Positions 1 to 64,000 of a stretch of DNA of 64,000 nt are shown one piece after another. The notes beneath the pieces are model-generated. The model was not told where the DNA came from and did not search any database. It was given only the letters and a program-made list of their open reading frames with translations. The translations under genes were made by a program, and so were the position numbers. The DNA lies in NCBI GenBank assembly GCA_021414225.1, contig JAIOOX010000002.1, positions 25,113 through 89,112 of the forward strand, read 5' to 3'. Each line of letters begins with the position of its first letter. Positions within the stretch are counted from its first letter, which is position 1. The DNA comes from Candidatus Vogelbacteria bacterium (lineage in GTDB: Bacteria > Patescibacteriota > Minisyncoccia > Phycocordibacterales > XYD1-FULL-46-19).

Positions 1-281
1 AAGTAAGTCTCAAGAATAGCTAATTCTACTTTCTCATCATCAGCTAATTCTGGTCGGCCACCAGCGATAAATTGGTCAATGGAATCTTTTCGTTGTTTAG
101 AGGTACGCTTGATAACTGCTAAGACCTCCTCATCGGTTAGTAGGTCGGTCGGGGTTTTACCTTTAGCGACAGCTTCGTTAGTAAAAGCGCTGACTAAGCC
201 ACGAACCACTGTCAATTTGACCTGGTCTTTAGCTTTCATGGCTTCTTTAATTTCATTTTTGATTTGCTCGTGTAGGGACAT
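1..281 (-). CDS. GatB/YqeY domain-containing protein. C-terminus lies beyond the window edge; start codon is the rc of ATG at 279-281.
   Basis: Reverse-complement translation MSLHEQIKNEIKEAMKAKDQVKLTVVRGLVSAFTNEAVAKGKTPTDLLTDEEVLAVIKRTSKQRKDSIDQFIAGGRPELADDEKVELAILETYL is typical of GatB/YqeY. Absent from the ORF track because the frame has no stop inside the window. Confidence 0.65.
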   Translation of the reverse strand, partial: MSLHEQIKNEIKEAMKAKDQVKLTVVRGLVSAFTNEAVAKGKTPTDLLTDEEVLAVIKRTSKQRKDSIDQFIAGGRPELADDEKVELAILETY

Positions 282-345
282 GGTATTTAAAGTTAACGAT
301 TATAAAGATATTGTGGCATAAAAAGGGTCTTTAGAAAAGGGAAGT

Positions 346-375
346 CCCGGAGCGACGCAGATGGCGCGCTCCGGG
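346..375. terminator. GC hairpin cccggagcg / cgctccggg between the two convergent minus-strand genes
   Basis: 9-bp perfect inverted repeat seen in the sequence, with a weak T tract on the minus strand. Confidence 0.4.
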
Positions 376-380
376 ACAGG

Positions 381-569
381 TCACCATTGGTGGTGACATT
401 TTTTGCAATATTTCAAGACACTTCGATTGTGGTCGGTACCGATCGGTTTAATCTTTGTTTTGTCGGAGTTCCCGCAATTCGGGCAGGAACCGAAAACCAG
501 AGATTTAATACCTAGGCGCAGACCTTTCCAGCTTTGACGGAGTTGCATCATCACCACTTCAATGTCCAT
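381..569 (-). CDS. Small zinc-ribbon protein (CxxC...CxxC), function unknown
   Basis: 62-aa ORF with CPNC and CKKC pairs. Diverges from the helicase-nuclease gene. Confidence 0.4.
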   Translation of the reverse strand: MDIEVVMMQLRQSWKGLRLGIKSLVFGSCPNCGNSDKTKIKPIGTDHNRSVLKYCKKCHHQW

Positions 570-668
570 GGCTAGTGCTCCTTTCTGGCTCTGTTATTAA
601 TCATAGACCTATTTAAGCTATAAAGACAATGGGTAAGCAAAAATTAGAAAATCATATATACTTTCCAT

Positions 669-3635
669 ATGTCAGATCTAGACTATAAATTCACTGAAGA
701 ATATAAGCGTTTAAATACTCACCAAAAGGAGGCGGTGGACACTATTGAAGGTCCGGTGATGGTGGTGGCTGGTCCAGGGACAGGTAAAACTCAAATTTTA
801 ACCTTACGCATTGCCAATATTCTCAAACAAACCGATACCGCCCCGGCTAATATTTTAGCCTTAACCTTTACTGAAAGCGCGGCGGCCAATATGCGGAAAC
901 GTTTAGCGACTATTGTTGGTAGTCGAGCCTACCAGGTGGTGATTAGTACTTTTCATGGTTTTTGTAATGACGTGATCAAAAATTATCCAGAAGAATTCCC
1001 GCGAATTATTGGTTCGACTAATATTACGGAGATTGATCAAATAAAAATCATCGAAGAGTTACTGAACAAGTTGCCGTTGAAAATTTTGCGACCATTTGGT
1101 GATCCGCTGTTGTATGTGAAGCCAATCTTGTCATCGATTAATGAATTAAAACGAGAAGGTTTGAGTCCAGCTGAGTTTACTCAGATTGTGGTTAAAAAAG
1201 ATAAATCGTTTGATCAAATTCCTGACTTGCGCCACGAGAAAGGAGCTCATAAAGGTAAAGTGAAATCAATGTACGAAAAGTTGCGTCGGCAGATTGATAA
1301 AAATTTGGAATTGGCCGACGTTTATGCTGGTTACGAAGCGGAACTGACTAAACGTAAATTTTATGATTACAGTGACATGATCATGGAAGTGTTGCGGGAA
1401 TTGCGAACCAATCAGACTTTGCTCTCTAGTCTCCAAGAAGAACATCAATACATTTTGGTGGATGAACATCAAGATACCAACAATGCCCAAAATAAAGTCT
1501 TGGAATTAATCGCTAGCTTTCATGACTATCCCAACTTGTTTGTGGTGGGGGACGAAAAGCAAGCTGTCTTTCGTTTTCAGGGAGCATCGCTAGAAAATTT
1601 TTATTATTTCAAACACCGTTTTCCAGAAGCTAAATTAATAGTCTTGGAAGATAATTACCGTTCGACACAGGCGATTCTTGACCAGGCTCATTCACTGCTA
1701 CCTGGTCAGGCGGAGTTGAAGGCTAACACGGGTCACTTAGCCGAATCTATCAAAGTAGCTGTCTGTTCGTCGCCCTTATCGGAGTTGTATTTTGTGGCTT
1801 CGTCCGTCAAATATCAGATTGCGTCCGGGGTTGAGCCGTCAGAGATAGCTGTTTTGTATCGAGACAATCGAGACGCTTTTCCTATTGCTAACGTACTTGA
1901 TAAATTGGGGGTGTCTTGTGTGATTGAATCTGATGACAATTTACTCGCCGATATTGATATTCGGAAGTTGCTGATTTTATTTAAAGCTATTTATTATTTT
2001 GATAATGATGAAGCTTTGGCTCAAGCTCTACATTTAGACTTCTTGGGAGTAGAACCAATTGACGCTTATGGTTTGATCAGACAAGCTAGTCAATCAAAAC
2101 AATCTTTGATTTCTTTGGTAGGCGGAAAGTTTCCAACCTTAGCCAAACAACTGTCCGATTGGAATGTGGCGAGCCATAATTTGGAATTACTACCACTCGT
2201 GGAGAAAGTTTTGAAAGAATCAAAGTTGCTAGACAGGCTAGTCACCAGCAGTACGGCTCGAAAACGGCTAGAGACCATTGGTGCTTTATTTAATACTATG
2301 TCTGATTTGGTGGCGAGCCATCCGGAAGCGGGGCTAGAAGATTTCCTCGAATTTATCGAAACGGTCAACAAACATCAAGTGTTATTGAAAAATAAAAGTC
2401 GAGCAAGTGTGGTTGGCAAGGTACGCCTGATGACTGTCCATCGGTCCAAAGGTTTGGAGTTTCAATCGGTCTTTATTATTGGCGCTTATGACGGTCACTT
2501 TGGTGGTCGGAGTAGTCGCGACAAATTGAAGTTATTGTCCGAAATATATCAGTTGGTTGATAGAGACAAAGAAGGGGGTGAAGAGGACGACAAAGATACT
2601 GGTGATGAACGACGCTTGTTTTATGTAGCCTTAACTAGAGCTAAGCAATTGGTCACCATTAGTTTGTCGGCGATTAGTGATAGTGGTCGTGAACAGGTGC
2701 CAAGTCAGTTTATTGCCGAACTGAAGCCTGAGTTAATAGAATATGTTGATACAAGTGGTTTGACTGACAAGTTAGCTGAAGTTCGAGAAACTTTGCTTAG
2801 CCCGACTCCAGCCAAGGAGAGTGACCTAAAGGATCGGGAATATATTGCTGGTTTGTTTCGTGATCAGGGTTTGTCGGTCACAGCTTTAAATAACTACCTG
2901 GCTTGTCCATGGCAATACTTTTATCGTAATCTCATTCGTTTGCCAGCGGTGCCGACCAAGCATCAGGCTTATGGTATTGCGGTTCACGCGGCCCTCAGAG
3001 ACGCCTTCAAGCATGCCAAGGAGCGAGATATTACCAAAGAGTCACTCTTGGCTAGTTTTGAGAAGTATCTTCGTCAGGAGCCGTTAACGGAAAAGGATTT
3101 GGTGGAGACCTTGGCAAAAGGTTTGGAATCACTTAGTGGGTGGTTTGATACTTATCACCAAAGTTGGAATATTAATGTGTTGACCGAGTTTAATATTAAA
3201 GGAGTGGAGTTAACTTCAGATATTAAATTGGTGGGAATGCTCGATAAAATAGAGTTTACAGGGGATGGTGCTGATGTAAATGTAGCAGATTATAAAACTG
3301 GCAAGCCAAAAAGCCGGAATGATTTGATGGGCGCGACTCGTGATGCGGATGGAAATTATTACCGCCAGTTGGTGTTTTATAAAATCCTGTTAGATTTATT
3401 TGAGGATGGAAAGTATAAGATGATGTCTGGGGAAATAGATTTCGTGGAGCCAAATGATACGGGGAAGTATAAAAAAGAAAAGTTTGAGATTCCAGATAAT
3501 GATGTGATTGAATTGACTGATACGATTAAAAAAGTGGCGGATGAAATTATTAATCTAAAGTTTTGGGATAAAACTTGTGATGATAAGGATTGTGAATACT
3601 GTGCCTTGCGACGGCTAATGACAGACGCTAACTAA
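669..3635 (+). CDS. ATP-dependent DNA helicase / nuclease fusion: UvrD-REP superfamily 1 helicase (N-terminal) plus a RecB/AddB/Cas4-like PD-(D/E)xK nuclease with a Cys cluster (C-terminal)
   Basis: Walker A GPGTGKT near the N-terminus, UvrD-like motifs (VDEHQDTN, TVHRSKGLEF, VALTRA). C-terminal D...IEF...DYKTGK...YYRQLVFY nuclease core flanked by CPWQY and CDDKDCEYC cysteines. Confidence 0.8.
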   Translation: MSDLDYKFTEEYKRLNTHQKEAVDTIEGPVMVVAGPGTGKTQILTLRIANILKQTDTAPANILALTFTESAAANMRKRLATIVGSRAYQVVISTFHGFCNDVIKNYPEEFPRIIGSTNITEIDQIKIIEELLNKLPLKILRPFGDPLLYVKPILSSINELKREGLSPAEFTQIVVKKDKSFDQIPDLRHEKGAHKGKVKSMYEKLRRQIDKNLELADVYAGYEAELTKRKFYDYSDMIMEVLRELRTNQTLLSSLQEEHQYILVDEHQDTNNAQNKVLELIASFHDYPNLFVVGDEKQAVFRFQGASLENFYYFKHRFPEAKLIVLEDNYRSTQAILDQAHSLLPGQAELKANTGHLAESIKVAVCSSPLSELYFVASSVKYQIASGVEPSEIAVLYRDNRDAFPIANVLDKLGVSCVIESDDNLLADIDIRKLLILFKAIYYFDNDEALAQALHLDFLGVEPIDAYGLIRQASQSKQSLISLVGGKFPTLAKQLSDWNVASHNLELLPLVEKVLKESKLLDRLVTSSTARKRLETIGALFNTMSDLVASHPEAGLEDFLEFIETVNKHQVLLKNKSRASVVGKVRLMTVHRSKGLEFQSVFIIGAYDGHFGGRSSRDKLKLLSEIYQLVDRDKEGGEEDDKDTGDERRLFYVALTRAKQLVTISLSAISDSGREQVPSQFIAELKPELIEYVDTSGLTDKLAEVRETLLSPTPAKESDLKDREYIAGLFRDQGLSVTALNNYLACPWQYFYRNLIRLPAVPTKHQAYGIAVHAALRDAFKHAKERDITKESLLASFEKYLRQEPLTEKDLVETLAKGLESLSGWFDTYHQSWNINVLTEFNIKGVELTSDIKLVGMLDKIEFTGDGADVNVADYKTGKPKSRNDLMGATRDADGNYYRQLVFYKILLDLFEDGKYKMMSGEIDFVEPNDTGKYKKEKFEIPDNDVIELTDTIKKVADEIINLKFWDKTCDDKDCEYCALRRLMTDAN

Positions 3636-3722
3636 AGCAATTTTGGAGCACGGATATTTTCTTGCTAGAAAATTCCTCAAGTCTCGATCCGTCGATCTTC
3701 CGAAGTCTCCAAAATTGCTTTA
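3633..3722 (+). repeat. Family 1 structured intergenic element, copy A
   Basis: Core gagcacggata...ttgcta...cctcaagtctcg...cgaagtctc enclosed by the inverted arms taaagcaattttggag / ctccaaaattgcttta. Starts at the helicase stop codon. Second copy at 9932..10035. Confidence 0.6.
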
Positions 3723-3750
3723 GTTTGCTTAACTTAAAAAATAAAAAAAC

Positions 3751-3801
3751 AAAACCCGCCCCACGAACGCAAGGCGGGAATCGTCTTGGTTGCGGGCGGG
3801 G
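3751..3801. terminator. Compound GC-rich hairpins (aaaacccgcccc...ggcggg...gcgggcggggtt)
   Basis: Nested inverted repeats between the converging helicase gene and the 3802..4140 gene. Confidence 0.45.
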
Positions 3802-4140
3802 TTAGGTGATTGGTTTAGGGATTCTTCTTTTCCCTGTCTGCTTCACCATATCGAGTATCACTTCCCAGGTGTACAGATCATTTGTGTGCTGAACGCCGTG
3901 CTCAAGCCTCTCAAGGGCCCTTAGCTGATTCACATTTTCTTGCGGAAAGTGATCCAGTTCGGCTTTTAAGATGCGTGCATCTCGGGCCAGGTCAGCTTTT
4001 TCTCTTTCTAGCTTCTCCAAACGTTTCGCCCGTTTGGCGACTTGTTCGTTCTTCGCTTCCTTGAGAATCAGACACAATAACAGCATACAGGTGACCATAA
4101 CGCCGAGGCAGATGGTGATAATCACTTCCGGAGTGCTCAT
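3802..4140 (-). CDS. Hypothetical membrane-anchored coiled-coil protein (N-terminal TM helix, charged heptad-like segment). GC-richer than its neighbours.
   Basis: 112-aa ORF. Hydrophobic N-terminus VIITICLGVMVTCMLLLCLIL followed by KRAKRLEKLEREKADLARDARILKAELD. Confidence 0.45.
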   Translation of the reverse strand: MSTPEVIITICLGVMVTCMLLLCLILKEAKNEQVAKRAKRLEKLEREKADLARDARILKAELDHFPQENVNQLRALERLEHGVQHTNDLYTWEVILDMVKQTGKRRIPKPIT

Positions 4141-4241
4141 ATGAGACCTCTCTTTTTGTTCAGGTTTATAATTATAAAATTGGCCACATAGCCAATCTAT
4201 CTAATCATTATTATGACATATATTTATATAAAATGCAAGTT

Positions 4242-5426
4242 CTATCGAGTATCTTTGAGAGTAAGACTTGGATAGAGACCTAAAAGTGTCACAACACCTA
4301 GAGCGAAGAATATGGTTTGGTAGTTGTCGGTGTTAAGGAAAATTAAAGCAAAAGCTGGGGCGGCTATATAAGCTAAAGGTGAAAGGTTTCTCGAGAAGCT
4401 AAGGATGGGGGCGTCGTTCCCGTCAATTCGTTTGAAAAGAGCTGTTTCTTTCATAATCTCGATGGTGGCGGCACCCACTCGAGTTAGAAAAAGTAGCCCT
4501 GCCCAGAGCCACATATATTTCGTCTGCAAAGTTGATATTAAAATAGTGGCGACACCGGCAATCATAAAGCCAGTCGCCAAGAGTTCTCGTTCACCCAACC
4601 ACTTGTCGGCTATTTTACCGAGTGGGTATTCAATGATAACAAATGGAATTAACATGATGGTGAAAATAAAACCGATTTCTGTCCAAGAAAAACCAATTTG
4701 TTCATGAAGGAGTAGTGGTAAATAAATCACCATGACTGCGTAGAAGAAGTTTAGTAAAAAATCGGTTGTGAGAATTTTGCGAAGAGCTCGATCTTTGGCG
4801 GTGTTTAATTTGCCCAATCGGGCCAATAGGTCTTGGATGGTGCTGGTTGGGTCACACACTGTTCGTTCGGGTAAAACCTTACCAATAATGATCATGAAAG
4901 GCACCATTAAAATCGCGGAAATAAAATACAATAAATAAAATCTTTCGGTTGGACCCAAGATGGTGCTAGCAATGATAGGAGAAGCGAGCCAAGCTAGGTT
5001 GATGATAGTCATAAAGACGCCACGGATACCACCAGTGTCTTTGTTGTCAGAGATTGTTTCTAGATAAAGATCGGTGTTATAACGGGCGACTTGAGTGAGG
5101 GCGTAGTAGGAGATAAAACCCAAGATCGAAAATAAAACCAGAGGGGATTGCCAGACAATGAGGAGTAGTCCACCAATACTGAGGCTGGAAATAATAACGG
5201 TTGATAATTTGATTCCTAGTCGACACAGGATCTTAGGTATTAGTAGGGTTAAAATAATCGTAGTAATAGAGCCTAAACTATAAATTAACCCAACTTTATT
5301 TTCGGGTACTAAAGTAGCTAAATAGGAGGAGTTGATGTAGGAAGTCAGAGAAGCGGTCAGAGTTAAAAAAAAGACCGCTACATAGGTGATAATGCGAAGT
5401 TGTTTGGCTGAAGCGTTTACGAGCAT
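4242..5426 (-). CDS. MFS-type transporter (about 12 TM helices)
   Basis: 394-aa highly hydrophobic protein with the alternating TM / short-loop organisation typical of the major facilitator superfamily. Confidence 0.6.
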   Translation of the reverse strand: MLVNASAKQLRIITYVAVFFLTLTASLTSYINSSYLATLVPENKVGLIYSLGSITTIILTLLIPKILCRLGIKLSTVIISSLSIGGLLLIVWQSPLVLFSILGFISYYALTQVARYNTDLYLETISDNKDTGGIRGVFMTIINLAWLASPIIASTILGPTERFYLLYFISAILMVPFMIIIGKVLPERTVCDPTSTIQDLLARLGKLNTAKDRALRKILTTDFLLNFFYAVMVIYLPLLLHEQIGFSWTEIGFIFTIMLIPFVIIEYPLGKIADKWLGERELLATGFMIAGVATILISTLQTKYMWLWAGLLFLTRVGAATIEIMKETALFKRIDGNDAPILSFSRNLSPLAYIAAPAFALIFLNTDNYQTIFFALGVVTLLGLYPSLTLKDTR

Positions 5427-5454
5427 GGGTTAATTATACTGGAAGAGTGGTAAT

Positions 5455-5483
5455 TTAAAAACCCGCCGATCGGCGGGTTTTTA
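5455..5483. terminator. Bidirectional intrinsic terminator aaaaacccgccgatcggcgggttttt
   Basis: Perfect GC stem flanked by an A tract and a T tract. Lies downstream of the RNase J gene. Confidence 0.7.
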
Positions 5484-5485
5484 AA

Positions 5486-7381
5486 TTAAACTTCAATTAA
5501 GACAGGAAGAATGATTGGTCGTTTGTGAGTTTTTTGGAAGAGGTATCTACCCAAGTCTTCTCGAACGGAATTTTTGAGATAATCAAAATTAATTGGGTGC
5601 ATTTTACTGGTGGCGTCTTCAATTGTTTTTTTAGTTAAGCCACGAACTTGGTGAAGGAGATCTTGAGATTCTTTTAGATAAACAAAGCCACGAGAAATAA
5701 TGTCTGGTGATTTGCGAACCTTACCAGTTTTTACATCAATAATGGCGATGACCACAAACATACCGTCTTGTGACAAGACCTGTCGATCACGAATGACTAC
5801 TTCTTGAACATTGTCGTTGCCTAAACCGTCAACCATTACTAAGCGACTAGAAGCTGTTTCCTTGCGAGGGATCATTTTGGTTCCACCTTCAATGATTTCT
5901 ACAATCATGCCGTTGTCTGGTACAACAATATTTTTCTCAGGCATACCTAGTGAAATGGCTAAATCTTCGTGAACGCGCAACATGTAATGACTGCCGTGTA
6001 CTGGCATGAAGAACTTCGGCTTAATCATTTTGTGAATCCAGGCCATTTCACCACTGTAAGAGTGGCCAGATGAGTGGACGTTGGCGATACCATAGTGAAT
6101 GATCTTAGCTCCAAGGCGAGCTAAGTTGTCTTTCAATCGATCAACACTTTTTTCATTACCAGGAATAACAGATGAAGATAGTAAGACAGTGTCTCCCTTT
6201 TTCAATTTGAAAGTACGGTGTTCTTTATTGGAGATACGCATTAAAGCAGCAAACTCGTCACCTTGAGCGCCGGTAGCCAAGACTACTAGACGATCGTCGG
6301 GATAATCCCCAATACTTTCTGAGGGGATAATAGTATCTTTGTTTACTTTAAGAATACCGAGTTCTTTAGCGATCTCGATATTATTTTTCATCGAACGTCC
6401 TTCGACGGCGACTTTTTTGCCCAATTCTTCAGCGGACTGAACAACTGAGATGATGCGATCAAATAAAGAAGCAAAAGTCCCAATAACTATTCGGCCGGGC
6501 ACGTTGCGGATGATTTCTTTTAGGTTGGCGTGGACTTCTTTTTCTGGATAAGAGAATCCTTCCTTGGTGACGTTTGTGGAATCAGCGATAAGGAGTAGAT
6601 TATTTTCCGCTCCGAGTTTAGTGTAGGTATCAATCTCAAATTGAGCTGGAACACCATCCTTATTTTCGATTTTTAAATCGCCAGTGAAAATGACATTACC
6701 ATAAGGGGTTTCGACGATGACACCAAAACAGTCAGGAATAGTGTGAGTGGCCCCGAAGAAACGAATCTTAAGGTCTCCTAGTTGCAAACTCTCATGTTTT
6801 TCCACCAAACGAATATCTAGTTTGGGTAGATAAGGAAATTCTTCTTGACGCTTCTTAATCATAACTGAGGTCAATAGAGAAGTATAAAGTGGCGGATTGC
6901 CGAGTTTTGGCATGACATAAGGGATACCCCCGATGTGGTCAAGGTGGCCGTGAGTAATAATAACCGCTTTGATTTTGTGTTTATTATCTTCAACGTAAGT
7001 AGAGTCAGGAATAATGTAATCAATACCAGGAGTTTCTTCGCCAGGGAAAGCTAGACCGATGTCGATCACTAAAATGGTGTTATCAAATTCGATTGCGGTC
7101 ATATTCTTACCGATTTCTTCTACCCCTCCAAGAGGAATAACCCGGATAACACCCGGGTCAATTGGTGGAATAATTTGTTTTTGACGATTATCGCTTTTCT
7201 CACCACCATCACCACTGTTGTGGGGTTGGCTATTACCGAAAGGTCGACGACGTGGGCCACCTGGTCGAGAGTTAGGTGGGCGTCTGGTTGGTCGACGATT
7301 GCCGGCTGGTTTTGGTTTATTGGTGTCAGGACTTGGGACGGTGGCCGGAACTGCTGTTTGGTTGCTATCTGTTGTTTCCAT
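5486..7381 (-). CDS. rnj: Ribonuclease J (metallo-beta-lactamase / beta-CASP family) with a roughly 75-aa Pro/Arg/Gly-rich N-terminal extension
   Basis: HGHLDHIGG motif, beta-CASP region, C-terminal RNase J domain. N-terminus PATVPSPDTNKPKPAGNRRPTRRPPNSRPGGPRRRP is low-complexity and basic. Confidence 0.85.
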   Translation of the reverse strand: METTDSNQTAVPATVPSPDTNKPKPAGNRRPTRRPPNSRPGGPRRRPFGNSQPHNSGDGGEKSDNRQKQIIPPIDPGVIRVIPLGGVEEIGKNMTAIEFDNTILVIDIGLAFPGEETPGIDYIIPDSTYVEDNKHKIKAVIITHGHLDHIGGIPYVMPKLGNPPLYTSLLTSVMIKKRQEEFPYLPKLDIRLVEKHESLQLGDLKIRFFGATHTIPDCFGVIVETPYGNVIFTGDLKIENKDGVPAQFEIDTYTKLGAENNLLLIADSTNVTKEGFSYPEKEVHANLKEIIRNVPGRIVIGTFASLFDRIISVVQSAEELGKKVAVEGRSMKNNIEIAKELGILKVNKDTIIPSESIGDYPDDRLVVLATGAQGDEFAALMRISNKEHRTFKLKKGDTVLLSSSVIPGNEKSVDRLKDNLARLGAKIIHYGIANVHSSGHSYSGEMAWIHKMIKPKFFMPVHGSHYMLRVHEDLAISLGMPEKNIVVPDNGMIVEIIEGGTKMIPRKETASSRLVMVDGLGNDNVQEVVIRDRQVLSQDGMFVVIAIIDVKTGKVRKSPDIISRGFVYLKESQDLLHQVRGLTKKTIEDATSKMHPINFDYLKNSVREDLGRYLFQKTHKRPIILPVLIEV

Positions 7382-7407
7382 AAATGTTGTTCTAATTTAA
7401 TAATTTT

Positions 7408-9192
7408 CTATTGTTTAATAATGTTGTTGTTGCTAGCAAATATTTTCCAAATACTCTCGGTGTTAATGAATGTTTTGTGTATCTCATTAAATCGATCGCT
7501 GGTAGTTTGGAGAGTATTTAGTTTTAGGTTTTTTAGTTCATCGGGTATCGCATAAATAAAATAAGGAGCATATAAGAAGATGGCGGGAATATCATTTTGA
7601 ATTTCTTGGATAGCTTTATTTTGATCAATTTTACTTTGATCAGGATCTAAGGTGGTGCGAGAATTATCCAACCATTTGTCTACTTTAAGGTTTGTATATT
7701 GGGCAATATTTAAACCAGGATCTAAACGTTGAGATGAGTGCCAAAAAGCAAATAAGCCTTGATTTTGACTGACCACCTGACCAAATAGAAGAGCATCATA
7801 TTTACGAGGTCTAATAGCTGTTTGTTGTAAGGTTCCAGTTTCAAAAACTTTTAACTCAACATCAACTCCAACTTTTTTCCAAGTATTTTGGATTATTTCG
7901 CCCGCTTTTTTTAACTCTGGTGTATCAGAAGTTGATAAGGACAAACTCAAAGTAGTTGTAGTTTTCTTTTTTGGGTCGGTTTTCTCGTAGATACCAGTGG
8001 AGGTATTTTTTTTCCAACCAGCTTGTTCTAAAATTGCCCGAGCTTGTTCAATTTTTTGGTTCTCGTTGTAATTGTCTTTAGGGGCTTGATTCGTTTGGGT
8101 GGGGCCGTTTAAAGGTAAGCCGTGACCCAGTAGAACTTTTGTGACTAGAGTGTCTTTATTGATAGCCGTGTCTAAAGCCAAGCGAACTTCTTTGTTGGCT
8201 AAAACGGGAGCTTGGTTTTGGTTAAAGAAAATAGCAAAAATACGAGGTAGGGGTGATTCCTCAACGCGAGCGTTTTTTAATTTTAAATTATTAGCCACTT
8301 CTGGACTGATCGCTGCCATCGAATTTATAGCACCAGTTTCGTAGGCTAACAAACGTTCAGTTTCGTTGGGATAAATATTTATGACAATGGAGATTCGTGG
8401 TTTACCTAGGGCAAAATTAGAAAAAGGCTCTAAGTTATAATATTGAGGAATACCAGTAGAATCTTTTTTCATCTTACTGATTAAGTAAGGTCCGGAACCA
8501 ATCGGATTAGTATTTAAATCACTAAAAGGGAAATTGTCTGGGGTGACATCTGACCATAAATGTTTTGGTAAAATACCGATAGTTAAATTTTCCAGAAAAC
8601 CAATATATGGTTGCTCTAGGACAAAAACAATTGTTTGAGCATCGGGTTTTTCTACAGAAACTCCCTGCCAGTTGGCCCGCCGAGGGCTTTTGATTAGAGG
8701 ATCTTGAGCTTTGCTGATAGTAAATTCAATGTCGTCACTAGTTAGAGGTTGATCGTCATGCCAGGTCAAATCTGGCTTTAAAGTAAAGGTGTAACGTTTA
8801 CCATCAGTTGAAACTTCGTATTTTTCTGCTAAATCAGTGGTTAGTGATCCATCAGCCTCCCTTCTTAGTAAACCAGAGTAGACTAAGTTGGTCATGTCTC
8901 GGTCGGTGTCGTAGGTGGCTAGAATCGGGTTAATAAATCTAAGTGGTCCGACCATGCCCTCTGTCATACTGCCACCACTGGTAGCAATTTGAGTCATGGA
9001 ATTTTTGTTAGCTAAGATTAAACTAGAAACCAAGGTAATGGTGCCTATAATAGCGAGACAGAGTAAAAGTAGCTGTACTTTTTTAGGAAAAGAAACATAA
9101 GCAGCTTTTAATTCTAACTTATTAGGGATAGCTCGGGAGTTGGTTAACCAAGAGCTAATCTTGGCTTTAAACGCCACAAAAAGATCGTTCAC
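7408..9192 (-). CDS. ABC transporter substrate-binding protein, family 5 (oligo/dipeptide-type), membrane-anchored
   Basis: 594 aa, N-terminal TM anchor, family-5 SBP-like length and motifs. Inferred from the overall pattern. Confidence 0.6.
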   Translation of the reverse strand: MNDLFVAFKAKISSWLTNSRAIPNKLELKAAYVSFPKKVQLLLLCLAIIGTITLVSSLILANKNSMTQIATSGGSMTEGMVGPLRFINPILATYDTDRDMTNLVYSGLLRREADGSLTTDLAEKYEVSTDGKRYTFTLKPDLTWHDDQPLTSDDIEFTISKAQDPLIKSPRRANWQGVSVEKPDAQTIVFVLEQPYIGFLENLTIGILPKHLWSDVTPDNFPFSDLNTNPIGSGPYLISKMKKDSTGIPQYYNLEPFSNFALGKPRISIVINIYPNETERLLAYETGAINSMAAISPEVANNLKLKNARVEESPLPRIFAIFFNQNQAPVLANKEVRLALDTAINKDTLVTKVLLGHGLPLNGPTQTNQAPKDNYNENQKIEQARAILEQAGWKKNTSTGIYEKTDPKKKTTTTLSLSLSTSDTPELKKAGEIIQNTWKKVGVDVELKVFETGTLQQTAIRPRKYDALLFGQVVSQNQGLFAFWHSSQRLDPGLNIAQYTNLKVDKWLDNSRTTLDPDQSKIDQNKAIQEIQNDIPAIFLYAPYFIYAIPDELKNLKLNTLQTTSDRFNEIHKTFINTESIWKIFASNNNIIKQ

Positions 9193-9271
9193 GGAATATA
9201 TTTAAGAGAGTCTAAAATTTGGTAAATTTAAAGATATAAGCAAAAACCGAATAGTATTATTGTAACTCAGG

Positions 9272-9502
9272 TTAGATGAACAATGCAAGGACAGCTGATC
9301 CAACAAACAGAATAGCAACAATAATAGTAGCGGTAAAAAAGGTTTTTTCTAGACCTCTTTTTTTGTGAAATGAACCAGCACTTTCTCCACCACCAAAGGC
9401 GGTACCTAGACTGGCGTCATTTTGTTGAAGTAAGACCAGACCTATTAAGACAATAGATAGTCCAACTTGAACATAGGGTAATATTGAACCTATAAGTTCC
9501 AT
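9272..9502 (-). CDS. secG: Preprotein translocase subunit SecG. The ORF-track start at 9571 is probably an N-terminal over-extension; internal Met used here.
   Basis: LLQQNDASLGTAFGGGESAGSFHKKRGLEKTFF is the SecG signature, with two TM helices. Confidence 0.6.
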   Translation of the reverse strand: MELIGSILPYVQVGLSIVLIGLVLLQQNDASLGTAFGGGESAGSFHKKRGLEKTFFTATIIVAILFVGSAVLALFI

Positions 9503-9627
9503 GGGTTGGATGTTAGCACGGATTTCAGTCGGTGACAATATCTGTCTTGACGTAGGTCTCCCTTCTGGCAATATAAAGGAGTTAAGTTGGTCGCTTTTAA
9601 AAATTGTAACTTTTTAAACAAGATTGT

Positions 9628-9930
9628 ATGAAAGGAATCAACATTAAGCCGTTAGGTGACCGAGTGTTGGTCTTACCTGAACGGGAAGAAAAGAATACAA
9701 CTAAATCAGGGATTATTATCCCAGATACTATTGATAAAGAACGTCCGGAACAGGGAACGGTTATAGCTGTCGGTGATGGCTGGTTTACCGAAGATGGTGA
9801 CTTGGTGCCATTGCGGATCAAGAAAGGTCAAACTGTTTTATTCTCTAAATATGGGCCTGACGAAATTAAATTTGAAGGTAAAGAATATTTTATTATTAAA
9901 GAGTCGAATATATTAGCAATAATCGAGTAG
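9628..9930 (+). CDS. groES: Co-chaperonin GroES
   Basis: MKGINIKPLGDRVLVLPEREEKNTTKSGIIIPDT...VIAVGDG. Confidence 0.9.
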   Translation: MKGINIKPLGDRVLVLPEREEKNTTKSGIIIPDTIDKERPEQGTVIAVGDGWFTEDGDLVPLRIKKGQTVLFSKYGPDEIKFEGKEYFIIKESNILAIIE

Positions 9931-9931
9931 G

Positions 9932-10035
9932 GCGCTCGCTTAGATTTTAAATTAGAGCACGGATAAACTTTTGCTAAAGTTTTCCTCAGTCTCGGCTACC
10001 CGCCTGCGAAGTCTCTAATTTAAAACTAAGCTCGC
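9932..10035 (+). repeat. Family 1 structured intergenic element, copy B, in the groES-groEL spacer
   Basis: Same core as copy A (gagcacggata, hairpin with loop ttgcta, cctcagtctcg, cgaagtctc). Different but again self-complementary outer arms gcgctcgcttagattttaaattagag / ctctaatttaaaactaagctcgc. Confidence 0.6.
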
Positions 10036-10062
10036 TTAATTCTTAAATATCCGTAAATACCT

Positions 10063-11703
10063 ATGGCTAAAAATGTAATTTTTAATGAAGAAGCTCGTCG
10101 CTCGCTGAAAGCGGGAATTGATAAGTTGTCACTAGCGGTCAAAATGACCCTCGGTCCTCGAGGTCGAGCAGTAGTGATTGAAAAAGCTTATGGCGCACCA
10201 CAAGTCACTCTTGATGGTGTGACAGTGGCTAAGGAAATTGAATTTGAAGATCGATTTGAAAATCTAGGGGCTAGTTTGATCAAACAGGCAGCTGATAAAA
10301 CTAACGATAATGTGGGTGATGGTACTACCACTTCCATTATCTTAGCTCAAGCTTTAATTGAAGAAGGAGAAAAAGCGGTTAGTGAAAGGGGAATGAATGT
10401 GATTCATTTAGCTGATGAGATTAAGCGTGGTGGTGAAGCGATCATTGCCGCCTTAGAAGATCAAGCTGAAGAAGTGAAAGATAATAAAATAAAAGAAGTA
10501 GCTACTTTGTCAGCCAAGGATGCGGAAATTGGGGAGTTGATTGCCGATGTTTTCAAAACTGTCGGTGAAGAAGCGGTGATTACGATCGAAGATTCCAACA
10601 CAGTATCTAACTCTTCTGAGGTGGTGGAGGGGATGCAATTTGATAAGGGTTATATTGCACCCTACATGGTGACTAACATGGAGAAAATGGAAGCGGAATA
10701 TACTGATCCGTACATCTTGATTACCGATAAGAAAATTTCTTCGATTAAAGAAATTTTGCCTTTGCTGGAAAAATTAGCTCAAAGTGGTAAAAAAGAATTA
10801 GTCATTATTGCTGAAGATGTTGATGGTGAAGCTTTGACTACTTTGATTGTCAACAAAGTGAGAGGTATTTTCAATGGCTTGGCGATTAAGGCGCCTGGGT
10901 TTGGTGACCGTCGCAAAGAAATGTTGGAAGATATTGCGGTTGTCACTGGCGGTCAAGTGATTTCAGAAACGGTGGGCTTGAAGTTGGAAGCGATCGAAGT
11001 ATCGATGTTGGGCCGTGCTCGACGGATTATTTCTAGTAAAGACAATACTATTATTGTTGGTGGTAAAGGCAAGAAAGCTGATATTGAATCTCGAGTGGCT
11101 CAATTAAAACAGGCGATTGATCGAACAGAGTCAAAATATGATAAAGATAAATTGAAAGAACGATTAGGTAAACTCTCTGGTGGAGTGGCGGTGATCAAAG
11201 TCGGTGCCCCAACCGAGTCAGCGCAAAAAGAATTGAAGCAACGTGTTGAAGATGCGGTCGCGGCTACTCGAGCGGCGATGGAAGAAGGAGTGGTGCCGGG
11301 TGGTGGTATTGCCTTGTTTAATTCCTACTCAGCCCTCGATAGTATTAAAACCAAAGATGAAGCTGGACAATATGCACTCGAAATATTACGTAAAGTAGTT
11401 TACGCGCCAATCACGGCTATTATTGAAAATAGTGGGGAGACTAGCTCGGTAATTTTGGAAGAATTAAAAACCAAAAAAGACGAAGTGAAAGGTAAGACTG
11501 ACAAGTTGTGGTTGGGTTTCAATGCTCGTACTAATACAATTGAAGATCTGAAGAAGGTTGGGATTGTTGATCCGTTGAAAGTGACTAAGACTGCTTTCAC
11601 TAATGCTATTTCGGTGGCGACTAATTATCTAACTATTGGGGTGGCTATTACTGACATTCCTAAAGAAGAAAAAACTGCTGGTCCGGGAGGAATGGATTAT
11701 TAA
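10063..11703 (+). CDS. groEL: Chaperonin GroEL
   Basis: 546 aa, canonical GroEL sequence throughout, C-terminal GGM-type tail (GPGGMDY). Confidence 0.95.
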
Positions 11704-11712
11704 ATTAAGGTC

Positions 11713-11743
11713 AAAAAAATCACCCAACTGGGTGATTTTTTTG
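11713..11743 (+). terminator. Intrinsic terminator aaaaaaatcacccaactgggtgattttttt
   Basis: Perfect hairpin plus T tract after groEL. Confidence 0.75.
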
Positions 11744-11813
11744 TCTAGTGTGGTTTTTACCCTCTATGTTATTATTAATATTAAAGTTTGCTTAACAGTT
11801 TTTTAATTAATTT

Positions 11814-12635
11814 ATGAAAAAATATCTAGTTGTTTTGTTGATGGTTACAGTTCTTGTTCCTGGTCAGATATTTGCTGTCACTTCGGCGACGGTTACAGTT
11901 GATACAATAGTTAGTGATTCCTCGGTAAATGAACAGGGGGTGGATGTAGGTTTTTGGGGAGGATTATTTGATCGTTTAAAAAGTTTTGTTACCGGTTTTG
12001 GTTTATTTAAAAATACTCAGCCGGTAGTGGAAGAAAAACAGACAGAGAATTCTGGGGATGTGGTTAAAGATCCTTCTGGCCAGGATACAAAAACTGCGAA
12101 TAAGGTTGTTGTAAAGACAGATGGCAATATGAGTCCTAACGGCCGGCCAAGTACTGTTTCTTTTAAAACAAATGTTACTAATCAAGTGGTGGGTTCTGGT
12201 CAGATTAAAACAGAGGTGGTTATTCCTAAAGTTGAATCAGTTGTATCTGTTAAACCGTTTGCTAAAAAAATTAATTTAACATCTCCTACTTCAGGGTCAT
12301 CTTTTAATGCCACTGAAGATCCGATGACAATTTCCTGGAATTACAGTGGTATTAAAGATGAAACAACAATTAATATATCACTGGTTTTTGGATCAAATAC
12401 TGATGACGGTGTTACCCTCTGTCGAGTTACCCCAGTTGAGGGTATAAGAATATCGGCTAAAGAATTTACTATTAAGTCTAATGGTTATAATTGTTTCCCA
12501 AACAATGACGGAGGTGATCCTTTGAAGACCTCAGGTGAATACAGGATTGCTTTTATATCAGAAGACTTTGCTGGTCAATACGATAGAGGGATCATTTATG
12601 GAAGTGGGACTTTTAAAATAAATGTAGCCAATTAG
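11814..12635 (+). CDS. Secreted hypothetical protein (signal peptide, Ser/Thr/Val-rich)
   Basis: N-terminal MKKYLVVLLMVTVLVPGQIFA signal-like segment. No recognisable domain. Confidence 0.45.
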   Translation: MKKYLVVLLMVTVLVPGQIFAVTSATVTVDTIVSDSSVNEQGVDVGFWGGLFDRLKSFVTGFGLFKNTQPVVEEKQTENSGDVVKDPSGQDTKTANKVVVKTDGNMSPNGRPSTVSFKTNVTNQVVGSGQIKTEVVIPKVESVVSVKPFAKKINLTSPTSGSSFNATEDPMTISWNYSGIKDETTINISLVFGSNTDDGVTLCRVTPVEGIRISAKEFTIKSNGYNCFPNNDGGDPLKTSGEYRIAFISEDFAGQYDRGIIYGSGTFKINVAN

Positions 12636-12653
12636 TAGTTATTTAACGCTTTT

Positions 12654-12692
12654 AAACCACCACCTTGGCCCTAGGGCCAAGGTGGTGGTTTT
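12654..12692 (+). terminator. Intrinsic terminator aaaccaccaccttggccctagggccaaggtggtggtttt
   Basis: 16-bp perfect stem plus T tract. Confidence 0.75.
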
Positions 12693-12704
12693 GGTTAGAG
12701 GGAT

Positions 12705-13310
12705 ATGCTAAAATTGGAGCTAGAAATTATTCGTTTAATTAACTTTATTATGATTATTTTATACGTGTTAATTGGAGTAGTGGTAGTGATTGGTCTGTGG
12801 TTTGCCTTGTCTTACAACGGTTTTATTAGTCTGGTCAACCGAACCAAAGAAGCTTGGTCTGACATTGAGGTTCAAATGAAGCGTCGTTATGATTTGATCC
12901 CTAACTTGATCAATACCGTTAAGGGTTATGCTTCACACGAAAGTGCCACTTTTGAAAAGATTACCCAAGCTCGTTCTCAAGCAATGCAAGCGGGAACAGT
13001 CGCTGAACACGCTCAAGCGGAAAATATGTTAACCGGGGCGCTTAAGTCACTCTTTGCTGTATCGGAAGCTTATCCAGATTTGAAAGCGAATGCTAACTTC
13101 CTAGAACTACAGCGAGAATTGTCTGACACCGAAAACAAAATCCAAGCTGCTCGTCGTTTCTACAACGGCAATGTTCGTGATCTAAACACTAAAATTGAAT
13201 CTTTCCCATCTAACTTTATTGCTAACATCTTTAAGTTTACCGCTCGAGAATTCTTCGAATTAGATGAATCTGAACAAGCAGCGAAACAACCAGTGGAAGT
13301 AAAGTTCTAA
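12705..13310 (+). CDS. lemA: LemA family protein
   Basis: Single N-terminal TM, then YNGFISLVNRTKEAWSDIEVQMKRRYDLIPNLINTVKGYASHE, typical LemA. Stop overlaps the start of the next gene (taaatg). Confidence 0.75.
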   Translation: MLKLELEIIRLINFIMIILYVLIGVVVVIGLWFALSYNGFISLVNRTKEAWSDIEVQMKRRYDLIPNLINTVKGYASHESATFEKITQARSQAMQAGTVAEHAQAENMLTGALKSLFAVSEAYPDLKANANFLELQRELSDTENKIQAARRFYNGNVRDLNTKIESFPSNFIANIFKFTAREFFELDESEQAAKQPVEVKF

Positions 13311-15302
13311 ATGTTGGTTAGGCTAGTAAAATACATAACAATTCCGGCCCTAGTTTTTTTTCTAGTGCCGGTTTTGGTTTTTGGCCAGAGTAATCGATCA
13401 TATTTCTATGATCAGATTGTGGTCGACATTCAAACCAATAAAGATTCTACGGTCGATATAACCGAACGACAGACATATCATTTTAACGGAGAATATCACC
13501 AAGGTTGGAGATCCATTCCTTTAAAAGGATTTAGTAGTATTACTGATGTTGTGGTTAGCAATTCTGATGCCCCGCTTAAATATTCTTCTCGGCGACTCAA
13601 TAAGCTTGATCCGGCTAGTTGGGGTCACTACACTTACTTCAAAGATGAAAACGGTTTTAATATCGAATGGTATTTTGGTCCCAATGATGTTCCTGAGTGG
13701 ACACTCTCCTATAAAGTGCATGGAGCGATTAGTTTTCTAAAAGACAAAGACGAACTATATTGGAATATTTTTAGTGATTATTCTGTACCAGTCGACTCCC
13801 TGGAAGTTCATGTTTTTCCTCCAGACGAAGCGCTGGCAGCTAATCAAATACAGTCAACGGTTTATACATCCTCTGTTCCATACCAGTCTTGGCCAGAAGT
13901 TTATAAAGATTCTACCTCTGGCATAAAGTTGGCTGGGTTAACTATGCAGCTCCATGATGCTCCCCCTTATGAAAAGGTGACTGTTGCTGTCGGTTGGCCC
14001 AAAGAGATTGTTGACCAAGGGGCTTTTTGGAGGTGGTGGCTAGGTGATAATATTTTGGCAATTGTTATGGGGGTATTAATAATTTTGAATATGATAGGTT
14101 GGTTTGGGTATTGGTATTTTACTGAACGTTTTCGCAAAGGGACTGGAACCATTATTCCGCAATATGAACCGGCTTTAAATTTAAGACCAGCTGAGGTGGA
14201 GGTGGTGATGAAAGAAAGTGTTACCGCAGTTGGTTGGTCAGCGACCGTTGTGGATTTAGCGGTGAGGGGATTTCTTTTGATTAAAGAAGATAAAACCAGA
14301 ATTCCAAAATTTATTAAATGGGCTTACAGCTTGTTTTTTATAGGTATTTTTATTTTCTTAGGCTCTGGTTTTGTGGGAGCTCTTTCAAGTCATCAAACAA
14401 CGAATATTGGATTTATGGCAGTGTTTTCCTTTTTTATAATAGGTTCTTTTATAGTTGGCCTAAGTAAGTTTTCAAAAAAAGATTATTTGGTTGAAAAAAC
14501 TAATAAAGATAACTCCACCCTACTATCTTACGAGAGAGAATTTATTAACATTTTGTGTGGTTCTACTAGTTACGTTTTTTCAACCAGAGAACTTAGGACT
14601 AATGAATCTATGGCTAAGAAGATTTATGAGAGAATGAAAAAAAATGAAGTAGACTTATATAGTATTCTTGATAAAGATAACAATCTATATAGTAACAATT
14701 TAGCTAAAGAAAAAAAGGGTCAAGTCGTCTTTTTGTTTATGGTCATGGGTAGTTTTTTCGTCATCTGGTTAGGGAGTTTTTTCAGTCCGGTGTCTGATTT
14801 TATTTTGAAATATTTCGGTGTAGAGTTCTTAACTTTACCAATACTAGTTGTTGTATTTTTGTTGTTAACATTGGTAAACATTTGGTATTTTTTAATTAAA
14901 TACGAAGCACGTTTGTCGGATAAAGGTAATAAAGCCAAAGAAGATTTACTTGGGTTTAAGTTGTATCTAAAAACAGCTGAACGTTATCGGTTGCAAAATC
15001 TGACGCCAGATTTGTTTGAAAAGTTTTTACCATACGCCATGGTGTTTGGAGTTGAGAAAGAGTGGGGTAAAGCCTTTGCTTCACTCAGTGTTCCACCTCC
15101 ATCTTGGTATAGTGGTGCCTATGGAGGGGCTACAATGGGATCTTCTTCAATAAGTAGTTCCGGATTTTCCGCTGGGGCCTTCTCGTCTTCTTTTTCTTCT
15201 AGTTTCTCATCGGCTTTTTCTAGTTCTGGAGCTAGTGGTGGTTCGGGTGGGGGTGGTTCTGCTGGTGGCGGTGGAGGAGGAGGTGGAGGTGGGGCTAGTT
15301 AG
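13311..15302 (+). CDS. DUF2207-type membrane protein (usual LemA partner) with a Gly/Ser-rich C-terminal tail
   Basis: 663 aa: signal peptide, extracytoplasmic domain, several TM helices, C-terminal SSSFSSSFSSAFSSSGASGGSGGGGSAGGGGGGGGGGAS. Confidence 0.6.
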   Translation: MLVRLVKYITIPALVFFLVPVLVFGQSNRSYFYDQIVVDIQTNKDSTVDITERQTYHFNGEYHQGWRSIPLKGFSSITDVVVSNSDAPLKYSSRRLNKLDPASWGHYTYFKDENGFNIEWYFGPNDVPEWTLSYKVHGAISFLKDKDELYWNIFSDYSVPVDSLEVHVFPPDEALAANQIQSTVYTSSVPYQSWPEVYKDSTSGIKLAGLTMQLHDAPPYEKVTVAVGWPKEIVDQGAFWRWWLGDNILAIVMGVLIILNMIGWFGYWYFTERFRKGTGTIIPQYEPALNLRPAEVEVVMKESVTAVGWSATVVDLAVRGFLLIKEDKTRIPKFIKWAYSLFFIGIFIFLGSGFVGALSSHQTTNIGFMAVFSFFIIGSFIVGLSKFSKKDYLVEKTNKDNSTLLSYEREFINILCGSTSYVFSTRELRTNESMAKKIYERMKKNEVDLYSILDKDNNLYSNNLAKEKKGQVVFLFMVMGSFFVIWLGSFFSPVSDFILKYFGVEFLTLPILVVVFLLLTLVNIWYFLIKYEARLSDKGNKAKEDLLGFKLYLKTAERYRLQNLTPDLFEKFLPYAMVFGVEKEWGKAFASLSVPPPSWYSGAYGGATMGSSSISSSGFSAGAFSSSFSSSFSSAFSSSGASGGSGGGGSAGGGGGGGGGGAS

Positions 15303-15342
15303 ACCTTGAAACCATTTTTTTAATTGTTACAATACACTGATT

Positions 15343-16239
15343 ATGGCTACCCTATACACCCAACAAGCATCTAATGTCAGAAAAACTTGGCTCCTGGTCT
15401 CGATTTTTTTGGTGGTAATTATTGGTCTTGGTTGGGGATTTAGTTACTTCTACAATAATCCGATAATTCTATATGGAGCGGTAATAGGTAGTGTTTTAAT
15501 GAACATTGTTAGTTTTTGGTATTCCGACAAAATTGTTTTGTCGATGTCTGGAGCGAAGCCGGCCACTCGGGAAGAATATTTCGACTTGTACACCGTGACC
15601 GAAAACTTAGCCATCACCGCTGGTCTCCCAACTCCCAAACTGTATGTCATCACTGATCCAGCTCCCAACGCTTTTGCGACTGGCCGTAACAAAGATCACT
15701 CCGCTGTCGCTGTCACAACCGGTTTACTAGAAAGACTTGATCGAACTGAGCTGGAAGGAGTGATTGCTCACGAATTGGCTCATGTTGGTAATCGCGATAT
15801 TTTATTGCAAACGGTGGTGGTGATTTTGGTTGGTTTCGTGGCTTTATTGTCAGACTTCTTTTTGCGATCGATGGTGTTCGGTCGCGGGAGTGATGAAAGA
15901 GATTGTCGTTTGGGAATGATAATTACTATCATTGGTTTTGCTCTAGCCATCCTGTCACCGATTATAGCTACCCTTATTCAGTTAGCGATCTCTCGTAAAC
16001 GAGAATTTTTGGCGGACGCGACCGGGGCTTTACTAACTCGTTATCCAGAAGGTTTAGCATCAGCTTTGGAAAAAATATCTGCCTATGGAGCTCCAATGCA
16101 GCGAGCTAGTGATGCGACCGCTCACATGTTCATCGCTAACCCATTTGGAGGTAAAAGTGTAGGCGGTTTGCATAAGTTATTTATGACTCATCCACCAGCT
16201 GAAGAGAGGGTTAAGGCTTTACGAGAGCTTAGTGTATAA
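15343..16239 (+). CDS. htpX: Zinc metalloprotease HtpX (M48 family)
   Basis: HELAH (HExxH) plus the downstream glutamate motif and TM helices. 298 aa. Confidence 0.8.
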   Translation: MATLYTQQASNVRKTWLLVSIFLVVIIGLGWGFSYFYNNPIILYGAVIGSVLMNIVSFWYSDKIVLSMSGAKPATREEYFDLYTVTENLAITAGLPTPKLYVITDPAPNAFATGRNKDHSAVAVTTGLLERLDRTELEGVIAHELAHVGNRDILLQTVVVILVGFVALLSDFFLRSMVFGRGSDERDCRLGMIITIIGFALAILSPIIATLIQLAISRKREFLADATGALLTRYPEGLASALEKISAYGAPMQRASDATAHMFIANPFGGKSVGGLHKLFMTHPPAEERVKALRELSV

Positions 16240-16241
16240 TA

Positions 16242-16601
16242 TTGACCATGATTGAAAACGAACCACAACTAGACGTGCCAGAATCAGAAGATAACTTTAG
16301 TCATGAACATGTGGCTGAATTATTGGCTCGATTGGTTGATATTGTAGTTGAAGTTGATAAGCCTGGTGTTCAAAACTTTAAGATTGAAGATTTTGGTGAC
16401 GACGATGTGGTTGTTCTCGAAAAGTTTATAGCTTGGTTTGATGGTAATAAACAAGCTCTAACCAAAGAGGATATTGATTTTTATATAAAAGCGAGGGATA
16501 TTTCTGAAAAAACATTAGTCGATGGTCCAAATCCAAACTTGGTAGTCAAACGAGTTTTGGCTAATATCATAATCAACAAAACTCCAGAAATCTGGATGTA
16601 A
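16242..16601 (+). CDS. Hypothetical acidic cytoplasmic protein
   Basis: 119-aa ORF tightly coupled to its neighbours. No recognisable motif. Confidence 0.4.
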   Translation: MTMIENEPQLDVPESEDNFSHEHVAELLARLVDIVVEVDKPGVQNFKIEDFGDDDVVVLEKFIAWFDGNKQALTKEDIDFYIKARDISEKTLVDGPNPNLVVKRVLANIIINKTPEIWM

Positions 16602-16603
16602 TC

Positions 16604-17452
16604 ATGTCCATTTTTCAAGAAATAAAAAATAGTTTATACAATCCTGGCTATTATCAAGACTTAATTGAGAAGCCTTTTTCTCATTCGGTTAAATATTATT
16701 GTGCTTTAACTTTGGTATTAGGAATTATTGTGACAATGATTGGGTCAGTTTTAATTGTTCCAGCTTTTAATGTGGTGGTCTGGGGAGTGAAAGAGGTGGT
16801 CTTGTCTGTTTATCCTGATGATCTGAAAATTTCAGTAGAAAGTGGTTTGGTTAAGACCAATGTTCAAGAGCCATTTGTGATTGCGATCCCAGAAAAGTAT
16901 CGAGCAGAAGCTGGTGGCAAGAAAAATTTACTAGTCATCGATACTTCAACCACAACCAGTCCAGAAAAACTGAAATCATACGAGACGGTCGCCCTTTTAG
17001 CCAAAGATTCTATTATTTACGAAAGCGGAGTTGATGGTCAATCTGATGTTCAGTCTTTTGATTCAGATTTGAGTTTTAAATTAGATAAAGAGGGAATTGG
17101 TCGTTTTTTCAATGAGATTGAACCGTATTATAAGTTTCTAACTCCAATTTTAGTGCTTGGTTTATTTATGTTGGTGGTGTTGATTATGGTGGGTACTATG
17201 TTGTACTTACTTTTGGTAGCCTTACTGGTTTGGATTTTGGCCGCTTTAAACAAGTGGGATATTAGTTATCTGAAGGCTTATCAAATGAGTCTTCACTTTG
17301 CCACTTTGGGTTTTGTGGTAGCCTTAATTAGTATCCTCGTTTTACCTGGAGGTAGTGCTCTTATTCTGTTCACTGCCACTCTGGTTTTGTTAGCCTTGGT
17401 GACTTTTAAGGTAGGTAATGACGAGTCAAAACCAGAAGTGGAGGTCAACTAG
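16604..17452 (+). CDS. DUF1189-like membrane protein. Paralog of the 33960..34778 gene.
   Basis: N-terminal MSIFQEIKNSLYNPGYYQDLI closely parallels MKFIQSIKDSVYGPALYKKLV at 33960, with the same TM layout. Confidence 0.5.
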   Translation: MSIFQEIKNSLYNPGYYQDLIEKPFSHSVKYYCALTLVLGIIVTMIGSVLIVPAFNVVVWGVKEVVLSVYPDDLKISVESGLVKTNVQEPFVIAIPEKYRAEAGGKKNLLVIDTSTTTSPEKLKSYETVALLAKDSIIYESGVDGQSDVQSFDSDLSFKLDKEGIGRFFNEIEPYYKFLTPILVLGLFMLVVLIMVGTMLYLLLVALLVWILAALNKWDISYLKAYQMSLHFATLGFVVALISILVLPGGSALILFTATLVLLALVTFKVGNDESKPEVEVN

Positions 17453-17499
17453 CTTCTTGAGTCCAGGTCTGTAATTTGCTATATCAGTAGAGTTGAATA

Positions 17500-17586
17500 G
17501 GAGGGTTCGCATAGCGGTCTAGTGCGCACGCTTGGAAAGCGTGTGAGGTGTCAAAGCCTCCGAGAGTTCGAATCTCTCACCCTCCG
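17500..17586 (+). tRNA. tRNA-Ser (anticodon GGA), type II with long variable arm. CCA not encoded.
   Basis: Cloverleaf folded by hand: acceptor GGAGGGT / ACCCTCC, anticodon stem cacgc / gcgtg with loop ttGGAaa, T arm gagagTTCGAATctctc. Confidence 0.85.
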
Positions 17587-17589
17587 CAA

Positions 17590-17640
17590 ATTAAGGAGCC
17601 CGCTCTAGGCGGGCGACTATAATTTGCGCGAGTACCGAGG
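17590..17640 (+). terminator. Two consecutive hairpins after tRNA-Ser: cgcaaatta-aggagcccgctctaggcgggcgac-taatttgcg, then gagtaccgaggtactc
   Basis: Nested inverted repeats seen directly in the sequence. Confidence 0.4.
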
Positions 17641-17746
17641 TACTCCGAGGTGCTTCCGCAACAAAATAAACTTTAGCTGGTGTGGCTTTTATGCAGCGAT
17701 GGGGAAGTTTGTTAATTTTTAAAATGGGTTATTATTAACAGTAATT

Positions 17747-18115
17747 ATGATTAAATTATCTTCGCTGTTGATTGGGGTGTCCGATCTCCACAAAGCTCGA
17801 CCTTTTTATGAACAGGTGTTTGGGATAAAGTTTGATGAGTTTCGACCACCCTTTGCTAGTTTTCACCTGGGTGGGGTGGAGTTTAATGTAGAAGAGAATA
17901 CTCCTACTCGTTCGGCGAATTGGGCAGAAACTCATATTGGGACGAGAAAACAATTTTCTTTTCAGGTTGATGATCTAGAAGTATTTTTAAAACACGCCGA
18001 GCAGGCTGGTGCCACTATTGTCGTACAGCCAGAAATAAAGCCGTGGGGCTGGAAAGAGGCGATTATCGCTGACCCTGACCAAAATGAGTTTCTAATTGAG
18101 CAGGAGATCCTTTAG
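17747..18115 (+). CDS. VOC / glyoxalase-bleomycin-resistance family protein
   Basis: 122 aa, beta-alpha-beta-beta-beta VOC-like pattern (GVSDLHKARPFYEQVFG ... ADPDQNEFLIEQ). Confidence 0.6.
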   Translation: MIKLSSLLIGVSDLHKARPFYEQVFGIKFDEFRPPFASFHLGGVEFNVEENTPTRSANWAETHIGTRKQFSFQVDDLEVFLKHAEQAGATIVVQPEIKPWGWKEAIIADPDQNEFLIEQEIL

Positions 18116-18176
18116 GATAAAATCAAAAAGTCGTCCAGATTTCCCTTTTTGACCCTTTTTGCTATAGTGGTTTTAT

Positions 18177-18926
18177 ATGGAAATACTAAAACAACAATCA
18201 AAAAAAGAGCGAGATGAACAAAAAGCTAATAATCGGGCAGTAGTTAGGGTTATTTTCTGGATTCTGGTTATTTTAGCTATTGGTGGGTCTGTGTTTGCGA
18301 CGGCTAAATTAGCCAAGATGAGTAAGAATTCAGAAGTGGCTGGAGGAACCGTTTCTCAGGTTGGACCGACTGATCATACTATTGGCAACGCCAGTTCCTC
18401 TTTAGTGTTAGTGGAATACTCTGATTTTCAGTGTCCAGCTTGTAAGGCTTATTCGCCGATAGTGAAAGAATTGGTAGCTACTTACAAAGACGATATGTTG
18501 TTTGTTTATCGTCACTTCCCTTTGTATCAGATTCACCTAAACGCTAGGATAACAGCTCAAGCCACTGAAGCGGCTAATAATCAAGGTAAATTTTGGGAGA
18601 TGCATGATATTTTGTTTGCTAACCAGGCTGAGTGGTCCAGCAAGAGTCCTAGTAATATTGAAGTAGTTTTAGCTCAATATGCAGGCCAGATTGGTTTAGA
18701 TGTTGAGAAATTTAAAGCTGATTTGAATTCAGTAGCCGCGAAAGATCGGGTGGCAGCTGATTTGGCTAGTGGAATGAAAGCCCAAGTGGGTGGGACCCCA
18801 ACCTTTTTTCTTAACGGTAGAATGTTAGACCATGAAGAAATCAGTACTGATCAAAAATTTAAAGCGTTAATAGATAAAGCTTTAGCCGACATTAATAGTA
18901 ATCAAGCTACTTCCACGGTTGAATAA
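18177..18926 (+). CDS. DsbA-like thiol:disulfide oxidoreductase, membrane-anchored
   Basis: N-terminal TM helix. Thioredoxin-fold CxxC active site FQCPACKAY. Confidence 0.7.
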   Translation: MEILKQQSKKERDEQKANNRAVVRVIFWILVILAIGGSVFATAKLAKMSKNSEVAGGTVSQVGPTDHTIGNASSSLVLVEYSDFQCPACKAYSPIVKELVATYKDDMLFVYRHFPLYQIHLNARITAQATEAANNQGKFWEMHDILFANQAEWSSKSPSNIEVVLAQYAGQIGLDVEKFKADLNSVAAKDRVAADLASGMKAQVGGTPTFFLNGRMLDHEEISTDQKFKALIDKALADINSNQATSTVE

Positions 18927-18928
18927 AA

Positions 18929-19372
18929 ATGGATCAATCTAATCAACCTGTTCCAATTTGGTTTACTTTGACACTGTCTCTAGTGGCGGTAATTGGTTTT
19001 TTAGATGCTACTTATTTGACCATTAATCATATAGTTTTTGGCTCAACCCCTTGTACTCTTTTAGAAGGGTGTGAGATAGTCACTTCCAGTGTTTATTCAA
19101 CGATTTTCGGTGTTCCGGTCGCTTTATTTGGTGCCATCTTTTACTTAATAGTCCTACTCTTGTCTTTGTGGTACTTGGACAGTCGTCAACCTTGGGCATT
19201 GTCGGCAGTTGCTTATCTGTCTGTGCCAGCTGTATTAGCGTCGGTGGTTTTTGTTGGGCTACAAGCTTTCGTACTGAAAGCTTTTTGTCTGTACTGTTTG
19301 ATTTCTGCTCTTACTTCTACCATTATTTTTATTTTAGGGATGTCTTATTTGGTTTTGTTCCGTAAAGCTTAA
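18929..19372 (+). CDS. VKOR (vitamin K epoxide reductase) family protein, DsbB-like partner of the DsbA-like protein
   Basis: Four TM helices, loop cysteine pair TPCTLLEGCE, active-site CLYC. Translationally coupled to the upstream DsbA-like gene. Confidence 0.65.
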   Translation: MDQSNQPVPIWFTLTLSLVAVIGFLDATYLTINHIVFGSTPCTLLEGCEIVTSSVYSTIFGVPVALFGAIFYLIVLLLSLWYLDSRQPWALSAVAYLSVPAVLASVVFVGLQAFVLKAFCLYCLISALTSTIIFILGMSYLVLFRKA

Positions 19373-19433
19373 GATTGTCGGTTTATTTTTTCTCTAGTCT
19401 TGTCTTAACTTTTTCTTTTTCAAAAAAGTAGGT

Positions 19434-19465
19434 CAAAAGGTCTTACTGTGTAAGACCTTTTTTCA
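19434..19465 (+). terminator. Intrinsic terminator aaaaggtcttactgtgtaagaccttttttc
   Basis: Perfect stem plus T tract after the VKOR gene. Confidence 0.7.
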
Positions 19466-19555
19466 GTCAGTCTTGCGTTAGTGTTATTTTTATTTTCTAG
19501 CCAGAAATTTAGAGTTATCCACCCTTCTACCTAGGGGTGTTTGGGAGTAAAATAG

Positions 19556-21901
19556 GTGAACCTTTTATTAAAATATTATCAATTTTCTACAAAGTTTATG
19601 GCTAAAGCAAAAAAAGTAATCAAGAAAGCAATCACAACTCCCAAAACAGTCAGTTTTGTACAGAAAATTACTAAACGAGATGGTACGGTGGCAAAATTTG
19701 ATATAAACAAGGTAGCTAGCGCTGTTTTGAAGGCGATGAAGGCTACGGGTGAAGGTGGAGAGAAAGAGGCGCTTAAGGTAGCAAATCAGACTTTAAAAGA
19801 ACTTAAAGAAATCAATAAAACAGCCGGAAAAAATTTCGTTCCTTCTGTAGAACAGATCCAGGATTTGGTAGAAAAGAGTTTGATTATGGAGCAGTTTGCG
19901 GTTACAGCTAAGGCTTATATTCTTTATCGTCAGAGACGAACCGAATTACGTCAAGAGTTGGGTGAGGTGCCTCAACATGTTAAAGATTTGGCTGAAAAGA
20001 GTAAACAATATTTTCGTAATCCGTTAGGAGAGTTTGTTTATTATCGAACCTATTCTCGTTGGATTGAAGAGGAGGGTCGTCGCGAAACTTGGATTGAAAC
20101 AGTTGATCGCTATTTGAGTTTTATGAAAGAGAATATCGGCAATAAGTTGACTGATAAAGAGTATGAAGAGGTGCGAGAGGCGATTCTTAATCATCAAGCT
20201 ATGCCGTCGATGCGTTTACTGCAATTTGCTGGCAAGGCGTCCCGGAATACCAATGTCTGTGCTTACAACTGTTCTTTTATTGCCCCTAAGACTCTAAAAG
20301 ATTTTGCGGAGGTAATGTATATCTCGATGTGTGGTACAGGTGTTGGTTTTTCAGTGGAAAGTAAAAATATTCAACTTTTACCGATTATTAAAGAACAGAC
20401 TGGCAAACATCGACCAACCTTTGTGGTGGCTGACAGTAAAGAAGGGTGGTGTGATGCTTTAGTTTATGGTTTGGAAACTTGGTTTACAGGTGAAGATGTT
20501 GAGTTTGATTTCTCTCTTTTGCGTCCAGCGGGAGCTCGTCTTAAGATAATGGGAGGCAAATCATCTGGTCCAGAACCATTACGCCAGCTACTTAGTTTTT
20601 CTCGAGAGAAGATTTTACGACGTCAGGGTAAACGTTTAACTAACATCGATGCCCACGATATTTTGTGTAAAATAGGTGAGATTGTCGTGTCAGGAGGCGT
20701 TCGCCGCAGTGCTATGATCTCATTGTCTGACCTGGACGATGAGCAAATTCGCCACGCTAAACATGGTCAATTTTATTTAACTGAACCGCAACGCAGTCTG
20801 GCTAACAACTCAGCTGTTTACAACAACAAGCCATCGAACACTGACTTTTTAGAAGAGTGGATTGCTTTAATGAAAAGTGGTTCTGGTGAAAGAGGTATCT
20901 TTAACCGCGGTGGTCTAGCAACTTCGTTACCTAAACGTCGACTAGATACTCTGAAAGGTCAGATTGGAGAGTTGGGAACTAATCCTTGTGGGGAAATTAT
21001 TTTACAATCTAAGCAGTTTTGTAATCTATCAGAAATAGTGGCTCGTCATGAAGACACAGAGGCTTCGCTAATGAAAAAAATGAAGGTAGCGGCTATTTTG
21101 GGAACCTTCCAATCAACCCTTACCAACTTCCCGTATCTGTCTAAAGAATGGAGAGAAAACTGTGAGACAGAAAGACTTTTGGGTGTGTCGGTAACCGGTA
21201 TGTGGGATAGTCATGTGGCACGTGACCCTAAGGTGTTGAGAAAACTAAAAGAAGAGGCAATCAAGGTTAATAAGGTTTACGCGAAAAGATTTGGTGTTAA
21301 TGAATCAACAGCTATCACTTGTGTGAAGCCTTCAGGTACTTTGTCTCAAATGGTAGATTGTGCATCTGGGATGCACCCTCGTCATGCTCAATATTATATC
21401 CGTCGGGTGAGAATTTCCGCGACTGATTCACTCTTTAAAATGTTGCGTGACCAAGGAGTGCCATATCACCCAGAGGTTGGTCAGGCGTTAGATTCTGCAA
21501 CTACATATGTGTTTGAATTTCCAGTTAAGGCGCCTGAAAAATCTCTCTATAAGGATGATATGGGAGCAGTCGAGCAATTAAAATATTGGAAGTTGGTTAA
21601 AGAAAACTATACTGAGCATAATCCGTCAGTAACTGTTTCAGTCAGGGAGGATGAGTGGATCGAAGTGGCTCACTGGGTGTTTTCCAATTGGGAAATAGTC
21701 GGTGGTCTATCTTTCTTGCCTAGTGATAACCATGTGTACCAATTAGCGCCTTACGAAAAGATTGATGAGAAGAGATATAAGGAAATGCTTAAAAACTTTG
21801 GCGACATTGATTACTCTAAGATTATCTCTTACGAAAAACACGATGAGACCGAACAGAAGAAAGAGTTGGCTTGTGCTGGGGGAGTGTGTGAGATTGTTTA
21901 A
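19556..21901 (+). CDS. nrdJ: Class II (adenosylcobalamin-dependent) ribonucleotide reductase with N-terminal ATP-cone. True start may be the internal Met at about 19598 (MAKAKKVIKK).
   Basis: ATP-cone (VQKITKRDGTVAKFDINKVASAV), class II RNR core, C-terminal redox cysteine pair CAGGVCEIV. Confidence 0.8.
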   Translation: MNLLLKYYQFSTKFMAKAKKVIKKAITTPKTVSFVQKITKRDGTVAKFDINKVASAVLKAMKATGEGGEKEALKVANQTLKELKEINKTAGKNFVPSVEQIQDLVEKSLIMEQFAVTAKAYILYRQRRTELRQELGEVPQHVKDLAEKSKQYFRNPLGEFVYYRTYSRWIEEEGRRETWIETVDRYLSFMKENIGNKLTDKEYEEVREAILNHQAMPSMRLLQFAGKASRNTNVCAYNCSFIAPKTLKDFAEVMYISMCGTGVGFSVESKNIQLLPIIKEQTGKHRPTFVVADSKEGWCDALVYGLETWFTGEDVEFDFSLLRPAGARLKIMGGKSSGPEPLRQLLSFSREKILRRQGKRLTNIDAHDILCKIGEIVVSGGVRRSAMISLSDLDDEQIRHAKHGQFYLTEPQRSLANNSAVYNNKPSNTDFLEEWIALMKSGSGERGIFNRGGLATSLPKRRLDTLKGQIGELGTNPCGEIILQSKQFCNLSEIVARHEDTEASLMKKMKVAAILGTFQSTLTNFPYLSKEWRENCETERLLGVSVTGMWDSHVARDPKVLRKLKEEAIKVNKVYAKRFGVNESTAITCVKPSGTLSQMVDCASGMHPRHAQYYIRRVRISATDSLFKMLRDQGVPYHPEVGQALDSATTYVFEFPVKAPEKSLYKDDMGAVEQLKYWKLVKENYTEHNPSVTVSVREDEWIEVAHWVFSNWEIVGGLSFLPSDNHVYQLAPYEKIDEKRYKEMLKNFGDIDYSKIISYEKHDETEQKKELACAGGVCEIV

Positions 21902-21913
21902 AAGGCGATCGCC

Positions 21914-22062
21914 TAATTGTTTTTCAAACCACAGAAAACCACCCCAGCGGGTGGTTTTCTTCTGCTTCACGTCGGCTATTTTGCCTTACTGGAGTACCAG
22001 CCTAAAACCATGAGGCAAAAACCGGCTAGCCGACAGTTACGCAGGGGTTTGAAAAACAATTA
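21914..22062 (+). repeat. Family 2 structured intergenic element, copy 1, directly after the nrdJ stop
   Basis: About 150 nt bounded by the perfect 16-nt inverted repeat taattgtttttcaaacc / ggtttgaaaaacaatta. The roughly 115-nt core, including the internal hairpin aaaaccaccccagcgggtggtttt, is about 95% identical to the reverse complement of 37657..37809. Confidence 0.7.
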
Positions 22063-22085
22063 GGCTCACTTAGATCTGGAAATAC

Positions 22086-22116
22086 AAAAAACCCGGCGTA
22101 AAGCCGGGTTTTTTGA
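22086..22116. terminator. Intrinsic terminator aaaaacccggcgtaaagccgggtttttt at the 3' end of RNase P RNA; bidirectional
   Basis: Perfect 8-bp GC stem flanked by an A tract and a T tract. Confidence 0.7.
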
Positions 22117-22122
22117 TGTTTG

Positions 22123-22564
22123 GATTGTTGTCGATAAGCCGAATTCTGTACCGATTTTGCCCACCACAGGGGACGCAAAATCGAGTACTCTGAGTTTATC
22201 GAAGAGTGGCCTTTCGACTAGCTCAAGGTGCTCAATTTTGTAATTACCTGCGGTGAACAAAATTGGCGATAGTTATTTATCTGGGATGAATATTACTATT
22301 CACCTCGAGCGGCACAAACCATTGGTAAACCAATGGAGTACGGCCTTGCACACACGTAAGGATTTAGCCGTTTCAGCCAAGTGTTGCCACCTGACAACTC
22401 CAGTCAGACTGGAGCCCTAGCCTTTCGGCGTTGGCGTTTCTGTTCGCACCTCGATCCTTGCGGACGACGGGTGTTACCCGCTACGCTTCCTGTTTACACA
22501 GGTATGTGTTCGGACTTTCCTCCGAGCACTATAAATAGTGCTCGGCAACTATCTGACAACAATC
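22123..22564 (-). ncRNA. rnpB: RNase P RNA (bacterial type A-like)
   Basis: On the minus strand: P1 pairing gattgttgtc / gacaacaatc at the two ends, P3 hairpin gagcactatttatagtgctc, universal P4 strands GAGGAAAGUCCGAAC (rc of 22511..22524) and ACAGAAUUCGGCUUAUC (rc of 22134..22150). The ORF-track ORFs at 22066..22260 and 22381..22581 fall inside it. Confidence 0.8.
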
Positions 22565-22707
22565 TTTATTATAGCACATAAACTAATTTAAGGAAAGCTT
22601 TCAAATTGAACCTGTTTATTAGTGGTTGGTTTTTAATGCTTATTTTTAGTATACTACTGATTAGCAACTATATATTTTATTAAGTAAAAATCTTATTAAT
22701 TGAGAGT

Positions 22708-25107
22708 ATGAAAGAACAAATTAAAAATAAAATTGTTTCCCGGCTGGTTTTATCAACTGACTCAATCGCTTTTGTTTGGTTTTTAGTGGGACTAACTTTA
22801 TTGCCTATATTTGTTATTCCTTTTGCAGGGATTCCGGCTTCAGTGGCTAAACAGTTGTTTCTGCCCATGTTGGTTCTGGGGGCTTTTGTTTTTTGGTTGG
22901 TTGGTCGAATTGAGGCTCGAGATTTTAAATTAGCAAAAAGCTCATCGTTAGTTGCGGTGGCTTTGCCGGTCTTGGCGACCTTGGGGGCATCTCTTCTGTC
23001 GGGAAATGTTCACAGCTCTCTTTCAGGTGTTAGTTATGACTTTGGTACGTTCATTTCAATTTTAAGTTTAGCTGGAGTCTTTTTTCTTACTAGTATTTTT
23101 CTAACCACTAAAGAAAAAGCTTTGAATATTTACCTGGCTTTATTGTCAGCTGGTTTATTGGCTGGTTTGTACCAATTAATCCAGTTTGTTTTGGGTACCC
23201 CTGATCGTTTCTGGTGGTTTACTTTCGTTCCAACTCTTATAGGTAAATGGTATGAATCAGCTATCTTTTTTGGTTTTATTACTTTTCTATCTCTAATGTT
23301 GTTGGAATTTTTATCTTTGAAAGAGATTAAGTTGTTTAAGATATTTTTGACCACTAGTTTGGTTTTGTCTTTAATTTTGGTTGGGTTGGTTAACTTCTAT
23401 GCTGTCTGGATTGCTTTAGCAATTTTGTCTTTAGGGGTGTTTGTTTATGCTAATTTATGGTCGGGTAAGAATAATATTAAGAGTGCTGAATCTGACTTGA
23501 GTTCACCGGTAAAGTTGGGCGGTTTAAGTATTTTTAGACCATCTTTCATTGTTTTGTTATTGTCTATTTTGTTTCTAACATTAGCCACTCCAACTGGTTT
23601 ATTGACCGAAAAGATTGCTAAAACTTATACTTTCTTTAAAGTGCCGTTTGTAGAGGTTAGACCAGGTTGGCAAGCTACATTATCAATAGCCAAAGAAGTG
23701 GCTAAAGAAGATGTTATTTTTGGAGTTGGTCCTAATCGCTTCTATACTGCTTGGATTAATCACAAACCAGCTGAAATAAATCTAACTCAATTTTGGAACA
23801 TTGATTTTAATTCAGGGGTGGGCACTTTACCGACCTTGGTGGTTAACTCTGGTCTAATTGGTCTGTTGGCTTGGATTATCTTTTTTGGTGTCTTATTAGT
23901 AGCCAGTGGAAGGTTGTTGGTGGCTAGTTATCGATCGGCTGATAAGTTGGGTCATATTATGGCTATTAGTTCGGTAGTGGGAGCCTTGTATTTCTGGATT
24001 TTCTCTTTTGTTTACGTTACAGAAACTGTGCCCATGGTTCTTGCTTTTGTTTTTTCTGGTTTGGTGGTGGCCCTATCTGTACAAACTGGTCTTACTCAAG
24101 TTTTTGACTTACAGGCTGTAAAAAACAAGAAACACCAGATGGCTGTAGTGGGAGTAATGATTGTTATTCTGGTTATTAGTGTTAGTTGTTTTTATTTAGT
24201 TTTTGTTCGTTCTGTAGGTACTATTTCTTTCTATAGAGCGGTAAGCGAAGCTAATGTGGTTGGTAACATCACTAAAGCGGAGGATCTTTTGGCTCGAGCG
24301 ATAAAATATAACGGCAAATCAGATTTATACTACAGAACTCTATCAAACGTTCAGTTTGTTAGATTAGCTCAATTATTGCGTGACCCTAATCAAGACAAGG
24401 AACAACTTCAGGATCAGTTTAGAATTATTTTACAAACCACAATCGCTAATTCTAATAAAGCGATTGAACTTGACCAGACCAGTTATCTCAACCATGTGTC
24501 TTTAGGACAGATTTATGAGTCACTGGTTCCTTTGAAGGTGGAAGGGGCTTATGAGCAAGCTTTGGCGGAGTATACTAAAGCTAAAAAACTAAACCCTAGT
24601 AATCCTAGTATTTCTTTTAACTTTGCTCGATTAGAGATGACAGGAGGTAATAATACTGGTGCTCGTAATTACTTAAGTCAATCGTTAACTCAAAAACCTA
24701 ATTTTGCCTCAGCTCTTTTAGTCTTGGCTCAGATAGAGGCTCAGGGAGGTGACTTGCCAGCAGCAATAAAAAACACCGAGGAAGCGGCTGTGGCTTACCC
24801 CAATGATCCAAGCGCTTTCTTCCAGTTAGGTTTCTATTTATATCAAAATGGAGATTACGCTAAAGCGGTCCCTGCTTTGAATCGAGTCGTTTTACTTAGT
24901 CCGAATAATGTTAATGCGAACGCTCAATACTTCTTAGGTTTGGCTTATGATCGTCTAGGTGACAAAACTAACGCTCTAAAACAATTTGAACAGATTGCCC
25001 AGTATAATCCGGACAATCAAGAAGTTAAAAACATCATATCTAATTTAAAAGCCGGGCGGAATGCCTTAGAAGCGGCGGTTGTTGAGGTCCCAAAAAAGAA
25101 AAATTAA
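22708..25107 (+). CDS. O-antigen-ligase (Wzy/WaaL)-like polytopic membrane domain fused to C-terminal TPR repeats
   Basis: 799 aa: about 12 TM helices in the first 480 aa, then a soluble region with TPR-like repeats (AYEQALAEYTKAKKLNPSNP..., YAKAVPALNRVVLLSPNNVNA...). Confidence 0.55.
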   Translation: MKEQIKNKIVSRLVLSTDSIAFVWFLVGLTLLPIFVIPFAGIPASVAKQLFLPMLVLGAFVFWLVGRIEARDFKLAKSSSLVAVALPVLATLGASLLSGNVHSSLSGVSYDFGTFISILSLAGVFFLTSIFLTTKEKALNIYLALLSAGLLAGLYQLIQFVLGTPDRFWWFTFVPTLIGKWYESAIFFGFITFLSLMLLEFLSLKEIKLFKIFLTTSLVLSLILVGLVNFYAVWIALAILSLGVFVYANLWSGKNNIKSAESDLSSPVKLGGLSIFRPSFIVLLLSILFLTLATPTGLLTEKIAKTYTFFKVPFVEVRPGWQATLSIAKEVAKEDVIFGVGPNRFYTAWINHKPAEINLTQFWNIDFNSGVGTLPTLVVNSGLIGLLAWIIFFGVLLVASGRLLVASYRSADKLGHIMAISSVVGALYFWIFSFVYVTETVPMVLAFVFSGLVVALSVQTGLTQVFDLQAVKNKKHQMAVVGVMIVILVISVSCFYLVFVRSVGTISFYRAVSEANVVGNITKAEDLLARAIKYNGKSDLYYRTLSNVQFVRLAQLLRDPNQDKEQLQDQFRIILQTTIANSNKAIELDQTSYLNHVSLGQIYESLVPLKVEGAYEQALAEYTKAKKLNPSNPSISFNFARLEMTGGNNTGARNYLSQSLTQKPNFASALLVLAQIEAQGGDLPAAIKNTEEAAVAYPNDPSAFFQLGFYLYQNGDYAKAVPALNRVVLLSPNNVNANAQYFLGLAYDRLGDKTNALKQFEQIAQYNPDNQEVKNIISNLKAGRNALEAAVVEVPKKKN

Positions 25108-25130
25108 TTAGATTATAGAGGTGGGTATAT

Positions 25131-26810
25131 ATGGTTCAAAAAATGTTACAACTGTTACATAAAGAGTGGAGCGGTCTACATCAGGCCGCTTTTCTCTTGG
25201 CTGGGGCTTCTCTAATTTCTCAACTCTTAGGTTTAGTTCGTGATCGACTGTTGGCTTCTACGTTTGGAGCGGGGACACAGTTAGACATTTACTACACCGC
25301 TTTTCGAGTGCCAGATTTAATTTATGTGACCATTGCTTCATTTGTGTCGATTACAGTTTTGATTCCATTTGTAGTTAAAGCTAATCATAACCACAATCGA
25401 GAAACGGTTAGGCAATTTTTGAATGGTATTTTTACGGTTTTTACCGTTGTCATGATAGTGACTGTTGCTATCTTGTGGTTACTAATGCCTCATTTGGTTT
25501 TTATTTTGGCGCCGGGATTTGATATGAATTCAGCTAAAGAATTGGTTTTTATTTCCCGGATCTTATTATTGTCACCTTTATTTTTAGGTATTTCAAATTT
25601 GTTGGGTGGAGTAACCCAGTCTTTTCATAAATTCTTTGCTTATACGGTCAGTCCGATTGCTTATAATCTGGGAATCGTAATTGGGATTATTTTTTTTCAA
25701 CCATACCTAGGTTTGTCGGGGATTGCTTGGGGGGTTGTATTGGGAGCCATTTTCCATTTAATAATCCAAATACCAACAATTATTGGGGTGGGGTTATTAC
25801 CTAGGCCCACAGTAATTATCCCGTGGCGAGAAATCAGGTTGATGGTGATGACCTCTTTGCCTAGGACTATTACCTTGGCGACTTACCAACTATCAATGGC
25901 TGCCTTGGTAGCTCTAGGTTCATTACTCATTTCGGGGGCTATTTCTATATTCAATTTAGCTCAAAACCTACAGACGGTACCAATGATGATTATCGGTCTA
26001 AGTTATGCGGTGGCAGCTTTTCCTACTTTAACTAGACATTTTTCGGCGGGTGAGACAGAGGCCTTTAGAAATAAAATGATTATCACTGCTCGTCACATTG
26101 CTTTTTGGTCTATGCCGGCGATTGTTTTTATTATAGTTCTCAGGGCTCATATTGTCCGGGTGGTGCTTGGTGGTGGGGCCTTTGATTGGACTGACACTCG
26201 TCTGACAGCAGCAGCGTTGGCGATCTTTGTTTTATCAGCGGCGGCTCAAGGGTTGGTGCAACTATTTGTTCGAGGTTATTACGCAACTAGTAACACTCTT
26301 AAACCGCTAGTCATCAATATCTTCTGTTCGATTTTAATTGTGGCTGGAGCTTGGGGTTTAGTGGCGGTTTTTAAATTGTGGCCAGTCACCTTGTTATTTA
26401 TTGAGCAAGTTTTCCGAGTGGCTGATGTGCCTGGTTCAATTGTCTTGGCTTTACCATTAGCTTTTTCAATCGGAACAATCATTAATGCTTTATTGTTTAT
26501 TATGGTGTTTGAAAAAGATTTTGGTGGCTTAATTAAACCCCTAACCAGAACTATTTTAGAAGCTACGACAGCCTCGGTTCTTGGAGGGCTGGTGACTTAT
26601 GGATTATTATTTTTTGGCTCACCCATTTTTGAGCTCAAAACTTTAGTAGGGGTTTTTCTACAAGCTTTAATAACAGGGCTGGCGGGGATAGTGATATGGG
26701 TTGTTGTTCTAATAGTTCTTAAAAATGAGGAATTTTTAGATAGTTTAACTGCAGTTAGGGTTAAGTTTATGCCTAAACCAGCTATAGTTACTGAACAAGA
26801 AGAGCTCTAA
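25131..26810 (+). CDS. murJ: Lipid II flippase MurJ (MviN)
   Basis: 559 aa with 14 TM helices. N-terminal ISQLLGLVRDRLLASTFGAGTQLDIYYTAFRVPDLIY is the MurJ signature. Confidence 0.8.
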   Translation: MVQKMLQLLHKEWSGLHQAAFLLAGASLISQLLGLVRDRLLASTFGAGTQLDIYYTAFRVPDLIYVTIASFVSITVLIPFVVKANHNHNRETVRQFLNGIFTVFTVVMIVTVAILWLLMPHLVFILAPGFDMNSAKELVFISRILLLSPLFLGISNLLGGVTQSFHKFFAYTVSPIAYNLGIVIGIIFFQPYLGLSGIAWGVVLGAIFHLIIQIPTIIGVGLLPRPTVIIPWREIRLMVMTSLPRTITLATYQLSMAALVALGSLLISGAISIFNLAQNLQTVPMMIIGLSYAVAAFPTLTRHFSAGETEAFRNKMIITARHIAFWSMPAIVFIIVLRAHIVRVVLGGGAFDWTDTRLTAAALAIFVLSAAAQGLVQLFVRGYYATSNTLKPLVINIFCSILIVAGAWGLVAVFKLWPVTLLFIEQVFRVADVPGSIVLALPLAFSIGTIINALLFIMVFEKDFGGLIKPLTRTILEATTASVLGGLVTYGLLFFGSPIFELKTLVGVFLQALITGLAGIVIWVVVLIVLKNEEFLDSLTAVRVKFMPKPAIVTEQEEL

Positions 26811-26867
26811 AATATCTAGCCAGAGGTTTGTTTTGATGGTAGTCTAATGCTACTTAGTTAAACATAT

Positions 26868-28667
26868 ATGTCAAAGAAGATTAGAAATTTTAGTATTATT
26901 GCCCACATTGACCACGGTAAGTCGACTCTAGCTGACCGGCTCTTGGAGGTGACAGGGACGATTGAGAAGCGAAAAATGATGGCTCAGGTGCTTGATTCGA
27001 TGGAGCTGGAGCGTGAGAGAGGGATCACGATTAAAATGCAACCAGTGAGAATGAGCTATGGTTACCAGGGGGTGGATTATGAGCTTAACCTGATCGATAC
27101 ACCTGGCCATATCGACTTTTCCTATGAAGTGTCACGGGCCCTTCAAGCGGTAGAAGGGGTGTTACTTCTCGTAGATGCCACTCAGGGTGTTCAAGCGCAG
27201 ACTTTATCAGTACTTGATATGGCCCGGGCCCTGAATTTGGTTATTATTCCGGTTTTAAATAAGATTGATTTACCAAGTGCTCGGACGGTTGAAATTACTG
27301 AAGAAATGATGAAGTTGTTGGATTGTCGAGCGGAGGATGTGATTGCTGTCTCTGGTAAGACTGGTCAAGGGGTTGATGTGTTGCTTAAAGAAATCATTGA
27401 TCGTATTCCACCAGCAGGTGTAAGTGGTTCGACAGCTGTTGGTTCTAGGGGGTTGGTATTTGATTTTGAATACTCGACCCACCGTGGAGTGATTGTTTAC
27501 ATTAGAGTATTAGATGGTTCAATCAAAAAGGGTGATGAATTAAAATTCGTGGCTTCAGGTGAAAAATTTACAGTTTTGGAGGTAGGGGCTTTGGCACCAA
27601 GTAAAACACCGGTGGATTGTCTCGAGTCAGGAGAGATTGGGTATGTGGTCACAGGGATAAAAGAATCTGGTAATGCTAAAGTGGGCGATACCTTAACATC
27701 AGCTAGTCACCCATTACCGGCGGTGGCTGGTTATCAAACTGCCCGGCCGGTGGTGTGGGCTTCAGTTTATCCAGAAAGCCAGGATGACTTTACTAGTTTA
27801 CGTCAGGCTTTAGAGCGCCTGCGTTTGTCTGATTCATCCCTTTCTTTTGAAGAAGAATCTTCCGGTGCCTTAGGCCGTGGTTTTCGTTGTGGTTTCTTAG
27901 GTATGCTTCACTTGGAAATTATAACTGAACGTCTGAAACGGGAATTTGATTTGTCTTTGGTAATAGCTACCCCAACTATTAGTTATGAGGTTACAAATAA
28001 GAGAACAGGAGTAATTGAAAATATTTATTCACCTCATCTATTCCCAGAAGATTTAAAAGAGATTGAGGTCAATGAAACTTGGATTAAGGTTAAAATCATT
28101 ACGCCGATAATTTACTTAAACACTTTGATGCAGTTACTATATGATCATGAAGCGGAAGTGGTGCATATGGAAAATTTTGGTGACAATCGGACGGTTTTAG
28201 AAATTGAGATGCCCTTGAGAGAGTTGATGCGTAATTTTTTTGATGAGGTTAAAAGCGCTTCCTCTGGTTTTGCTAGTTTTTCATATCAGATGTTAGATAA
28301 AAGAAAAGCTGATGTTGTTCGCCTTGATATTTTGGTGGCTGAAGAACCAATGGCGGCTTTTTCTCGAGTGGTCTCGACTAGACGGGTGCAAAAAGAAGCT
28401 GATGAGGCAGTTGAAAAATTAAAAAAACTTCTACCTAGTCAGTTGATTATTGTAAAAATTCAAGGTAAGGCCATGGGCCGAATATTGGCCTCTCGAACTA
28501 TCTCTGCTATGCGTAAAGATGTGACTGACTATCTCTATGGGGGTGATATTACTCGTAAAATGAAACTACGGGAAAAACAGAAAAAAGGTAAAAAGAAGAT
28601 GCAAAAATTAGGGAAAGTTAATATTCCCCAAGATGTTTTCTTAAAAATGATGAAATCATCAGAGTAG
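26868..28667 (+). CDS. lepA: Elongation factor 4 (LepA)
   Basis: NFSIIAHIDHGKSTLADRLL G1 motif, DTPGH, NKID, and the LepA-specific C-terminal domain. Confidence 0.9.
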   Translation: MSKKIRNFSIIAHIDHGKSTLADRLLEVTGTIEKRKMMAQVLDSMELERERGITIKMQPVRMSYGYQGVDYELNLIDTPGHIDFSYEVSRALQAVEGVLLLVDATQGVQAQTLSVLDMARALNLVIIPVLNKIDLPSARTVEITEEMMKLLDCRAEDVIAVSGKTGQGVDVLLKEIIDRIPPAGVSGSTAVGSRGLVFDFEYSTHRGVIVYIRVLDGSIKKGDELKFVASGEKFTVLEVGALAPSKTPVDCLESGEIGYVVTGIKESGNAKVGDTLTSASHPLPAVAGYQTARPVVWASVYPESQDDFTSLRQALERLRLSDSSLSFEEESSGALGRGFRCGFLGMLHLEIITERLKREFDLSLVIATPTISYEVTNKRTGVIENIYSPHLFPEDLKEIEVNETWIKVKIITPIIYLNTLMQLLYDHEAEVVHMENFGDNRTVLEIEMPLRELMRNFFDEVKSASSGFASFSYQMLDKRKADVVRLDILVAEEPMAAFSRVVSTRRVQKEADEAVEKLKKLLPSQLIIVKIQGKAMGRILASRTISAMRKDVTDYLYGGDITRKMKLREKQKKGKKKMQKLGKVNIPQDVFLKMMKSSE

Positions 28668-28790
28668 GAATGAGAAGCCGTAAAGCAACAACATACCGGC
28701 TATGATTACAATAGCAAATATTTTGGAGGCTATATCTAGAGCTTTTCGGTGTTTGCGTTCTATAAGCATTATGCGTTAGTATAAAACAAT

Positions 28791-29165
28791 ATGAGAGATT
28801 TTCAAGTGAAAAGAAAAACCAATCGGTGGCCTTATTGGCTAGGTATGGTTTTTCTATTTATTTTGTTGGTGGCTATGGGTAAGGGAGTTTGGGGGTTGGT
28901 TCAAAAAAATCAGATGGCCCGAGATAATTATAACGAAGCTGAAAATAGGTTGGTGGAATTGGAAAAAGAGAAGAAACAGTTAATGGCTAATGTGGCCATC
29001 TTGAAGACCGAGCGGGGGATTGAAACAGAAATAAGAAAAAATTTTTCGGTAGCAAAAGAAGGGGAAAGGGTGATTACTATTGTTGATAATAATCAGACAG
29101 CAGCTACTACGACCGGTGATGATAATAATTCTGCTTGGTCTTGGTTTATTAATATTTTTAAATAA
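28791..29165 (+). CDS. FtsB/DivIC-like septum formation initiator
   Basis: 124 aa: N-terminal TM helix, coiled coil (NRLVELEKEKKQLMANVAILKTE), then EIRKNFSVAKEGERVITIV. Confidence 0.5.
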   Translation: MRDFQVKRKTNRWPYWLGMVFLFILLVAMGKGVWGLVQKNQMARDNYNEAENRLVELEKEKKQLMANVAILKTERGIETEIRKNFSVAKEGERVITIVDNNQTAATTTGDDNNSAWSWFINIFK

Positions 29166-29167
29166 TT

Positions 29168-29238
29168 GCGGGTATGGTCTAGTGGTATGATGCGACCTTC
29201 CCAAGGTTGAGACGGGGTTTCGATTACCCCTACCCGCA
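29168..29238 (+). tRNA. tRNA-Gly (anticodon CCC)
   Basis: Acceptor GCGGGTA / TACCCGC, anticodon stem cgacc / ggttg with loop ttCCCaa, T arm ggggtTTCGATTacccc. Confidence 0.85.
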
Positions 29239-29266
29239 CACTTCGACAAGCTTAATTATAAAAAAC

Positions 29267-29560
29267 ATGTCACTCAATTTTATTCGCCATAAAGAAGACT
29301 TTACCTGCGGGCATTGTGGGCGAGTTATTATCGGTGATGGGTATACTAACCACTGTTCAGCTTGCTTGTGGAGTAAACATGTCGATATTAACCCTGGTGA
29401 CCGCGCTGAGGCCTGTCAGGGCCTTATGGAGCCGATTGGGGTTGAGGTGGCTGGTGGTAAATATGACATTATTCATAAATGTTTAGATTGTAAGGAGATT
29501 AGGAAAACCAAGGCTCGCCCAGAGGATGATATTGGAGCATTTTTGACAGATTTGATATAA
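29267..29560 (+). CDS. RNHCP-domain zinc-ribbon protein. The ORF-track start at 29207 overlaps tRNA-Gly, so the internal Met is used.
   Basis: FTCGHCGRVIIGDGYTNHCSACLWSKHVD matches the RNHCP signature (xNHCPxCLxSxH). Additional cysteines CQG...CLDC. Confidence 0.5.
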   Translation: MSLNFIRHKEDFTCGHCGRVIIGDGYTNHCSACLWSKHVDINPGDRAEACQGLMEPIGVEVAGGKYDIIHKCLDCKEIRKTKARPEDDIGAFLTDLI

Positions 29561-29599
29561 TAAGGAGACGTCGTTTTACCAAGAAAATTATCTATATTT

Positions 29600-29833
29600 A
29601 TGCAAAACGTAGCAATTTATACGACTCCAACTTGCCATTATTGTAAGATGGCCAAAGCCTTCTTCCAGGAGAAAGGGATTGAATATAAGGAATATGATGT
29701 TTTGGCTGATATGGCCAAACGAGAAGAAATGGTGACCAAAAGTGGTCAAATGGGTGTGCCGGTGATTACTGTTGATGATGAGTTGGTAGTTGGTTTTGAT
29801 CAAGAGAAGCTATCTGAATTACTTGGTCTATAG
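29600..29833 (+). CDS. Glutaredoxin-like protein (NrdH/YruB-type)
   Basis: 77 aa, IYTTPTCHYCKMAKAFFQEKGIEYKEYDV with a CxxC thioredoxin fold. Sits near nrdJ and trxB. Confidence 0.7.
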   Translation: MQNVAIYTTPTCHYCKMAKAFFQEKGIEYKEYDVLADMAKREEMVTKSGQMGVPVITVDDELVVGFDQEKLSELLGL

Positions 29834-29858
29834 TTTAATTTTAGGGTTGATTATGTCA

Positions 29859-29885
29859 CAATAGGCGGGTTAGACCGCCTATTTT
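29859..29885 (+). terminator. Hairpin ataggcgg-gttaga-ccgcctat plus a T tract after the glutaredoxin gene
   Basis: 8-bp perfect stem. Immediately precedes tRNA-Arg. Confidence 0.55.
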
Positions 29886-29957
29886 GCCCTCGTAGTTAAA
29901 TGGATATAACAGTCCCGTCCTAAGGGATAGTTGTAGGTTCGATTCCTACCGAGGGCA
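29886..29957 (+). tRNA. tRNA-Arg (anticodon CCT)
   Basis: Acceptor GCCCTCG / CGAGGGC, anticodon stem gtccc / gggat with loop gtCCTaa, T arm gtaggTTCGATTcctac. Confidence 0.8.
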
Positions 29958-30004
29958 CAAAAAGTCTTTGATTTTAGGGGGTTGTTTTGGTATAGTATTC
30001 TGGT

Positions 30005-30256
30005 ATGGCTGATTTACAAGAAGTAGAGCAATTGGCTCGAGATAATAACCGTATCCTACACAAGCTTCTGGCCCACCAGAGATATTCTACGATAATTAGT
30101 GTTTTAAAATGGGCCTTGATCATTGGAACCGCTTTAGGGACCTATTATGCTATTCAGCCATACTTAGAGGGAGCTTTAAAGACTTATCAAGATTTAGGTA
30201 TTAATGTTGAACCCTTTAGAGTGATGTTTGGACTCGGTGAGGAGGTTAATAAATAA
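30005..30256 (+). CDS. Hypothetical small protein with one TM helix
   Basis: 83-aa ORF between two tRNA genes. No motif recognised. Confidence 0.3.
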   Translation: MADLQEVEQLARDNNRILHKLLAHQRYSTIISVLKWALIIGTALGTYYAIQPYLEGALKTYQDLGINVEPFRVMFGLGEEVNK

Positions 30257-30262
30257 AGATAA

Positions 30263-30335
30263 GCTTGGGTAGCTCAGTTGGTAGAGCATTCCCCTGAAGA
30301 GGGAAGGGTCGCCGGTTCGAGACCGGCCCCAAGCA
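30263..30335 (+). tRNA. tRNA-Phe (anticodon GAA)
   Basis: Acceptor GCTTGGG / CCCAAGC, D arm gctcAGTTGGTAgagc, anticodon loop ctGAAga, T arm gccggTTCGAGAccggc. Confidence 0.9.
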
Positions 30336-30368
30336 CACTTCGACAAGCTCAATGTAAAACACATTAAC

Positions 30369-30397
30369 CAAAAATCCGCCATTTGGCGGATTTTTGG
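30369..30397. terminator. Bidirectional intrinsic terminator aaaaatccgccatttggcggatttttgg
   Basis: Perfect stem flanked by an A tract and a T tract, between tRNA-Phe and the hsp20 3' end. Confidence 0.7.
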
Positions 30398-30402
30398 TTT
30401 TA

Positions 30403-30885
30403 TTATTGAACAGACCTTACTTTCAATTTGGCGCTTTTTTCTTTATCTATTTTAGGTAGTCTTAGAGTAAGAAGACCATGTTTTTCAATTGCCTCTGATT
30501 CTTCCGTTTCTATTTCAGCTGGTAGAAGGATGGTTCTAGTAAAACTACCCCAGTATAATTCCTTTTGGAAATAGTCTTCAGGGGACACGTTGCCTGATCG
30601 CTCTCGGCGGCCTTTGATAGTTACCATTTCTCTAGTAATGGATATTTGTAAATCTTCTGGCTTAACTCCAGCCACCATGCTCTGAATAATTATTTCACTT
30701 CCGGTTTGGTATACATCGACAGCTAACTCACCTTCCTCCTCTTCCTCTTCTTCCTGCCAGGTAGGGGTTTGGGGACGAGTTTTTGGTGTTGGTTCTTCTT
30801 GGTATTCAGTTTCTATGTCTCGATCGTCCGCAACAGAAATAGTTCCAGTGATACGTTCGAAAAATGATCTTTTGTCTTTAGGCAT
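30403..30885 (-). CDS. Small heat-shock protein, Hsp20 / alpha-crystallin family
   Basis: Alpha-crystallin domain (VDVYQTGSEIIIQSMVAGVKPEDLQISIT ... GLLTLRLPK). Acidic Glu-rich N-terminal region. Confidence 0.8.
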   Translation of the reverse strand: MPKDKRSFFERITGTISVADDRDIETEYQEEPTPKTRPQTPTWQEEEEEEEGELAVDVYQTGSEIIIQSMVAGVKPEDLQISITREMVTIKGRRERSGNVSPEDYFQKELYWGSFTRTILLPAEIETEESEAIEKHGLLTLRLPKIDKEKSAKLKVRSVQ

Positions 30886-30895
30886 AGGTAATAGG

Positions 30896-31690
30896 TTAGT
30901 TGTTAAGAATAGACTTAGTTACTTTAAAGTTTGGCATGCACACAATTCTTTTTACTCGTTCGAAAAAATAAATTACTAAAATGGCGGCCACCCAGAGGAC
31001 GAGAAAAATTTTAAACATCTGTGCAGTGCTTGATACAATTATAAAAAAGTTAAAGATCGTATGCAAGAGCGTAGCAATGATAAGTCCAAAAACAAAAGTT
31101 AAAATTCTTTTTTTAACACTGGAACAAAAAGTTAAAGCGATAGCTCCGCCAACGACCGCTGAAGAAACAATATGAACTACGGTGGCACCTAGAAACCGAA
31201 GATTACCAGTGAGAATAAAATAGAGGTTGTTTTCTCCAGAGGTTAGAGTGTTGATTAAAAAGAAAGTATTTTCAATAGCCGCAAAACCAATGGCGGCGGT
31301 AATAATGTAAACCATAGCGTCGATAGGTTCGTCAAAGGATTTGCTACTGAAAGCGGCGATTACGGTCGCTAAAAATTTAACTATTTCTTCGATAAAAGCC
31401 CAAACCAGTAAGAAGGGGACAGATGCAAAAAAGAAACCCCAAGACCAACCTGGATTAGATAGGTCAAAAGAGAGGTTATAGGCATTTTCCATCAGCGGTA
31501 CGGTTGAACGTTGTAAAATGAAAGCTAAAAAAACAAATAAACCACCGAGTAAAAAGGTTCTCAATATTAAACCAATGGGTTCGGGGCGGCGATTGTCTTC
31601 TCGTAACCAAAAAAATAACCAGACCAGAGCTGGAAAAAAACCACCAACAATGGCAAAGAGAATAAATTTAGGATCGAGAATATTAAGCAT
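30896..31690 (-). CDS. PrsW-family intramembrane protease-like protein
   Basis: Polytopic membrane protein with EEIVKF (EExxK) and FAAIEN (FxxxEN) motifs characteristic of PrsW. Confidence 0.6.
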   Translation of the reverse strand: MLNILDPKFILFAIVGGFFPALVWLFFWLREDNRRPEPIGLILRTFLLGGLFVFLAFILQRSTVPLMENAYNLSFDLSNPGWSWGFFFASVPFLLVWAFIEEIVKFLATVIAAFSSKSFDEPIDAMVYIITAAIGFAAIENTFFLINTLTSGENNLYFILTGNLRFLGATVVHIVSSAVVGGAIALTFCSSVKKRILTFVFGLIIATLLHTIFNFFIIVSSTAQMFKIFLVLWVAAILVIYFFERVKRIVCMPNFKVTKSILNN

Positions 31691-33869
31691 TAGAACTTGG
31701 CCAAGGTTCTATGATTAGTAGTTGACCCTGAGCTTCTTCTATCATACCCCAAATTTCTTCGGTTATAAATGGCATAAATGGGTGTAAAAGCTTAAGGTTG
31801 GTGATTAAAATATAGCGTAAAGTATATTGAGCGGACATTTTTTCTACTTCAGTTCCAGTTTTTAATTTATTTTTACAATCTTCAATAATTTCGTCAGCAA
31901 AAGTGTGCCAGAAATAGTGATACAATTTTTCGGAAGCTAAATGAAGACGATAGTTATTAAGATCGTCGGTTATCTCGGTGATAGTAGTTTCTAGTTGAGT
32001 CAAATAAGCTAAGTCGGTGTCAGTTAAGGTTGGTTTATTATTTAAATCAATCGGATTGGTATTTTCTAACACAAAGCGACTAGCATTCCAGATTTTATTG
32101 GCAAAGTGTTTATAAGCTTTAATCTTATTTTCATCAAAGCGGACGTCTAGACCAATACTAGAACCGGTGATTAGACCCATACGTAAAGCGTCAGCTCCAT
32201 ATTTGGCGATAATATCCAAAGGATCAATCCCATTATTAAGCGATTTACTAAATTTCTGACCTTTACTGTCACGGAGTAAGCCGTGAATAAGGACCTTCTT
32301 GAACGGTACTTGGCCTAAATGAAAACCACTCATCAAGATCATTCGTGAGACCCATAGATTAAGAATCTCGTAAGCTGGTGACATAAAAGAAGTAGGGTGA
32401 AAGGTCTTTAAGTCGGGAGTTTGGTTTGGCCAACCTAAAGTCGAAAACGTCCATAAAGCCGATGAAAACCAAGTATCTAAAACATCTTCATCTTGAAGCC
32501 AGTCACCACCGGTTGGAGGGGTAATTCCGCAATAAATTTCATCGCCTTTGTACCACACCGGAATTCGATGACCAAACCAAATCTGACGGGAAATACACCA
32601 GTCACGCAAGTTTTCAATCCAGTGCATGTAGGCTTTACGAAAACCTTCTTGGGGCATATCAACTGCACCACTGTTTACGGCAGTTAGCATGATGGTTTTG
32701 AGGGTGGTTTCTGATCCACTTTCGATACCTGGGATTTCTGAGTGAGGTAGGGTAAATTTCTTGTTAACGTCAATAAACCACTGCTCCATTATTTGAGGTT
32801 CAATAATTCCACCAGTACGTTCGGCGGTAGAGATATTGTGAGTATAGTCTTCTATTTTCTCAACCAAATTTTTAGATGCTAGTTTCTCAACAATTTTTTC
32901 GCGAGCATCTTTAATTTTTAGTCCAGCAAATTCGCCAGCGATTGGTAAAAGTTTGCCGTATTGATCAATGATTTGCTCTTTATCAAGTTGATGACGTTCC
33001 GCGATTTCAAAATCAACCATCGAGTGCCAAGGAGTAATGGTCATCACTCCAGTGCCGAATTCCATATCGATCGCTTCATCTTTAATAATAGTGGCCGTAA
33101 TTGGGCCGTTAATCCACTCTAATTCAATAGTTTGGCCATGAGTGTAATCTTGATAGCGCTCATCTTTAGGGTGCATGACGACATATTTGTCGCCAAATTT
33201 AGTTTCAGGTCTAGCGGTCCCAATCACAAACGGCCCGTATTTTAAGTAATAAAATTTGGTCTTTTCTTCCTCATAGACAATCTCATCATCTGAAATAGTG
33301 GTTTGTCCTTTGGTGTCCCAATTAACAATGCGATGACCACGGTAAATTAGGCCAGCTTGATACATGTTTACAAAAGCTGTAGTCACGGCATTGTAACGAA
33401 CTTGGTCCATTGTGTAAGCATAACGAGACCAATCAAGTGAGGAACCAACTTTTCTAACTTGACTTAAAATAGTGTTTTCGCTTTGTTTAGCAAAATCGGC
33501 TACTCGTTTAACCAACTCCTCGCGCCCTAAATCGTGACGGTTTTTCCCCTCTTCTTTTTGAATATTTTTTTCAACGCGAGCTTGAGTGGCGATAGCGGCT
33601 GAGTCCGTACCGGGAATCCAAACGGTTTTTTTACCGGTCATGCGTTGGTAGCGGATTATAGCGTCTTGAAGAGAGTTTTCATAAGCATGGCCTAAGTGTA
33701 AGACGCCGGTCACATTTGGTGGTGGTAAGACAATACTGAAAGCCTCTGGGCGATCGCCTGGCAAATTGTCGGGGTTAAAGTAACCTGATTTTTCCCAAAT
33801 ATCGTAAATCCGACCCTCGGTTGAGGTTGGTTCATAAGGTTTGGTCAATTTATCTGGGATTTGGGACAT
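31683..33869 (-). CDS. valS: Valyl-tRNA synthetase (compact form lacking the long C-terminal coiled coil)
   Basis: PPPNVTGVLHLGHA (HIGH region, ValRS-type PPPNVTG), KFSKSL (KMSKS). 728 aa. Confidence 0.8.
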   Translation of the reverse strand: MSQIPDKLTKPYEPTSTEGRIYDIWEKSGYFNPDNLPGDRPEAFSIVLPPPNVTGVLHLGHAYENSLQDAIIRYQRMTGKKTVWIPGTDSAAIATQARVEKNIQKEEGKNRHDLGREELVKRVADFAKQSENTILSQVRKVGSSLDWSRYAYTMDQVRYNAVTTAFVNMYQAGLIYRGHRIVNWDTKGQTTISDDEIVYEEEKTKFYYLKYGPFVIGTARPETKFGDKYVVMHPKDERYQDYTHGQTIELEWINGPITATIIKDEAIDMEFGTGVMTITPWHSMVDFEIAERHQLDKEQIIDQYGKLLPIAGEFAGLKIKDAREKIVEKLASKNLVEKIEDYTHNISTAERTGGIIEPQIMEQWFIDVNKKFTLPHSEIPGIESGSETTLKTIMLTAVNSGAVDMPQEGFRKAYMHWIENLRDWCISRQIWFGHRIPVWYKGDEIYCGITPPTGGDWLQDEDVLDTWFSSALWTFSTLGWPNQTPDLKTFHPTSFMSPAYEILNLWVSRMILMSGFHLGQVPFKKVLIHGLLRDSKGQKFSKSLNNGIDPLDIIAKYGADALRMGLITGSSIGLDVRFDENKIKAYKHFANKIWNASRFVLENTNPIDLNNKPTLTDTDLAYLTQLETTITEITDDLNNYRLHLASEKLYHYFWHTFADEIIEDCKNKLKTGTEVEKMSAQYTLRYILITNLKLLHPFMPFITEEIWGMIEEAQGQLLIIEPWPSSNA

Positions 33870-33959
33870 ATTGCCAATAGTAGCAAAGAAACTGATATTT
33901 TAAAACACAGCCCTAATGTGGTATAATGATACTCTAGGTATTAATTAGCTTATTAAATT

Positions 33960-34778
33960 ATGAAATTTATACAATCCATTAAAGACAGTGTTTATGGCCC
34001 TGCTCTATATAAAAAACTGGTCGCTGGGGGAGTGCCCTTCGGGACATCGGTTCGTTACTTACTAAAGTTGTTGGCGTTGGCTACTTTAGTGTCTTGGCTC
34101 ATGCTGGCTTCAGCGGCTGGAGGACTTCTCTACTTTGGGGCTAAGGTGATAGGTCCAGAGTTGGTTAATCAATATCCTGCCGAATTAGAAGTGGTGGTAA
34201 AGAATGGACAAGTTTCTACTAATGTAGCCTCCCCATATATGATTGCCCTGCCAGCCGATAAAGTTAAGGCGGGGGCAGAATCAATTACGAATGTTTTGGT
34301 GATTGACGTGGTTAATGAACCAACTTATGAAAAGTTTTCGGAATACAAAACCTTGGCTTTAGTTAGTCAAAAAACAGCTTGGTATAAAAACGAAGACGGT
34401 CAAGTAACGATTGTTTCTCTCGAAAAGTTTCCTAATGTAACAATCAACAAAATGTTGGTTGATGTGTGGTATCCAAAAGTAGCGATGTTCTTGAAAGGCG
34501 CTTTTGGAGTCTTTATTTTGGTGTTATTCCCAATTATTTACGCCGGCCTGATTATTTATTATCTAATCTATCTATTGTTAGCCGCTTTGTTGGTATTTGG
34601 TTTGTTAAAAATCTTAAAAATACCCGCTAACTATAGTCGGTCATATCAACTAGCTATTCACGGGGCTACCTTAACTATTGTAGTAGGAGCGGTAGCTTTT
34701 CTCTTGCCAGTGGTGGAGTTTCCTTTTTTGGGAACTTTGATCTTGTTGGCGGTGGTGGGAGTAAACTTGAAGAAGTAA
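33960..34778 (+). CDS. DUF1189-like membrane protein. Paralog of the 16604..17452 gene.
   Basis: Same N-terminal motif and TM architecture as the 16604 ORF. Confidence 0.5.
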   Translation: MKFIQSIKDSVYGPALYKKLVAGGVPFGTSVRYLLKLLALATLVSWLMLASAAGGLLYFGAKVIGPELVNQYPAELEVVVKNGQVSTNVASPYMIALPADKVKAGAESITNVLVIDVVNEPTYEKFSEYKTLALVSQKTAWYKNEDGQVTIVSLEKFPNVTINKMLVDVWYPKVAMFLKGAFGVFILVLFPIIYAGLIIYYLIYLLLAALLVFGLLKILKIPANYSRSYQLAIHGATLTIVVGAVAFLLPVVEFPFLGTLILLAVVGVNLKK

Positions 34779-34791
34779 TTTTTAAACAGTT

Positions 34792-35952
34792 TTAAAGTGA
34801 GGCATTACCTTCGGCTTTTAGTCGAGGGTTTTTGCTTGGCTTTTTCGAAAATTGACCAATGTAACCAGCGGCGGCAATCATAGTGGCATTGTCCGTGGCG
34901 TGAGTAAATTCGGGAATCAAGAGCTTAACTTGGGGGTGTTGTTCTTGGAGTTTAGTTTTAAAGGCTTCCCGTAAAGCGGTGTTGGAAATAACCCCACCAC
35001 CGATGATTAAAGTCCTAATCTTGTGTTTAGTGAGGGCTTTTAAAGTTTTAGTCGTTAAAACATCAATGACTGCGTCTTGAAATTCTTTGGCAATAGCTAA
35101 TTTGTCAGCCTGATTTAGGTCTCCATGTTTATTGATCGCATACAAGACTGAAGTTTTAATTCCCGAAAAAGAAAAGTCAAAATCACCGGAGTGAAGCATG
35201 GGACGAGGAAATTTCCAATCGATATTATTTATTTTTTGTTTTGACGCTTGTTCGGCCAGCTTACTAATCTCTGGTCCACCTGGGTAAGGTAAGCTCATTA
35301 AGCGAGCGACTTTGTCGAAGGCTTCACCAACAGCGTCATCACGAGTCTGACCAATTTTTTTATATTTCCATGGTTCTTTAACTAAAATCAATTCGGTGTG
35401 GCCGCCAGAAATCAATAGAGCTAGGGCAGGGAAAATAACTTTGGTTTTAGGGATGAGAAGGGGTGAAAGGATATGGCCAGCCATGTGGTCCGCACCCAAC
35501 ACTGGTTTATTCCAAATGACACTCAAAGCTTTAGCAAAGTTAATGCCGACCCACAAGGCTGGTTCGAGGCCTGGGCCAGTGGTGACAGTAATTAGATCTA
35601 TTTTAGGTACTGCGATGTGAGTTAGTGATTGATTGATATTAGTTAATAGGTCTGGTTCGCGGACCAAAATCTGGGTTATGGTTTTTTCAGTTCGGGTATT
35701 TATTAGTGAAGCCTTAGATGATTTTAATAATTTAGCTTCAGTGAGAGCTTGAATCAGAATTGGCACTAAATTATTAGAATGTTCTCGTTTGGCTAGTGAT
35801 GGCACCACGCCTCCATATTGGGCGTGGAGTTTAACCTGAGAGGATATCTGGTGAGCTAGAACCTTGAATTTAGGGGCTGATTTTGACCCGCTGGCAGCCA
35901 CAAGACTGATAGCGGTTTCGTCGCAACTGGTTTCGATGGCTAATATTTTCAT
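34792..35952 (-). CDS. tsaD: tRNA N6-adenosine threonylcarbamoyltransferase TsaD (Kae1/Gcp family). The ORF-track N-terminal extension to 36027 overlaps tRNA-Ser, so the internal Met is used.
   Basis: MKILAIETSCDETAISLV start, two metal-binding His (ADHMAGHI), Kae1/TsaD fold. Confidence 0.85.
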   Translation of the reverse strand: MKILAIETSCDETAISLVAASGSKSAPKFKVLAHQISSQVKLHAQYGGVVPSLAKREHSNNLVPILIQALTEAKLLKSSKASLINTRTEKTITQILVREPDLLTNINQSLTHIAVPKIDLITVTTGPGLEPALWVGINFAKALSVIWNKPVLGADHMAGHILSPLLIPKTKVIFPALALLISGGHTELILVKEPWKYKKIGQTRDDAVGEAFDKVARLMSLPYPGGPEISKLAEQASKQKINNIDWKFPRPMLHSGDFDFSFSGIKTSVLYAINKHGDLNQADKLAIAKEFQDAVIDVLTTKTLKALTKHKIRTLIIGGGVISNTALREAFKTKLQEQHPQVKLLIPEFTHATDNATMIAAAGYIGQFSKKPSKNPRLKAEGNASL

Positions 35953-35954
35953 AG

Positions 35955-36041
35955 CGGAGGAGAAGAGATTTGAACTCTTGATACGGTTTCCCGTATGCCG
36001 GTTTTCGAAACCGGTGCCTTCAACCACTCAGCCACTCCTCC
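35955..36041 (-). tRNA. tRNA-Ser (anticodon CGA), type II
   Basis: Minus-strand read GGAGGAGTGGCTGAGTGGTTGAAGGCACCGGTTTCGAAAACCGGCATACGGGAAACCGTATCAAGAGTTCAAATCTCTTCTCCTCCG. Anticodon loop ttCGAaa, long variable arm. Confidence 0.85.
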
Positions 36042-36130
36042 GTGGGCAATAACCTTGTTTTTACCCTAACGCCTGAATCCTAACACTTTTTTGCGATTTT
36101 TCAAAAAAGTGTTATAGTATCCTCGTTTAA

Positions 36131-36202
36131 GGCCCTATCGTCTATCGGTTAGGACACAAGCTTTTCAAGCTTGGAAGCAGGGTTCGACTCCCTGTAGGGT
36201 CA
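36131..36202 (+). tRNA. tRNA-Glu (anticodon TTC)
   Basis: Acceptor GGCCCTA / TAGGGTC, anticodon stem caagc / gcttg with loop ttTTCaa, T arm cagggTTCGACTccctg. Confidence 0.85.
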
Positions 36203-36546
36203 CATTAAGTTTTACTTATCTGCTATTTAGGTTTATGATAATTCATGGATACAAAAGCGCTTGTGGAGGCAAGTGTGGTGTCTAGGTTTTTCCCGGGCTA
36301 GGTAGACTCAACACACAGTTACAATCTCAAACTCCTTCCCCCCCCCTGCAATCTGTTCCAGATTGCGAGTCTCTCCGTTGTGGGTGACTTTGCTCCCCTT
36401 GATTTGACTCTATGTGGTGGAGATTGCTAGTCCCTAGCCACATTGGTGTCACCTTCCTCTTTAAGTCCCCACAAGCCTTGCCCGGGGACCTTTTCTTTTC
36501 TCGACTAAATTGACTAAATTTGATAGATTTAATTTCATTAAAAGAA

Positions 36547-36618
36547 GCGCCCTTAGCTCAGTGGTAGAGCGTTACATTGACATTGTAAAGGCCATAGGTC
36601 CAATTCCTATAGGGCGCA
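36547..36618 (+). tRNA. tRNA-Val (anticodon GAC). T-loop reads TCCAATT (C at position 55), which is atypical.
   Basis: Acceptor GCGCCCT / AGGGCGC, D arm gctcAGTGGTAgagc, anticodon stem ttaca / tgtaa with loop ttGACat. Confidence 0.7.
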
Positions 36619-36628
36619 CTAATTAAAT

Positions 36629-36663
36629 AAAAAATCCCAGAGTCAGACTCTGGGATTTTTTAT
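36629..36663. terminator. Bidirectional intrinsic terminator aaaaaatcccagagtcagactctgggattttttat
   Basis: Perfect 10-bp stem flanked by an A tract and a T tract, between tRNA-Val (+) and the trxB 3' end (-). Confidence 0.75.
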
Positions 36664-36668
36664 TTAGA

Positions 36669-37634
36669 TTATTTTAGATGTAAGTAATTATAAATATCTT
36701 CTACTGCTTTGATGGCATCCCCGGTGGCAATGTTGTTTTGTTGATAAAGCGCGTCGGTACAATCGCCAGCGGCCCAAATACCTACACAGCTAGATTTTTG
36801 AGTTTTGTGATTAATAATAATTGCTCCAAAAGAAGTTAGATCTACTAGATCTTTAACAAAACTAGTATTAGGGGTATGACCAATCTCAACAAAGATTCCT
36901 TTGACTGGTAGTTCTGTTAGTTCTGCTGTCTCCTTGTTTTTGTAAGTTAGACTAGAAACAAATTTATCGCCTTTAATTTCTGCTAGTTCAGCGTTGGTGA
37001 CGATTTTAAAATTAGGTTTTTTAAGTAGGGTATCAATAGTTATTTGATCAGCTCTGAATTCGGCTGAGCGGTGAATTAGGGTGACTGATTTACAATAAGC
37101 TAGCAATTGGCCTGCGGTTTCAAAAGCGGCGTTGCCACCACCAAGGACAGCGACATCTTGTCCGGCAAACAAAGGTCCGTCACAAGAAGCACAGTAAGTT
37201 AAACCTTTTTGATCGAACTCTGCCGCTCCTGGTACGGTTAGTTTTCGACGGTTTGAACCGGTGGCTACTAGAATCGTTTTGGCTTGATAAACTTCTCCTG
37301 ATTCGGTGGTAATAGTGAAGTTGCTATCTTGGCCAGTTACATTAGAAACCTTGGATCCAGTCTTGATGGTCAAAAAATCACCCTCGTAACTTTTGACATG
37401 GTCGGCTAGTTTTTTAGCTAAATCTTCACCGGAGATTTTTTGTTCACCGATCCAATTATAAATTTCAGGTGAGACGATGGATTGACCACCAAACTCAGTT
37501 GTCAAAAAGATAGTTTTTAGTTGTTTGCGAGCAGCATAAACACCAGCGGCATTGCCGGCTGGACCACCACCAATAATTGCTAAATCGTAGATCATAAGTT
37601 TGTCTATTGTAACATAAAAGTTTTCACTAGCCAC
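36669..37634 (-). CDS. trxB: Thioredoxin-disulfide reductase-like flavoprotein
   Basis: FAD site IIGGGPAGNAAG, NAD(P) site VLGGGNAAFE, redox-active CASC (CxxC) in the TrxB position. Confidence 0.7.
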   Translation of the reverse strand: MASENFYVTIDKLMIYDLAIIGGGPAGNAAGVYAARKQLKTIFLTTEFGGQSIVSPEIYNWIGEQKISGEDLAKKLADHVKSYEGDFLTIKTGSKVSNVTGQDSNFTITTESGEVYQAKTILVATGSNRRKLTVPGAAEFDQKGLTYCASCDGPLFAGQDVAVLGGGNAAFETAGQLLAYCKSVTLIHRSAEFRADQITIDTLLKKPNFKIVTNAELAEIKGDKFVSSLTYKNKETAELTELPVKGIFVEIGHTPNTSFVKDLVDLTSFGAIIINHKTQKSSCVGIWAAGDCTDALYQQNNIATGDAIKAVEDIYNYLHLK

Positions 37635-37656
37635 TGCTTTTAAGAGCTAAACGAGA

Positions 37657-37809
37657 CTAGTTCTGTAACAAACCCTTGCGTAACTGTCGACTAGCTGGTT
37701 TTTGCCTCATGGTTTTAGGCTGGTACTCCAGTAAGGCAAAATAGCCGACGTGGAGCAGAAGAAAACCACCCGCTGGGGTGGTTTTCTGTGGTTTGGAGCA
37801 GAAGCTAGT
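37657..37809 (-). repeat. Family 2 structured intergenic element, copy 2 (inverted relative to copy 1), directly after the ftsZ stop
   Basis: The reverse complement matches 21927..22057 almost base for base. Outer arms ctagttctgtaacaaaccc / ggtttggagcagaagctag again form a self-complementary pair but differ from copy 1. Confidence 0.7.
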
Positions 37810-37817
37810 TGAGTGAT

Positions 37818-39026
37818 TTATTTTTTATTTGACCGTCTTAGGAAAGCGGGGATTGATGACCAGTCGTCATCTTCGCCATTGTCGGCGGTTTCTTCTCTAT
37901 CAACACGGACGGTATCAAAAGCGTTTCGGACTGGGGGTCTTTCTTTGACAACTGGCGGTGGAGGAATAATCTCTTTTTCTTTGGCGGCAGGAGGAGGGGT
38001 GGTGGTTGTTTCTTCTTTAGTTTGATTAAAACCAAAAATACTAGATTCATTTTTCTTACCTCGAGCTATATCGGTTGGAAAACCACAAGCAATAACAGTG
38101 ACTTTAACTTCACCCTTCTTAATTTTATCATCATGAATAGTTCCAAAAATAACTCGAGCATCAGAATCGATAGACTCGGTCACCACCTTAGCGGCTTCTT
38201 GGATTTCGTGCATAGTTAGGTCTGAACCACCAGCAATGGTAAAGAGGACACCGCGGGCACCGTGGATTGATAGATCGAGTAGAGGAGAGTTAATGGCGGC
38301 TTTAGAAGCTTCCACAGCTCTGTTCTCGCCAGAAGCACTACCAATACCCATCAAGGCTGAGCCAGCATTTTGCATAACTGAACGAATATCGGCAAAGTCG
38401 ACGTTGATCAAACCAGGACTAGTAATAGTATTAGAAATACCCTCGACTGCTTGACGAAGAATCTCATCACACATAGCAAAAGCAGACACGGCGGTTGTGT
38501 CTTTGGTGATAATATTCATTAGACGATCATTTGGAATCGCAATAATCGCATCCACTTCTTTTCGTAAATCTTCCATACCGCGATCAGCTAGAGTCATGCG
38601 GTTTTTGCCTTCAAAAAAGAAAGGACGAGTAATTACCGCTACTGTCAGAGCACCTTGATCCTTGGCGACTTTAGCCACTACAGGAGCGGCACCAGTACCA
38701 GTACCACCACCGAGTCCACAAGAAACAAAGACCATATCGGCGCCTTTGATAACATTTTGAATGTCTTCCAAACTTTCTTCAGCTGCCTTGCGTCCAATTT
38801 CTGGATCCATGCCAGTACCTAAACCACGAGTTAGATTTTTACCAATGTGAATTTTTTTAGAAGCGAGAGAGTGGTGAAGATGTTGAGCGTCAGTGTTCAT
38901 GGCAATAAATTCTACGCCACGCACTTTTGACTCAACCATATGATTGACAGCGTTTGTTCCTGATCCACCAACACCAACTACTTTGATGCGAGCAAATGCT
39001 TCTATTTCGGGTTGAATTCTAGCCAT
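37818..39026 (-). CDS. ftsZ: Cell division protein FtsZ
   Basis: GGGTGTG tubulin signature (GLGGGTGTGAAPVVA), N-terminal IKVVGVGGSGTNAVNHM. Confidence 0.9.
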   Translation of the reverse strand: MARIQPEIEAFARIKVVGVGGSGTNAVNHMVESKVRGVEFIAMNTDAQHLHHSLASKKIHIGKNLTRGLGTGMDPEIGRKAAEESLEDIQNVIKGADMVFVSCGLGGGTGTGAAPVVAKVAKDQGALTVAVITRPFFFEGKNRMTLADRGMEDLRKEVDAIIAIPNDRLMNIITKDTTAVSAFAMCDEILRQAVEGISNTITSPGLINVDFADIRSVMQNAGSALMGIGSASGENRAVEASKAAINSPLLDLSIHGARGVLFTIAGGSDLTMHEIQEAAKVVTESIDSDARVIFGTIHDDKIKKGEVKVTVIACGFPTDIARGKKNESSIFGFNQTKEETTTTPPPAAKEKEIIPPPPVVKERPPVRNAFDTVRVDREETADNGEDDDWSSIPAFLRRSNKK

Positions 39027-39104
39027 AAAGATATATAGGGACGCTTTAAATAATGATGCGTCTATGTTAACAGACTGGAGGAAATATGCAACGGGCCTAA
39101 ATGG

Positions 39105-40271
39105 CTAAGGAAGAAGCTCTTTTAGCCATTTTATGAAGCTAGACTTGGTGTTTTTGAACATTCGTCGGCCGATAGATTCTTCAGCTTCGGCATCAGAGCC
39201 AAACAGACATAAGCCATAAGCGACTGACCAAGCAGAGTCTTTTATTTGATTGTGGGAGCTACCTAAAATAGCCGATTGAGAGGTCTTGGCTGGTAATTTA
39301 AAGTAAGACTTAGCCATATCTTCAATATTACTAATACCACTACCGCCACCTGTGATGACAATTCCTGCTGGTAGTAATCCGTTACGGCCTATTTTTTTAA
39401 GATGGTTTTCGACGAACTCAAAAATATCAGATAAACGAGCATCAATAATCTGATCTAGTTTTTTGCGAGATGAAGCTGGTTCTGATTCGCCACGTTTGAT
39501 TCTCTCGGCATCTTCCAGGGGGATTTGAAAACCTAAAGCAATGTCGTTGGTAATATCTGTTGAACCTAGTGGAAAAACTTGGAGGGAAATAGGAATACCT
39601 TCTTCAAAAACAACAGTGCTGGTGGTTTGAGAGCCGATATTGGCTAAGACACAGCCGGCGGCTTTTTGGATTTTGGTTAAAGTGGAAAAACTAGCGGCTA
39701 GGGGAGCCGCGACAATATCGTCGACCCGCACACCGGTGGCTTCGACGGCACCAATAAGGTCTTTTAAATGTTGAGTACCACAGACTACAAACAAGGTCCT
39801 TGTTTCGAGTTTAGCTCCTTTCATCCCGTCTGGTCGGCCAAGGATTTTTTTGTTATCTAACTTAAAAGCTAGTGGTATACGGTGGAGGATTGATTTGTTG
39901 TTGATGTCGGTCGCCAGGCTTTGTTCACTGGAATCCAAAACTCGATTAATATCTAAATCACCGATTTCAGCATCAGCGCGGGAGACAATCACACTACCGT
40001 CGGCCACTTTGGATTCAAGGCTCACACCACCAACGGCCAGGAGGACACTTTTGATTTTAACACCAGCTAGGCGCTCGGCCTCGTTTAGAGTTTCTTTGAT
40101 ACTGTTAACAGCTTCGTCAACTTGAATGATATAGCCCCGCCTGAGACCACGAGAAGATTTTCTGACTAATGCTAAAACCTCCGGGACATTACTGCCTGGT
40201 TTGTATTCGCATACGACGACGCGAATTGATGATGTTCCGATGTCCAGTCCGGTTGCGATTATTCGTGCCAT
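39105..40271 (-). CDS. ftsA: Cell division protein FtsA
   Basis: Actin-fold, MARIIATGLDIGTSSIRVVV start, 388 aa, immediately upstream of ftsZ. Confidence 0.85.
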   Translation of the reverse strand: MARIIATGLDIGTSSIRVVVCEYKPGSNVPEVLALVRKSSRGLRRGYIIQVDEAVNSIKETLNEAERLAGVKIKSVLLAVGGVSLESKVADGSVIVSRADAEIGDLDINRVLDSSEQSLATDINNKSILHRIPLAFKLDNKKILGRPDGMKGAKLETRTLFVVCGTQHLKDLIGAVEATGVRVDDIVAAPLAASFSTLTKIQKAAGCVLANIGSQTTSTVVFEEGIPISLQVFPLGSTDITNDIALGFQIPLEDAERIKRGESEPASSRKKLDQIIDARLSDIFEFVENHLKKIGRNGLLPAGIVITGGGSGISNIEDMAKSYFKLPAKTSQSAILGSSHNQIKDSAWSVAYGLCLFGSDAEAEESIGRRMFKNTKSSFIKWLKELLP

Positions 40272-40641
40272 CTAAAAAAGCTTTAGTTAACTTACGTTCT
40301 TCACGTTCCATTGTACTACCATGGTCGAGTCCTTTCAAATGAAGGACGCCGTGGATAAACAAAAAACCGAGATGATAAGTGAAAGTGCTATCAAATTTTT
40401 GGCACTCTGATTTTACTTTTGCTAAATCAATAATTAGTTCTCCAGATTTTTTGTCATAAGGAAAAGATAAAACATTGGTTGGTTTATCTTTACCGCGGTA
40501 AGTATTGTTCAGACGACGAGAACGACGGTGACCAACAAAAACTAAACTGAGATCGTAGGATTTACCCAGTACTTTGTCGGCAATAGCCAATAAAGGCAGT
40601 CCCGGGAGGGACTGCCTTGTTTTGTTACTTACGGACAGCAT
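40189..40641 (-). CDS. ybeY: Endoribonuclease YbeY (rRNA maturation factor). The 3' end overlaps the ftsA start by about 83 nt as called.
   Basis: HGVLHLKGLDH metal-binding motif (H3xH5xH). Confidence 0.7.
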   Translation of the reverse strand: MLSVSNKTRQSLPGLPLLAIADKVLGKSYDLSLVFVGHRRSRRLNNTYRGKDKPTNVLSFPYDKKSGELIIDLAKVKSECQKFDSTFTYHLGFLFIHGVLHLKGLDHGSTMEREERKLTKAFLDGTNNRNRTGHRNIINSRRRMRIQTRQ

Positions 40642-40879
40642 CTTTTCTACCTTCCCGTTCTTTAATTTTGCCTAGCTTTTTAAGACGGTCGATATTGGTT
40701 CGCTTCTCAATTCTCTTAAGAGCCTCTTTTTTCTTTTTGAAATCAGATAATTGGCGAGCACTGTAGCGTAATTTACGCACTAGTCGGACAGTGCCTAAGC
40801 CTTGAACCTTTTTGGTAAAACGGCGCAAGACACTAGCGTTGGATTCAGTTGTGGCTTTGGTTACTTCAGCAGAAATCAT
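40625..40879 (-). CDS. rpsU: 30S ribosomal protein S21
   Basis: NASVLRRFTKKVQGLGTVRLVRKLRYSARQLSDFKKKKEALKR resembles the S21 ALRRFKR...RRREFYEKP pattern. Small and basic. Confidence 0.55.
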   Translation of the reverse strand: MISAEVTKATTESNASVLRRFTKKVQGLGTVRLVRKLRYSARQLSDFKKKKEALKRIEKRTNIDRLKKLGKIKEREGRKDAVRK

Positions 40880-40900
40880 AATGGGTTGTAGTGTAACATC

Positions 40901-42250
40901 TTATTTAATTTTCTTCAAGTATTCAGCCAGTTTAGGTAGAGGAACTGTGTCTTGTGAGCGAGTCTCCATATTCCGGACAATAACAGTGTTGTCGATGGCT
41001 TCTCGTTGACCAAGAATGATCGTATAAGGCACACCTAGTCGCTCAGCGATACCAAGTTGAGAGCCTAGTGAGTCTTTAGACATCGAGTGAGAAACTGGGA
41101 TTTTGGCTTTTCGTAAGATTTCGGTTACCTCGAAGCTTTTTAGTTTGGCGTCGAATGATAGCTGAATAAAAAAGACTTTAGGCGGTTTAACAATTCGCGG
41201 GGTCAACTTGGCGTATTGAGGGAGACGAACGATGCGATCGATACCAATAGCTGAACCAACCGCTGGGATATCTTTTTTGCCAGATAAAATTTTGGCCAAG
41301 TAGTCATAGCGACCACCACCACCTAGAGCGAGGGCTTTGGTTGGTTCAGTGTCCTCTTCGGTTGGTACTTCGGTAGTGAAAACTTCGAAAACAGTGCGAG
41401 AATAATAATCTAGTCCACGTACTAGTGAGCTATCGATCTCGTAAGTAATTCCCATTTGATCAAGATACTCCAATACTTCTTTAAAGTGGGTTTTACAGTC
41501 ACTACACAAGAAGCTGATTGATTCTGGGGCGGCGGCTTTGATCGGTTCACATTTTGGATTTTTACAATCAAGTAAACGGAGAGGGTTATCTTTTAGACGT
41601 TCTCGACAATCAACACAGATGTCCTTGATGTGTTTTTTGTAGTAGTTTACTAATTCCCGGCGGTAAGAGTTGCGACATTCGTTGTCTCCGATGCTGTTGA
41701 TTTTGACACCTAAGTCTTTTACGCCCGCTTCATCGAGGATTAAAGTGGTGACGCGAATAATGGTAGCGTCAGCAATACTTTTCTTGGTGCCCAAAATTTC
41801 CAAACCAAATTGGCGGAATTCTCGATAGCGACCACGTTGAGGATTTTCGTGGCGGAAATATTGGCCGTGATAGTAAAGCATGATTGGCTGTGATTCTGAC
41901 TGCATGCCGTGTTCGATGTAAGCTCGCATAGCTGGGGCAGTCCCTTCTGGTCGCATAGCCAACTTATCGCCACCTTTGGTTTTGAGGGTGTACATTTCTT
42001 TGTCGACAATATCAGTGCCAGCACCGACACCACGAGCAAATAACTCTTCTTTTTCTAGAATAGGAGTTTCAATTGGTTTGAAGCCGTAGTATAAAGCAAT
42101 CTCAGCCGCTTTTTCGGCAAACCCTTGGTATAGAAAAACGTCATCACCGATCAAGTCGTGCATGCCTTTAGGGGTCTGCAAACTACTTTCAGGGTTGGCA
42201 GCCTTTACTTTCTTGGTAGTATTTTTTTTGTCATTAGTTGGTTGAGTCAT
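40901..42250 (-). CDS. hisS: Histidyl-tRNA synthetase
   Basis: Class II motifs: LRPEGTAPAMRAY, HisRS-specific RGRYREFRQFGLEILG, GGGRYD. Confidence 0.85.
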   Translation of the reverse strand: MTQPTNDKKNTTKKVKAANPESSLQTPKGMHDLIGDDVFLYQGFAEKAAEIALYYGFKPIETPILEKEELFARGVGAGTDIVDKEMYTLKTKGGDKLAMRPEGTAPAMRAYIEHGMQSESQPIMLYYHGQYFRHENPQRGRYREFRQFGLEILGTKKSIADATIIRVTTLILDEAGVKDLGVKINSIGDNECRNSYRRELVNYYKKHIKDICVDCRERLKDNPLRLLDCKNPKCEPIKAAAPESISFLCSDCKTHFKEVLEYLDQMGITYEIDSSLVRGLDYYSRTVFEVFTTEVPTEEDTEPTKALALGGGGRYDYLAKILSGKKDIPAVGSAIGIDRIVRLPQYAKLTPRIVKPPKVFFIQLSFDAKLKSFEVTEILRKAKIPVSHSMSKDSLGSQLGIAERLGVPYTIILGQREAIDNTVIVRNMETRSQDTVPLPKLAEYLKKIK

Positions 42251-42260
42251 AAATATTTAT

Positions 42261-42872
42261 TTAGTTAATACTACCTGGTAAAAAATCGATCATATTGAAA
42301 GGGAACAGTCGAATTAAAGCTCGGCCCCGGAATAATTCTTCTGGGACTGGTCCCCAGGCGCGTGAGTCTAGGCTCCAGTCACGATTGTCACCCATGACAA
42401 AATATTCTCCAGCTTCTAGTTTGCGATTTAAATTAACAGCCCCTAAACCATTAGTGTAGTTGGCTTGAGACTCGTCTAGTTTAACTGCCTCGCCAGTACT
42501 AGAGGTGACCGAAACTTGTTTACCTCTGATGGTGACTGTCTCACCAGGTAGGCCAATTACTCGTTTGATAAAATATTTGGATGGATCTTTCGGGTAATGG
42601 AAGACAGCTACTTCGCCGCGGATAGGAGAACGAAATTGATAGGATAGTTGATCTATTATTAAGTACTCGCGGTTTTTAAAAGTGGGAAACATGGAGTCGC
42701 CACTAACGATAAAAGGTTGAGCGACGAAAGTACGGATCGGGACAACAATGATGAGGATGGTAAGAGCGAAACGAACAGCTTCAATGAGTGATTTTTTTGA
42801 CTCTGGAGTCATGAGATATTTTTTAGTAATAAAGATGCGGTAGATTGTACTGGAAAAAAGGCTTTGACGCAA
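42261..42872 (-). CDS. lepB: Signal peptidase I
   Basis: SGDSMFPTF (Ser box), KRVIGLPGETV, GDNRDWSLDSR (Lys and Asp boxes). Confidence 0.8.
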   Translation of the reverse strand: MRQSLFSSTIYRIFITKKYLMTPESKKSLIEAVRFALTILIIVVPIRTFVAQPFIVSGDSMFPTFKNREYLIIDQLSYQFRSPIRGEVAVFHYPKDPSKYFIKRVIGLPGETVTIRGKQVSVTSSTGEAVKLDESQANYTNGLGAVNLNRKLEAGEYFVMGDNRDWSLDSRAWGPVPEELFRGRALIRLFPFNMIDFLPGSIN

Positions 42873-43027
42873 GGGACTATTCCATTGTATAATTCGTTCG
42901 CCATGATCTGTTCGAAAAAATGCGCATAAATTTCTGGTGAAATTTTGCTATACTCGGCCCAGTCGGCCAGCGAAATATTTTTCTCACAGACATAGCTCAT
43001 TCAACCCGTTTTAAATTCTTAATTTTC

Positions 43028-43627
43028 ATGTACATCATTGCTGGTTTAGGTAATCCCGGAGAAGAATACGATAACACTCGTCATAATATTGGCCGCGAGG
43101 TGGTGACTTTGTTGGCTAATAAAAAAGTAAAAGATTTGGAGGTGGGTGAGTGGAAGACTGATAAAAAAATACAAGCCGAAGTGGCGACTTTTGAATACGG
43201 TCAGCAAAAAGGGAAATTGGTTTTACCAAATACTTTTATGAATTTGTCGGGAAAGACAATTGGTCCACTAATTACTAGTGTTAAAAAAGCCGAGAGTTTG
43301 GTGGTGATTCACGACGATTTAGATTTACCGTTGGGGAGATTTAAAATTGGTTTTGATCGAGGGTCAGGTGGTCATAAAGGAGTGGAATCAATCATTAAAA
43401 ATATCAAGACTCGGGCTTTTGTGCGGGTGCGAGTGGGCATCTCTGGTAGTACCCCAACTGGTAAAATAAAAAAACCTCAAGGTGATGAGGCGGTTCAAGA
43501 TTTTGTGTTGGGTCAATGGAAACCAAGAGAAGAGGAAATATTAAAAAATATGAAGAAAGAAATTGTAGATAGCTTGTTGGTGTTAATGGAATCTGGCCGA
43601 GTAGTAGCGATGAATCAGTTTAATTAG
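43028..43627 (+). CDS. pth: Peptidyl-tRNA hydrolase
   Basis: MYIIAGLGNPGEEYDNTRHNIG N-terminal signature. Confidence 0.85.
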   Translation: MYIIAGLGNPGEEYDNTRHNIGREVVTLLANKKVKDLEVGEWKTDKKIQAEVATFEYGQQKGKLVLPNTFMNLSGKTIGPLITSVKKAESLVVIHDDLDLPLGRFKIGFDRGSGGHKGVESIIKNIKTRAFVRVRVGISGSTPTGKIKKPQGDEAVQDFVLGQWKPREEEILKNMKKEIVDSLLVLMESGRVVAMNQFN

Positions 43628-43668
43628 GTAAATATTTTTTTTGAGTAGTGGTATTAAAATAAAAAAGG

Positions 43669-43708
43669 AAGCCCCTAGATCCCGATTCAGGTAGATCTAA
43701 GGGGCTTT
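43669..43708 (+). terminator. Hairpin gaagcccctagatc...gatctaaggggcttt after pth
   Basis: Near-perfect 12-bp stem seen in the sequence. Confidence 0.5.
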
Positions 43709-44148
43709 GGCAGGGAGAAGGATTCCACAACAATGAAGATGTGTGGGTCTTCCCCTTCGCAAAAAGAAACCGGTCGGCAAAATGGCCAACGGCTCACTTA
43801 ATAGTAGCATCTTTTCGATTTATGTCAAGTATTTTAGGGATAAAGAAAAAGCCGGGCCCTGGTACGTGTGTACCTGGGTCCCGGTGATACATGGAGTGGG
43901 ATGATTGGCTTAGTTTCGTTCTTGGCGCCGCTTGTCATCCGGCGTCTCAAAAGGAGCCAGTCGAATACGGCGTCCCGGCGGCTTATTCCAGACCCCGTCT
44001 GGGCACGTTGGTCGGGTGAAAAAACGCCCCTCTTCCACTACTGTGATTTCTTGGCTCCGCGGGGGAGCGACTGCGGTGTTCATTACCAATAATTCCTCCT
44101 GGTTGTGGTCCGGGGAAAATTGTAACACGCCTTGGTTTGGGTGTACAG

Positions 44149-44183
44149 AAAGACCCCGCCGGACTGAAGGTCCGGCGGGGTCT
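44149..44183 (-). terminator. Intrinsic terminator aagaccccgccggac-tgaag-gtccggcggggtctt downstream of rpsA
   Basis: 15-bp perfect GC-rich stem. T-rich tail on the minus strand. Confidence 0.7.
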
Positions 44184-44199
44184 TATCTTGCCTAAAAAT

Positions 44200-45357
44200 T
44201 TATTTCACTTCTTTGATTTCTTCCAATTTTTTCTCACCAAATGACAAAGTCATTCTTTGTTCTTTTGGTTCAAACAAGTTGATCGTAAACTTGTAAGTCT
44301 TACCTAATTCTAGTTTGTTTTTCAGATCTTCATCGTTGCCGAATTCGGAAATGTGAACCAAGCCAGCCACACCTTCTTCGATGGAAACTAGAGCGCCGTG
44401 TTTGTTGTATTTGATTACAACACCAGACACAAAGTCACCTTTTTTGTATTTTTTGTCAGCTTCCATCCAAGGGTTGGTTTTAAGAGCTTTGATTGACAAA
44501 GAGATTTTATCTTCTTTGACTTCAATGATTTTTGCTTTTACTTTATCTCCCACTTTGAAACTCTCGCGAGGGTTTTCCACTAAAGCCCAGTCAATTTCTG
44601 AGATGTGGACCAAGCCTTCTAGACCCTCTTCAATTTTTAAGAAGACACCGAAATCAACTGCTCCAGTGACTTCACCTTCTACGACATCACCGAGGTTGTA
44701 ACGAGACACGATTTCTCGACGAGATTTGTTGTCAGTATTTTTCTCAGAGAAGATTAACTTGGCTTCACGAGGGTCGGCGCCAATGATTGTGACTTCAATT
44801 GGCTTACCAACAAATTTCTGTAACTCTTCCATGATTTTATCCTTGTCACCATCTTGAACTCGAGGATAATTTTCCGCTTTCAGTTGAGAGGCTGGTAAGA
44901 AGCCATCAATTCCTTGCCATTCGATAATCAAACCACCCTTATTAGCATCCTTAACAGGTAATTCGATTACAGTTTTGTGTTTGATCATCTTCTCGGCCTC
45001 GTTCCAGATCAGAGCCTGCTTGGCTTCTTTAAGAGATAACTCAATGTAACCATCTTCACCTTCGGTTTCTACTACTTTAGCTGTAACAGAGTCGCCAATG
45101 TTAACTTTTTTGATCACGTCGCGGGCATTTAGATATTCGCGACCAAAAATCAAACCAGTTCCAAATGGAGGAATGTCGATATAAAGAGTCAATTTACCTT
45201 TGGCAATAACGCGACCTTCCACTAAGCTACCTTTTTCTGGTGAACTAGGTGAATTTTTCATCACGTCATCCATTGGGCCTTTAACTATTTTTACTTCAGC
45301 TGATTCTGCAGCTTCGTCAGTTGCTTTAACAACTTTTGGTTTTTTTGTTTCAGACAT
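44200..45357 (-). CDS. rpsA: 30S ribosomal protein S1 (four S1 domains, short form)
   Basis: Repeated S1 OB-fold motifs (GDxVxGxV...G.FVxI...GLxHISE) occurring four times. 385 aa. Confidence 0.85.
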   Translation of the reverse strand: MSETKKPKVVKATDEAAESAEVKIVKGPMDDVMKNSPSSPEKGSLVEGRVIAKGKLTLYIDIPPFGTGLIFGREYLNARDVIKKVNIGDSVTAKVVETEGEDGYIELSLKEAKQALIWNEAEKMIKHKTVIELPVKDANKGGLIIEWQGIDGFLPASQLKAENYPRVQDGDKDKIMEELQKFVGKPIEVTIIGADPREAKLIFSEKNTDNKSRREIVSRYNLGDVVEGEVTGAVDFGVFLKIEEGLEGLVHISEIDWALVENPRESFKVGDKVKAKIIEVKEDKISLSIKALKTNPWMEADKKYKKGDFVSGVVIKYNKHGALVSIEEGVAGLVHISEFGNDEDLKNKLELGKTYKFTINLFEPKEQRMTLSFGEKKLEEIKEVK

Positions 45358-45746
45358 AAAAAAATAACCTTAACTCCTGCTTGCGCGGAGCCCGAGACTC
45401 ACCAGCCATTATGCTGGGCCGTACTCAGATTAATAATAAGCTAAGAATACTAAGAAAAAAGGAAAAAGTAAAGGGCTGGAAGGGGGGCCCAAGTGTTCCC
45501 CTTCCAGCCCAGGCGCCTTAGCGCAAGACAGGTGACTTCGTTCCCAGAGCGATCAGGGAATTAGTTTTCACCTGGCCCCCTTTGCAGGGGCATACGGTCT
45601 TGGTTCTGCCGTGACCGACGGAACCCTTCCCCTTACAACGTTTGCAAGGGGGCGCCTGCTGTCTCCTCACGTGGAGCCTATCTGCAGCCCACACGTAGTC
45701 TACATAATTACTTGGAAATGGCCAAGTTTTCTGTTATTATTAGAGG

Positions 45747-46373
45747 ATGGTAATCACATATTATGGTGAAGCTTTTGTGCGGTTGCAATTTGGCGATATG
45801 GTTATTGCCACCAATCCGATTAGTCGTGATTTTGATGCTAAAGCGTCTAAATTTGGGGCTGATATTGCGTTAATTGCCCAAAAACACCCGTCAATGAATG
45901 GCCGCGATAGTGTTTCTTTTGGCACTAAAGAAGCTTTTGTGATTGATTCTCCAGGAGAATATGAGTTGTCGGGGGTGTTTGTTAAAGGCCTGCCGTCAGT
46001 TGGTCCGCACGGACGGATTAATACTATTTATAGTGTGGTTCTTGAAAGTATGAGTGTTGTTCACTTGGGTGGCCTTGCTTTAGACAAATTAACTCCAGAT
46101 GCGCTTGAGGAGATTTCTAGTCCGGATATTTTGATTGTGCCGATTGGTGGGCAAGATTCTCTTGATCCTAAATCGGCAGCTAAATTTGCCACTAGTCTTG
46201 GTCCTAAGATTATTATTCCAGTTTTGTGTGGCGATAAAAAGGATGATTATTTGGCTCTATTTTTAAAAGATATAGGAGCTGATAAAGTCAGTCCCATAGA
46301 CAAACTTTCTTTAAAGAAAAAAGATTTAGAAGGGAAAGAGGGTGAAGTAATAGTCTTGTCGTCGGTTAATTAA
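45747..46373 (+). CDS. Metallo-beta-lactamase-fold hydrolase-like protein
   Basis: 208 aa. Pattern inference only; no strong HxHxDH motif recovered. Confidence 0.4.
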   Translation: MVITYYGEAFVRLQFGDMVIATNPISRDFDAKASKFGADIALIAQKHPSMNGRDSVSFGTKEAFVIDSPGEYELSGVFVKGLPSVGPHGRINTIYSVVLESMSVVHLGGLALDKLTPDALEEISSPDILIVPIGGQDSLDPKSAAKFATSLGPKIIIPVLCGDKKDDYLALFLKDIGADKVSPIDKLSLKKKDLEGKEGEVIVLSSVN

Positions 46374-46381
46374 TCGTTTTT

Positions 46382-46678
46382 ATGTGGCTACTTGGATATC
46401 TAGATAAAGTGCGCCAAAGACCAGAAATAGAGCGACGCCGGTTGTTGGTGGTTTGGACTTCTTTGGGTACTTTATTGATCGTTGGTGGTTGGATCTTTAA
46501 TTTGCTTTTTATTCTACCAACACCTAAAGTGGACCCACAAACAGCTTCTAGTACAGTGAAGGTGATCGAGCCTGAAAAAAGTTTTTTTACCAGAATCACC
46601 GATAATCTAGAGAGAGTAAAGGTCGGTTTTCAGGTGTTGACCGAAATTACGACTAAAAAAGTTGATTCCCTCAAGTAA
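46382..46678 (+). CDS. Hypothetical small membrane protein
   Basis: 98-aa ORF with one TM helix (LLVVWTSLGTLLIVGGWIFNLLFIL), directly upstream of gyrA. Confidence 0.3.
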   Translation: MWLLGYLDKVRQRPEIERRRLLVVWTSLGTLLIVGGWIFNLLFILPTPKVDPQTASSTVKVIEPEKSFFTRITDNLERVKVGFQVLTEITTKKVDSLK

Positions 46679-46714
46679 AAACTGGTGATATACTAAAGCG
46701 TCACATCTTAAATT

Positions 46715-49183
46715 ATGGCTGAAAAGAACAAAAAACCAATTGAAACTAGTGAGGTTAACGAGATTAATAAAACAGTCCCGGTTAACATTGTGACTGAGAT
46801 GCGAGAATCTTACTTAGATTACTCGATGTCAGTGATCGTGGCTCGAGCCTTGCCAGATGTCCGTGATGGCCTCAAACCAGTTCACCGTCGCATTCTTTTC
46901 TCTATGCACGAACTAGGCTTAACTGCTTCAGCTAAATTCCGTAAGTCAGCGACTATTGTCGGTGATGTGTTAGGTAAATATCACCCGCACGGTGACGTGG
47001 CTTGTTATGACGCTTTGACCCGTATGGCTCAAGAGTTTTCGACTCGTTACCCACTTATTTTTGGTCAAGGTAACTTTGGATCAATTGATGGTGACTCACC
47101 AGCGGCTTATCGTTATACCGAAGCAAAAATGTCTCGGATTGCTGGTGAGTTGTTGCGTGATATCGAAAAAGAAACTGTTGATTATATTCCTAACTACGAT
47201 GGTAGTCGCCGGGAGCCGGTGATTTTGCCGTCAGTGTTACCAAACTTACTTTTGAATGGAACTTTAGGTATTGCGGTTGGTATGGCGACCAAAATTCCAC
47301 CTCACAATGCTGGGGAGCTTTTGAACGCTCTGATCCACATGATGGATAACAAGGACGTAACGACAGAGGACTTGTTGCAATTTGTAACTGGACCAGATTT
47401 TCCAACTGGCGGTTTAGTTTTTAATACAGCTGATATTCGCCATGCCTATGCTACTGGTAGAGGGGGAGTCTTGACTCGTGGTGAAGCGGAGATTGTGGAA
47501 CAAAAAGCCGGTAATCATCAGATTATTGTTACTTCGATTCCTTATCAGGTAAACAAGTCTGATCTGATTGTGAAGATTGCTGACTTGGTCCGTGATAAAA
47601 AAATTGAAGGGATTCGTGATATCCGTGATGAATCAACGAAAGATATTCGAGTGGTGATTGACCTTAAAACCGGGGCTCATCCTCAGAAAGTTTTAAATGG
47701 TCTCTACAAACATACCGACCTGGAAGCCATGTTCCACTTCAATATGTTGGCTATTGTGGATGGGGTGCCGAAATTGTTGTCACTCAAATCTATTTTGGAA
47801 GAGTTTATTGCTCATCGTAAGGTGGTAGTAACTCGCCGCACTCAATACGATTTACGCAAAGCAGAGGAGCGGGCTCACATCTTAGAAGGTTTGAAAAAAG
47901 CTCTTGATCACATTGATGAAATCATCAAGTTGATCAAAAAATCCAAGGATACTGGCGAGGCTCATACCAATTTGGTTAAGCAGTTTAAATTGTCTGACAT
48001 TCAGGCGACTGCTATTTTGGAAATGCGGTTACAAAAACTAGCTGGTCTAGAACGTCAGAAAATTGAAGATGAGTTGAAAGAAAAATTAGCTTTGATTGCA
48101 GAGCTTAAATCAATTTTGGCTGATGTGAAGAAGATGATCAAAATTATTCGCACTGAATTTGCTGAATTGAAAGAAAAATATAGTGACGATCGTCGAACTA
48201 AGGTGATTTCTTCTGGTGCTAAAGAAATTAACGTCGAAGATCTAATTCCTGAAAAAGAAAACATGTTGGTTTTGACAGCGGGTGGTTATATCAAACGAAC
48301 TGATCCGACCGAGTATCGTTCTCAAAAGAGGGGTGGGGTTGGAGTGGTTGATTTAAACGTGAAAGAAGAAGATTTTGTCACTAACCTGCTAACCGCAAAC
48401 ACTCATAGTGATCTACTATTCTTTACTGATTCCGGTAAGGCTTATCAACTCAAAATGTATGAAATTCCAGAAGGTAAACGGGCGACTCGGGGTAAATCGA
48501 TCATGAACTTTATTTCTTTGTCAGCTGAAGAAAAAGTGACTTCCATTTTAGCTTTCCCGAAGGCCCTCAAAGACACCAAATTGTCACTTATGATGGTAAC
48601 TAAACAAGGCGTGGCTAAACGAGTTTCAGCCGAGAGCTTTAAAGATGTTCGTCGCAGCGGTATTATTGCGATCAAATTAAGTGATGGAGATGAGTTGTTA
48701 TCTGTTTGCCCGGTGGATAAGGGTGATAGTGTAATTTTGACATCTAAACTTGGTCAATCTATTCGTTTTAAAGAAGCTGATATTCGGGAAATGGGTCGCG
48801 GGGCCGCTGGAGTGCGAGCTATGAAGCTTGGCAAAGCTGACGTTATTGTCGGAGCTGATACGGTCAAAAAAGAGGCAACTGATGCTGAGCTGCTCGTGAT
48901 GGGTCGTAATGGTTTTGGTAAAAAAACCCCAATCAAAGATTACAAAATTCAAAAACGTGGCGGTTCAGGTATTAAGACGATTAAATTAACCAGCAAAACT
49001 GGAGAGTTGATCTCTAGTCGAGTACTAACTGGCGAAGAATCAGAAGTGGTGGCTATTTCTAAGCTGGGTCAAATCATTCGCACTGGCTTAGATGAGATTC
49101 CTAGTCTCGGCCGACAGACTCAAGGAGTCAGAATTATGAAGTTGCGAGCCGATGATAGTTTGGCATCCATAACTTGTTTGTAA
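46715..49183 (+). CDS. gyrA: DNA gyrase subunit A
   Basis: Catalytic Tyr region ([11 protein letters not shown]), QRDR-like [20 protein letters not shown]-terminal beta-pinwheel repeats. 822 aa. Confidence 0.95.
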
Positions 49184-49197
49184 TATAATAAGAGGGT

Positions 49198-49725
49198 ATG
49201 GCATTTGCTAATCCTCAAGAATTTGTTAAACAGCTAGATCTTAGTCCTCGTTCAACGGTGGCTGATTTTGGAGCTGGTTCTGGGGCCTGGACTTTGGCGC
49301 TCTCCAAATATTTAACCGGGGGAACCGTCTATGCGATTGATATCCAAAAAGAATTGTTGGGTAGTTTGCAAACTGAAGCCACAAAAGCTGGTCTAGCCAA
49401 TATTCATTACTTGCAGGGTGATCTAGAGAGTCGCGGTGGTAGTAAGTTAGCTGATGAGGAAGTCGATGTGGTTTTAATTGCGAATATTTTATTTCAAAGT
49501 AAGTTGAAATATTCGATCGCTTTAGAGGCTAAGAGAATTCTAAAACGCACCGGTCAGGTGGTGGTGATTGAGTGGAAGGAATCTTTTGGTGGTATCGGAC
49601 CAAAAGCGGAAGACGTTGTCTCAGCTAAAGAAATTCAGGAGGTGTTTGGTCAAGCTGGTTTCGTGGAGCAATCAACAATTGATGTTAGTGATCAACATTA
49701 TGCTATGATATTTGTGAAGGGCTAA
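49198..49725 (+). CDS. Class I SAM-dependent methyltransferase
   Basis: VADFGAGSGAWTLAL (motif I, glycine-rich), 175 aa. Confidence 0.6.
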   Translation: MAFANPQEFVKQLDLSPRSTVADFGAGSGAWTLALSKYLTGGTVYAIDIQKELLGSLQTEATKAGLANIHYLQGDLESRGGSKLADEEVDVVLIANILFQSKLKYSIALEAKRILKRTGQVVVIEWKESFGGIGPKAEDVVSAKEIQEVFGQAGFVEQSTIDVSDQHYAMIFVKG

Positions 49726-49733
49726 TTTTTTTT

Positions 49734-51035
49734 ATGAAGAAAATCAATATTTTTCAGATAGTTCTACTTTTCATCTTTGGGTTTGGTTTGGTCATTGGGG
49801 TGTTAATCTTTTCGGGTATATTACCTGGTTTTAAAAAGACAACCACTGTCAGTCAAAAGTCAGTGGTCATGTGGGGGGATATAGCAGTCAGTAAAGCATC
49901 TAATTTTATAGCTGAACTTAATCGAGCAAACAAAGATTCTTTTTTTGTCAGTTATGTTTATAAGGACCCTAGTACTTATGAGACTGAGTTAATCAATGCA
50001 CTAGCTCACGGTAAGGGTCCGGATTTAATTCTTCTTCATGACAGATCAATTGTTAAGTTAGAAAAATTGATCGAGCCACTACCTTATACTTCTTTACGGG
50101 TAACTGATTTTAAGAATACTTTTATTGATGGAGCTAGTGTTTTCTTGACCTCGGTTGGCACTTTAGCTATTCCTATCAGTGTTGATCCGTTGGTGATGTA
50201 TTACAACAAAGATCTTTATATTAAAGCTAATATTTTTCAACCGCCTCAAAATTGGTCTGGTTTCCAAAACAATCATAAGGTTTTAAACTCGGTTAGTGAC
50301 CAGGGGATCATCTCTCAAAGCGGGGTAGCTTTAGGTAATTTCCCTAACATAAAAAACGCAAAAGAAATTTTACTGACTTTATTGATGCAGGCTGGTGCCC
50401 CTTTGGTTGTTAGAACACCTAATAATAATTACCAAGTGTCATTGGGTGATATTTCTGGCAATAGTAATAGTATTTACTCAGCTTTAGATTTCTTTACCAG
50501 ATTTGCTACTCCAGGCCGAGCGGAATATTCTTGGAATAATTCATTTCCAGAAGCAGCTACCACCTTCACTAATGGCTTTACAGCTAATTATTTTGGTTTC
50601 GCTAGTGAAATCCAAACCCTGCGAGCTCTCAATCCTAATTTAAACTTAGCGATCACTTCTTTACCTCAAATAGACGAGGCTCCTCGACCTTTGACGTATG
50701 GTCGTTTGGATGGAGTGGCGGTTTTGAAAAGCTCCAAAAATAAATCAGTGGCTTTTTCAGTAGCTATAGCGATGTTTGATCGAGAAAATAGTGCTAAATT
50801 ATCTGAGGCTTTATCATTAGCCTCTCCTCGCAAAGATTTATTGGTGCGTATTTCCAATGATGAATTTAAAGATCTCTTTAATCACTCAGCTTTGATTTCT
50901 AGTTCGTGGCTGGATCCAAATCCTGATGCTTCCAAAAAGGTATTTCAATCCAGCGCTAACGCTGTCACGATTGGTATTAATGGACCAGAAAAATCTATGT
51001 CTCAAATGTTCGAACAATTAAAAAATTTATTTTAA
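49734..51035 (+). CDS. Membrane-anchored extracellular solute-binding-protein-like protein (family 1 SBP-like). Orphan: no permease or ATPase nearby.
   Basis: N-terminal TM anchor, then an SBP-like pattern (VVMWGD...YETELINALAHGKGPDLILLHD). 433 aa. Confidence 0.45.
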   Translation: MKKINIFQIVLLFIFGFGLVIGVLIFSGILPGFKKTTTVSQKSVVMWGDIAVSKASNFIAELNRANKDSFFVSYVYKDPSTYETELINALAHGKGPDLILLHDRSIVKLEKLIEPLPYTSLRVTDFKNTFIDGASVFLTSVGTLAIPISVDPLVMYYNKDLYIKANIFQPPQNWSGFQNNHKVLNSVSDQGIISQSGVALGNFPNIKNAKEILLTLLMQAGAPLVVRTPNNNYQVSLGDISGNSNSIYSALDFFTRFATPGRAEYSWNNSFPEAATTFTNGFTANYFGFASEIQTLRALNPNLNLAITSLPQIDEAPRPLTYGRLDGVAVLKSSKNKSVAFSVAIAMFDRENSAKLSEALSLASPRKDLLVRISNDEFKDLFNHSALISSSWLDPNPDASKKVFQSSANAVTIGINGPEKSMSQMFEQLKNLF

Positions 51036-51041
51036 TTAACA

Positions 51042-51518
51042 ATGAATATAAATAAATTATCTTCAGGATTAATTATTTTATCTCTAGTTTTTGTTGGGCT
51101 ATTTTTTATTGCGCCGGTGGTTGATGCTCAAGTGGTTAGCAAGTTGGTTCCTTGTGGTGACGCTGGACGACCAGACTGCACTTTTAAAGATTTAGCTCTT
51201 TTGATCACGGCGGTGATTAAGTTTCTGATTTTTCAAGTAGGAATATTGGTAGCCACCATTGTGATTATTTGGGGTGGGGTGCTTTATGTTTTGTATCCTT
51301 ATAAACCAGGTTACAAAGATACTGCCAAAAAAATGATTACTGGTTCGATCGTGGGCCTACTTATTATGATGGGAGCGTATCTCATTGTTAAAACCCTGGT
51401 TACTAGTGTGGTCGGCCCTTCGGCTGATGACGCTAATCCAGCTGATAAGGCGGATTTGATTGAGGCGGTTAATAATACTTTTCAAGATTTACCAAATACT
51501 TCCCAGTCACCAAACTAG
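51042..51518 (+). CDS. Pilin-like small secreted/membrane protein, paralog 1 (TrbC/VirB2-like two-helix hairpin)
   Basis: Signal peptide (...VVDAQ), then the conserved hairpin LIFQVGILVATIVIIWGGVLYVLYPYKPGYKDTAKKMITGSIVGLLIMMGAYLIV shared with the next four ORFs. Confidence 0.5.
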   Translation: MNINKLSSGLIILSLVFVGLFFIAPVVDAQVVSKLVPCGDAGRPDCTFKDLALLITAVIKFLIFQVGILVATIVIIWGGVLYVLYPYKPGYKDTAKKMITGSIVGLLIMMGAYLIVKTLVTSVVGPSADDANPADKADLIEAVNNTFQDLPNTSQSPN

Positions 51519-51552
51519 TAAGTATCTTTTCCCTTTGAATATTTAATTTGTT

Positions 51553-51954
51553 ATGATTACTGGTATGAAAAAAATATGCAAATCACTTTATTTAAAAGGG
51601 TTGGGTATTTCGGTGTTTCTGGTGCCTTTATTGAGCTCGGCGACAACCGACGTTAACCCTGGTGGAGGGGACTCTTTTTCGCTGCAGATTGTTAACCCTC
51701 TCAGTGTTGGTAGTTTAGAGGGGCTGCTCGATTTATTACTGAAAATTTTATTACAGATTGGTATACCGGTGGTCACTTTTATGATCATTTGGTCTGGTTT
51801 CTTATTTATTAAAGCTCAAGGTAAAGAGGGTGAAGTGACCAAAGCCAAAGAAAATTTACAATGGGTCCTAATCGGGACAGCAATTGTGTTGGGGGTTGGT
51901 TCAATCTTAGCTATTATCAAAACAACTGTCGCTGCCTTGGGTGGTGGTGTTTAA
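51553..51954 (+). CDS. Pilin-like small protein, paralog 2
   Basis: Signal peptide, then IGIPVVTFMIIWSGFLFIKAQGKEGEVTKAKENLQWVLIGTAIVLGVGSILAI (same WG...K-rich...second TM pattern). Confidence 0.5.
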   Translation: MITGMKKICKSLYLKGLGISVFLVPLLSSATTDVNPGGGDSFSLQIVNPLSVGSLEGLLDLLLKILLQIGIPVVTFMIIWSGFLFIKAQGKEGEVTKAKENLQWVLIGTAIVLGVGSILAIIKTTVAALGGGV

Positions 51955-51961
51955 TTAAATC

Positions 51962-52492
51962 ATGACATATTTAAAATCAAAGAAGTTTAGTTGCTTGAGT
52001 CTCGGTTTATTTTTAGTGGCTATCATCTTAGTTCCAACTTTAGCTTTAGCTCAACCTGGTGGTTTGCCTGGTGGAGCTGGTAACGGGTCGGGCGGGAACG
52101 GGGGTCCTTCAGGGGGGGATATTCCTGGTGGTGATGGTGGTTCTGGGACTATTCCGAATAATACCAACCAGGGCTGCGATCTATCAACGGCTACTTTTAA
52201 GACGCTGGTCGACTGTGTTCGTGATTCAATCGTGGTGCCTATTATTAACCTACTCTTGGCTTTGGCGGTCTTGGTCTTTTTTTGGGGCTTAGTCAAATAT
52301 CTATATAAAGGTGATAACGACGCTGAGCGGACCAAAGGTAAAAGTTTGATGGCTTTTGGGATCATTGGACTTTTTGTAATGGTAAGTGTTTGGGGGATAG
52401 TTGGTTTGTTAACTGGAACTTTTTTTGGGGCTAGTGGTCCAGCAGGTGTTAATCCACCGGTTCCTCAGTTGCCAGCTAGTATTACTCTATAA
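51962..52492 (+). CDS. Pilin-like small protein, paralog 3, with a Gly-rich linker
   Basis: Signal peptide (LALAQP), GGxGG low-complexity linker, CDL...LVDC cysteine pair, then LALAVLVFFWGLVKYLYKGDNDAERTKGKSLMAFGIIGLFVMVSVWGIVGLL. Confidence 0.5.
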   Translation: MTYLKSKKFSCLSLGLFLVAIILVPTLALAQPGGLPGGAGNGSGGNGGPSGGDIPGGDGGSGTIPNNTNQGCDLSTATFKTLVDCVRDSIVVPIINLLLALAVLVFFWGLVKYLYKGDNDAERTKGKSLMAFGIIGLFVMVSVWGIVGLLTGTFFGASGPAGVNPPVPQLPASITL

Positions 52493-52552
52493 GGGTGGTA
52501 TAATGTTCTTATTATTAAATTGGGTCGTTTATTATTTTATTTTTTAAATTAT

Positions 52553-52933
52553 ATGAAGAAAGTTGTTGCAACAATTGGTTCTGGTTTAGCTTTGACGCCT
52601 TTCTTGGCTCTAGCTCAAAGTTTTGATCCGAATGGTTATATCGCAAGTATCATAACTTCCTTTAGTGGTTGGATTAATGTGCTTATCGGTATTTTGGTTA
52701 CCTTGGCCGTTTTGGTTTTTATTTGGGGTTTGATCACTTACTTGCTTAATGCTAGTAATGAAGAAAAGCGCTCAGATTCAAAGTGGTATATGATTTATGG
52801 TATAGTTATTTTGTTCGTTATGGTTAGTATTTGGGGTCTAGTAGGGCTTCTTCAAAATATTACTGGAGCGGAATCTAACGTAGACGCTGGTGGTATTGAT
52901 ATTCCAACAGTAACAGGTACAGATATTCAGTAG
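52553..52933 (+). CDS. Pilin-like small protein, paralog 4. Internal Met start used; the ORF track starts at 52520.
   Basis: Signal peptide (FLALAQS), then LIGILVTLAVLVFIWGLITYLLNASNEEKRSDSKWYMIYGIVILFVMVSIWGLVGLL. Very close to paralog 3 in the hairpin. Confidence 0.5.
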   Translation: MKKVVATIGSGLALTPFLALAQSFDPNGYIASIITSFSGWINVLIGILVTLAVLVFIWGLITYLLNASNEEKRSDSKWYMIYGIVILFVMVSIWGLVGLLQNITGAESNVDAGGIDIPTVTGTDIQ

Positions 52934-52938
52934 CTAAC

Positions 52939-53175
52939 GTGGTTATCATTGAAAATCTTAAGAGTCAGATATTAAACCCCTTGATTGGTTTCTTGTTTGT
53001 GTTGGCCACCCTCTACTTTGTGTGGGGAGTGTTCCAATTTATTCAAAATGCTGATAGTGATACTGGCCGACAGCAAGGTCGCGACAGTATCTTGTGGGGA
53101 TTGTTTGGAATGTTCATCATGGTAGCCGTGTTTGGGATCATGTGGACTATTTGTAACACTGTTCAGTGTCAATAA
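52939..53175 (+). CDS. Pilin-like small protein, paralog 5 (minimal, hairpin only)
   Basis: LIGFLFVLATLYFVWGVFQFIQNADSDTGRQQGRDSILWGLFGMFIMVAVFGIMW, followed by a C-terminal CNTVQC. Confidence 0.45.
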   Translation: MVIIENLKSQILNPLIGFLFVLATLYFVWGVFQFIQNADSDTGRQQGRDSILWGLFGMFIMVAVFGIMWTICNTVQCQ

Positions 53176-53196
53176 ATCTTAAGTAAGGGAAATAAT

Positions 53197-53229
53197 AAAG
53201 CCGCCTCGCGTAAACGCTTGGCGGCTTTG
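53197..53229. terminator. Hairpin aagccgcc-tcgcgtaaacgctt-ggcggctt between the pilin-like array (+) and the GC-rich island (-)
   Basis: 8-bp GC stem with a 14-nt loop. Confidence 0.5.
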
Positions 53230-53260
53230 TGGTTGGGAAACTCAAGGTGACAAATCGTCC

Positions 53261-54142
53261 CTACATCTTGTATAGGTAGACAGTCACCGTGGTTTCCTTA
53301 CCATTGGTTGATTGGAACTTCAGTGTTCCGAGGTTGTTGAGATTGATGCCGTGGTTGACACCTTTCTCGGCTTGAGGGTTATCGGTGTAGGGCGCGTCCA
53401 TATATGGCCTCACCCCGTTTCCCACGACCATGACCACGTCGTGGGGATTGAACGTGACCTTGTAGTGGCTAACCACAAGAGTCACTTCCAGGTCCTTCTC
53501 GCCGGTTTTGGCCTTCATCTTGCCTTCCCCGGCGCTCGCTGTTTCGCCAATAGTCTTGGACCAGCCGGTGGCTGGTACAGAGACAGTGAACTTGGCGATG
53601 TCGTGTGCTCCCTCCGGTAACGGGCCGATCCGTTTGGGGTCGACCTTGGTTCCAGGTAGGGTGGGGAGACTCAAGTTCTGGAAAACAACCTTAGGGTCTG
53701 TTTCACCTAACCCATTAGCATTAGCTAGTGGAGTCAGAATCAACAAGAGTAACCCAGTGGTCAAGGCCGCTTTCCAGAAGCGTGACCTTCCAATCCTGAC
53801 GGCGTCTTTCTCGTAGGAGAGAAAGTACGAACCGCCAGCCATGAGAAGGACTACCATTGCGATGATGGTGTAGCCCGTGTTGGTCACGAACCACAAGAAC
53901 CAGGCTGGGAACACCCACCAGGTGGCGAAGACCACCACAGTCCAGTAGGCGACCCAGGCACCAGTTAGGAATGGATCCCACTCTGGACCTTTCGGTTTAG
54001 GGGCTGTTACGGGAGTGCCACCAGCAGTGGTTGTCCTGGGAGTTGGGCCTCCTGTAGATTTCCACATTTTTCTGACATCATCCCAGTATCGGAAGAGGGC
54101 TACTAACCCGATTCCGAGTAAGGCGATTGCTACCGAACTCAT
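53261..54142 (-). CDS. NfeD-like membrane protein (TM helices plus C-terminal beta-rich soluble domain). GC-rich foreign composition.
   Basis: 293 aa: Pro/Thr-rich linker, about four TM helices (WVAYWTVVVFATWWVF..., IIAMVVLLMAGGSYFL..., LTTGLLLLILTPL), beta-strand-rich C-terminus. Four-base overlap with the upstream SPFH-like gene. Confidence 0.35.
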   Translation of the reverse strand: MSSVAIALLGIGLVALFRYWDDVRKMWKSTGGPTPRTTTAGGTPVTAPKPKGPEWDPFLTGAWVAYWTVVVFATWWVFPAWFLWFVTNTGYTIIAMVVLLMAGGSYFLSYEKDAVRIGRSRFWKAALTTGLLLLILTPLANANGLGETDPKVVFQNLSLPTLPGTKVDPKRIGPLPEGAHDIAKFTVSVPATGWSKTIGETASAGEGKMKAKTGEKDLEVTLVVSHYKVTFNPHDVVMVVGNGVRPYMDAPYTDNPQAEKGVNHGINLNNLGTLKFQSTNGKETTVTVYLYKM

Positions 54143-55521
54143 GAAGTAGAACCTTTCTTTTTCCTCGCCGGCTTTTGAGTGGCTGGCGGAGTCGTAGGTT
54201 GAGTCTCCGGTTTTGTTTCAGAGACTTTTTTCAGGGTTTGGGCGATTTGGGTTGCTATCCCCGAGATACCCCCATCGCCGATAATGTGCACGGCATTGGG
54301 GTTGCTCAGGCCTGCCTTGGCCGCGTCAATGACAAGGGCCTCTTGGCCCGACACTCCCGTGGCGGTTTGGATTTTTTTGAGTCCAGCCGCCTCGGCAGTC
54401 ATCATTCGCAGGTGGTTGTTAGCGAGAGCTTCCCCTGCGCGTTGTGTTTCCACCCCTTTCCCAATAGACTCAGCGATTTTTTGGATCTCTGCGTTGAGGG
54501 AGTGACTGGTCAACACCTTGAAGTTTTTGACCTGAGTGAATCTCAAGCCAATCTCGTCTTCTATCAGTTTTCGCAGGGCGTTAACCGATAGTCTTTTGAT
54601 ATCTGGTCTGGTTGTGGTGGTCACCTCTTTGTAGTCTATCCTGTTCTCTGCGAGAGCTTCCAGGACATATCGGGTGACGTAGCGGCTGATAGCATCAACA
54701 TTACGTTGTGCGCGGGCCGCCGTGCCTACCTGGCAGACTGAGCGCATCCCACTTTCGATCAGGTCTCGGACGTAATTTGTGGCGTCCTCGATCGAGTCGA
54801 AAGCGATGTCAAACCGCAAGCCTTTGGTGATTTGCATTGTGTAGGACGCCGACACCTCCGCAATGACCCGGGTTTTAAGCGGGTCCTTGTATTGATCGGC
54901 TATCTCATCCTTAACTTGTCCCTTGTCTGGTTTTACCACCACTGCCGGGACGAAGTTGTATTTTTCCTCGGTGGCGGGATCTCCCAAAGTTGGAGTAATT
55001 GTCACCGTCTGACTCAGTATATCTTCTTCGTCGGCAGGATCAGCGGATTCAAACGGCACAAAAATTGGTTCTATCCAATAATCTGGTACCATCTTCCCAC
55101 TGGCATCCTTTTTCATCCCTTTTGGCTCAGAGGGTAGTGGTTGCGGATTTCCTTGGTCGTCCTTTCCCCTCCAGAGATCTTCTGGGTTGGCAGGTACTTC
55201 TCGGGTGATGATCGCTCTCGGGTAACGATTGACGGTTGTCAGTCCCCAAAATCCAGGGACGATACCAGCATCGATTGATCCGATGCGATAGCCCAGAAAT
55301 TGAAGGACCCCCACATCTTTCGCGCCGTCCACTTTGGTGTGAATGGTGCCGTAGAGACAGTAGGCAATCCACCAGATCAGTACGACGTTTCTCCAGTTGA
55401 TACTGGTGGACGTCTCATTTTGATTTTCCACCGGCAGGCCGTTAGGCATTGCCAAGTAGATGATCACAAAGATTGCTACCATAACCACGATGGACCATCC
55501 TGAATACTGACGGGTTGTCAT
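54139..55521 (-). CDS. SPFH / band-7 (stomatin/flotillin)-like membrane protein, divergent. GC-rich foreign composition.
   Basis: N-terminal TM helix, then GVLQFLGYRIGS...PGFWGLTTV resembling the SPFH core (ERFGRY...PGLxxxxPF). Long Ala/Glu/Gln-rich helical region and a basic Pro/Thr-rich tail. GC-rich third codon positions, unlike the neighbouring genes. Confidence 0.35.
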   Translation of the reverse strand: MTTRQYSGWSIVVMVAIFVIIYLAMPNGLPVENQNETSTSINWRNVVLIWWIAYCLYGTIHTKVDGAKDVGVLQFLGYRIGSIDAGIVPGFWGLTTVNRYPRAIITREVPANPEDLWRGKDDQGNPQPLPSEPKGMKKDASGKMVPDYWIEPIFVPFESADPADEEDILSQTVTITPTLGDPATEEKYNFVPAVVVKPDKGQVKDEIADQYKDPLKTRVIAEVSASYTMQITKGLRFDIAFDSIEDATNYVRDLIESGMRSVCQVGTAARAQRNVDAISRYVTRYVLEALAENRIDYKEVTTTTRPDIKRLSVNALRKLIEDEIGLRFTQVKNFKVLTSHSLNAEIQKIAESIGKGVETQRAGEALANNHLRMMTAEAAGLKKIQTATGVSGQEALVIDAAKAGLSNPNAVHIIGDGGISGIATQIAQTLKKVSETKPETQPTTPPATQKPARKKKGSTS

Positions 55522-55737
55522 CTTCTTTTCTCCTGGTTTTTGCCCTTAAGCAAACACCTTTTTGTTTGTTTCCAATCAACTGTCAACGACCTTTCAATAT
55601 CTCTACAGCAGGGGATAATAGCCCCAACTGAGTATCTTTACTTCCACTCTCTATTATATCAGGTTTTATGAAAAAGTCAAGGGGTCTTAAATAACAAAAT
55701 ACCCCTGAGAATTAGGGGGATTTTACTACAAATCCAG

Positions 55738-55866
55738 GCGAGGGGAGACTCGCCCGCGACTAAATTTTTTGTCGACACAAAAAATTTGTCTGGGCACCAC
55801 CTCGGCCCCAAACTCTGCTGAGTCTGGACTGCGTGGCCTCCGGTGTTCGAGTCTCCCCTCGCCCCT
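55738..55866 (-). repeat. Family 3 tRNA-spacer repeat, copy a, bounded by the 15-nt perfect inverted repeat gcgaggggagactcg / cgagtctcccctcgc derived from the tRNA-Leu(TAG) 3' end
   Basis: Contains the AT-rich hairpin aaattttttgt-cgac-acaaaaaattt and the conserved segment tctgggcaccacctcggcccc...ctggactgcgtggcctccggtgttcgagtc, homologous to 56330..56412 and more loosely to 56040..56115. Confidence 0.6.
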
Positions 55867-55913
55867 ACAAAATAAAAAGCCCCAAAGCTATCGCTTTGAG
55901 ACTTAATATTTTG

Positions 55914-55995
55914 TGAGCGAGGGGAGACTCGAACTCCCAACCCGTGAGGGACTAGTTCCTAAGACTAGCGCGTATACCAATTCCGCCACTCGCCC
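55914..55995 (-). tRNA. tRNA-Leu (anticodon TAG), type II
   Basis: Minus-strand read GGGCGAGTGGCGGAATTGGTATACGCGCTAGTCTTAGGAACTAGTCCCTCACGGGTTGGGAGTTCGAGTCTCCCCTCGCTC. Anticodon loop ctTAGga, long variable arm. Confidence 0.8.
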
Positions 55996-56023
55996 GATGT
56001 TTTGTTGTGAGAAATTCGGTCAC

Positions 56024-56166
56024 AAATAATTTTGCTGTGCAAAATTTTCGCGACCCCGCCTCGGTCACAGTCTTCGACTGGCTTTGCGACCTGTGGCTTT
56101 CGAATCCCTCACAGGGACTACCAAACAATATTCATTCAATATTTTATATTGAATTCATTTGTTTGG
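56024..56166 (-). repeat. Family 3 tRNA-spacer repeat, copy b, plus an 88-nt near-perfect palindrome (56098..56185) that runs into the tRNA-Lys 3' half
   Basis: ttcgaatccctcacaggg (56098..56115) is the exact inverted copy of the tRNA-Lys T-arm / acceptor 3' strand at 56168..56185. The spacer between them, actaccaaacaatattcattcaatatttt | atattgaattcatttgtttggtg, is itself palindromic. Confidence 0.6.
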
Positions 56167-56239
56167 TGCCCTGTGAGGGATTCGAACCCCCGACCATCTC
56201 CTTAAGAGGGAGTTGCTCTACCAACTGAGCTAACAGGGC
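56167..56239 (-). tRNA. tRNA-Lys (anticodon CTT)
   Basis: Minus-strand read GCCCTGTTAGCTCAGTTGGTAGAGCAACTCCCTCTTAAGGAGATGGTCGGGGGTTCGAATCCCTCACAGGGCA. Anticodon loop ctCTTaa. Confidence 0.8.
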
Positions 56240-56290
56240 AATTGTAGGATTATAGTTTATTTGAGGGGGAAATTCAATTTTATAACCAAG

Positions 56291-56433
56291 TAAGTTGGGA
56301 CTCTCCTTTGACTTAAAATTTTCTACCCGAAAATTTTAGTCTAGGCACCGCCTCGCGCCGAAATGTTGCTACATTTCGACTTCGTGCGCTCCGGCGTTCG
56401 AGTCCCACCCAAAATTTAACTTTGTTAAATTTG
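56291..56433 (-). repeat. Family 3 tRNA-spacer repeat, copy c, ending in an inverted copy (ttcgagtcccaccc) of the tRNA-Leu(TAA) T arm
   Basis: AT-rich hairpin gacttaaaatttt-ctacccg-aaaattttagtc, then tctaggcaccgcctcgcgccg...cgacttcgtgcgctccggcgttcgagtcccaccc, about 75% identical to copy a, then palindrome aaaatttaac-tttg-ttaaattt. Confidence 0.6.
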
Positions 56434-56514
56434 TGCCCGGGGTGGGACTCGAACCCACAAGGCTTGCGCCACACGATTTTAAGTCGTGCGTGTATACCAT
56501 TCCACCACCCGGGC
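56434..56514 (-). tRNA. tRNA-Leu (anticodon TAA), type II
   Basis: Minus-strand read GCCCGGGTGGTGGAATGGTATACACGCACGACTTAAAATCGTGTGGCGCAAGCCTTGTGGGTTCGAGTCCCACCCCGGGCA. Anticodon loop ctTAAaa. Confidence 0.8.
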
Positions 56515-56555
56515 ATATTTTTTAAAATCAATTTGCTACTGCAATTTGATTTTTG

Positions 56556-56627
56556 AGGCGTGGGCGGGAATCGAACCCGCGTATAAAGCTTTTGCAGAGC
56601 TTCGCCTTACCACTTGGCCACCACGCC
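56556..56627 (-). tRNA. tRNA-Cys (anticodon GCA)
   Basis: Minus-strand read GGCGTGGTGGCCAAGTGGTAAGGCGAAGCTCTGCAAAAGCTTTATACGCGGGTTCGATTCCCGCCCACGCCT. Anticodon loop ctGCAaa. Confidence 0.85.
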
Positions 56628-56634
56628 TGTAAGT

Positions 56635-56958
56635 TTAAATTGTATCTGCTTCGATATCAACTAATGCCTCATTCGAAGCAAGAGCGATGTCGATACGAGG
56701 CACATTACCGATTTTTGTCTCATTACGCAAATATTCATACAGGTCGGTTCTGAGACGCTTAAGTTCTTTCAATACCTCATCGGTAGCGGTATCTGGGAGA
56801 ACTGAGACGAAGACAGTCGCACTAGCGTTGTTTTTTTCCAATACACAACCAGTGACGGTTACTAGAGCTCGAGAAGCAACATTGCGCACAAAAAATTCTG
56901 CCGCGGTGCGAGTAATAACCTCTTCAACTCGTTTGTGATGTTTGGTGTAATCGTCCAT
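56635..56958 (-). CDS. rbfA: Ribosome-binding factor A
   Basis: 107 aa, immediately downstream of infB (conserved infB-rbfA order). ...VSVLPDTATDEVLKELKRLRTDLYEYL... KH-like. Confidence 0.7.
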   Translation of the reverse strand: MDDYTKHHKRVEEVITRTAAEFFVRNVASRALVTVTGCVLEKNNASATVFVSVLPDTATDEVLKELKRLRTDLYEYLRNETKIGNVPRIDIALASNEALVDIEADTI

Positions 56959-56971
56959 GGTTAATTATAGG

Positions 56972-58483
56972 CTATTTAGCCACTCGTTCAAATATTTCTA
57001 AAATATCACCAGGGGCAATAACGATCTTGGAATCAATCATGGTTCCAAATTGACCAGGTGGTTCAACGCGGTCGGTCTTGGCTTTATGTTGTTCAAGTTC
57101 GGCCACTTTACCTCGACCAATTTCAATGTCGCGACGGATAATTTTAATTTCTTTGCCTTTAACAAAGACACCGTCTAAGACTTGACCCCCGACTACTTGT
57201 TTATCTTTGTTGGCACTGAAACATTTTAGAATTTTGGCTCGGCCGGTTGTTTCTTCGATAGTCACTTTTGGTCGGCGTTTAGATACCTCCTCAGCTAGCC
57301 ACTCAGCTAGTTTGTAAATAATATCAAAAGTGACAATGGTAACATCAAATCGTTCAGCAATATCTTTGGCACTAGTGTCAGTTTTGACTTGGAAGCCTAA
57401 AATAATAGCGGAGTTTGAACCACTGCCTAGTTTGGCATCGTTGTCGGTGATAGCTCCAATACTCTTGCCGATAATTTTCAGGCGAACTCGTTCATCAACA
57501 ATTTTTAAAACTTCTTTTTCGACTGCTTCCAAGGTGCCAATAGTATCAGCTTTGATAATGATTGGTATTTCAATTGCATCAGCTCCTAGTTCTGGAGTGT
57601 GACTTGGGTTGTTGGTATTAGCACCTAGGGTGCGACCAGTTTTTTCATGATGATCAGCCGCTTTCTTGTCCTTTAAGCCGTTGATAATAGCTCCGACGGC
57701 TGGTACTTCAGCAAAACCGTAAAGAAGAACAGGGGAGGATAAGGTGGCTTCTTTTAAGGGTTGGCCTAAAAAGTTTTCCATCTTTTTAATTTTAGCTACC
57801 ACTCCTTCGACGCCAACATAGTCACCTAAGTGTAGGGTTCCATTTTTAATAATAGCTGTAACGGTCACTCCAATTTTTGGGTCACGATTGGTTTCCAAAA
57901 TCAAAGCTTCGCCAGGCAGGCTAGGGTCGCCACTTTTTGCTTCTAGATCTGAAACTAAAATAAGTAGATCCAGTAAATCATCAATCCCCTCACCAGTTTT
58001 AGCTGAAATATTAACACTAGGAATAGTACCTCCATATGACTCAACAAAGACTTCCTGTTCGGCTAATTCTTGTTTGACTTTATCGGGGTTGGCATTGGGT
58101 CGGTCGATTTTGTTGATAGCAACAACAAAGGGCACCCCAGCTTCTTTGACTGATTTGAGAGCCTCAATAGTTTGAGCTTTGACTCCTTCTTCAGCGGAGA
58201 CCAACAAAATAGCAATATCAGAAATTTGGGCGCCACGGTTACGCATGGAAGAAAAAGCTTCATGACCAGGTGTATCTAAGAAGGTGATGGTGTGTTCCTT
58301 TCCTTCGGTGACATGTTTAACTTCATAAGCGCTAACATGTTGAGTAATACCACCCGCTTCACCCGCGACAGTGTTTGATTTACGAATATAATCAAGCAAG
58401 GTTGATTTGCCGTGGTCAATATGACCAACAACAACCACGACAGGTGGTTTGGCTTTAATTGTAGATTGAGAATTATTAGTCAT
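56972..58483 (-). CDS. infB: Translation initiation factor IF-2 (compact, lacking the long N-terminal region)
   Basis: G domain VVVVVGHIDHGKSTLLD, DTPGHEAF, NKID. IF-2 domain II and C-terminal beta-barrels. 503 aa. Confidence 0.85.
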   Translation of the reverse strand: MTNNSQSTIKAKPPVVVVVGHIDHGKSTLLDYIRKSNTVAGEAGGITQHVSAYEVKHVTEGKEHTITFLDTPGHEAFSSMRNRGAQISDIAILLVSAEEGVKAQTIEALKSVKEAGVPFVVAINKIDRPNANPDKVKQELAEQEVFVESYGGTIPSVNISAKTGEGIDDLLDLLILVSDLEAKSGDPSLPGEALILETNRDPKIGVTVTAIIKNGTLHLGDYVGVEGVVAKIKKMENFLGQPLKEATLSSPVLLYGFAEVPAVGAIINGLKDKKAADHHEKTGRTLGANTNNPSHTPELGADAIEIPIIIKADTIGTLEAVEKEVLKIVDERVRLKIIGKSIGAITDNDAKLGSGSNSAIILGFQVKTDTSAKDIAERFDVTIVTFDIIYKLAEWLAEEVSKRRPKVTIEETTGRAKILKCFSANKDKQVVGGQVLDGVFVKGKEIKIIRRDIEIGRGKVAELEQHKAKTDRVEPPGQFGTMIDSKIVIAPGDILEIFERVAK

Positions 58484-58488
58484 ATATT

Positions 58489-58962
58489 TTAACGTTTGGC
58501 GGCTTCAGCAATTGATTGTCTCTCTTCCTCAGTTAGCTCGTAGGTAGATTGTTGATGGGTCAAAGGTTTAGCATAAACTGAGACTTTATCTCGAGTATAA
58601 ATACTAGACACGACGACGCCGTCTCCACTATCGTCCATCAAGCAGGTAGCAAAACTTTGATTGCCACCATGATCTTTGAAAGGATTAAAACGAACGGTGT
58701 GGAATTTGCTTAGAGTGCGACGAAGTCTTTGTTCAATATTATCTAAGCGCTTGGTTCCTTGATTTGTCTGACTAAAAAGTTCGTCTATCGCTTGACCGAT
58801 GTCGGCGATAATCCCTTCAAAGTTGGTTGCTTTTTTACCACGAAACAAGCGACCTAGACGTATTTCTAGATAAACAATCCAGGCTAATAGTATCAAGATC
58901 AAAACTAGGAGGCCTGGGACGACCAATTGTGAAGCAAGTGTCGGCACAGTGCCAAAAATCAT
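58489..58962 (-). CDS. Hypothetical membrane-anchored protein (DUF4446-like), upstream of infB
   Basis: 157 aa, N-terminal TM helix. No catalytic motif. Confidence 0.4.
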   Translation of the reverse strand: MIFGTVPTLASQLVVPGLLVLILILLAWIVYLEIRLGRLFRGKKATNFEGIIADIGQAIDELFSQTNQGTKRLDNIEQRLRRTLSKFHTVRFNPFKDHGGNQSFATCLMDDSGDGVVVSSIYTRDKVSVYAKPLTHQQSTYELTEEERQSIAEAAKR

Positions 58963-59014
58963 ACCTTATTTTACGGCTTTTTGCAAAAAAGACCGTAAAC
59001 GGTACAATGCGGAG

Positions 59015-60214
59015 ATGGGTTTATTTAGTCAAAGGATTTACGCCGATACTGCAGCCACAACGTCGATTGATCGACGAGTCTTGGCGGTGTTATGGTCAAA
59101 TTTAAAAAATAGTTTTGGTAACGCCTCTAGTTTGTATGTCGAAGGGGTAAAAGCTGATCGAATATTGCAAGAATCCAGACGAGTGGTAGCTTCTATTTTA
59201 AGTGCTCAACCAGACGAGATTGTTTTTACTAGTGGAGGAACTGAGGGCAACAACTTAGCTTTCAGAGGGGTGTATGAAGCTTTTAAACAACAGACTGGTA
59301 GTGATGGGGAGATTATTGTTTCGGCTATAGAACATCAGTCTGTACTGGAAGCGGCCAAAAGTTGTGAAAAACTGGGAGCTAAGATAATAATTTTGCCGGT
59401 TGATCAACAAGGCTTTGTTGATATTAAAGTTTTGAAAGAGATTCTTAATGATAAGACGGTCCTCGTATCAGTAGCTTATGCTAATAATGAAATAGGAACA
59501 ATTGCTGATATTTCCGCTATTGCTAAAGTGTTAAGACATTGGCGCAAGCAAAATGGCGATAGTGATTATCCTTACTTTCACACGGACGCCTGTCAGGCTC
59601 CAAGATTTCTACCACTGAAAGTTGAGTCTTTAGGTGTTGATTTGCTGACGCTCAACGGTTCGAAAATTTACGGTCCAAAAGGAGTGGGGGCTTTGTATAT
59701 TCGTCGAGGTAAAAAAATAACACCAATCTTGCCTGGTGGTGGCCAGGAATTTGGTTTACGATCGGGTACCCAAAATATTCCAGCGATTGCTGGTTTGGCT
59801 AAAGCGCTACAACTAACAGAAACTTTAAAAGCTCAAGAAGTGATTTATTTAAGTGGTTTGCGTGATCAACTGATAAATTTAATCAATCAATTAATACCAG
59901 GGGCTGTTTTTTATGGTCCAGTGGGTGATAAGCGATTACCAAATAATGTTAACGTTGGGTGGCCAGGAGTTGAAGCCGAAGCGGTGGTGATTGGTCTGGA
60001 TGCTTTAGGGATTTCAATTTCGACTGGCAGTGCTTGCTCTTCTAAAGCTAAACCAGAATCTCATGTGTTGAAAGCATTGGATGCTAATAATAAACTAACT
60101 TCAGTTCGGATTACTTTAGATCGTCGAGCTTCGCTAAAAGATATTTCTAAAATTGCCAAGAGTCTAAAAAAGGTGATTGAACGGATTAAAATTGGTCAAA
60201 AATTAGTGGCTTAA
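59015..60214 (+). CDS. Cysteine desulfurase (class V aminotransferase, IscS/NifS-like). Internal Met start; the ORF track starts at 58949.
   Basis: ADTAATTS, PLP-binding TLNGSKIYGPKGVGALYIR region, active-site loop SISTGSACSS. Confidence 0.75.
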   Translation: MGLFSQRIYADTAATTSIDRRVLAVLWSNLKNSFGNASSLYVEGVKADRILQESRRVVASILSAQPDEIVFTSGGTEGNNLAFRGVYEAFKQQTGSDGEIIVSAIEHQSVLEAAKSCEKLGAKIIILPVDQQGFVDIKVLKEILNDKTVLVSVAYANNEIGTIADISAIAKVLRHWRKQNGDSDYPYFHTDACQAPRFLPLKVESLGVDLLTLNGSKIYGPKGVGALYIRRGKKITPILPGGGQEFGLRSGTQNIPAIAGLAKALQLTETLKAQEVIYLSGLRDQLINLINQLIPGAVFYGPVGDKRLPNNVNVGWPGVEAEAVVIGLDALGISISTGSACSSKAKPESHVLKALDANNKLTSVRITLDRRASLKDISKIAKSLKKVIERIKIGQKLVA

Positions 60215-60262
60215 TTAATGTGATATAATTAGCGGTAATTATTAATTTAACTTATTTTTTTA

Positions 60263-60871
60263 ATGCACACCCTACCAGCTTTATCTTACGGTTACGACGC
60301 TTTAGAACCATATATTGATGCTGAGACGATGAGACTTCATCACACTAAGCATCATCAGACTTATGTTGATAAATTGAATACTGCTTTGGCGGATTATCCG
60401 GATTGGCAAAACAAATCAATTGAAGACTTGTTGCAAAATTTTTCCTCTGTGCCAGAAGCTATAAAAAAAGTGGTGAAGAATCATGGTGGTGGCCACGCTA
60501 ACCATACTTTGTGGTGGCAAATTATTGGTCCAGCCACTGGCGGTCAAAATCTTCCCGGGGGAGAGTTGTTGATCAAATTGGAAGCCAGTTTCGGTAGTTT
60601 TGAAGAATTTAAACAAAAATGGCTAGACACCGCTTTGACTGTTTTTGGTTCGGGTTGGATTTGGTTGGTTGTCGAAGGGGATAGTTTAGTGATTACCACC
60701 TCAGCTAATCAAGATTCATTATTAATGGAAGGGAAAAAACCGATCTTGGGTTTAGATGTCTGGGAGCATGCTTATTATCTGAAATATCAGAATCGTCGGG
60801 CCGATTACGTGAATAATTTTTTTGCTGTCATTAATTGGTCAGAGGTAGCTAAAAAAATGACTGAAAAATAA
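60263..60871 (+). CDS. sod: Fe/Mn superoxide dismutase
   Basis: LHHTKHHQTYV, GGGHANHTLWW, DVWEHAYYL. All four metal ligands are in canonical positions. Confidence 0.9.
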   Translation: MHTLPALSYGYDALEPYIDAETMRLHHTKHHQTYVDKLNTALADYPDWQNKSIEDLLQNFSSVPEAIKKVVKNHGGGHANHTLWWQIIGPATGGQNLPGGELLIKLEASFGSFEEFKQKWLDTALTVFGSGWIWLVVEGDSLVITTSANQDSLLMEGKKPILGLDVWEHAYYLKYQNRRADYVNNFFAVINWSEVAKKMTEK

Positions 60872-60922
60872 AGCTTTACTAGGGGTTTGCCTTTTTTAGT
60901 TTACTAACTTAGTATTAAGATA

Positions 60923-61705
60923 ATGCACGAATTAAATAATCATCAACTTATTTTATTAACCCTACTAGTTAGTTTTGTGACCTCTGTTGCTACTGGTATT
61001 TTGACTGTGTCCTTTCTTGATCAGGCTCCGATGGAGGTGACTAGAACTATTAATCGAGTAGTAGAACACACGGTTGAAAGGGTGGTCCCTGGTGGGATTC
61101 AAACTATTGTCAAAGAGGTGCCTGTCATCGTAACGGAGGAGGCTTTGGTTGTAAAAGCGATCAATAGTGCCTCTGGAGCGGTGGTTCAAATTCTCGATAC
61201 TTCCAACTCACCTACCAAACAAGTTGGTTCTGGTTTTCTAGTGGAACCGAAAGGTTTTATCCTGACTAAATCTGAAGTCTCTAGTACGAAACCGGTTTAT
61301 CAAGTATCAATAGAATCCGGTCAGACTTTCCCGGTAGAAGTAGTCAAACAAGATAAAAGTGACAAAGTGGTGGTTTTGAAAGTTAAAGCTGATAGACTTG
61401 ATGATTTCATTAAACAAACAGAAAAAATTGACCCTCTAAAGATTTCAACTAAAGATGTGATTGTTGGTCAAAGTGTGATTGGGATGGGATCTGGAGCTGG
61501 GGGTAATAACGTTGTCTCTGTCAGTATTATTGCTAGCTTCAACGCTTCTAGTACCGATGCCTTGATTAAAACCAACGCCTCGACTCCTGATAACAGTGGT
61601 GGACCGTTGCTTGATATTCATGGTGAGGTAGTGGGTATGAACTTAACTTCGGGAACTGGTTTACCTAAAGAGTTACTCAAATTGATTATTGACTCAGTTA
61701 AATAA
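60923..61705 (+). CDS. Membrane-anchored trypsin-like (S1) protease-fold protein. The catalytic His appears to be absent.
   Basis: GSGFLVEPKGFILTKSEV, where the canonical ILTNAHV His is replaced. DKVVVLKV (Asp region) and DNSGGPLLD (Ser region) are present. Confidence 0.5.
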   Translation: MHELNNHQLILLTLLVSFVTSVATGILTVSFLDQAPMEVTRTINRVVEHTVERVVPGGIQTIVKEVPVIVTEEALVVKAINSASGAVVQILDTSNSPTKQVGSGFLVEPKGFILTKSEVSSTKPVYQVSIESGQTFPVEVVKQDKSDKVVVLKVKADRLDDFIKQTEKIDPLKISTKDVIVGQSVIGMGSGAGGNNVVSVSIIASFNASSTDALIKTNASTPDNSGGPLLDIHGEVVGMNLTSGTGLPKELLKLIIDSVK

Positions 61706-61728
61706 TTATTTTATAGTCTGAGACATCT

Positions 61729-64000
61729 ATGTCTTTACCTCCATTTCAAAATTTTACAGCTAAAGCCCGTGACGCTATTAGAAAAGCTCATGAGTTGGCT
61801 ATTGAACGTGGTCAAAATCATGTTAACCCGGTGCACTTGTTGGCTGCGCTCTTACTTCAAGAAGAAAGTACGGCAGTATCGATTGTTGACCGCTTAGAGG
61901 TTGACTCGATCATGTTAACTGACTATTTGCTAGATACTATGGAAACTGGCGAAACAGCGTCAGTGGCCACCCCTTCTTATCAAATGTATCTAACGCCGGA
62001 ATTGGTGCGCGTGTTTGATACGGTTGGAAAGATTGCTTCTTCACTTAATGATGAATTTGTTTCTACTGAACATTTACTTCTAGCTTTATTGGAAACCACT
62101 AGTCAAGCCCAAGAGATATTACAACGTTTTAAAGTTACCAAAGAAGGTGTAACGCATATAGTAGAAGAATTACGAGCCGGTAAAATTCAAGATTTAGGTG
62201 AAAACAAAAAATTTAAAGCTATTGAAAAGTTTACTAAAAATCTGACTGATTCAGCGCGCCAAGATAAACTTGATCCAGTGATTGGTCGCGAACAAGAAAT
62301 TCGTCGAGTAATGGAAATATTATCTCGTCGGACTAAGAATAATCCAGTCTTGGTGGGAGAAGCGGGTACTGGTAAAACAGCGATTGCTGAAGGTTTGGCA
62401 ATTAGAATTGCGGCTGGTGATGTGCCCGAGTCATTGCGCGATAAGGAAATAGTTTCTCTCGATCTTGGTTTACTGGTAGCTGGTACTAAATACCGAGGTG
62501 AGTTTGAAGAACGACTCAAAAATATTGTAAAAGAGGTAGAACGAGCTGAAGGTAAGATTATTTTATTTATTGATGAAATGCACACTCTAGTCGGTGCGGG
62601 AGCGGCAGAGGGAGCGATTGATGCTTCCAACTTACTTAAACCAGCTTTAGCTCGAGGAGAGTTGCGAGTGATTGGTGCCACTACTATTAAGGAGTATCAA
62701 AAATACGTTGAAAAAGACCAAGCTTTAACCAGGCGGTTCCAGCCGGTCAATGTTGAAGAACCGAGTATTGAAGACGCGGTGGCTATTTTACGTGGATTAA
62801 AGAACAAGTATGAACTTCATCATGGTGTCCATATTGCTGATGACGCGATTGTGACAGCGGTTAATCTATCTAGTCGCTATATCAGTGATCGTTTTCTGCC
62901 TGACAAAGCGATCGACTTGATTGACGAAGCTGCTTCCGCTTTACGGTTACAACTAGAAAACAAACCGACCATCTTGGAAGACGCTGAACGGCGAGTTCGT
63001 CGTTTGGAAGTGGAACGAGAAGCGCTTAAAAAAGAGGTGGAGCATAATTCTGACAATAAAGAAGCTAAAGCTCGGATTAAAGATATTGATAAAGAAATTG
63101 AAGAGAGTCGAGAAAAAACTTCTGAGTTGGAGTTGCGTTGGAAAAATGAAAAACAAATTATTTCCGAAATCCGTCAAACTAAAAATGAATTGGAGGCTTT
63201 ACGCTTGGAGGGTAATCATACGGAATTGAAGGGTGACCTAACTAAAGCGGCGGAAATTCGTTATGCTAAAATTCCAGAATTAGAAAAAAACTTAAAACAA
63301 AAAGATACTCGCTTAAAAAGGTTGCAAACTGCTCGTAAGATTTTGAAAGAGGATGTGACTGGTGATGATGTGGCTAAAGTGGTGTCTCGTTGGACTGGTA
63401 TACCGGTGACTAAGATGTTGGAAGAGGAGGCTGAAAAATTGACCAGGATGGAAGATGACCTCAAGAAGAGGGTCCGAGGCCAAGATGGAGCGATTGCGCT
63501 TATTTCTGAAGCAGTTAGACGTTCACGGGCTGGTATTGCCGACCCAGATCGACCTATCGGTTCTTTTATCTTTATGGGTTCGACTGGTATTGGTAAAACT
63601 GAGTTAGCTCGCGCTTTGGCTGAGTTTATGTTCAATGACGAGAAATCTTTGATCCGGGTGGATATGTCCGAGTATATGGAGAAATATTCAGTTTCAAAAT
63701 TGATTGGATCACCACCTGGTTATGTCGGACATGAAGAAGGGGGCTCTTTAACTGAACTTGTTCGTCATCGACCTTACTCAGTTCTGTTGTTTGATGAAAT
63801 AGAAAAAGCCCATCCAGAAGTCTTTAACATTTTACTCCAAGTTTTAGACAATGGTCGGCTGACGGACTCCAAAGGTAGAGTTGTTAACTTTAAAAATACA
63901 GTCATTATTTTGACTTCTAATATTGGTAGTCAATTCTTAAATCGTTATCAAAAAATGGGCTTCGGTAGTGGTGCCCAAGAAGTAGAACTAGAAGATTTGA
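61729..64000 (+). CDS. clpB: Chaperone ClpB (AAA+ disaggregase). Partial: continues beyond the window end.
   Basis: Translation from ATG at 61729: [46 protein letters not shown]... N-domain. Walker [16 protein letters not shown], coiled-coil M-domain, second AAA+ module [15 protein letters not shown]. No stop before 64000. Confidence 0.9.

Follow-up and report, generated by a model that had tools for sequence, protein, structure and literature searches.

Predicted VirB2/TrbC-like hairpin proteins in an ordered tandem array next to a sugar-binding-type protein in Candidatus Vogelbacteria

Organization of the locus

The DNA analyzed here is a 64-kb window from a MAG of Candidatus Vogelbacteria, in line with the CPR lineage named in the original prediction, which had been made from the letters alone. 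Positions 51042-53175 hold five consecutive small genes, all on the plus strand and separated by gaps of 5-60 nt in the open reading frame (ORF) listing (Table 1), as had been described. NCBI holds the exact protein sequences of the array (MCE9628563-MCE9628567) and names the product of gene 1 "pilin". In exact look-ups, window proteins matched only short Logan contigs from run SRR15633504.

A gene for a solute-binding-type protein (SBP) ends 6 nt before gene 1 and is itself preceded, 8 nt upstream, by a class I methyltransferase gene. On the other side, a GC-rich inverted repeat sits between gene 5 and a convergent 293-aa gene and looks like a terminator closing the transcription unit of the array. 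Promoter and terminator consensus scans yielded no more than shuffled sequence did, and the inverted repeat was missing from the terminator scan because its T-run is weak. The two GC-rich genes downstream of the array matched nothing in Pfam or PHROGs and had no detectable kinship with the Band_7 pair that occupies the same slot in related locus L003. The neighbors of the array were negative in PHROGs, and a phage context was rejected; so was a mobile-element context.

Table 1 Features of the array, its neighbors and two possible processing loci in the window (PF18895 gathering threshold, 26.6 bits).
Feature	Position	Strand	Description
DsbA-like/VKOR pair	18177..19372		
Signal peptidase I (LepB)	42261..42872		
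Class I SAM-dependent methyltransferase	49198..49725	+	175 aa; Pfam Methyltransf_31/11/25
SBP-like gene	49734..51035	+	433 aa; Pfam SBP_bac_8 3e-13, SBP_bac_1 4e-11
Pilin-like gene 1	51042..51518	+	158 aa; PF18895 E 8e-5, 23.1 bits
Pilin-like gene 2	51565..51954	+	129 aa from ATG 51565; ORF opens 51553 (133 aa); PF18895 E 1e-7, about 32.3-32.4 bits
Pilin-like gene 3	51962..52492	+	176 aa; PF18895 E 3.8e-11, 43.3 bits
Pilin-like gene 4	52553..52933	+	126 aa from ATG 52553; ORF opens TTG 52520 (137 aa); PF18895 E 1.6e-5, 25.3 bits
Pilin-like gene 5	52939..53175	+	78 aa; GTG start 6 nt past gene 4 stop; PF18895 E 1.1e-5, 25.8 bits
Inverted repeat I3	53197..53228	.	GC-rich; 15-nt arms, 2-nt gap; terminator-like

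Assignment of the array proteins to a pilin family

PF18895 (T4SS_pilin) was the best Pfam family for all five proteins, each taken independently. Genes 2 and 3 score above its curated gathering threshold, and genes 1, 4, and 5 miss it by 0.8-3.5 bits (Table 1). At E <= 0.01, the family was matched by 42 of the 43 gene 2 orthologues and 38 of the 40 gene 1 orthologues, and it was the best family for 80 of these 83 positional orthologues. A precomputed PF18895 match is also recorded for nearly all of the best 120 homologues, and the pilin family profile matches 47,036 representative clusters (8,975 at E <= 1e-10).

The TrbC family PF04956 was matched by gene 2 (20.3 bits, E 6.5e-4), gene 1 (15.7 bits, E 0.017), and gene 4 (13.4 bits), all under its gathering threshold of 27.9 bits, and not by genes 3 and 5 in the Pfam scan. 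Its matches among orthologues at E <= 0.01 were stronger for gene 2 (36/43, best E 8e-10) than for gene 1 (18/40, best E 2e-7), and gene 2 is the most TrbC/VirB2-like member of the array. Genes 3, 4, and 5 align over the whole 80-position model of NCBIfam NF045849, a pilin-like family of Mycoplasma ICEs (E 1.6e-4, 4.8e-5, and 1.5e-7, respectively), with at most 31 bits against a curated cut-off of 40. Together with a match of gene 5 to IncI1 TraQ (NF033883, E 0.003) and matches to VirB2 PRK13857, all these weaker matches fall in T4SS pilin-like families.

An hhalign comparison with three annotated VirB2/TrbC proteins placed the leader, the AxA|Q site, and the helices collinearly, with weak probabilities of 71% and 15%. 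A profile search against all PDB sequences returned no pilin, only cytochrome oxidase helices at E > 0.3. DctQ was matched by 6 of the 43 gene 2 orthologues, which looks like transmembrane-composition noise. A holin reading was rejected, with a single holin match in the window (E 0.078) and one among 43 orthologues, and no unrelated family, holin-like or DUF, came close in the profile searches. The proposal that these are TrbC/VirB2-type pilins is therefore upheld at the level of family: this CPR genome appears to encode, in the array, pilin-like hairpin proteins of the TrbC/VirB2 superfamily.

Hairpin topology and processing signals

By hydropathy and alignment, each of the five proteins contains a pair of hydrophobic helices, and the short loop between them is rich in Lys, Arg, Asp, and Glu. 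The AlphaFold2 model of gene 4, of moderate confidence (mean pLDDT 65), has a helix at residues 29-68, a four-residue turn, and a second helix at 73-104, with pLDDT 77-79 in the helices. Both lines agree with the two-helix membrane hairpin first described and with the ~70-residue helix-turn-helix hairpin that characterizes PF18895. The sequence motifs had been described as common to all five proteins, and this holds in part. The Trp of the first motif (IIWGG, IIWSG, FFWGL, FIWGL, FVWGV) is the sole invariant residue; the second motif, (V/I)WG(I/L)VG, is complete in genes 3 and 4, partial in gene 5, and missing from genes 1 and 2, so that the description fits three of the five.

The proteins differ in what flanks this core. 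Genes 1-4 begin with signal-peptide-like N-termini with visible AxA-type sites, read by eye from the sequence, in agreement with the four signal peptides originally counted. The gene 1 protein has a signal peptide ending VDA|Q, an exposed LVPC-x8-C motif, the hairpin, and a 33-aa acidic C-terminal tail; its Cys pair is kept in the orthologue consensus, and in some relatives it carries long exposed N-terminal domains. In gene 2, the hairpin follows a signal peptide ending SSA|T. Gene 3 encodes a signal peptide ending ALA|Q, a ~40-aa Gly/Pro-rich linker and a Cys pair (the Gly-rich linker and C..C pair already noted for one protein), the hairpin, and a Pro-rich tail. Gene 4 has the same ALA|Q ending, a short N-segment, the hairpin, and a 22-aa tail. 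Gene 5 is a bare hairpin with no signal peptide and with a C-x4-C at its C-terminus, which makes it the third protein with a Cys pair; its counterparts at the last array position in relatives have a median length of 93 aa. The window also encodes a signal peptidase I (LepB) and a DsbA-like/VKOR pair (Table 1). Natural fusions place 3-11 hairpins behind a single signal peptide.

The array is an ordered set of old paralogs

In pairwise phmmer comparisons, genes 3, 4, and 5 matched one another at E values between 1e-13 and 1e-20 (2e-19 for gene 3 with gene 4), and gene 1 matched gene 2 at 1e-9. The proteins are 19-29% identical when compared in full and 15-44% identical within the core. With the same best Pfam family for all five, the genes are indeed divergent paralogs, similar beyond chance.

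The arrays of relatives were compared, in genomes whose GyrA is only 65-85% identical. Of 47 arrays, 39 have a gene 1 match at the first position and 40 a gene 2 match at the second; of 46, 36 have a gene 4 match at the penultimate position and 39 a gene 5 match at the last. Relatives carry 4-8 pilin genes, the copy number varying mainly in the middle gene 3/4-type copies. The orthologues evolve fast, with 34-51% identity where GyrA is at 85%. The conservation of an orthologue for each position across distant genomes indicates that the paralogs are old and individually retained.

The original prediction had read the array as a hypervariable repertoire for antigenic variation, and this part was not supported. 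All five genes are complete, with no silent or truncated cassette in the array, and DNA matches between paralogs are limited to 14-33 nt, that is, to the level of motifs. The cassettes, shared repeats, and rapid turnover of recombinational antigenic-variation pilin systems are thus not found here, and recombinational antigenic variation was rejected on the grounds of full-length genes, the lack of long DNA repeats, and positional orthology. The array is an old, ordered set of specialized paralogs and not a pool of interchangeable variants. Natural multi-hairpin fusions imply simultaneous use of the hairpins, and together with positional orthology they are evidence for co-assembly over alternation.

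A membrane-anchored sugar-binding-type protein accompanies the array

The gene upstream of the array had been taken for an extracellular solute-binding-like protein, and its Pfam matches agree (Table 1). The protein has a MalE-type solute-binding fold, recognized by sequence through SBP_bac_1/8, and is anchored by a single N-terminal TM helix, without a lipobox. Against solved structures, a PDB profile search ranked 4r9f MBP1 first (E 1e-27), with further sugar-binding proteins behind it. The TM anchor is conserved as strongly as the folded domain.

The protein had also been called an orphan, which turned out to be wrong. An SBP followed by 4-8 pilin-like genes was found in 47 of the 48 related loci with enough sequence, and SBP and pilins stand together in all 10 contexts reached via pilin look-ups. 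These related loci were found far more productively by a metagenome scan with an alignment than by a single-sequence SBP scan; on genome contigs, the latter gave two relevant loci plus ordinary actinobacterial SBPs. The spacing between SBP and gene 1 in related loci is 2-7 nt, or a 4-nt overlap, and the SBP is the most constant neighbor of the array: the two stay paired in loci that have lost gyrA or the methyltransferase, gained a transposase, or undergone an inversion (L076, L103, L102, and L008). The methyltransferase, present in most related loci, is missing in L059, L073, L076, and L103, and in L102 a transposase lies between it and the SBP; it is a usual, not an obligatory, neighbor.

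The 64-kb window contains no gene for an ABC permease or ATPase (BPD_transp, ABC_tran), and none turned up within 10 kb in any of the annotated loci L001-L006, L102, L103, L108, and L109; the SBP is thus not encoded with its own permease and ATPase as in an ABC transporter. Since the linkage falls within a broadly syntenic region running from gyrA to IF-2, inherited gene order may explain part of it. SBP and pilins form a conserved chromosomal module, whose members may also be functional partners, the SBP having, for example, a glycan-recognizing or assembly role.

The array lies apart from T4SS genes

The original prediction had reported no T4SS ATPase in the window. A Pfam scan of all ORFs of at least 110 aa confirmed this, finding no VirB4, VirB6, VirB3, or VirD4, and none of the four was found within 7-10 kb of the array in ~100 related loci. 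A phmmer search with Ti-plasmid VirB4 likewise gave no VirB4-like ORF in the window or in these loci. The array is therefore not part of a T4SS cluster next to virB3/virB4, a position that three reference VirB2 genes (Ti-plasmid, pNHA01, and pACMV2) do have. The best 120 matches of a second pilin-profile search included no other pilin from the 409-kb contig that bears the array. Of three Vogelbacteria assemblies among those listed in Table S1 of a published survey, two have VirB4 (PMC12102498).

Alternative explanations

The array proteins might serve a monoderm-type T4SS as pilin-like parts that, instead of ever forming an extended pilus, build or line a channel through the membrane and cell wall, as presumed for the "pilin-like conjugal transfer protein" of Mycoplasma ICEs. 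The resemblance of genes 3-5 to NF045849 (the Mbov_0395 family; E 1.5e-7 to 1.6e-4) and the proximity of Patescibacteria VirB4 to the monoderm MPF-FATA class (PMC12102498) suggest as much. The literature examined reports no observation of a T4SS pilus on a Patescibacterium, and a review speaks only of the "potential to elaborate conjugative pili" (PMC12857230). The fusions of 3-11 hairpins are no less compatible with a fixed membrane oligomer than with a filament. However, the NF045849 scores (31 bits) fall short of its 40-bit cut-off, the canonical pilus-forming TrbC/VirB2 is matched by genes 1 and 2 as well as by their orthologues, and the long N-terminal domains of gene 1 in some relatives suggest surface display, so that we regard a pure channel role as conceivable but unlikely. 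It is very improbable that the module is independent of any T4SS, with the anchored SBP and the hairpin proteins making up a separate complex at the surface or in the membrane, such as an unconventional uptake or adhesion device, and sharing only ancestry with pilins. The near-invariable linkage of SBP and array, never beside T4SS genes, the lack of an ABC permease or ATPase near the SBP in annotated loci, and the conserved TM anchor would fit such a complex. Yet it would be without precedent, the family evidence indicates T4SS pilins, the DctQ matches are few, and in Saccharimonadia, homologous arrays are located within the T4SS cluster, and both are essential (PMC10633639).

A repertoire of alternative pilins, used singly or swapped for antigenic or host-specificity variation of hypervariable exposed parts, is improbable. 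The low identity within the array, the exposed N- and C-segments of unlike length and composition, the fast evolution of orthologues, and the variable number of middle copies could all be read in this way, and the same idea has been raised in a published discussion (PMC12102498). Against it stand the conserved orthologue at each position, the tight same-strand string of five complete genes, the lack of cassettes and of any paralog DNA repeat longer than 33 nt, and the fusions, which imply simultaneous use. That these are unrelated holin-like or DUF-type membrane peptides, matched to pilins through hydrophobic composition, can hardly be entertained: short length and hydrophobicity, three of five scores under the Pfam cut-off, and many weak matches of gene 4 to unrelated membrane families would fit, but PF18895 is best throughout the array and for almost all orthologues, the profile matches tens of thousands of representative clusters, the holin matches are marginal, and there is no phage context.

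Proposed function and significance

The five genes are, in our judgment, probably an instance of the tandem arrays of VirB2/TrbC-superfamily pilin-like genes of Patescibacteria, and their products most likely serve as components of a heteromeric surface filament or channel that depends on a T4SS. The array runs from two TrbC-like genes through PF18895-type genes to the leaderless gene. The products of genes 1-4 would leave through Sec, with signal peptidase I removing their leaders, and that of gene 5 would insert into the membrane without a leader. Each protein is predicted to form a helix-turn-helix hairpin in the membrane, with the positively charged turn in the cytoplasm and the variable N- and C-terminal segments pointing outward, some of them stabilized by disulfides. 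A VirB4-type T4SS encoded elsewhere in the genome would then extract the subunits and co-assemble them into a heteromeric surface filament, or an outer part of the secretion channel, for contact with a host cell. The analysis shows the family, the hairpin topology, the conservation of the array, its positional orthology, the link to the SBP, and the lack of T4SS genes nearby; processing, polymerization, T4SS dependence, and the roles of the SBP and of the array in host interaction are inferred. Host attachment or DNA uptake, as first suggested, are plausible roles.

A large part of bacterial diversity belongs to the Patescibacteria, most of which live attached to other microbes. In the sole genetic study available, a T4SS and a pilin series were essential for epibiotic growth (PMC10633639). 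In Paceibacteria, the pilin set is a stable, ordered module of the core genome, physically apart from the secretion ATPase genes and coupled to a surface protein with a sugar-binding fold. If this coupling is functional, the SBP is a concrete candidate for a host-recognition component. Tentatively, and with considerable doubt, we propose that in Paceibacteria the anchored MalE-type SBP and the ordered 4-8 VirB2-like pilins are one core-genome surface module, apart from the T4SS ATPase genes, in which the SBP would be a glycan-recognizing adhesin, tip, or assembly factor of a heteromeric pilus contacting host cell-wall sugars. If true, this would be a pilus-receptor pairing not described for any T4SS. 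The SBP and the five pilins are a defined six-gene target for expression, multimer modeling, and imaging.

Comparison with known systems

With the TrbC/VirB2 pilins of diderm T4SSs (Agrobacterium VirB2, RP4 TrbC), the array proteins share an AxA leader, a short exposed N-segment, two hydrophobic helices with a basic turn, and a mature core of ~70 aa, with a collinear profile alignment and Pfam matches of orthologues. They differ in falling under the PF04956 cut-off, in having no adjacent virB3/virB4, in being five paralogs instead of one, and in their long variable N- and C-extensions and monoderm-type envelope. Genes 3-5 also align with the Mycoplasma ICE protein Mbov_0395/MMCAP2_0565 (NF045849), and gene 5 matches IncI1 TraQ (NF033883). 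The Mycoplasma host is likewise single-membrane, and its T4SS class is the nearest to Patescibacteria VirB4; the gene there is single-copy. The present genes are chromosomal and non-mobile, and score under the curated cut-off.

Single-membrane archaea bear VirB2-like pili (PMC9905601). Their Ced/Ted systems (CedA1; Beltran et al. 2023) are likened here by description and not by sequence: they have hairpin pilins on a one-membrane cell and chromosomal machinery that does not serve plasmid transfer. Ced imports DNA and has the CedB ATPase as a neighbor, whereas no ATPase is linked to the present locus. The T4SSs of Bartonella and Anaplasma contain several divergent tandem VirB2 genes with a proposed role in surface variation (as cited in PMC12102498). 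Those genes belong to diderm pathogens of eukaryotes and are located with virB genes; the present set, in contrast, keeps its orthologues position by position and bears no trace of recombinational variation.

The closest counterparts are the VirB2-like arrays of Patescibacteria themselves (Quinonero-Coronel et al. 2025, PMC12102498; Wang et al. 2023, PMC10633639), of the same phylum and the same families, PF18895/PF04956. The published survey counted 441 arrays of 2-11 VirB2-like genes, with a mean identity of 25% and a maximum of 54% between members, in 383 assemblies, and found VirB2-like genes and VirB4 together in 1,948; Paceibacteria was its best-represented class (PMC12102498). Southlakia epibionticum, a cultured Saccharibacterium, cannot do without a series of predicted pilins located in its T4SS cluster (PMC10633639; PMC12857230). 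The present array resembles the published ones in size (five tandem genes), in its low mutual identity of ~25%, and in its mostly Sec-type signal peptides. It differs in lying away from any virB4 cluster, in a Paceibacteria housekeeping locus (gyrA - methyltransferase - SBP - pilins), in being preceded by a MalE-type SBP, as in 47 of 48 loci, and in having members that are positional orthologues across genomes; we found no mention of these four features in the literature searched. Because tandem pilin arrays in Patescibacteria have already been published, the locus described here adds a further example to a known kind of system and does not define a new one.

Five tandem pilin-like genes

Five successive open reading frames (ORFs) on the plus strand, spaced by 5–60 nt, encode proteins of 158, 133 or 129, 176, 137 or 126, and 78 aa (genes 1–5); the shorter versions of genes 2 and 4 (129 and 126 aa) begin at internal ATGs (51565 and 52553), as in the NCBI annotation. 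The string is terminated by an inverted repeat. The exact protein sequences of the region are found under NCBI accessions MCE9628560–MCE9628569 (locus tags K8Q91_010xx), from a 409,485-bp contig of a Candidatus Vogelbacteria bacterium metagenome-assembled genome, where gene 1 is named "pilin" and the remaining four "hypothetical protein".

In every protein, two strongly hydrophobic segments flank a short turn in which Lys, Arg, Asp and Glu are abundant. For signal peptides and topology we relied on inspection of the sequence and the output of a hydropathy script: the predicted N-termini of genes 1–4 are basic, then hydrophobic, ending in VDA/Q, SSA/T, ALA/Q and ALA/Q, respectively, and gene 5 begins with the hairpin itself, with no leader segment ahead. 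Genes 1, 3 and 5 have Cys pairs in regions predicted to be exposed. AlphaFold2 models gene 4 as a helix-turn-helix hairpin (helices 29–68 and 73–104; helix pLDDT 77–79, mean 65). Pairwise phmmer separates genes 3, 4 and 5 (mutual E 1e-13 to 1e-20) from the pair of genes 1 and 2 (E about 1e-9), the two subgroups being more weakly connected to each other; in the alignments, the sole residue invariant across all five is the Trp of (I/F)(I/F/V)W(G/S). The tandem hairpin array proposed in the original prediction is thus borne out by the ORFs, the hydrophobic pairs, the Trp motif and the phmmer paralogy; its second motif, (V/I)WG(I/L)VG, is found in full in genes 3 and 4, in part in gene 5, and not in genes 1 and 2.

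Table. Positions of the features discussed, in the window and in related loci (L-numbers)
Feature	Locus	Position	Strand	Remark
LemA–DUF2207 pair	Window	12705-15302		
DUF1189 membrane protein	Window	16604-17452	+	282 aa
DsbA-like thioredoxin protein	Window	18177-18926	+	Directly upstream of VKOR-family gene
VKOR-family protein	Window	18929-19372	+	
DUF1189 membrane protein	Window	33960-34778	+	272 aa, paralogue of the 282-aa protein
Signal peptidase I	Window	42261-42872		
Class I SAM methyltransferase	Window	49198-49725	+	175 aa, between gyrA and SBP, 8 nt ahead of SBP
Solute-binding-fold protein (SBP)	Window	49734-51035	+	433 aa
Genes 1–5	Window	51042-53175	+	
Inverted repeat	Window	53197-53228		15-nt arms
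GC-rich gene pair	Window	53261-55521	-	Overlapping genes, 293 and 460 aa
tRNA genes	Window	55913-56627		Four genes: Leu, Lys, Leu, Cys
Y1-type (IS200/IS605-like) transposase	L102	6225-6872	-	Between methyltransferase and SBP
Extended first pilin gene	L070	8319-9398		
Extended first pilin gene	L080	8295-9593		
Extended first pilin gene	L095	8326-9732		
Array	L108	10001-11531		
Array	L109	10001-11659		

Contents of the window

The remaining ORFs of at least 110 aa are housekeeping genes (including UvrD, RNase J, GroEL, RNR, MurJ, LepA, FtsZ, FtsA, GyrA and IF-2) or have no known function; scanning them revealed no type IV secretion system (T4SS) ATPase, VirB6 or type IV pilus gene and no ABC permease or ABC ATPase in the 64-kb window. 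A Ti-plasmid VirB4, used as a phmmer query, matched nothing in the window or among the related loci retrieved. The adjacent DsbA-like and VKOR-family genes make up an extracytoplasmic disulfide-forming pair, which fits the conserved, exposed Cys pairs of genes 1, 3 and 5.

Downstream of the array, the 293-aa and 460-aa genes (the second is 397 aa in NCBI) reach 54% and 51% G+C, respectively, compared with 41% for the window, and matched neither Pfam nor PHROG. Positional homologues of the 460-aa protein, in L020 and L035, have normal G+C and are only 25% identical to it, although the GyrA of L020 is 85% identical to that of the window. In other relatives, the same slot holds a Band_7 (SPFH) gene and a small gene. 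This pair, which adjoins the four-tRNA cluster, may be a replacement by foreign DNA.

Family assignment

The top Pfam family for all five proteins was PF18895 (T4SS_pilin), with 23.1, 32.3, 43.3, 25.3 and 25.8 bits for genes 1–5 against a cut-off of 26.6 bits. Weaker matches were again to T4SS pilin-like families: to TrbC/VirB2 PF04956 (genes 1, 2 and 4), to NCBIfam NF045849, a pilin-like conjugal transfer protein of Mycoplasma integrative and conjugative elements (ICEs) (genes 3–5, best E 1.5e-7), and to IncI1 TraQ and VirB2 PRK13857. Positional orthologues in related loci matched PF18895 in 42/43 cases for gene 2 and 38/40 for gene 1, and canonical TrbC in 36/43 (best E 8e-10) and 18/40, respectively. 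In hhalign comparisons with three annotated VirB2/TrbC proteins, whose genes do adjoin virB3/virB4, the leader, cleavage site and helices were collinear, at a probability of only 15–71%. Holin matches were marginal (E 0.078), and this identity was rejected.

A profile built from the five hairpins retrieved 647 proteins from a word-indexed database; nearly all of the best 120 of these carried a precomputed PF18895 match, and the named ones belonged to Parcubacteria/Paceibacteria lineages. A broader profile searched against every representative protein gave 47,036 clusters at E ≤1e-3, of which 8,975 reached E ≤1e-10, making this pilin-like family very large. In L108 and L109, four of the five array genes had no precomputed Pfam match yet were caught by a profile of gene 2 orthologues, so Pfam-based array counts will miss members.

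Together, these comparisons give good support for placing genes 1–5 in the VirB2/TrbC superfamily, within its PF18895 branch; for the window proteins themselves, this support does not extend to PF04956 proper. The pilin interpretation originally put forward is supported both by PF18895 as the best family throughout and by the hairpin model of gene 4.

A conserved locus linking the SBP to the array

Eight pilin homologues located on long contigs, including one in the complete 705-kb genome CP064973.1, were taken from two different profile searches, and 8/8 shared one genomic context: gyrA, a small SAM methyltransferase, an SBP_bac_1/8 protein and four to six pilin genes, followed by convergent genes and, farther on, rbfA and IF-2. 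Scanning metagenome contigs with an SBP alignment yielded a best 80 loci, with SBPs 34–46% identical to that of the window, which sample one large Paceibacteria-like lineage and not Patescibacteria as a whole. Of these, the genome-derived loci and the window taken together, 48 loci, a few of them near-duplicates, had 3.5 kb or more of downstream sequence. At least three same-strand pilin-like ORFs directly followed the SBP in 47/48, with five pilin genes in 25 loci, six in 11, four in 8, eight in 2 and seven in 1 (n = 47).

Among called genes, the SBP stop codon lies 2–7 nt ahead of the first pilin gene, or the two genes overlap by 4 nt. The pairing is kept where gyrA and/or the methyltransferase is missing (L076, L077, L085, L090, L059, L073 and L103), and in L102 the SBP-pilin string is intact beside an inserted transposase. 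The pairing also survives in L008, a 6-kb contig on which the SBP and three pilin genes are in divergent orientation. The methyltransferase occupies the same position in most related loci and is usually, not always, retained with the module; in L108 and L109, its end and the SBP start share 4 nt.

The SBP has a genuine MalE-type sugar-binding fold (top PDB relative 4r9f, E 1e-27). Its N-terminal transmembrane helix looks uncleaved and is as conserved as the folded domain. No ABC permease or ATPase was found near the SBP in any annotated locus. This tight, rearrangement-resistant linkage, with no transporter nearby, suggests that the SBP works together with the pilins, even if inherited gene order accounts for part of the pattern, since synteny in these genomes extends over the entire region.

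Positional orthology and divergence of the pilins

The best window match was gene 1 for the first array position in 39/47 loci, gene 2 for the second in 40/47, gene 4 for the penultimate in 36/46 and gene 5 for the last in 39/46. Surplus copies were of the gene 3/4 type, and the last gene was the shortest (median 93 aa). Despite this positional orthology, the pilin sequences evolve fast: in the closest relative, L020, the pilins are 34–51% identical to those of the window and the SBP 46%, compared with 85% for GyrA, 66% for IF-2 and 53% for the methyltransferase. DNA repeats among the five genes were limited to matches of 14–33 nt at the W-G motif. The antigen-variation repertoire initially proposed does not agree with paralogues that are old, complete, tightly packed and kept in order, with recombination substrates absent.

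Many of the top-scoring family members in the representative library are multi-hairpin fusions. P0133, P0136 and P0207 carry 3 to 11 tandem pilin hairpins in one polypeptide behind one signal peptide, with a Cys-containing exposed linker ahead of each unit; such fusion into one chain implies that different pilin copies act side by side. In some relatives, the first pilin has a 290–390-aa N-terminal extension with weak fibronectin-III-like matches. In L095, L070 and L080, this gene encodes 359–468 aa, with a long N-terminal extracellular region (weak fibronectin-III/purple-acid-phosphatase-N matches) and a C-terminal PF18895 hairpin, indicating that the hairpin can bear a large passenger domain.

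Discussion

In the most likely mechanism, the products of genes 1–4 would be exported by Sec and their leaders then cleaved, and gene 5 would insert into the membrane without a leader. Each hairpin would place its basic turn inside and its variable, partly disulfide-bonded ends outside, and a VirB4-type machine encoded elsewhere would assemble the pilins jointly, giving a heteromeric filament at the surface or else the distal portion of the channel. In a closely competing view, the proteins serve the channel and at no point build an extended pilus; in its favour, genes 3–5 resemble the Mycoplasma ICE protein, and the T4SS of Patescibacteria is of monoderm ancestry. A role at the host-cell interface would fit the fast evolution of both pilins and SBP, the variability of the exposed ends and the large N-terminal domains seen occasionally.

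Quinonero-Coronel et al. (2025) applied PF18895, PF04956 and the pilin models of CONJScan to 3,035 Patescibacteria genomes and found 1,948 assemblies with VirB2-like pilins and VirB4, the pilins lying near virB4 in 1,135 of these, as well as 441 pilin arrays of 2–11 genes across 383 assemblies, with a mean within-array identity of 25% and a maximum of 54% (PMC12102498). Among the three Vogelbacteria assemblies shown in their genome table, VirB4 is present in two and absent from one (PMC12102498). By Tn-seq, Wang et al. (2023) found epibiotic growth of Southlakia epibionticum to require a predicted pilin series that lies within its T4SS cluster (PMC10633639). In a 2025 review, this series figures as the single known example of a monoderm-type T4SS with VirB2-like subunits, and the making of conjugative pili only as a "potential" (PMC12857230); for archaea, the Ced/Ted systems are established cases of VirB2-like pili on cells with one membrane (PMC9905601). 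One feature is apparently undescribed: a conserved module of SBP and ordered pilins lying apart from virB4, which the searchable literature was not found to mention. The pilin idea at the centre of the original prediction was right and, given the published Patescibacteria arrays and the essential Southlakia series, already known (PMC12102498, PMC10633639): the window array is a further instance of this kind of Patescibacteria pilin array.

Follow-up and report, generated by a model that had tools for sequence, protein, structure and literature searches.

A divergent SPFH gene pair of anomalous base composition at a conserved locus in Vogelbacteria: a possible case of allele import

Layout of the gene pair and its surroundings

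We analyzed a stretch of 64,000 nucleotides from a Candidatus Vogelbacteria genome (hereafter, the window), in which two minus-strand genes lie between an array of pilin-like genes and an array of tRNA genes (Table 1). Both open reading frames are as they were described in an earlier sequence-only reading of this DNA, including their 4-nt overlap (ATGA). For the first gene, which we assign below to the SPFH family, we prefer the start that gives 460 aa over the database annotation of 397 aa, because AGGAG lies 8 nt upstream of this ATG and because the N-terminal 63 aa are conserved in the ortholog at the related locus L001. The second gene encodes a membrane protein that we refer to as the partner; judging from the overlap of its start with the SPFH stop, translation of the two genes is implied to be coupled.

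Signals that would make the pair a transcription unit of its own were also found. A promoter-like site is located approximately 130 nt upstream of the SPFH start, although the number of such sites across the region equals the shuffle expectation. At the other end, the terminator previously placed at 53197 proved to be a real hairpin followed by a U-run (dG -28.9 kcal/mol, z -4.3); this segment is used convergently also by the last pilin gene and shows 100% identity in the related locus L003. A further terminator-like hairpin sits between the tRNA array and the SPFH operon. Given this hairpin and the promoter-like site, the earlier proposal that the pair is transcriptionally downstream of the tRNA array does not hold. 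Together, the two genes probably form an operon that is translationally coupled and has a promoter and a terminator of its own.

Table 1. Features of the SPFH locus, in window coordinates
Feature	Position	Strand	Basis or remark
SPFH-family gene, 460 aa (candidate membrane scaffold)	54139..55521	-	ORF, family profile, AF2/Foldseek
Partner membrane protein gene, 293 aa	53261..54142	-	ORF
Conserved C-terminal-domain part of partner gene	53261..53645	-	~85% nucleotide and 86% amino acid identity to L003
Variable N-terminal (TM/linker) part of partner gene	53646..54142	-	Identity to L003 at random level
Promoter-like site, TTGACT-16 nt-TATAAT with extended TG, 11/12 positions	55653..55680	-	Consensus match only
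Intrinsic terminator 3' of partner gene	53187..53228	-	Hairpin 53197-53228, then U-run
Terminator-like hairpin, 12 bp and T-run	55877..55904	-	Directly after tRNA-Leu(tag)
tRNA array Leu-tag, Lys-ctt, Leu-taa, Cys-gca	55913..56627	-	Conserved upstream landmark in relatives
Five VirB2-like T4SS_pilin (PF18895) genes, convergent with the pair	51042..53175	+	Conserved downstream landmark

Both the minus-strand tRNA array (Cys, Leu, Lys, Leu) and the repeats derived from tRNA 3' ends, which were noticed in the earlier reading, are real. An Rfam scan of 53000-57000 returned the four tRNAs only; sub-threshold 'microRNA' matches in the same interval merely reflect long hairpins. On the other side of the pair, the five-gene PF18895 array is of the kind described in Patescibacteria, from which 441 arrays of 2-11 variable VirB2-like pilin genes have been reported (PMC12102498). 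A term search of the main text of that report gave no mention of SPFH or Band_7.

The pair is a fixed part of a gene block conserved in Vogelbacteria/Paceibacterota. The order of the block is Aminotran_5, DUF4446, IF-2, RbfA, four tRNAs, SPFH, partner, the convergent VirB2-like pilin array, a solute-binding protein, a methyltransferase and GyrA. Within it, hypervariability is seen in the pilins, the binding protein and, most strongly, the SPFH pair.

Fold and architecture of the two proteins

The 460-aa sequence by itself is too divergent to be recognized by Pfam Band_7; it returned no Pfam match at all, and NCBIfam, PHROGs and PADLOC scans likewise gave nothing meaningful. However, Band_7 (PF01145) was matched by 34 of the 40 members of its family alignment, and the syntenic orthologs of L007, L008 and L009 score above the Pfam gathering threshold. 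The family profile matched HflK (2e-13), archaeal stomatin (5e-13) and QmcA (2e-11), and hhalign of this profile against E. coli QmcA gave a probability of 97.5%. We also built an AF2 model (pLDDT 81.8), for which the best 33 Foldseek matches in the PDB are all SPFH proteins (HflK/C, stomatin, erlin, prohibitin, QmcA and flotillin), at approximately 8-15% identity to the solved structures. By these profile and model comparisons, the protein is a divergent member of the SPFH (stomatin/prohibitin/flotillin/HflK-C) superfamily. The GVLQFLGYRIG...PGFWGL motif noted earlier does occur in the 460-aa protein, and the SPFH/band-7 call made with it is upheld, by remote profile and structure methods only.

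Transmembrane (TM) topology, called here from hydropathy only, places a TM helix at residues 11-29 and a second hydrophobic helix at 43-61; the model has helices at 4-24 and 43-61. The N-terminal membrane anchor of the SPFH superfamily is thus found by both approaches, and the region is the one retained in L001. It is followed by an SPFH core with a conserved beta-rich insertion at approximately residues 95-160. In the model, the SPFH fold continues into a long coiled-coil helix (340-388) and C-terminal helices (392-406 and 418-435). By analogy with HflK/C and QmcA, the protein would most likely oligomerize through the long C-terminal helix into a membrane-anchored cage, and this cage would fence off a patch of membrane.

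The closest homolog of the SPFH protein is the L001 ortholog, at 50% identity, and all others show 32% or less. A word-indexed homolog search returned only the protein itself, and pattern-based scans with the SPFH alignment returned no relatives in genome, metagenome or viral contigs; a cluster look-up of ten distant homologs gave no function names. No donor allele for the pair was found in these searches.

The partner consists of an N-terminal TM helix, a Pro/Thr-rich linker, two to three more TM helices and a C-terminal beta-rich domain of approximately 130 aa. A search of 5.8 billion protein clusters yielded just two homologs, and a second search with the partner alignment added none. Every syntenic locus nevertheless has a partner of this architecture, in which P190, W194, G203 and a C-terminal strand motif are conserved. 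The partner had been called NfeD-like. As a statement of homology, this was not borne out: no relevant Pfam match was found for the window partner at E <= 1 or for four syntenic partners at E <= 0.1, NCBIfam, PHROGs and PADLOC gave nothing meaningful for the window partner, hhalign of an 11-member partner alignment against E. coli YbbJ gave a probability of 0.5%, and a PDB profile search with the partner family returned no NfeD match (the best was FliL, E = 0.067). The NfeD (PF01957) OB-fold beta-barrel is thus seen in the partner neither by sequence nor by profile. Its AF2 model, made from a three-sequence alignment, reached a pLDDT of 44 and is unusable for a fold search. As a statement of architecture, the call stands, since TM helices with a small beta-rich domain, in a protein whose gene follows an SPFH gene in one operon and overlaps it by 4 nt, are the NfeD-type layout. 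The partner is probably a small polytopic membrane protein that most likely resides in or under the SPFH cage, and it would take the place held by NfeD in classical SPFH operons, without detectable NfeD homology. Enclosure of the partner by the cage and a role of the pair in an envelope or host-contact module are suggested by analogy.

Base composition and position of the pair in the window and in relatives

The earlier reading had singled out the two genes as GC-rich outliers. We compared GC and GC3 with those of the 45 other ORFs in the window, and the pair exceeded every one of them. The SPFH gene has a GC content of 0.514 and a GC3 of 0.566, and the partner gene 0.539 and 0.639, whereas the other ORFs have a mean GC of 0.405 (sd 0.023, maximum 0.446) and a mean GC3 of 0.346 (sd 0.040, maximum 0.425). 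The SPFH and partner genes therefore lie approximately 5.5 and 7 sd above the other ORFs, none of which is as high. In 1-kb windows, GC is 0.52-0.53 at 53-55 kb as against 0.33-0.45 in the rest of the 64 kb. The rise is limited to the two coding sequences, the promoter region at 55522-55700 having a GC of 0.36.

The codon shift at third positions is mainly from T to C. In two-fold NNY codons, the C fraction is 0.59 and 0.78 in the two genes versus 0.33 in other genes, and the T fraction at four-fold sites is 0.16-0.21 versus 0.45. At four-fold sites, G3 is 0.24 and T3 is 0.18 in the pair, as against 0.03-0.10 and 0.35-0.48, respectively, in all 14 of the remaining minus-strand genes of the window. 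In other words, the pair lacks both the T3 preference of its host and the replication-strand skew. Three other causes of the GC excess were considered and rejected. Expression-driven codon bias is not indicated, since GroEL, FtsZ and an S1-domain protein, taken as proxies for high expression within the window, have ordinary GC3. Gene orientation does not account for the excess either: GC3 is normal in the 14 remaining genes on the minus strand, and their strong C>G skew is missing from the pair. Amino-acid composition fails because the shift is mainly at third positions.

We then compared related loci, which were reached by anchoring on DUF4446 and by look-up of distant HMMER matches. In all 12 other loci (L001, L004, L005, L007, L008, L009, L013, L016, L019, L020, L021 and L022), an SPFH-like gene and a TM/beta partner lie directly before a convergent T4SS_pilin array; the RbfA/tRNA block upstream of the pair was observed only in loci whose contig reaches that far. 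The synteny comparison proposed with the earlier reading of an acquired island thus goes against it, since a homologous pair occupies the same position in 12 of 12. The constant adjacency of SPFH and pilin genes (13/13 loci) may be only conserved synteny.

In 12-13 of the 13 loci, GC is higher in the pair than in its flanks. Among the first 12, SPFH GC exceeded flank GC in 11 (Wilcoxon p = 0.0015) and partner GC exceeded it in all 12 (p = 0.0005), the loci being phylogenetically non-independent in both tests; in the 13th locus, L022, the pair again lies at approximately +4 sd. Across loci, pair GC ranges over 0.45-0.58 and is uncorrelated with flank GC (r = 0.08 and 0.37), and the excess becomes smaller at higher host GC (r = -0.61). 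T3 depletion and an intermediate G-C skew in the pair occur in nearly all genomes, and the weaker strand skew was found in six other loci too. It is in itself unusual for the GC of a single orthologous locus to be offset in the same direction in 12-13 of 13 genomes. The pair of L001 is host-like in composition, so there is no absolute constraint on the pair to be GC-rich.

Allele replacement, its alternatives and related systems

Comparison of close relatives suggests how such alleles may have come to the locus. Between L004 and L005, IF-2, RbfA and DUF4446 show 89-91% identity, whereas SPFH shows 19-22% and the partner 21-30%. DNA homology between these two loci extends to a conserved 107-nt segment immediately 5' of the SPFH start and is then lost. 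The SPFH of L004 has 40% identity to that of the more distant L007, and the phylogeny of SPFH, as these sequence comparisons indicate, is incongruent among relatives. Given that synonymous sites between L004 and L005 are probably saturated, a burst of divergence specific to L005 is inseparable from replacement.

The window itself was compared with L003. The pilin gene is approximately 93% identical in nucleotides (98.7% in amino acids), and all 60 aligned positions of the intergenic 53140-53199 are identical. The C-terminal half of the partner gene is approximately 85% identical, with a dN/dS of 0.18 versus 0.016 for the adjoining pilin gene, and identity then falls abruptly to random at ~53645, with a dS of only 0.3-0.5. 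On the alignment, this fall is a recombination breakpoint at the domain boundary of the partner, and the gene is a mosaic.

An att-like 12/15 match to the tRNA-Leu 3' end is also found in the partner gene, at 53659-53673. Being close to the mosaic breakpoint, this match looked suggestive. However, it sits approximately 15-20 nt off that breakpoint and is missing from L003 and all other loci, and we therefore regard it as a chance match.

Recombination, in the conserved flanks as well as at domain boundaries, appears to have replaced or reshuffled alleles of the pair. The present allele lacks the synonymous-site signatures of its host, which is why the GC anomaly is best read as that of an unameliorated allele. 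The source would be an allele pool of approximately 50% GC that is common to the clade, and the recipient a genome of 40% GC. We thus consider a conserved, hypervariable envelope locus that carries an unameliorated allele to be the best explanation, with a probability of roughly 0.55, and we infer that allele import is the cause of the GC excess. Of the earlier claim of horizontal acquisition, the inserted island has to be given up; what survives is that the allele looks imported rather than long resident, being free of the T3 preference and strand skew of the host, at a locus with signs of recombination and replacement in relatives. Random exchange would not predict a pair that lies above its flank at nearly every locus, except where the pool of alleles has a higher GC than the hosts sampled, and the recurrent T3 depletion and intermediate skew could equally reflect a locus-specific constraint.

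Such a constraint is central to a different explanation, in which the pair is vertically inherited and long resident, high GC and low T3 are actively maintained at the locus, and the extreme protein divergence reflects fast evolution of an envelope protein. The high GC could be due to selection acting on synonymous sites or on properties of the mRNA, to a mutational regime specific to the locus (for example, if the level of transcription alters how often C is deaminated to T on the coding strand) or to GC-biased gene conversion (gBGC) at a recombination hotspot. The recurrence of the anomaly in the same direction, the restriction of the GC rise to coding sequences and the T3 depletion and intermediate skew common to most alleles all agree with this explanation. 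The identities of SPFH and IF-2 are also correlated overall (Spearman 0.57, p = 0.004), and the window and L001 alleles are about as diverged as their flanks. However, the host-like alleles of L001 and L020 indicate that the constraint would not be universal, and the adjoining pilins and solute-binding protein also evolve fast, yet are not GC-rich. The fall in identity at ~53645 at so low a dS is more than neutral divergence would give, and the SPFH of L004 is nearer to that of L007 than to that of its near relative L005. In addition, gBGC acts in heteroduplex, and heteroduplex would be expected to form in the conserved flanks, not in cassettes that lack homology. We therefore regard vertical inheritance as possible, though rather unlikely.

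Two further explanations are much harder to reconcile with the data. If an integrative element had put a two-gene island beside the tRNA array, with the tRNA-derived repeats as its attachment sites, then atypical base composition and codon usage would be expected, as in tRNA-associated genomic islands, and both are found in the pair; it also adjoins tRNA genes and has partial tRNA 3'-end copies in its vicinity. However, no empty site exists among the 12 other loci, all of which have the pair in the same position, and only the two genes lie between the fifth pilin gene and the tRNAs, with no integrase or mobility gene. These copies are in inverted orientation, each within 22-50 nt of the tRNA to which it belongs, and none is found on the far side of the pair. 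There were no phage, viral-contig or defence-system matches either: tblastn searches of 50,697 phage records with both proteins gave no match, and PADLOC defence models gave none at E <= 0.1 for the pair and four orthologs. An inserted island is accordingly extremely improbable. An assembly artefact, in which the metagenome assembler jumped across the conserved tRNA and pilin/terminator flanks into the cassette of a co-occurring, GC-richer relative and the anomaly would be found in no real genome, also seems very unlikely. The flanks are indeed highly conserved between related populations, as the identity of the window to L003 at 53140-53199 illustrates, and a hypervariable locus between conserved flanks could yield chimeric contigs. 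Yet L003, an independent assembly of another sample, shows the same junction of an AT-rich pilin gene with a GC-rich partner gene, and the same-direction anomaly recurs in assemblies of many unrelated samples from several sources (NCBI, ENA and Logan).

The imported, unameliorated allele can be taken further, in a more doubtful reading that we offer tentatively as a whole. The SPFH-partner cassette, locked in position beside the VirB2-like pilins, may represent a clade-wide exchangeable allele pool of Vogelbacteria/Paceibacterota, whose synonymous composition (approximately 50% GC, T3-poor, with weak strand skew) would be decoupled from that of every host genome. Turnover of alleles would then be faster than amelioration, or an undescribed locus-specific process would favour GC in these reduced genomes. 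By analogy, the pair may form a hypervariable, partner-specific membrane compartment tied to a host-contact envelope module of episymbiotic CPR bacteria, and the neighbouring tRNA genes, flipping in place by terminator-centred palindromic duplications, may mark the same region as a recombination hotspot. An SPFH gene that always occurs with a non-NfeD partner, the two being the most variable genes in an envelope block, is a natural experiment on partner specificity. For genome scans, the locus illustrates that a strong GC and codon anomaly need not mean an inserted island, as the locus can be conserved and the allele out of equilibrium. With population data, the GC offset could test amelioration, gBGC and synonymous-site selection in uncultured, reduced genomes.

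O-antigen and capsule loci are among the cases of replacement at conserved surface loci. Homologous (xenologous) replacement has likewise been reported at Haloferax S-layer and glycosylation loci (PMC5867893), and locus replacement between haloarchaeal species has been described (PMC3542582). The pair resembles these loci in its conserved position and flanks, very divergent alleles and atypical composition. It differs in that its cargo is a scaffold pair of the inner membrane, where those loci concern a surface polymer or S-layer, and in that replacement is inferred rather than directly observed. Hinderhofer et al. 2009 (PMC2636767) described SPFH subfamilies of prokaryotes whose operons with NfeD are conserved, the poorly conserved SPFH5 group among them, and recognized SPFH proteins missed by domain tools from operon structure and architecture. 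They proposed that SPFH-NfeD operons transfer laterally as units, and found a GC or codon anomaly to be mostly absent from SPFH genes. In contrast, the anomaly in the window is strong and recurs across the clade, and the partner is not identifiable as NfeD.

SPFH cages (HflK/C, QmcA-YbbJ, stomatin, prohibitin, erlin and flotillin) are a current structural topic. The HflK/HflC cage that modulates FtsH (PDB 7vhp, 7vhq, 7wi3 and 9cz1/2) gave the best profile match (2e-13) and the best fold match (4.5e-7) to the window SPFH protein, and it has the same order of SPFH1/2, long coiled-coil helix and C-terminal helices. Unlike the HflK/C heteropair, the window has a single SPFH gene, and no FtsH linkage was seen at the locus. 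With respect to E. coli QmcA-YbbJ (SPFH-NfeD; PDB 8z5g), the window SPFH protein differs from QmcA in its second N-terminal hydrophobic helix and in a conserved insertion of approximately 60-100 aa in the SPFH core, and the partner differs from YbbJ in having no NfeD/OB-fold sequence signal and an extra N-terminal TM helix with a Pro/Thr-rich linker. The two pairs nevertheless share an SPFH gene in first place, a small membrane partner and a 4-nt overlap; the SPFH model matches 8z5g_A, and the window partner, too, has TM helices followed by a small beta domain.

The operon and its two products

The window belongs to a Candidatus Vogelbacteria MAG (CPR/Patescibacteria), where it lies on a contig of 409 kb. 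Its two minus-strand genes, whose limits and ATGA overlap had been described correctly from the sequence alone, encode proteins of 460 and 293 aa (the SPFH protein and its partner) that are 100% identical to NCBI entries K8Q91_01060 and K8Q91_01055. The database annotates the SPFH gene as 397 aa, with a start 63 codons late. An AGGAG located 8 nt 5' of the upstream ATG, and the conservation of the extra 63 residues, with hydrophobic helices, in the ortholog on L001 (a related contig), indicate that the true start is that of the 460-aa form. Because the pair has a promoter-like site of its own, with hairpins following tRNA-Leu and the partner gene, it forms a separate operon rather than the tail of the tRNA transcript.

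Neither protein has a direct match in Pfam, NCBIfam, PHROGs or PADLOC. For the 460-aa protein, an exhaustive HMMER scan yielded 50 distant relatives (25-32% identity), and Pfam Band_7 was matched by 34 of the 40 members of the family alignment. The family profile matched HflK (2e-13), Pyrococcus stomatin (5e-13), QmcA, prohibitin and flotillin, and hhalign against E. coli QmcA gave a probability of 97.5%. The AF2 model obtained with the 50-sequence alignment (pLDDT 81.8) has a pair of N-terminal helices ahead of a beta-rich SPFH core, after which come a helix of 49 residues (340-388) and C-terminal helices; its best 33 PDB matches were all SPFH proteins. Since these results converge, they bear out the earlier SPFH call and support placing the protein in this family as a very divergent member whose core carries a conserved insertion.

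Only two homologs of the partner were found among 5.8 billion clusters. In this protein, a TM helix and a Pro/Thr-rich linker are followed by two to three more TM helices, and the C-terminal ~130 aa form a beta-rich domain. The SPFH-first order with a 4-nt overlap is identical to that of E. coli qmcA-ybbJ. The partner had been called NfeD-like, a label for which we found no signal: Pfam gave nothing relevant, a PDB profile search gave nothing, and hhalign against YbbJ gave 0.5%. Its AF2 model was unusable (pLDDT 44). The partner resembles NfeD only in architecture and operon layout; it may act like an NfeD-type partner, and membership is not supported.

Coordinates of features in the window and in related loci
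Feature	Position	Strand	Remark
SPFH gene	54139-55521	-	460 aa
Codons missing from annotated SPFH gene	55333-55521	-
Partner gene	53261-54142	-	293 aa
Promoter region	55522-55700
Promoter-like site	55680-55653	-	TTGACT-16-TATAAT with TG; near-consensus match
Terminator-like hairpin	55904-55877	-	directly 3' of tRNA-Leu
Strong hairpin with U-run	53197-53228	-	3' of partner gene
Region of the inverted tRNA copies	55735-56460
tRNA-Leu(tag)	55913-55995	-
tRNA-Lys	56164-56239	-
tRNA-Leu(taa)	56433-56514	-
tRNA-Leu(tag) with trailer	55830-55998	-	hairpin/palindrome
80-nt elements	55779-55858; 56330-56409		73% identical
Intergenic segment compared with L003	53140-53199
Pilin genes and solute-binding protein	49734-53175		L004 14905-18232; L005 15582-18939
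Segment upstream of SPFH start	L004 12777-12883; L005 13359-13464		107 nt; 87% identical
tRNAs flipped in place	L004 12345-12600; L005 12345-12739		Cys, Leu(taa), Lys
Extra gene	L007 12842-13357; L006 7941-8456; L013 79-633		171-184 aa

Base composition and conserved position

The GC content of 1-kb windows was 0.52-0.53 at 53-55 kb and 0.33-0.45 in all others. Both the SPFH gene (GC 0.514, GC3 0.566) and the partner gene (GC 0.539, GC3 0.639) lie beyond all 45 other ORFs (GC 0.405±0.023; GC3 0.346±0.040, highest 0.425), in agreement with the compositional outlier noticed earlier. The rise is limited to the two coding sequences, and the promoter region has a GC of 0.36. At four-fold sites of the window, T is ~0.42 on both strands and a strong strand skew affects C (0.14 in plus-strand and 0.28 in minus-strand genes) and G (0.21 and 0.08, respectively), with G3 of 0.03-0.10 in all 14 other minus-strand genes. 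These host signatures are missing from the synonymous sites of the pair (A 0.22, C 0.35, G 0.24, T 0.18). Third positions across the whole window show a very strong replication-strand asymmetry, and cumulative GC skew climbs monotonically over almost the entire 64 kb. We rejected an expression-related codon bias as the cause, because the composition of GroEL, FtsZ and an S1-domain protein is not shifted.

In L001, which carries a 37%-identical partner homolog, the order is Aminotran_5, DUF4446, IF-2, RbfA, tRNA-Cys/Leu/Lys/Leu, a 468-aa protein with 50% identity to the SPFH protein, and a 286-aa partner; next come four to five T4SS_pilin genes, encoded on the opposite strand, and then a solute-binding protein, a methyltransferase and GyrA. 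The gene order of the window is the same. Using DUF4446 as an anchor, we reached further Vogelbacteria/Paceibacterota MAGs, in which the block recurs at loci L004, L005, L007, L008 and L009; the corresponding slot is taken by an SPFH-like gene, whose Band_7 match exceeds the threshold in three of these loci, together with a TM/PT-linker/beta partner. Distant HMMER matches led to L013, L016/L017, L019, L020, L021 and L022, where a convergent T4SS_pilin array comes immediately after the SPFH and partner genes; only contigs that extend far enough upstream show the RbfA/tRNA block. Thus, the pair is in place in 12 of 12 other informative loci. Moreover, the interval holding it contains no integrase, and no direct repeat of the tRNA 3' end was found bounding it. 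Therefore, by the refuting condition that the sequence-only reading itself set, its view of the pair as an acquired island is refuted.

Other genes do vary within this interval. The extra gene of L006, L007 and L013, which lies upstream of SPFH, within the tRNA array or next to it, is absent from the window, a presence/absence polymorphism; its copy in L013 has a precomputed PaaX_M Pfam match and may encode a regulator-like protein. L009 has ~4.5 kb of added membrane and surface protein genes at this place.

Divergence between close relatives and the tRNA array

Between L004 and L005, amino acid identity is 89-91% for IF-2, RbfA and DUF4446, and falls to 19-22% for SPFH, 21-30% for the partner, 27-49% for the pilins and 51% for the binding protein. 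The SPFH protein of L004 is 40% identical to that of L007, a more distant relative (IF-2 62%). DNA homology between L004 and L005 continues through the 107-nt segment abutting the SPFH start and then vanishes, the SPFH coding sequences being unalignable; this conserved promoter/5'-UTR could be an upstream recombination anchor. We also compared the window with L003, a 1.3-kb contig from a different sample. The last pilin gene is conserved (protein 98.7%, ~93% nt; dS 0.34, dN/dS 0.016), as are the intergenic segment (60 of 60 aligned positions identical) and the partner C-terminal domain (~85% nt; dS 0.49, dN/dS 0.18). At ~53645, the boundary of the TM/linker half and the beta domain, identity falls abruptly to random, a drop larger than neutral divergence could give at the observed dS. 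Both comparisons point to recombination and allele replacement. Hypervariability between close relatives extends to the five VirB2-like T4SS_pilin genes and to the solute-binding protein next to them (27-51% aa in L004 versus L005; housekeeping flanks 75-91%), which have ordinary GC, unlike the SPFH pair.

For three of the four array tRNAs, the T-loop-to-acceptor 3' segment reappears 22-50 nt further downstream as a perfect inverted copy of 15-18 nt, each tRNA having its own; none of the window's seven other tRNAs has one. Similar tRNA-specific copies, 10-15 nt long and at a distance of 39-77 nt, are present in five related loci (L001, L008, L010, L011 and L016); therefore, the copy co-varies with each tRNA. 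tRNA-Leu(tag) and its trailer form a near-perfect hairpin of ~40 bp (dG -90.4 kcal/mol, z -9.9), in which the 3' half of the tRNA is base-paired to the inverted copy and an intrinsic terminator hairpin lies at the tip, suggesting an inverted duplication with the terminator at its centre. The two 80-nt elements end in inverted copies and look like decayed tRNA-Leu genes on the opposite strand. Between L004 and L005 (IF-2 90%), three tRNAs are each flipped in place; block inversion is ruled out, as each gene is inverted singly with the order kept. L007, L008 and L009 differ as well in how the four array tRNAs are oriented and ordered. The repeats previously described as attachment-like are present, but have the look of remnants left by inverted, terminator-centred duplications of tRNA genes, rather than of att sites. 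They indicate that recombination is active in the region, and the SPFH pair is not bounded by them.

Origin of the composition and comparison with known systems

In the first 12 loci, which are not phylogenetically independent, GC exceeds that of flanking genes in 11 for SPFH (Wilcoxon p = 0.0015) and in all 12 for the partner (p = 0.0005); in L022, the 13th locus, the pair is again at ~+4 sd. Pair GC is 0.45-0.58 (means 0.49 and 0.51), uncorrelated (r = 0.08 and 0.37) with flank GC of 0.38-0.47, and the excess falls with rising host GC (r = -0.61, p = 0.035). We consider allele turnover from a clade-wide pool of ~50% GC the preferred explanation, with a probability of roughly 55%. The common denominator at four-fold sites is T3 depletion (mean -0.14), and the strand skew is also weakened in the pairs of L004, L005, L007, L008, L009 and L016; locus-specific constraint or gBGC is a possible, more doubtful explanation. 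The window pair is among the most extreme in GC excess, L001 and L020 are not anomalous, and the L001 pair is host-like in strand skew. Assembly chimerism is very unlikely as a source of an offset seen across loci, and true insertion of an island, given the constant position, is more improbable still. The main value of the analysis lies in the corrected interpretation and in this clade-wide compositional offset.

The locus encodes an SPFH-fold, membrane-anchored protein with a long helix and a translationally coupled polytopic partner, constantly adjacent to a VirB2-like pilin array. The long helix corresponds to the helix serving ring formation in solved SPFH homologs. By analogy with the HflK/C-FtsH and QmcA-YbbJ structures, the SPFH protein may form a cage over a membrane patch enclosing the TM helices of the partner, whose small beta domain would supply the specific contact. 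Because the TM/linker half of the partner is hypervariable and the pair co-varies with the pilins and the binding protein, we speculate that the pair has a role in a fast-evolving envelope/host-contact module of these episymbionts.

We found no relevant literature linking CPR/Patescibacteria with SPFH or stomatin, and neither SPFH nor Band_7 turned up in a term search of the main text of PMC12102498, which describes the VirB2-like arrays of Patescibacteria. Among known systems, the SPFH-NfeD operon (QmcA-YbbJ), classified in PMC2636767, is the closest. The present locus differs from it in having a partner that is no identifiable NfeD, an SPFH core with an insertion, and an unusual evolutionary behaviour.

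Follow-up and report, generated by a model that had tools for sequence, protein, structure and literature searches.

A conserved, folded and apparently undescribed family of non-coding elements behind tRNA and tmRNA genes of Patescibacteria

The 64-kb stretch of DNA considered here, referred to below as the window, carries on its minus strand an array of four tRNA genes for Cys, Leu(TAA), Lys and Leu(TAG), the spacers of which contain the units described in this report, with infB, rbfA and ORFans as their neighbours (Table 1). An initial annotation had recognised the array together with a repeat family in its spacers, and both are confirmed by ARAGORN, Rfam and a repeat search. A single repeat family is common to three of the spacers, here termed units E1, E2 and E3, each of which holds an inverted copy of the T-loop and T-stem of the neighbouring tRNA, with the acceptor 3' strand also included in two copies. 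The suggestion that each tRNA of the array bears an element holds for three of the four, as the 40-nt spacer between tRNA-Cys and tRNA-Leu(TAA) has none; in the whole window, elements occur at 3 of 11 tRNAs. No ORF lies inside E1-E3.

Table 1. Features of the tRNA array and of units E1-E3 (positions in the window).
Feature	Position	Strand	Remarks
tRNA-Cys(GCA)	56555..56627	-	ARAGORN and Rfam; heads the array; no element behind it
tRNA-Leu(TAA)	56433..56514	-	ARAGORN and Rfam; parent tRNA of E1
E1 AT-rich hairpin, AAATTTAAC-AAA-GTTAAATTT	56412..56432	-	between tRNA end and inverted arm
E1 inverted arm and anti-T-loop, TGGGTGGGAC-TCGAAC	56396..56411	-	15 nt, 100%; 9 nt beyond TCGA
E1 conserved core, subtype A	56302..56401	-	covariance model 77.7 bits over 56291-56411
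E1 direct copy of tRNA-Leu(TAA) T-loop and T-stem 3' strand	56294..56303	-	degenerate: GAGTCCCAAC vs GAGTCCCACC
Sigma-70-like promoter, TTGAAT-17-TATAAT	56249..56277	-	between E1 and tRNA-Lys; kept in relative L122
tRNA-Lys(CTT)	56164..56239	-	ARAGORN and Rfam; CCA encoded; parent tRNA of E2
Near-perfect palindrome, ~88 nt	56098..56186		inverted-repeat and long-hairpin matches
E2 conserved core, subtype B	56016..56103	-	covariance model 25.3 bits over 56005-56113
E2 direct copy of tRNA-Lys 3' part	56004..56017	-	degenerate: GAATTTCTCACAAC vs GAATCCCTCACAGG
tRNA-Leu(TAG)	55913..55995	-	ARAGORN and Rfam; parent tRNA of E3
Terminator-like hairpin and U-run	55877..55904	-	between tRNA-Leu(TAG) and E3 inverted arm
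E3 inverted arm and anti-T-loop, GGGGCGAGGGGAGAC-TCGAAC	55845..55866	-	inverted repeats; 12-nt match
E3 conserved core, subtype A	55750..55850	-	covariance model 74.4 bits over 55739-55860
E3 direct copy of tRNA-Leu(TAG) 3' part, CGAGTCTCCCCTCGCC	55737..55752	-	perfect 16 bp with inverted arm

The repeats that had been read at the individual tRNAs are all present. At tRNA-Lys, a perfect 18-nt inverted repeat (56099-56116/56169-56186) forms the core of the 88-nt palindrome, which is composed of the tRNA-Lys 3' part from T-loop to CCA, an AT-rich spacer and the inverted copy. The inverted copy at tRNA-Leu(TAA) is perfect over 15 nt (56396-56410/56440-56454), and the triple copies at tRNA-Leu(TAG) comprise a perfect 16-nt inverted pair in E3 (55737-55752/55848-55863) and a third, direct copy inside the gene at 55917-55931. 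An 80-nt direct repeat (55779-55858/56330-56409) displays 73% identity. In the whole 64-kb window, the conserved blocks GGCACCRCCTCG and CTCCGGYGTTCGAGTC match exactly at 55793 and 56344 only and at 55838 and 56389 only, respectively (0.3 matches expected), and a covariance model built from relatives recovers E1 (E = 5e-19), E3 (4e-18) and E2 (4e-5) and nothing further at E < 0.8, in agreement with the earlier claim of a selected architecture not due to chance. A weak pattern match behind the tRNA-Ser at 17646 was dismissed as a fourth copy, as nhmmer and an unfiltered covariance-model search both left it unmatched, and a plus-strand tRNA-like gene was likewise dismissed, given that ARAGORN and Rfam find none on that strand and that it folds worse.

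The spacer architecture first described stands as listed, except that the AT-rich hairpin on the far side is H2, part of a covarying structure, that the direct copy of the tRNA 3' part which ends each unit had been missed, and that the conserved block was written on the plus strand while the folding strand is that of the tRNAs, the minus strand. The variation of the tRNA-proximal part with each tRNA is upheld. The core of E1, of subtype A as is that of E3, runs in the order TCGAAC, P1, GGAG, H1 (with loop AGCA and an ACGAAGT bulge), CGAGGCGGTGCC, TAGAC, H2 and AGTCAAAGGAGA, and that of E2, of subtype B, in the order TCGAAA, GCCACAG, H1, CGAGGCGGGGTCGCGA, H2 and ATTTGTGACCGA, with a P3 helix formed by GGUCGCGA/UUGUGACC that includes two G-U pairs. 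The inverted arm of E1 is the reverse complement of the tRNA-Leu(TAA) segment GTTCGAGTCCCACCC, and that of E3 is complementary to the T-loop, T-stem and acceptor 3' strand of tRNA-Leu(TAG). E3 has a direct copy with 16 perfectly matching nt, while those of E1 and E2 are degenerate, and the palindromes in the window are far longer than the family norm. The sequence AACGNAGTGA is present left of the core in just 19 of 186 units and was set aside as a general motif.

Pattern scans of species genomes and of metagenomes yielded at least 120 loci each, and 116 of the 120 genome matches listed are real elements, assigned by their record titles almost entirely to Patescibacteria lineages; the metagenome matches listed likewise fall almost wholly in Patescibacteria. 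E1-E3 are copies of a Patescibacteria-wide non-coding family located 3' of tRNA and tmRNA genes, and uniqueness of the spacers to this locus is decisively excluded because the element is conserved across Patescibacteria. The association with these genes is strict. Among the matches listed, approximately 90% of copies sit ~60 nt downstream of a tRNA or tmRNA in a single orientation, and all 99 elements with such a gene called within 400 nt lie 3' of it in fixed orientation, at a distance within 150 nt for 90 of them. A tRNA or tmRNA is found upstream on the same strand for 103 of the 115 evaluable copies of subtype A and 86 of the 103 copies of subtype B among these matches; the upstream tRNA is intact in ~90% of units, and 99% of units adjoin a complete tRNA. 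The occupied genes represent at least 35 anticodons as well as tmRNA, and the T-loop sequence TTCGA is commoner in occupied tRNAs (106/111 vs 84/107). A phage origin was rejected, as the pattern is absent from 2.9 million viral contigs.

On the tRNA strand, each unit of ~170-200 nt opens with tRNA nt 59-65 in inverted orientation and an anti-T-loop, AWTCGAA, continues through a three-way junction in a core of ~110 nt, and closes with tRNA nt 57/59-74 repeated in direct orientation. Each copy mimics the T-arm of its neighbour: the inverted nt 59-65 pair with the direct nt 57/59-65, and the resulting stem closes the conserved three-way junction, which stands where the T-loop would be, while the direct copy runs on past the T-stem via the acceptor 3' strand to about nt 74. 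Between 85.7 and 92.9% of cells in the helices are paired, compared to 69-77% in shuffles and 34-57% in slid controls, and double-change cells number 330-611 compared to 92-203 in shuffles (0/500). Among the matches listed, 99% of copies have a core that folds better as the tRNA strand than as its complement, with a mean difference of 6.8 kcal/mol. Subtype B requires the two G-U pairs in P3, and reading of the sequences reveals a GA-type, k-turn-like motif at the P1/H1 junction and tandem G-A pairs in stems. The junction nucleotides are near-invariant over the whole superphylum among the matches listed, a conservation that the search patterns partly impose.

Termination had been offered as one role of the spacers, but the core itself has no U-tract and does not present the combination of a GC-rich hairpin and an immediately adjoining U-tract that marks an intrinsic terminator; the terminator-like hairpin seen in E3 is a separate feature, found between tRNA and core in ~25% of units and absent in ~75% among the matches listed, and its presence argues against obligatory co-transcription. 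Of the parts of a tRNA-like structure, in which an acceptor-stem mimic would be stacked on a T-stem mimic, the T-stem mimic is general across units, and a mimic of the acceptor 5' strand (y', at least 8 nt) occurs in only 19% of units, including E3 and E2 in the window, so that processing of the RNase P/Z type is unlikely to be general. Pairing of the unit with the tRNA 3' end, and thus its sequestration, is predicted to be thermodynamically possible; in most relatives only ~7 nt, those of the T-stem, are complementary to the tRNA.

The arms are specific to their targets. Beyond TCGA the inverted arm matches its tRNA over 6-7 nt (mean 5.9, compared to 1.3 with permuted partners), and, of 102 pairs, 57% share a direct repeat that is exact over at least 12 nt (mode 18-19 nt), compared to 0.05% in the null; this repeat ends at tRNA nt 73-75. 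Where the gene does not encode CCA, 38 pairs lack it in both copies and only 2 gain it, which contradicts copying from mature tRNA by reverse transcription, as does locus L154, where the duplicated 5' piece carries 24 nt of upstream flank and so points to duplication at the DNA level. Nor do the units resemble MITEs, which bring their own terminal inverted repeats and duplicate 2-10 bp of target: the inverted arms here derive from the target tRNA and are not fixed, and the duplication spans 16-20 nt.

Comparison of relatives reveals gain or loss. In L122, with 62% identity in RbfA and a tRNA-Cys identical to that of the window, the element lies behind tRNA-Cys and not behind tRNA-Leu(TAA), the reverse of the situation in the window. 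Tandem double units occur at four loci (L054, L081, L093 and L119), truncated and degenerate copies exist, and elements at different tRNAs of one genome are more alike than random pairs. These observations count as signs of mobility, as do the partial 5' tRNA copies and the rare split tRNA described below. The recombination or attachment-type role raised in the initial annotation fits both the direct repeats of the tRNA 3' part and this difference between relatives.

The element family is conserved, folded, non-coding and apparently undescribed. At the gathering score, Rfam 15 returned only the four tRNAs in the window and assigned E1-E3 to no family; relaxing the threshold to E <= 10 added nothing for them but hairpin-type microRNA noise, and in 13 related loci no match overlapped an element, the sole intron match (L005) being located inside the upstream tRNA. 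With no Rfam match on the elements and a core of ~110 nt, they are not recognisable as group I or group II introns, whose catalytic cores comprise P3-P9 or domains I-VI with D5. A search of full-text literature, including the invariant 12-13-mers and with subscription journals outside its coverage, found no description of the element. When 1745 ORFs from the 116 listed loci were clustered, no family extended to more than 11 of them, the commonest being housekeeping proteins (CCA-adding enzyme, BipA, UPF0102, ABC-F and Mur ligases), and a cis-encoded protein was rejected. These ORF families include no transposase, integrase or reverse transcriptase adjoining any copy, so that a trans-acting or host factor must be assumed, and none of TnpA, TnpB and IscB is among the recurrent ones.

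The explanation favoured here, with a probability of about 0.45, is that of a selfish, non-autonomous element centred on the T-loop that integrates through a tRNA-derived arm. The T-loop would serve as the entry point, and a single crossover via one arm, usually the 3' arm of 16-20 nt and rarely a 5' arm of 53 nt, would regenerate an intact tRNA and leave the direct repeat behind, with the arms presumably re-templated on the new tRNA. Homing into empty orthologous tRNA genes would also be possible because both homology arms are tRNA sequence, and recombination between the repeats could delete the element or duplicate it in tandem. The form under selection would be a folded single strand of tRNA sense, either an RNA co-transcribed with the tRNA or ssDNA. 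Against such mobility stand the matching of a 7-nt inverted arm and a 16-20-nt direct arm to each new tRNA, for which it offers no mechanism; the single comparison of filled and empty sites between relatives, with no excision product or circle seen; and a conservation of the junction above that needed for homology-driven spread alone.

The main rival to the selfish-element reading, judged unlikely, holds that the unit is a host non-coding RNA embedded in a T-arm mimic, its junction being a functional module that binds protein or is catalytic, for example. Such an RNA would be expressed from tRNA operons and act in tRNA maturation, surveillance or regulation, with the tRNA-derived stem and tail providing stability, processing or access to tRNA-binding proteins. 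The strong covariation and near-invariant junction nucleotides throughout the superphylum are in keeping with this proposal, as are a fold asymmetry that favours the transcribed tRNA strand, the k-turn-like motif and tandem G-A pairs, and the lack of a terminator between tRNA and core in about three quarters of units. Furthermore, the element is kept, with compensatory changes, at the tRNA-Gly(GCC)-cca site of several Paceibacteria species, a retention that looks long-term and could indicate a host function. However, some tRNAs of a genome are occupied and others not, as in the window, related genomes have different tRNAs occupied, and copies may be truncated, degenerate or in tandem. Arms that copy the neighbouring gene would answer no evident need of a trans-acting RNA, and the acceptor-stem mimic is confined to a minority of units.

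An intron-like insertion in the T-loop is improbable, although several loci do invite it. The core would in that case be, or descend from, an RNA of the reverse-splicing or splicing-endonuclease type, and most copies would have lost their harmful effect once the 3' or 5' part of the tRNA was duplicated. In L047, the halves of a tRNA-Ser flank the element directly and without duplication, and in L238 a tRNA-Lys spans the junction, if only via a truncated 3' arm and with a complete tRNA-Lys downstream. Five loci show a partial 5' tRNA copy to about nt 53, the core and then a complete tRNA, the partial copies stopping exactly where the 5' strand of the T-stem ends. One segment of the element is complementary to both sides of the insertion (nt 53-58 and 59-65) in the manner of an internal guide, and in the predicted minimum-free-energy fold of the E3 transcript the distal direct copy pairs with the 5' acceptor strand of the tRNA. 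Nevertheless, the unduplicated type accounts for only 2 of 198 evaluable units, and of 26 orphan units only 2 yield a tRNA once the element is excised computationally, which speaks against a general T-loop intron; even in L047, such excision does not restore a canonical TTCGA T-loop. The core matches no intron or ribozyme family, and both the duplicated upstream flank in L154 and the near absence of CCA gain weigh against this explanation.

It is highly improbable that integrase-driven islands left the units behind as scars or att sites, the remains of tRNA-targeting integrative elements that would each have displaced a tRNA 3' fragment. The direct repeats of the tRNA 3' part do start in the T-loop, tmRNA genes are used too, and E3 adjoins a GC-rich, compositionally odd island of two genes, the first of which encodes an ORFan, but there is no integrase in or beside the units, and a single core serves at least 35 tRNA species in place of the one-tRNA specificity of attP sites. 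Uniform units with a covarying fold are not expected of such scars, and no viral contig matches them. The island itself, on account of which the array had been called an integration hot spot, was rejected as an integrated element: no further copy of the tRNA-Leu(TAG) 3' end lies on its far side, neither an integrase nor any Pfam or NCBIfam domain is found in it, its second protein included, and no homologue was found for its 460-aa ORF. With neither a far-side tRNA copy nor an integrase, the window gives no evidence of a hot spot. Finally, a functionless by-product, in which template switching at terminator hairpins 3' of the tRNAs made the inverted copies and a local duplication the shared block, is scarcely credible: many units do have a terminator at the tip of a palindrome reaching the acceptor strand, and the surplus length of the palindromes in E2 and E3 could stem from quasi-palindrome correction, but the conservation of the core across phyla, with compensatory changes, the fixed orientation and the direct repeat are left unexplained, and for the core the proposal is contradicted.

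A more far-reaching reading can be put forward tentatively, with the odds leaning against it. The family would then be a previously unrecognised, Patescibacteria-specific mobile structured nucleic acid that lands on the T-arm common to all tRNAs, with the three-way junction active as a ribozyme-like or protein-recruiting RNA or as a folded ssDNA site, and sense and antisense arms reading both strands of the T-arm, such that any tRNA or tmRNA could be invaded and a working tRNA left. Patescibacteria (CPR) have genomes of ~1 Mb that have undergone strong reduction, and many of their lineages nonetheless keep several folded copies of ~200 nt at tRNA genes. If mobile, the element would reveal a new route by which non-coding DNA or RNA lives as a parasite of the most conserved genes in biology without killing them, and would be a natural case in which a sense arm and an antisense arm together recognise a structured target programmably. 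If instead a host RNA, it would be a new superphylum-wide ncRNA with a link to tRNA biology, in organisms in which RNA processing has hardly been studied. A family model would improve CPR genome annotation, explain the tRNA-proximal palindromes that break assemblies and flag partial or split tRNA copies overlooked by tRNA finders.

Among known systems, islands of tyrosine integrases, bounded by attL and attR, likewise occupy the 3' side of tRNA and tmRNA genes, leave the tRNA intact and have their far end marked by a second, displaced tRNA 3' part in direct orientation that starts in the T-loop; Williams reportedly sorted such tRNA- and tmRNA-targeting integrative elements into sublocation classes in 2002. 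The present element, in contrast, carries no integrase or cargo, measures a mere ~170-200 nt, uses one core at at least 35 tRNA species, and adds an inverted copy of a T-stem strand and a covarying single-strand fold. The archaeal non-canonical tRNA introns and split or permuted tRNAs also place extra sequence in the T-loop with exon complementarity at the junction, and L047 is truly split; however, the hosts here are bacterial, 99% of units lie beside a complete tRNA, and no bulge-helix-bulge motif was identified in the units. R2 in 28S rDNA, with its HDV-like ribozyme, tRNA-linked SINEs and tRNA-snoRNA units resemble the family in residing inside or behind a stable-RNA gene and using host features, and expression by read-through, as in R2- and SINE-type parasites, is probable, but these are eukaryotic retroelements or processing units, and there is no evidence of reverse transcription in the present element because its direct copies do not gain CCA.

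A similar layout is that of the non-autonomous IS200/IS605 derivatives (PATEs) and their right-end guide RNAs, the omega RNA or reRNA of TnpB and IscB, in which a structured scaffold of ~110-130 nt precedes a variable 3' segment of 16-20 nt equal to the flanking target, insertion follows a fixed pentanucleotide (here TTCGA) and only one strand folds. IS200/IS605 insertion neither duplicates its target nor restores the gene; the TTCGA junction fits this comparison but the direct repeat does not, and the additional inverted arm has no counterpart there. Integron attC and CTX-phage attP(+) sites are conserved in structure, poor in sequence conservation and dependent on IntI or XerCD, whereas the junction described here is near-invariant in sequence, its target is the tRNA T-arm and no recombinase is known for it. 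Like these sites, the element presents strand-specific, mismatch-tolerant and covarying hairpins with a stem that reproduces the chromosomal target duplex, and the strand asymmetry of its fold is compatible with a folded ssDNA site of the attC kind.

Each of the tRNA-Leu(TAA), tRNA-Lys(CTT) and tRNA-Leu(TAG) genes of the window is followed by a non-coding stretch of 168-193 nt that constitutes one copy of an element, designated E1, E2 and E3, respectively; the gap between tRNA-Cys and tRNA-Leu(TAA) is 40 nt. E1 and E3 (subtype A) form a direct repeat of 80 nt with 73% identity, and E2 represents a second subtype (B). Perfect inverted copies of the adjoining tRNA 3' part extend over 15 nt for tRNA-Leu(TAA), 16 nt for tRNA-Leu(TAG) and 18 nt for tRNA-Lys, where the copy forms part of a near-perfect palindrome of 88 nt. 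The spacer repeats and inverted tRNA 3' copies reported in the initial annotation are all present in E1-E3, with no further copy of the conserved block in the 64-kb window. At its far end each unit carries a direct copy of the tRNA segment from the T-loop to the 3' end; in E3 (55737-55752) this copy matches over 16 nt without a mismatch, and in E1 and E2 it is degenerate. The far AT-rich hairpin belongs to the conserved fold. The inverted arms in the window are unusually long (9, 13 and 12 nt beyond TCGA in E1, E2 and E3), which accounts for the striking palindromes; their perfection and extent may be explained by quasi-palindrome correction against the nearby T-arm.

Features of the tRNA array and of other parts of the window
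Feature	Coordinates	Strand	Remarks
RNase P RNA	22119-22564	minus	bacterial class A, 446 nt, 130 bits; exceeds the 367-position model and therefore probably carries insertions
Two neighbouring T4SS_pilin (PF18895) genes	51962-52933	plus	just past the GC-rich ORF pair
GC-rich ORF pair (460 aa, 293 aa)	53261-55521	minus	GC ~0.53 vs ~0.40 around
tRNA-Leu(TAG)	55913-55995	minus	ARAGORN and Rfam agree
tRNA-Lys(CTT)	56164-56239	minus	ARAGORN and Rfam agree
tRNA-Leu(TAA)	56433-56514	minus	ARAGORN and Rfam agree
Spacer behind tRNA-Cys	56515-56554	minus	40 nt, no element; own 13-bp AT-rich hairpin
tRNA-Cys(GCA)	56555-56627	minus	ARAGORN and Rfam agree
rbfA	56635-56958	minus	upstream of the tRNA array
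infB	56972-58483	minus	upstream of the tRNA array

These copies belong to a widespread family. The subtype A pattern GGCACCNCCTCG-N(25-45)-TCCGGNGTTCGA, scanned against 185,579 species genomes, matches at least 120 loci where about one match is the estimated chance expectation, and the 3' half of the E2 type (GAGGCGGGGTCGCGA-N-TGTGACCGA) was found at at least 120 loci in a metagenome scan; viral contigs gave no match to the element pattern. The spacers, whose possible restriction to this locus had been raised at the outset, are thus conserved in related CPR genomes, nearly all of the genome loci being patescibacterial. Among the matches listed, all except 4 GC-rich chance matches are Patescibacteria MAGs (one labelled Bdellovibrionales), with hosts in Saccharibacteria, Paceibacterota/Parcubacteria, and Kaiser-, Taylor-, Uhr-, Woese-, Morani- and Yanofskybacteria. 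On the Bdellovibrionales-binned contig (L002; CAZATJ010000009.1), tRNA-Arg(CCG) is followed by a complete element whose direct repeat is perfect; the contig may have been mis-binned or may represent a rare occurrence beyond Patescibacteria.

The association with tRNA genes is strict. Among the matches listed, a tRNA or tmRNA was called within 400 nt of 99 elements; every one of these elements lies 3' of that gene in a single fixed orientation, at a distance of at most 150 nt in 90 of the 99 (mode 55-65 nt), and the occupied genes represent at least 35 anticodons and tmRNA. Again among the listed matches, a same-strand tRNA or tmRNA gene precedes 103 of 115 evaluable subtype A copies within 300 nt (profile search) and 86 of 103 subtype B copies within 400 nt. 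Some remaining units follow tRNAs overlooked by ARAGORN, as at L005, where the element appears orphaned because the program misses an intron-holding tRNA; the gene upstream contains a group I intron at 386-698 (plus strand; Rfam, 60 bits). At two other loci (L019, L099) the unit arms match a tRNA-Ser-like 3' end (..CCTCCGCCA), and the RNA-like sequence upstream, called by neither ARAGORN nor Rfam, has a different end (..GAGTRGCCCGCA). The T-loop sequence TTCGA occurs in 106 of 111 occupied tRNAs, compared to 84 of 107 unoccupied tRNAs at the same loci (among matches listed).

On the tRNA strand, the gene is followed by a variable spacer, an optional inverted copy of the acceptor 3' strand (y'; 19% of units among the matches listed), an optional hairpin H0 (~60% of the same units), the inverted arm x', the core and the direct copy. 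The x' arm is an exact inverted copy of tRNA nt 59-65 joined to an anti-T-loop and an invariant TCGAAC, and its match to the tRNA has a mode of 6-7 nt and a mean of 5.9, compared to 1.3 with permuted partners (among matches listed). Within the core, helix P1 (CGCC/GGCG) encloses a GGAG/CGAG G-A motif and hairpin H1, the loop of which is mostly AGCA. Subtype A continues with GGTGCC-YAGAC-H2-AGTCGMRGGMGA, pairing CCY with RGG (P3) and GAC with GTC (P2), and subtype B with GGGGTCGCGA-H2-(A)NTTGTGACCGA, where P3 (GGUCGCGA/UUGUGACC) includes two G-U pairs. A final GA precedes the direct copy of tRNA nt 59 to ~74, and exact direct repeats of at least 12 nt are seen in 57% of pairs (mode 18-19) versus 0.05% in the null (among matches listed). 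Since the x'/x stem reproduces the T-stem of the neighbouring tRNA and the core occupies the position of the T-loop, the unit is a T-arm mimic with a three-way junction as its loop.

The fold of the element is under selection and is strand-specific. In an alignment of 118 units, pairing within the proposed helices holds in 85.7-92.9% of cells, compared to 69-77% after column shuffles and 34-57% with slid partners, and doubly changed cells number 330-611 versus 92-203 in shuffles, values reached by none of 500 shuffles. Example column pairs are 81/130 in H2 (A-U 46, C-G 46, G-C 15), 78/134 in P3 (C-G 94, U-A 16) and 17/71 in P1 (G-C 111, A-U 7), and the 103 subtype B cores among the matches listed contain 80 distinct H2 and 92 distinct H1 sequences, all hairpin-forming. 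In 99% of units (among matches listed) folding of the core favours the tRNA strand, the mean difference being 6.8 kcal/mol. Tandem G-A pairs (CGAG/CGAG) occur in many GC-rich stems and G-U pairs are required in subtype B, and the opposite-strand equivalents of these pairs would be pyrimidine-pyrimidine or A-C mismatches; selection therefore acts on a single strand with the sense of the tRNA. This strand could be RNA produced by read-through of the tRNA or single-stranded DNA, and co-transcription is not guaranteed, because E3, like 25% of units among the matches listed, has a terminator-like hairpin separating the core from the tRNA.

Loci differ in ways that suggest gain, loss or rearrangement of the element. 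The only close relative with a syntenic array among the matches listed (L122; RbfA 62% and tRNA-Cys 100% identical, tRNA-Lys promoter kept) has a full element behind tRNA-Cys, at the position of the window's 40-nt spacer, and none behind tRNA-Leu(TAA), the reverse of the window; its tRNA-Cys element is a mosaic of an E1/E3-like H1 and an E2-like 3' half. Tandem identical units lie 138-180 nt apart at four loci (L054, L081, L093, L119), and other loci hold truncated cores. At five more (L078, L139, L154, L238, L240) the arrangement is a partial 5' tRNA copy (to ~nt 53), the core and then the complete same tRNA with a new 5' flank. The core variant there starts G53-CTTG-hairpin-CAAG-AGCCG, fused to the 5' copy; the orthologous tRNA-Lys loci L139 and L238 display compensatory changes in the CTTG/CAAG hairpin, and L154 contains three nested partial tRNA copies, including 24 nt of upstream flank. 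At L047 (~2150-2420, plus strand) the T-loop of a tRNA-Ser(GGA) is interrupted by a subtype A element, with the two halves on either side of it and the 3' part unduplicated. The acceptor and T-stems of the halves match, but removal of the element gives no canonical TTCGA loop, and the split tRNA is either a pseudogene or a gene requiring some form of processing. Where one genome has elements at several tRNAs, their variable stems resemble each other more closely than those of random pairs (percentiles 0.85-0.995; n=4). No recurrent protein family adjoins the elements among the loci listed. At 11 of these loci (L029, L044, L045, L068, L110 and others) a gene for a CCA-adding enzyme (PolyA_pol + HD) begins a median of ~150 nt downstream of the element. 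The two mostly share a strand, and the tRNA in front of the element is mostly tRNA-Gly(GCC); the arrangement amounts to conserved synteny, and a regulatory link is conceivable.

The reading we prefer, with a probability of roughly 45%, is a selfish, non-autonomous mobile element centred on the T-loop, the point that stays fixed in every arrangement. A unit with tRNA-derived arms would recombine once with a tRNA gene, through its 3' or its 5' arm, and would be expected to yield either the usual product (complete tRNA, unit, direct 3' copy) or the rare one (5' copy, unit, complete tRNA); the repeats so formed could then recombine, which would delete or duplicate the unit. As both homology arms are tRNA sequence, homing is possible and, to judge from the anatomy, the unit may be copied, following uptake of DNA, into an orthologous tRNA gene that lacks one. 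It is the explanation of both arrangements as products of one-arm recombination about a fixed T-loop that favours mobility.

The main rival, in which a T-arm mimic would house a host RNA, is rather unlikely. The deep conservation speaks for it, as does the fact that several species retain the element at the tRNA-Gly(GCC)-cca site; patchy, shifting occupancy and decayed copies speak against it. Sequestration of the tRNA 3' end, a function suggested in the initial annotation, is physically possible in this genome, since in minimum-free-energy folds of full-length transcripts the tRNA 3' half prefers pairing with the inverted arm; it is not the general function of the family, most members of which have only 7 complementary nt. 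An intron-like origin is improbable. Integrase scars are a very improbable source of the family, and pure hairpin by-products, set beside the covarying helices, scarcely credible.

The GC-rich ORF pair adjoining E3 had been taken as the sign of an integration hot spot, a view that the window does not support: no second, att-like copy of the tRNA-Leu(TAG) 3' end was found at its distal border, and nothing ties the pair mechanistically to the element. It has its own promoter-like site, without a Pfam or NCBIfam domain in either ORF. The larger product (460 aa), with an N-terminal hydrophobic segment, matched only itself in a database search, in a Candidatus Vogelbacteria MAG where the NCBI product is shorter (397 aa).

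No Rfam 15 family matches the element, nor was a description found in the searchable literature, which does not cover subscription journals. Each known family tested has at least one defining feature absent from the element, which is rated as outside the known kinds, its mechanism being inferred. R2-type parasites co-transcribed with a host RNA gene and archaeal T-loop introns each have a single feature in common with it. With tRNA-targeting integrative elements it shares the displaced 3' copy; with folded single-stranded DNA sites (attC, CTX attP), a strand-specific fold mimicking the target duplex; and with the right-end guide RNAs of IS200/IS605, a scaffold bearing a 16-20-nt target-derived 3' segment beside a fixed motif.
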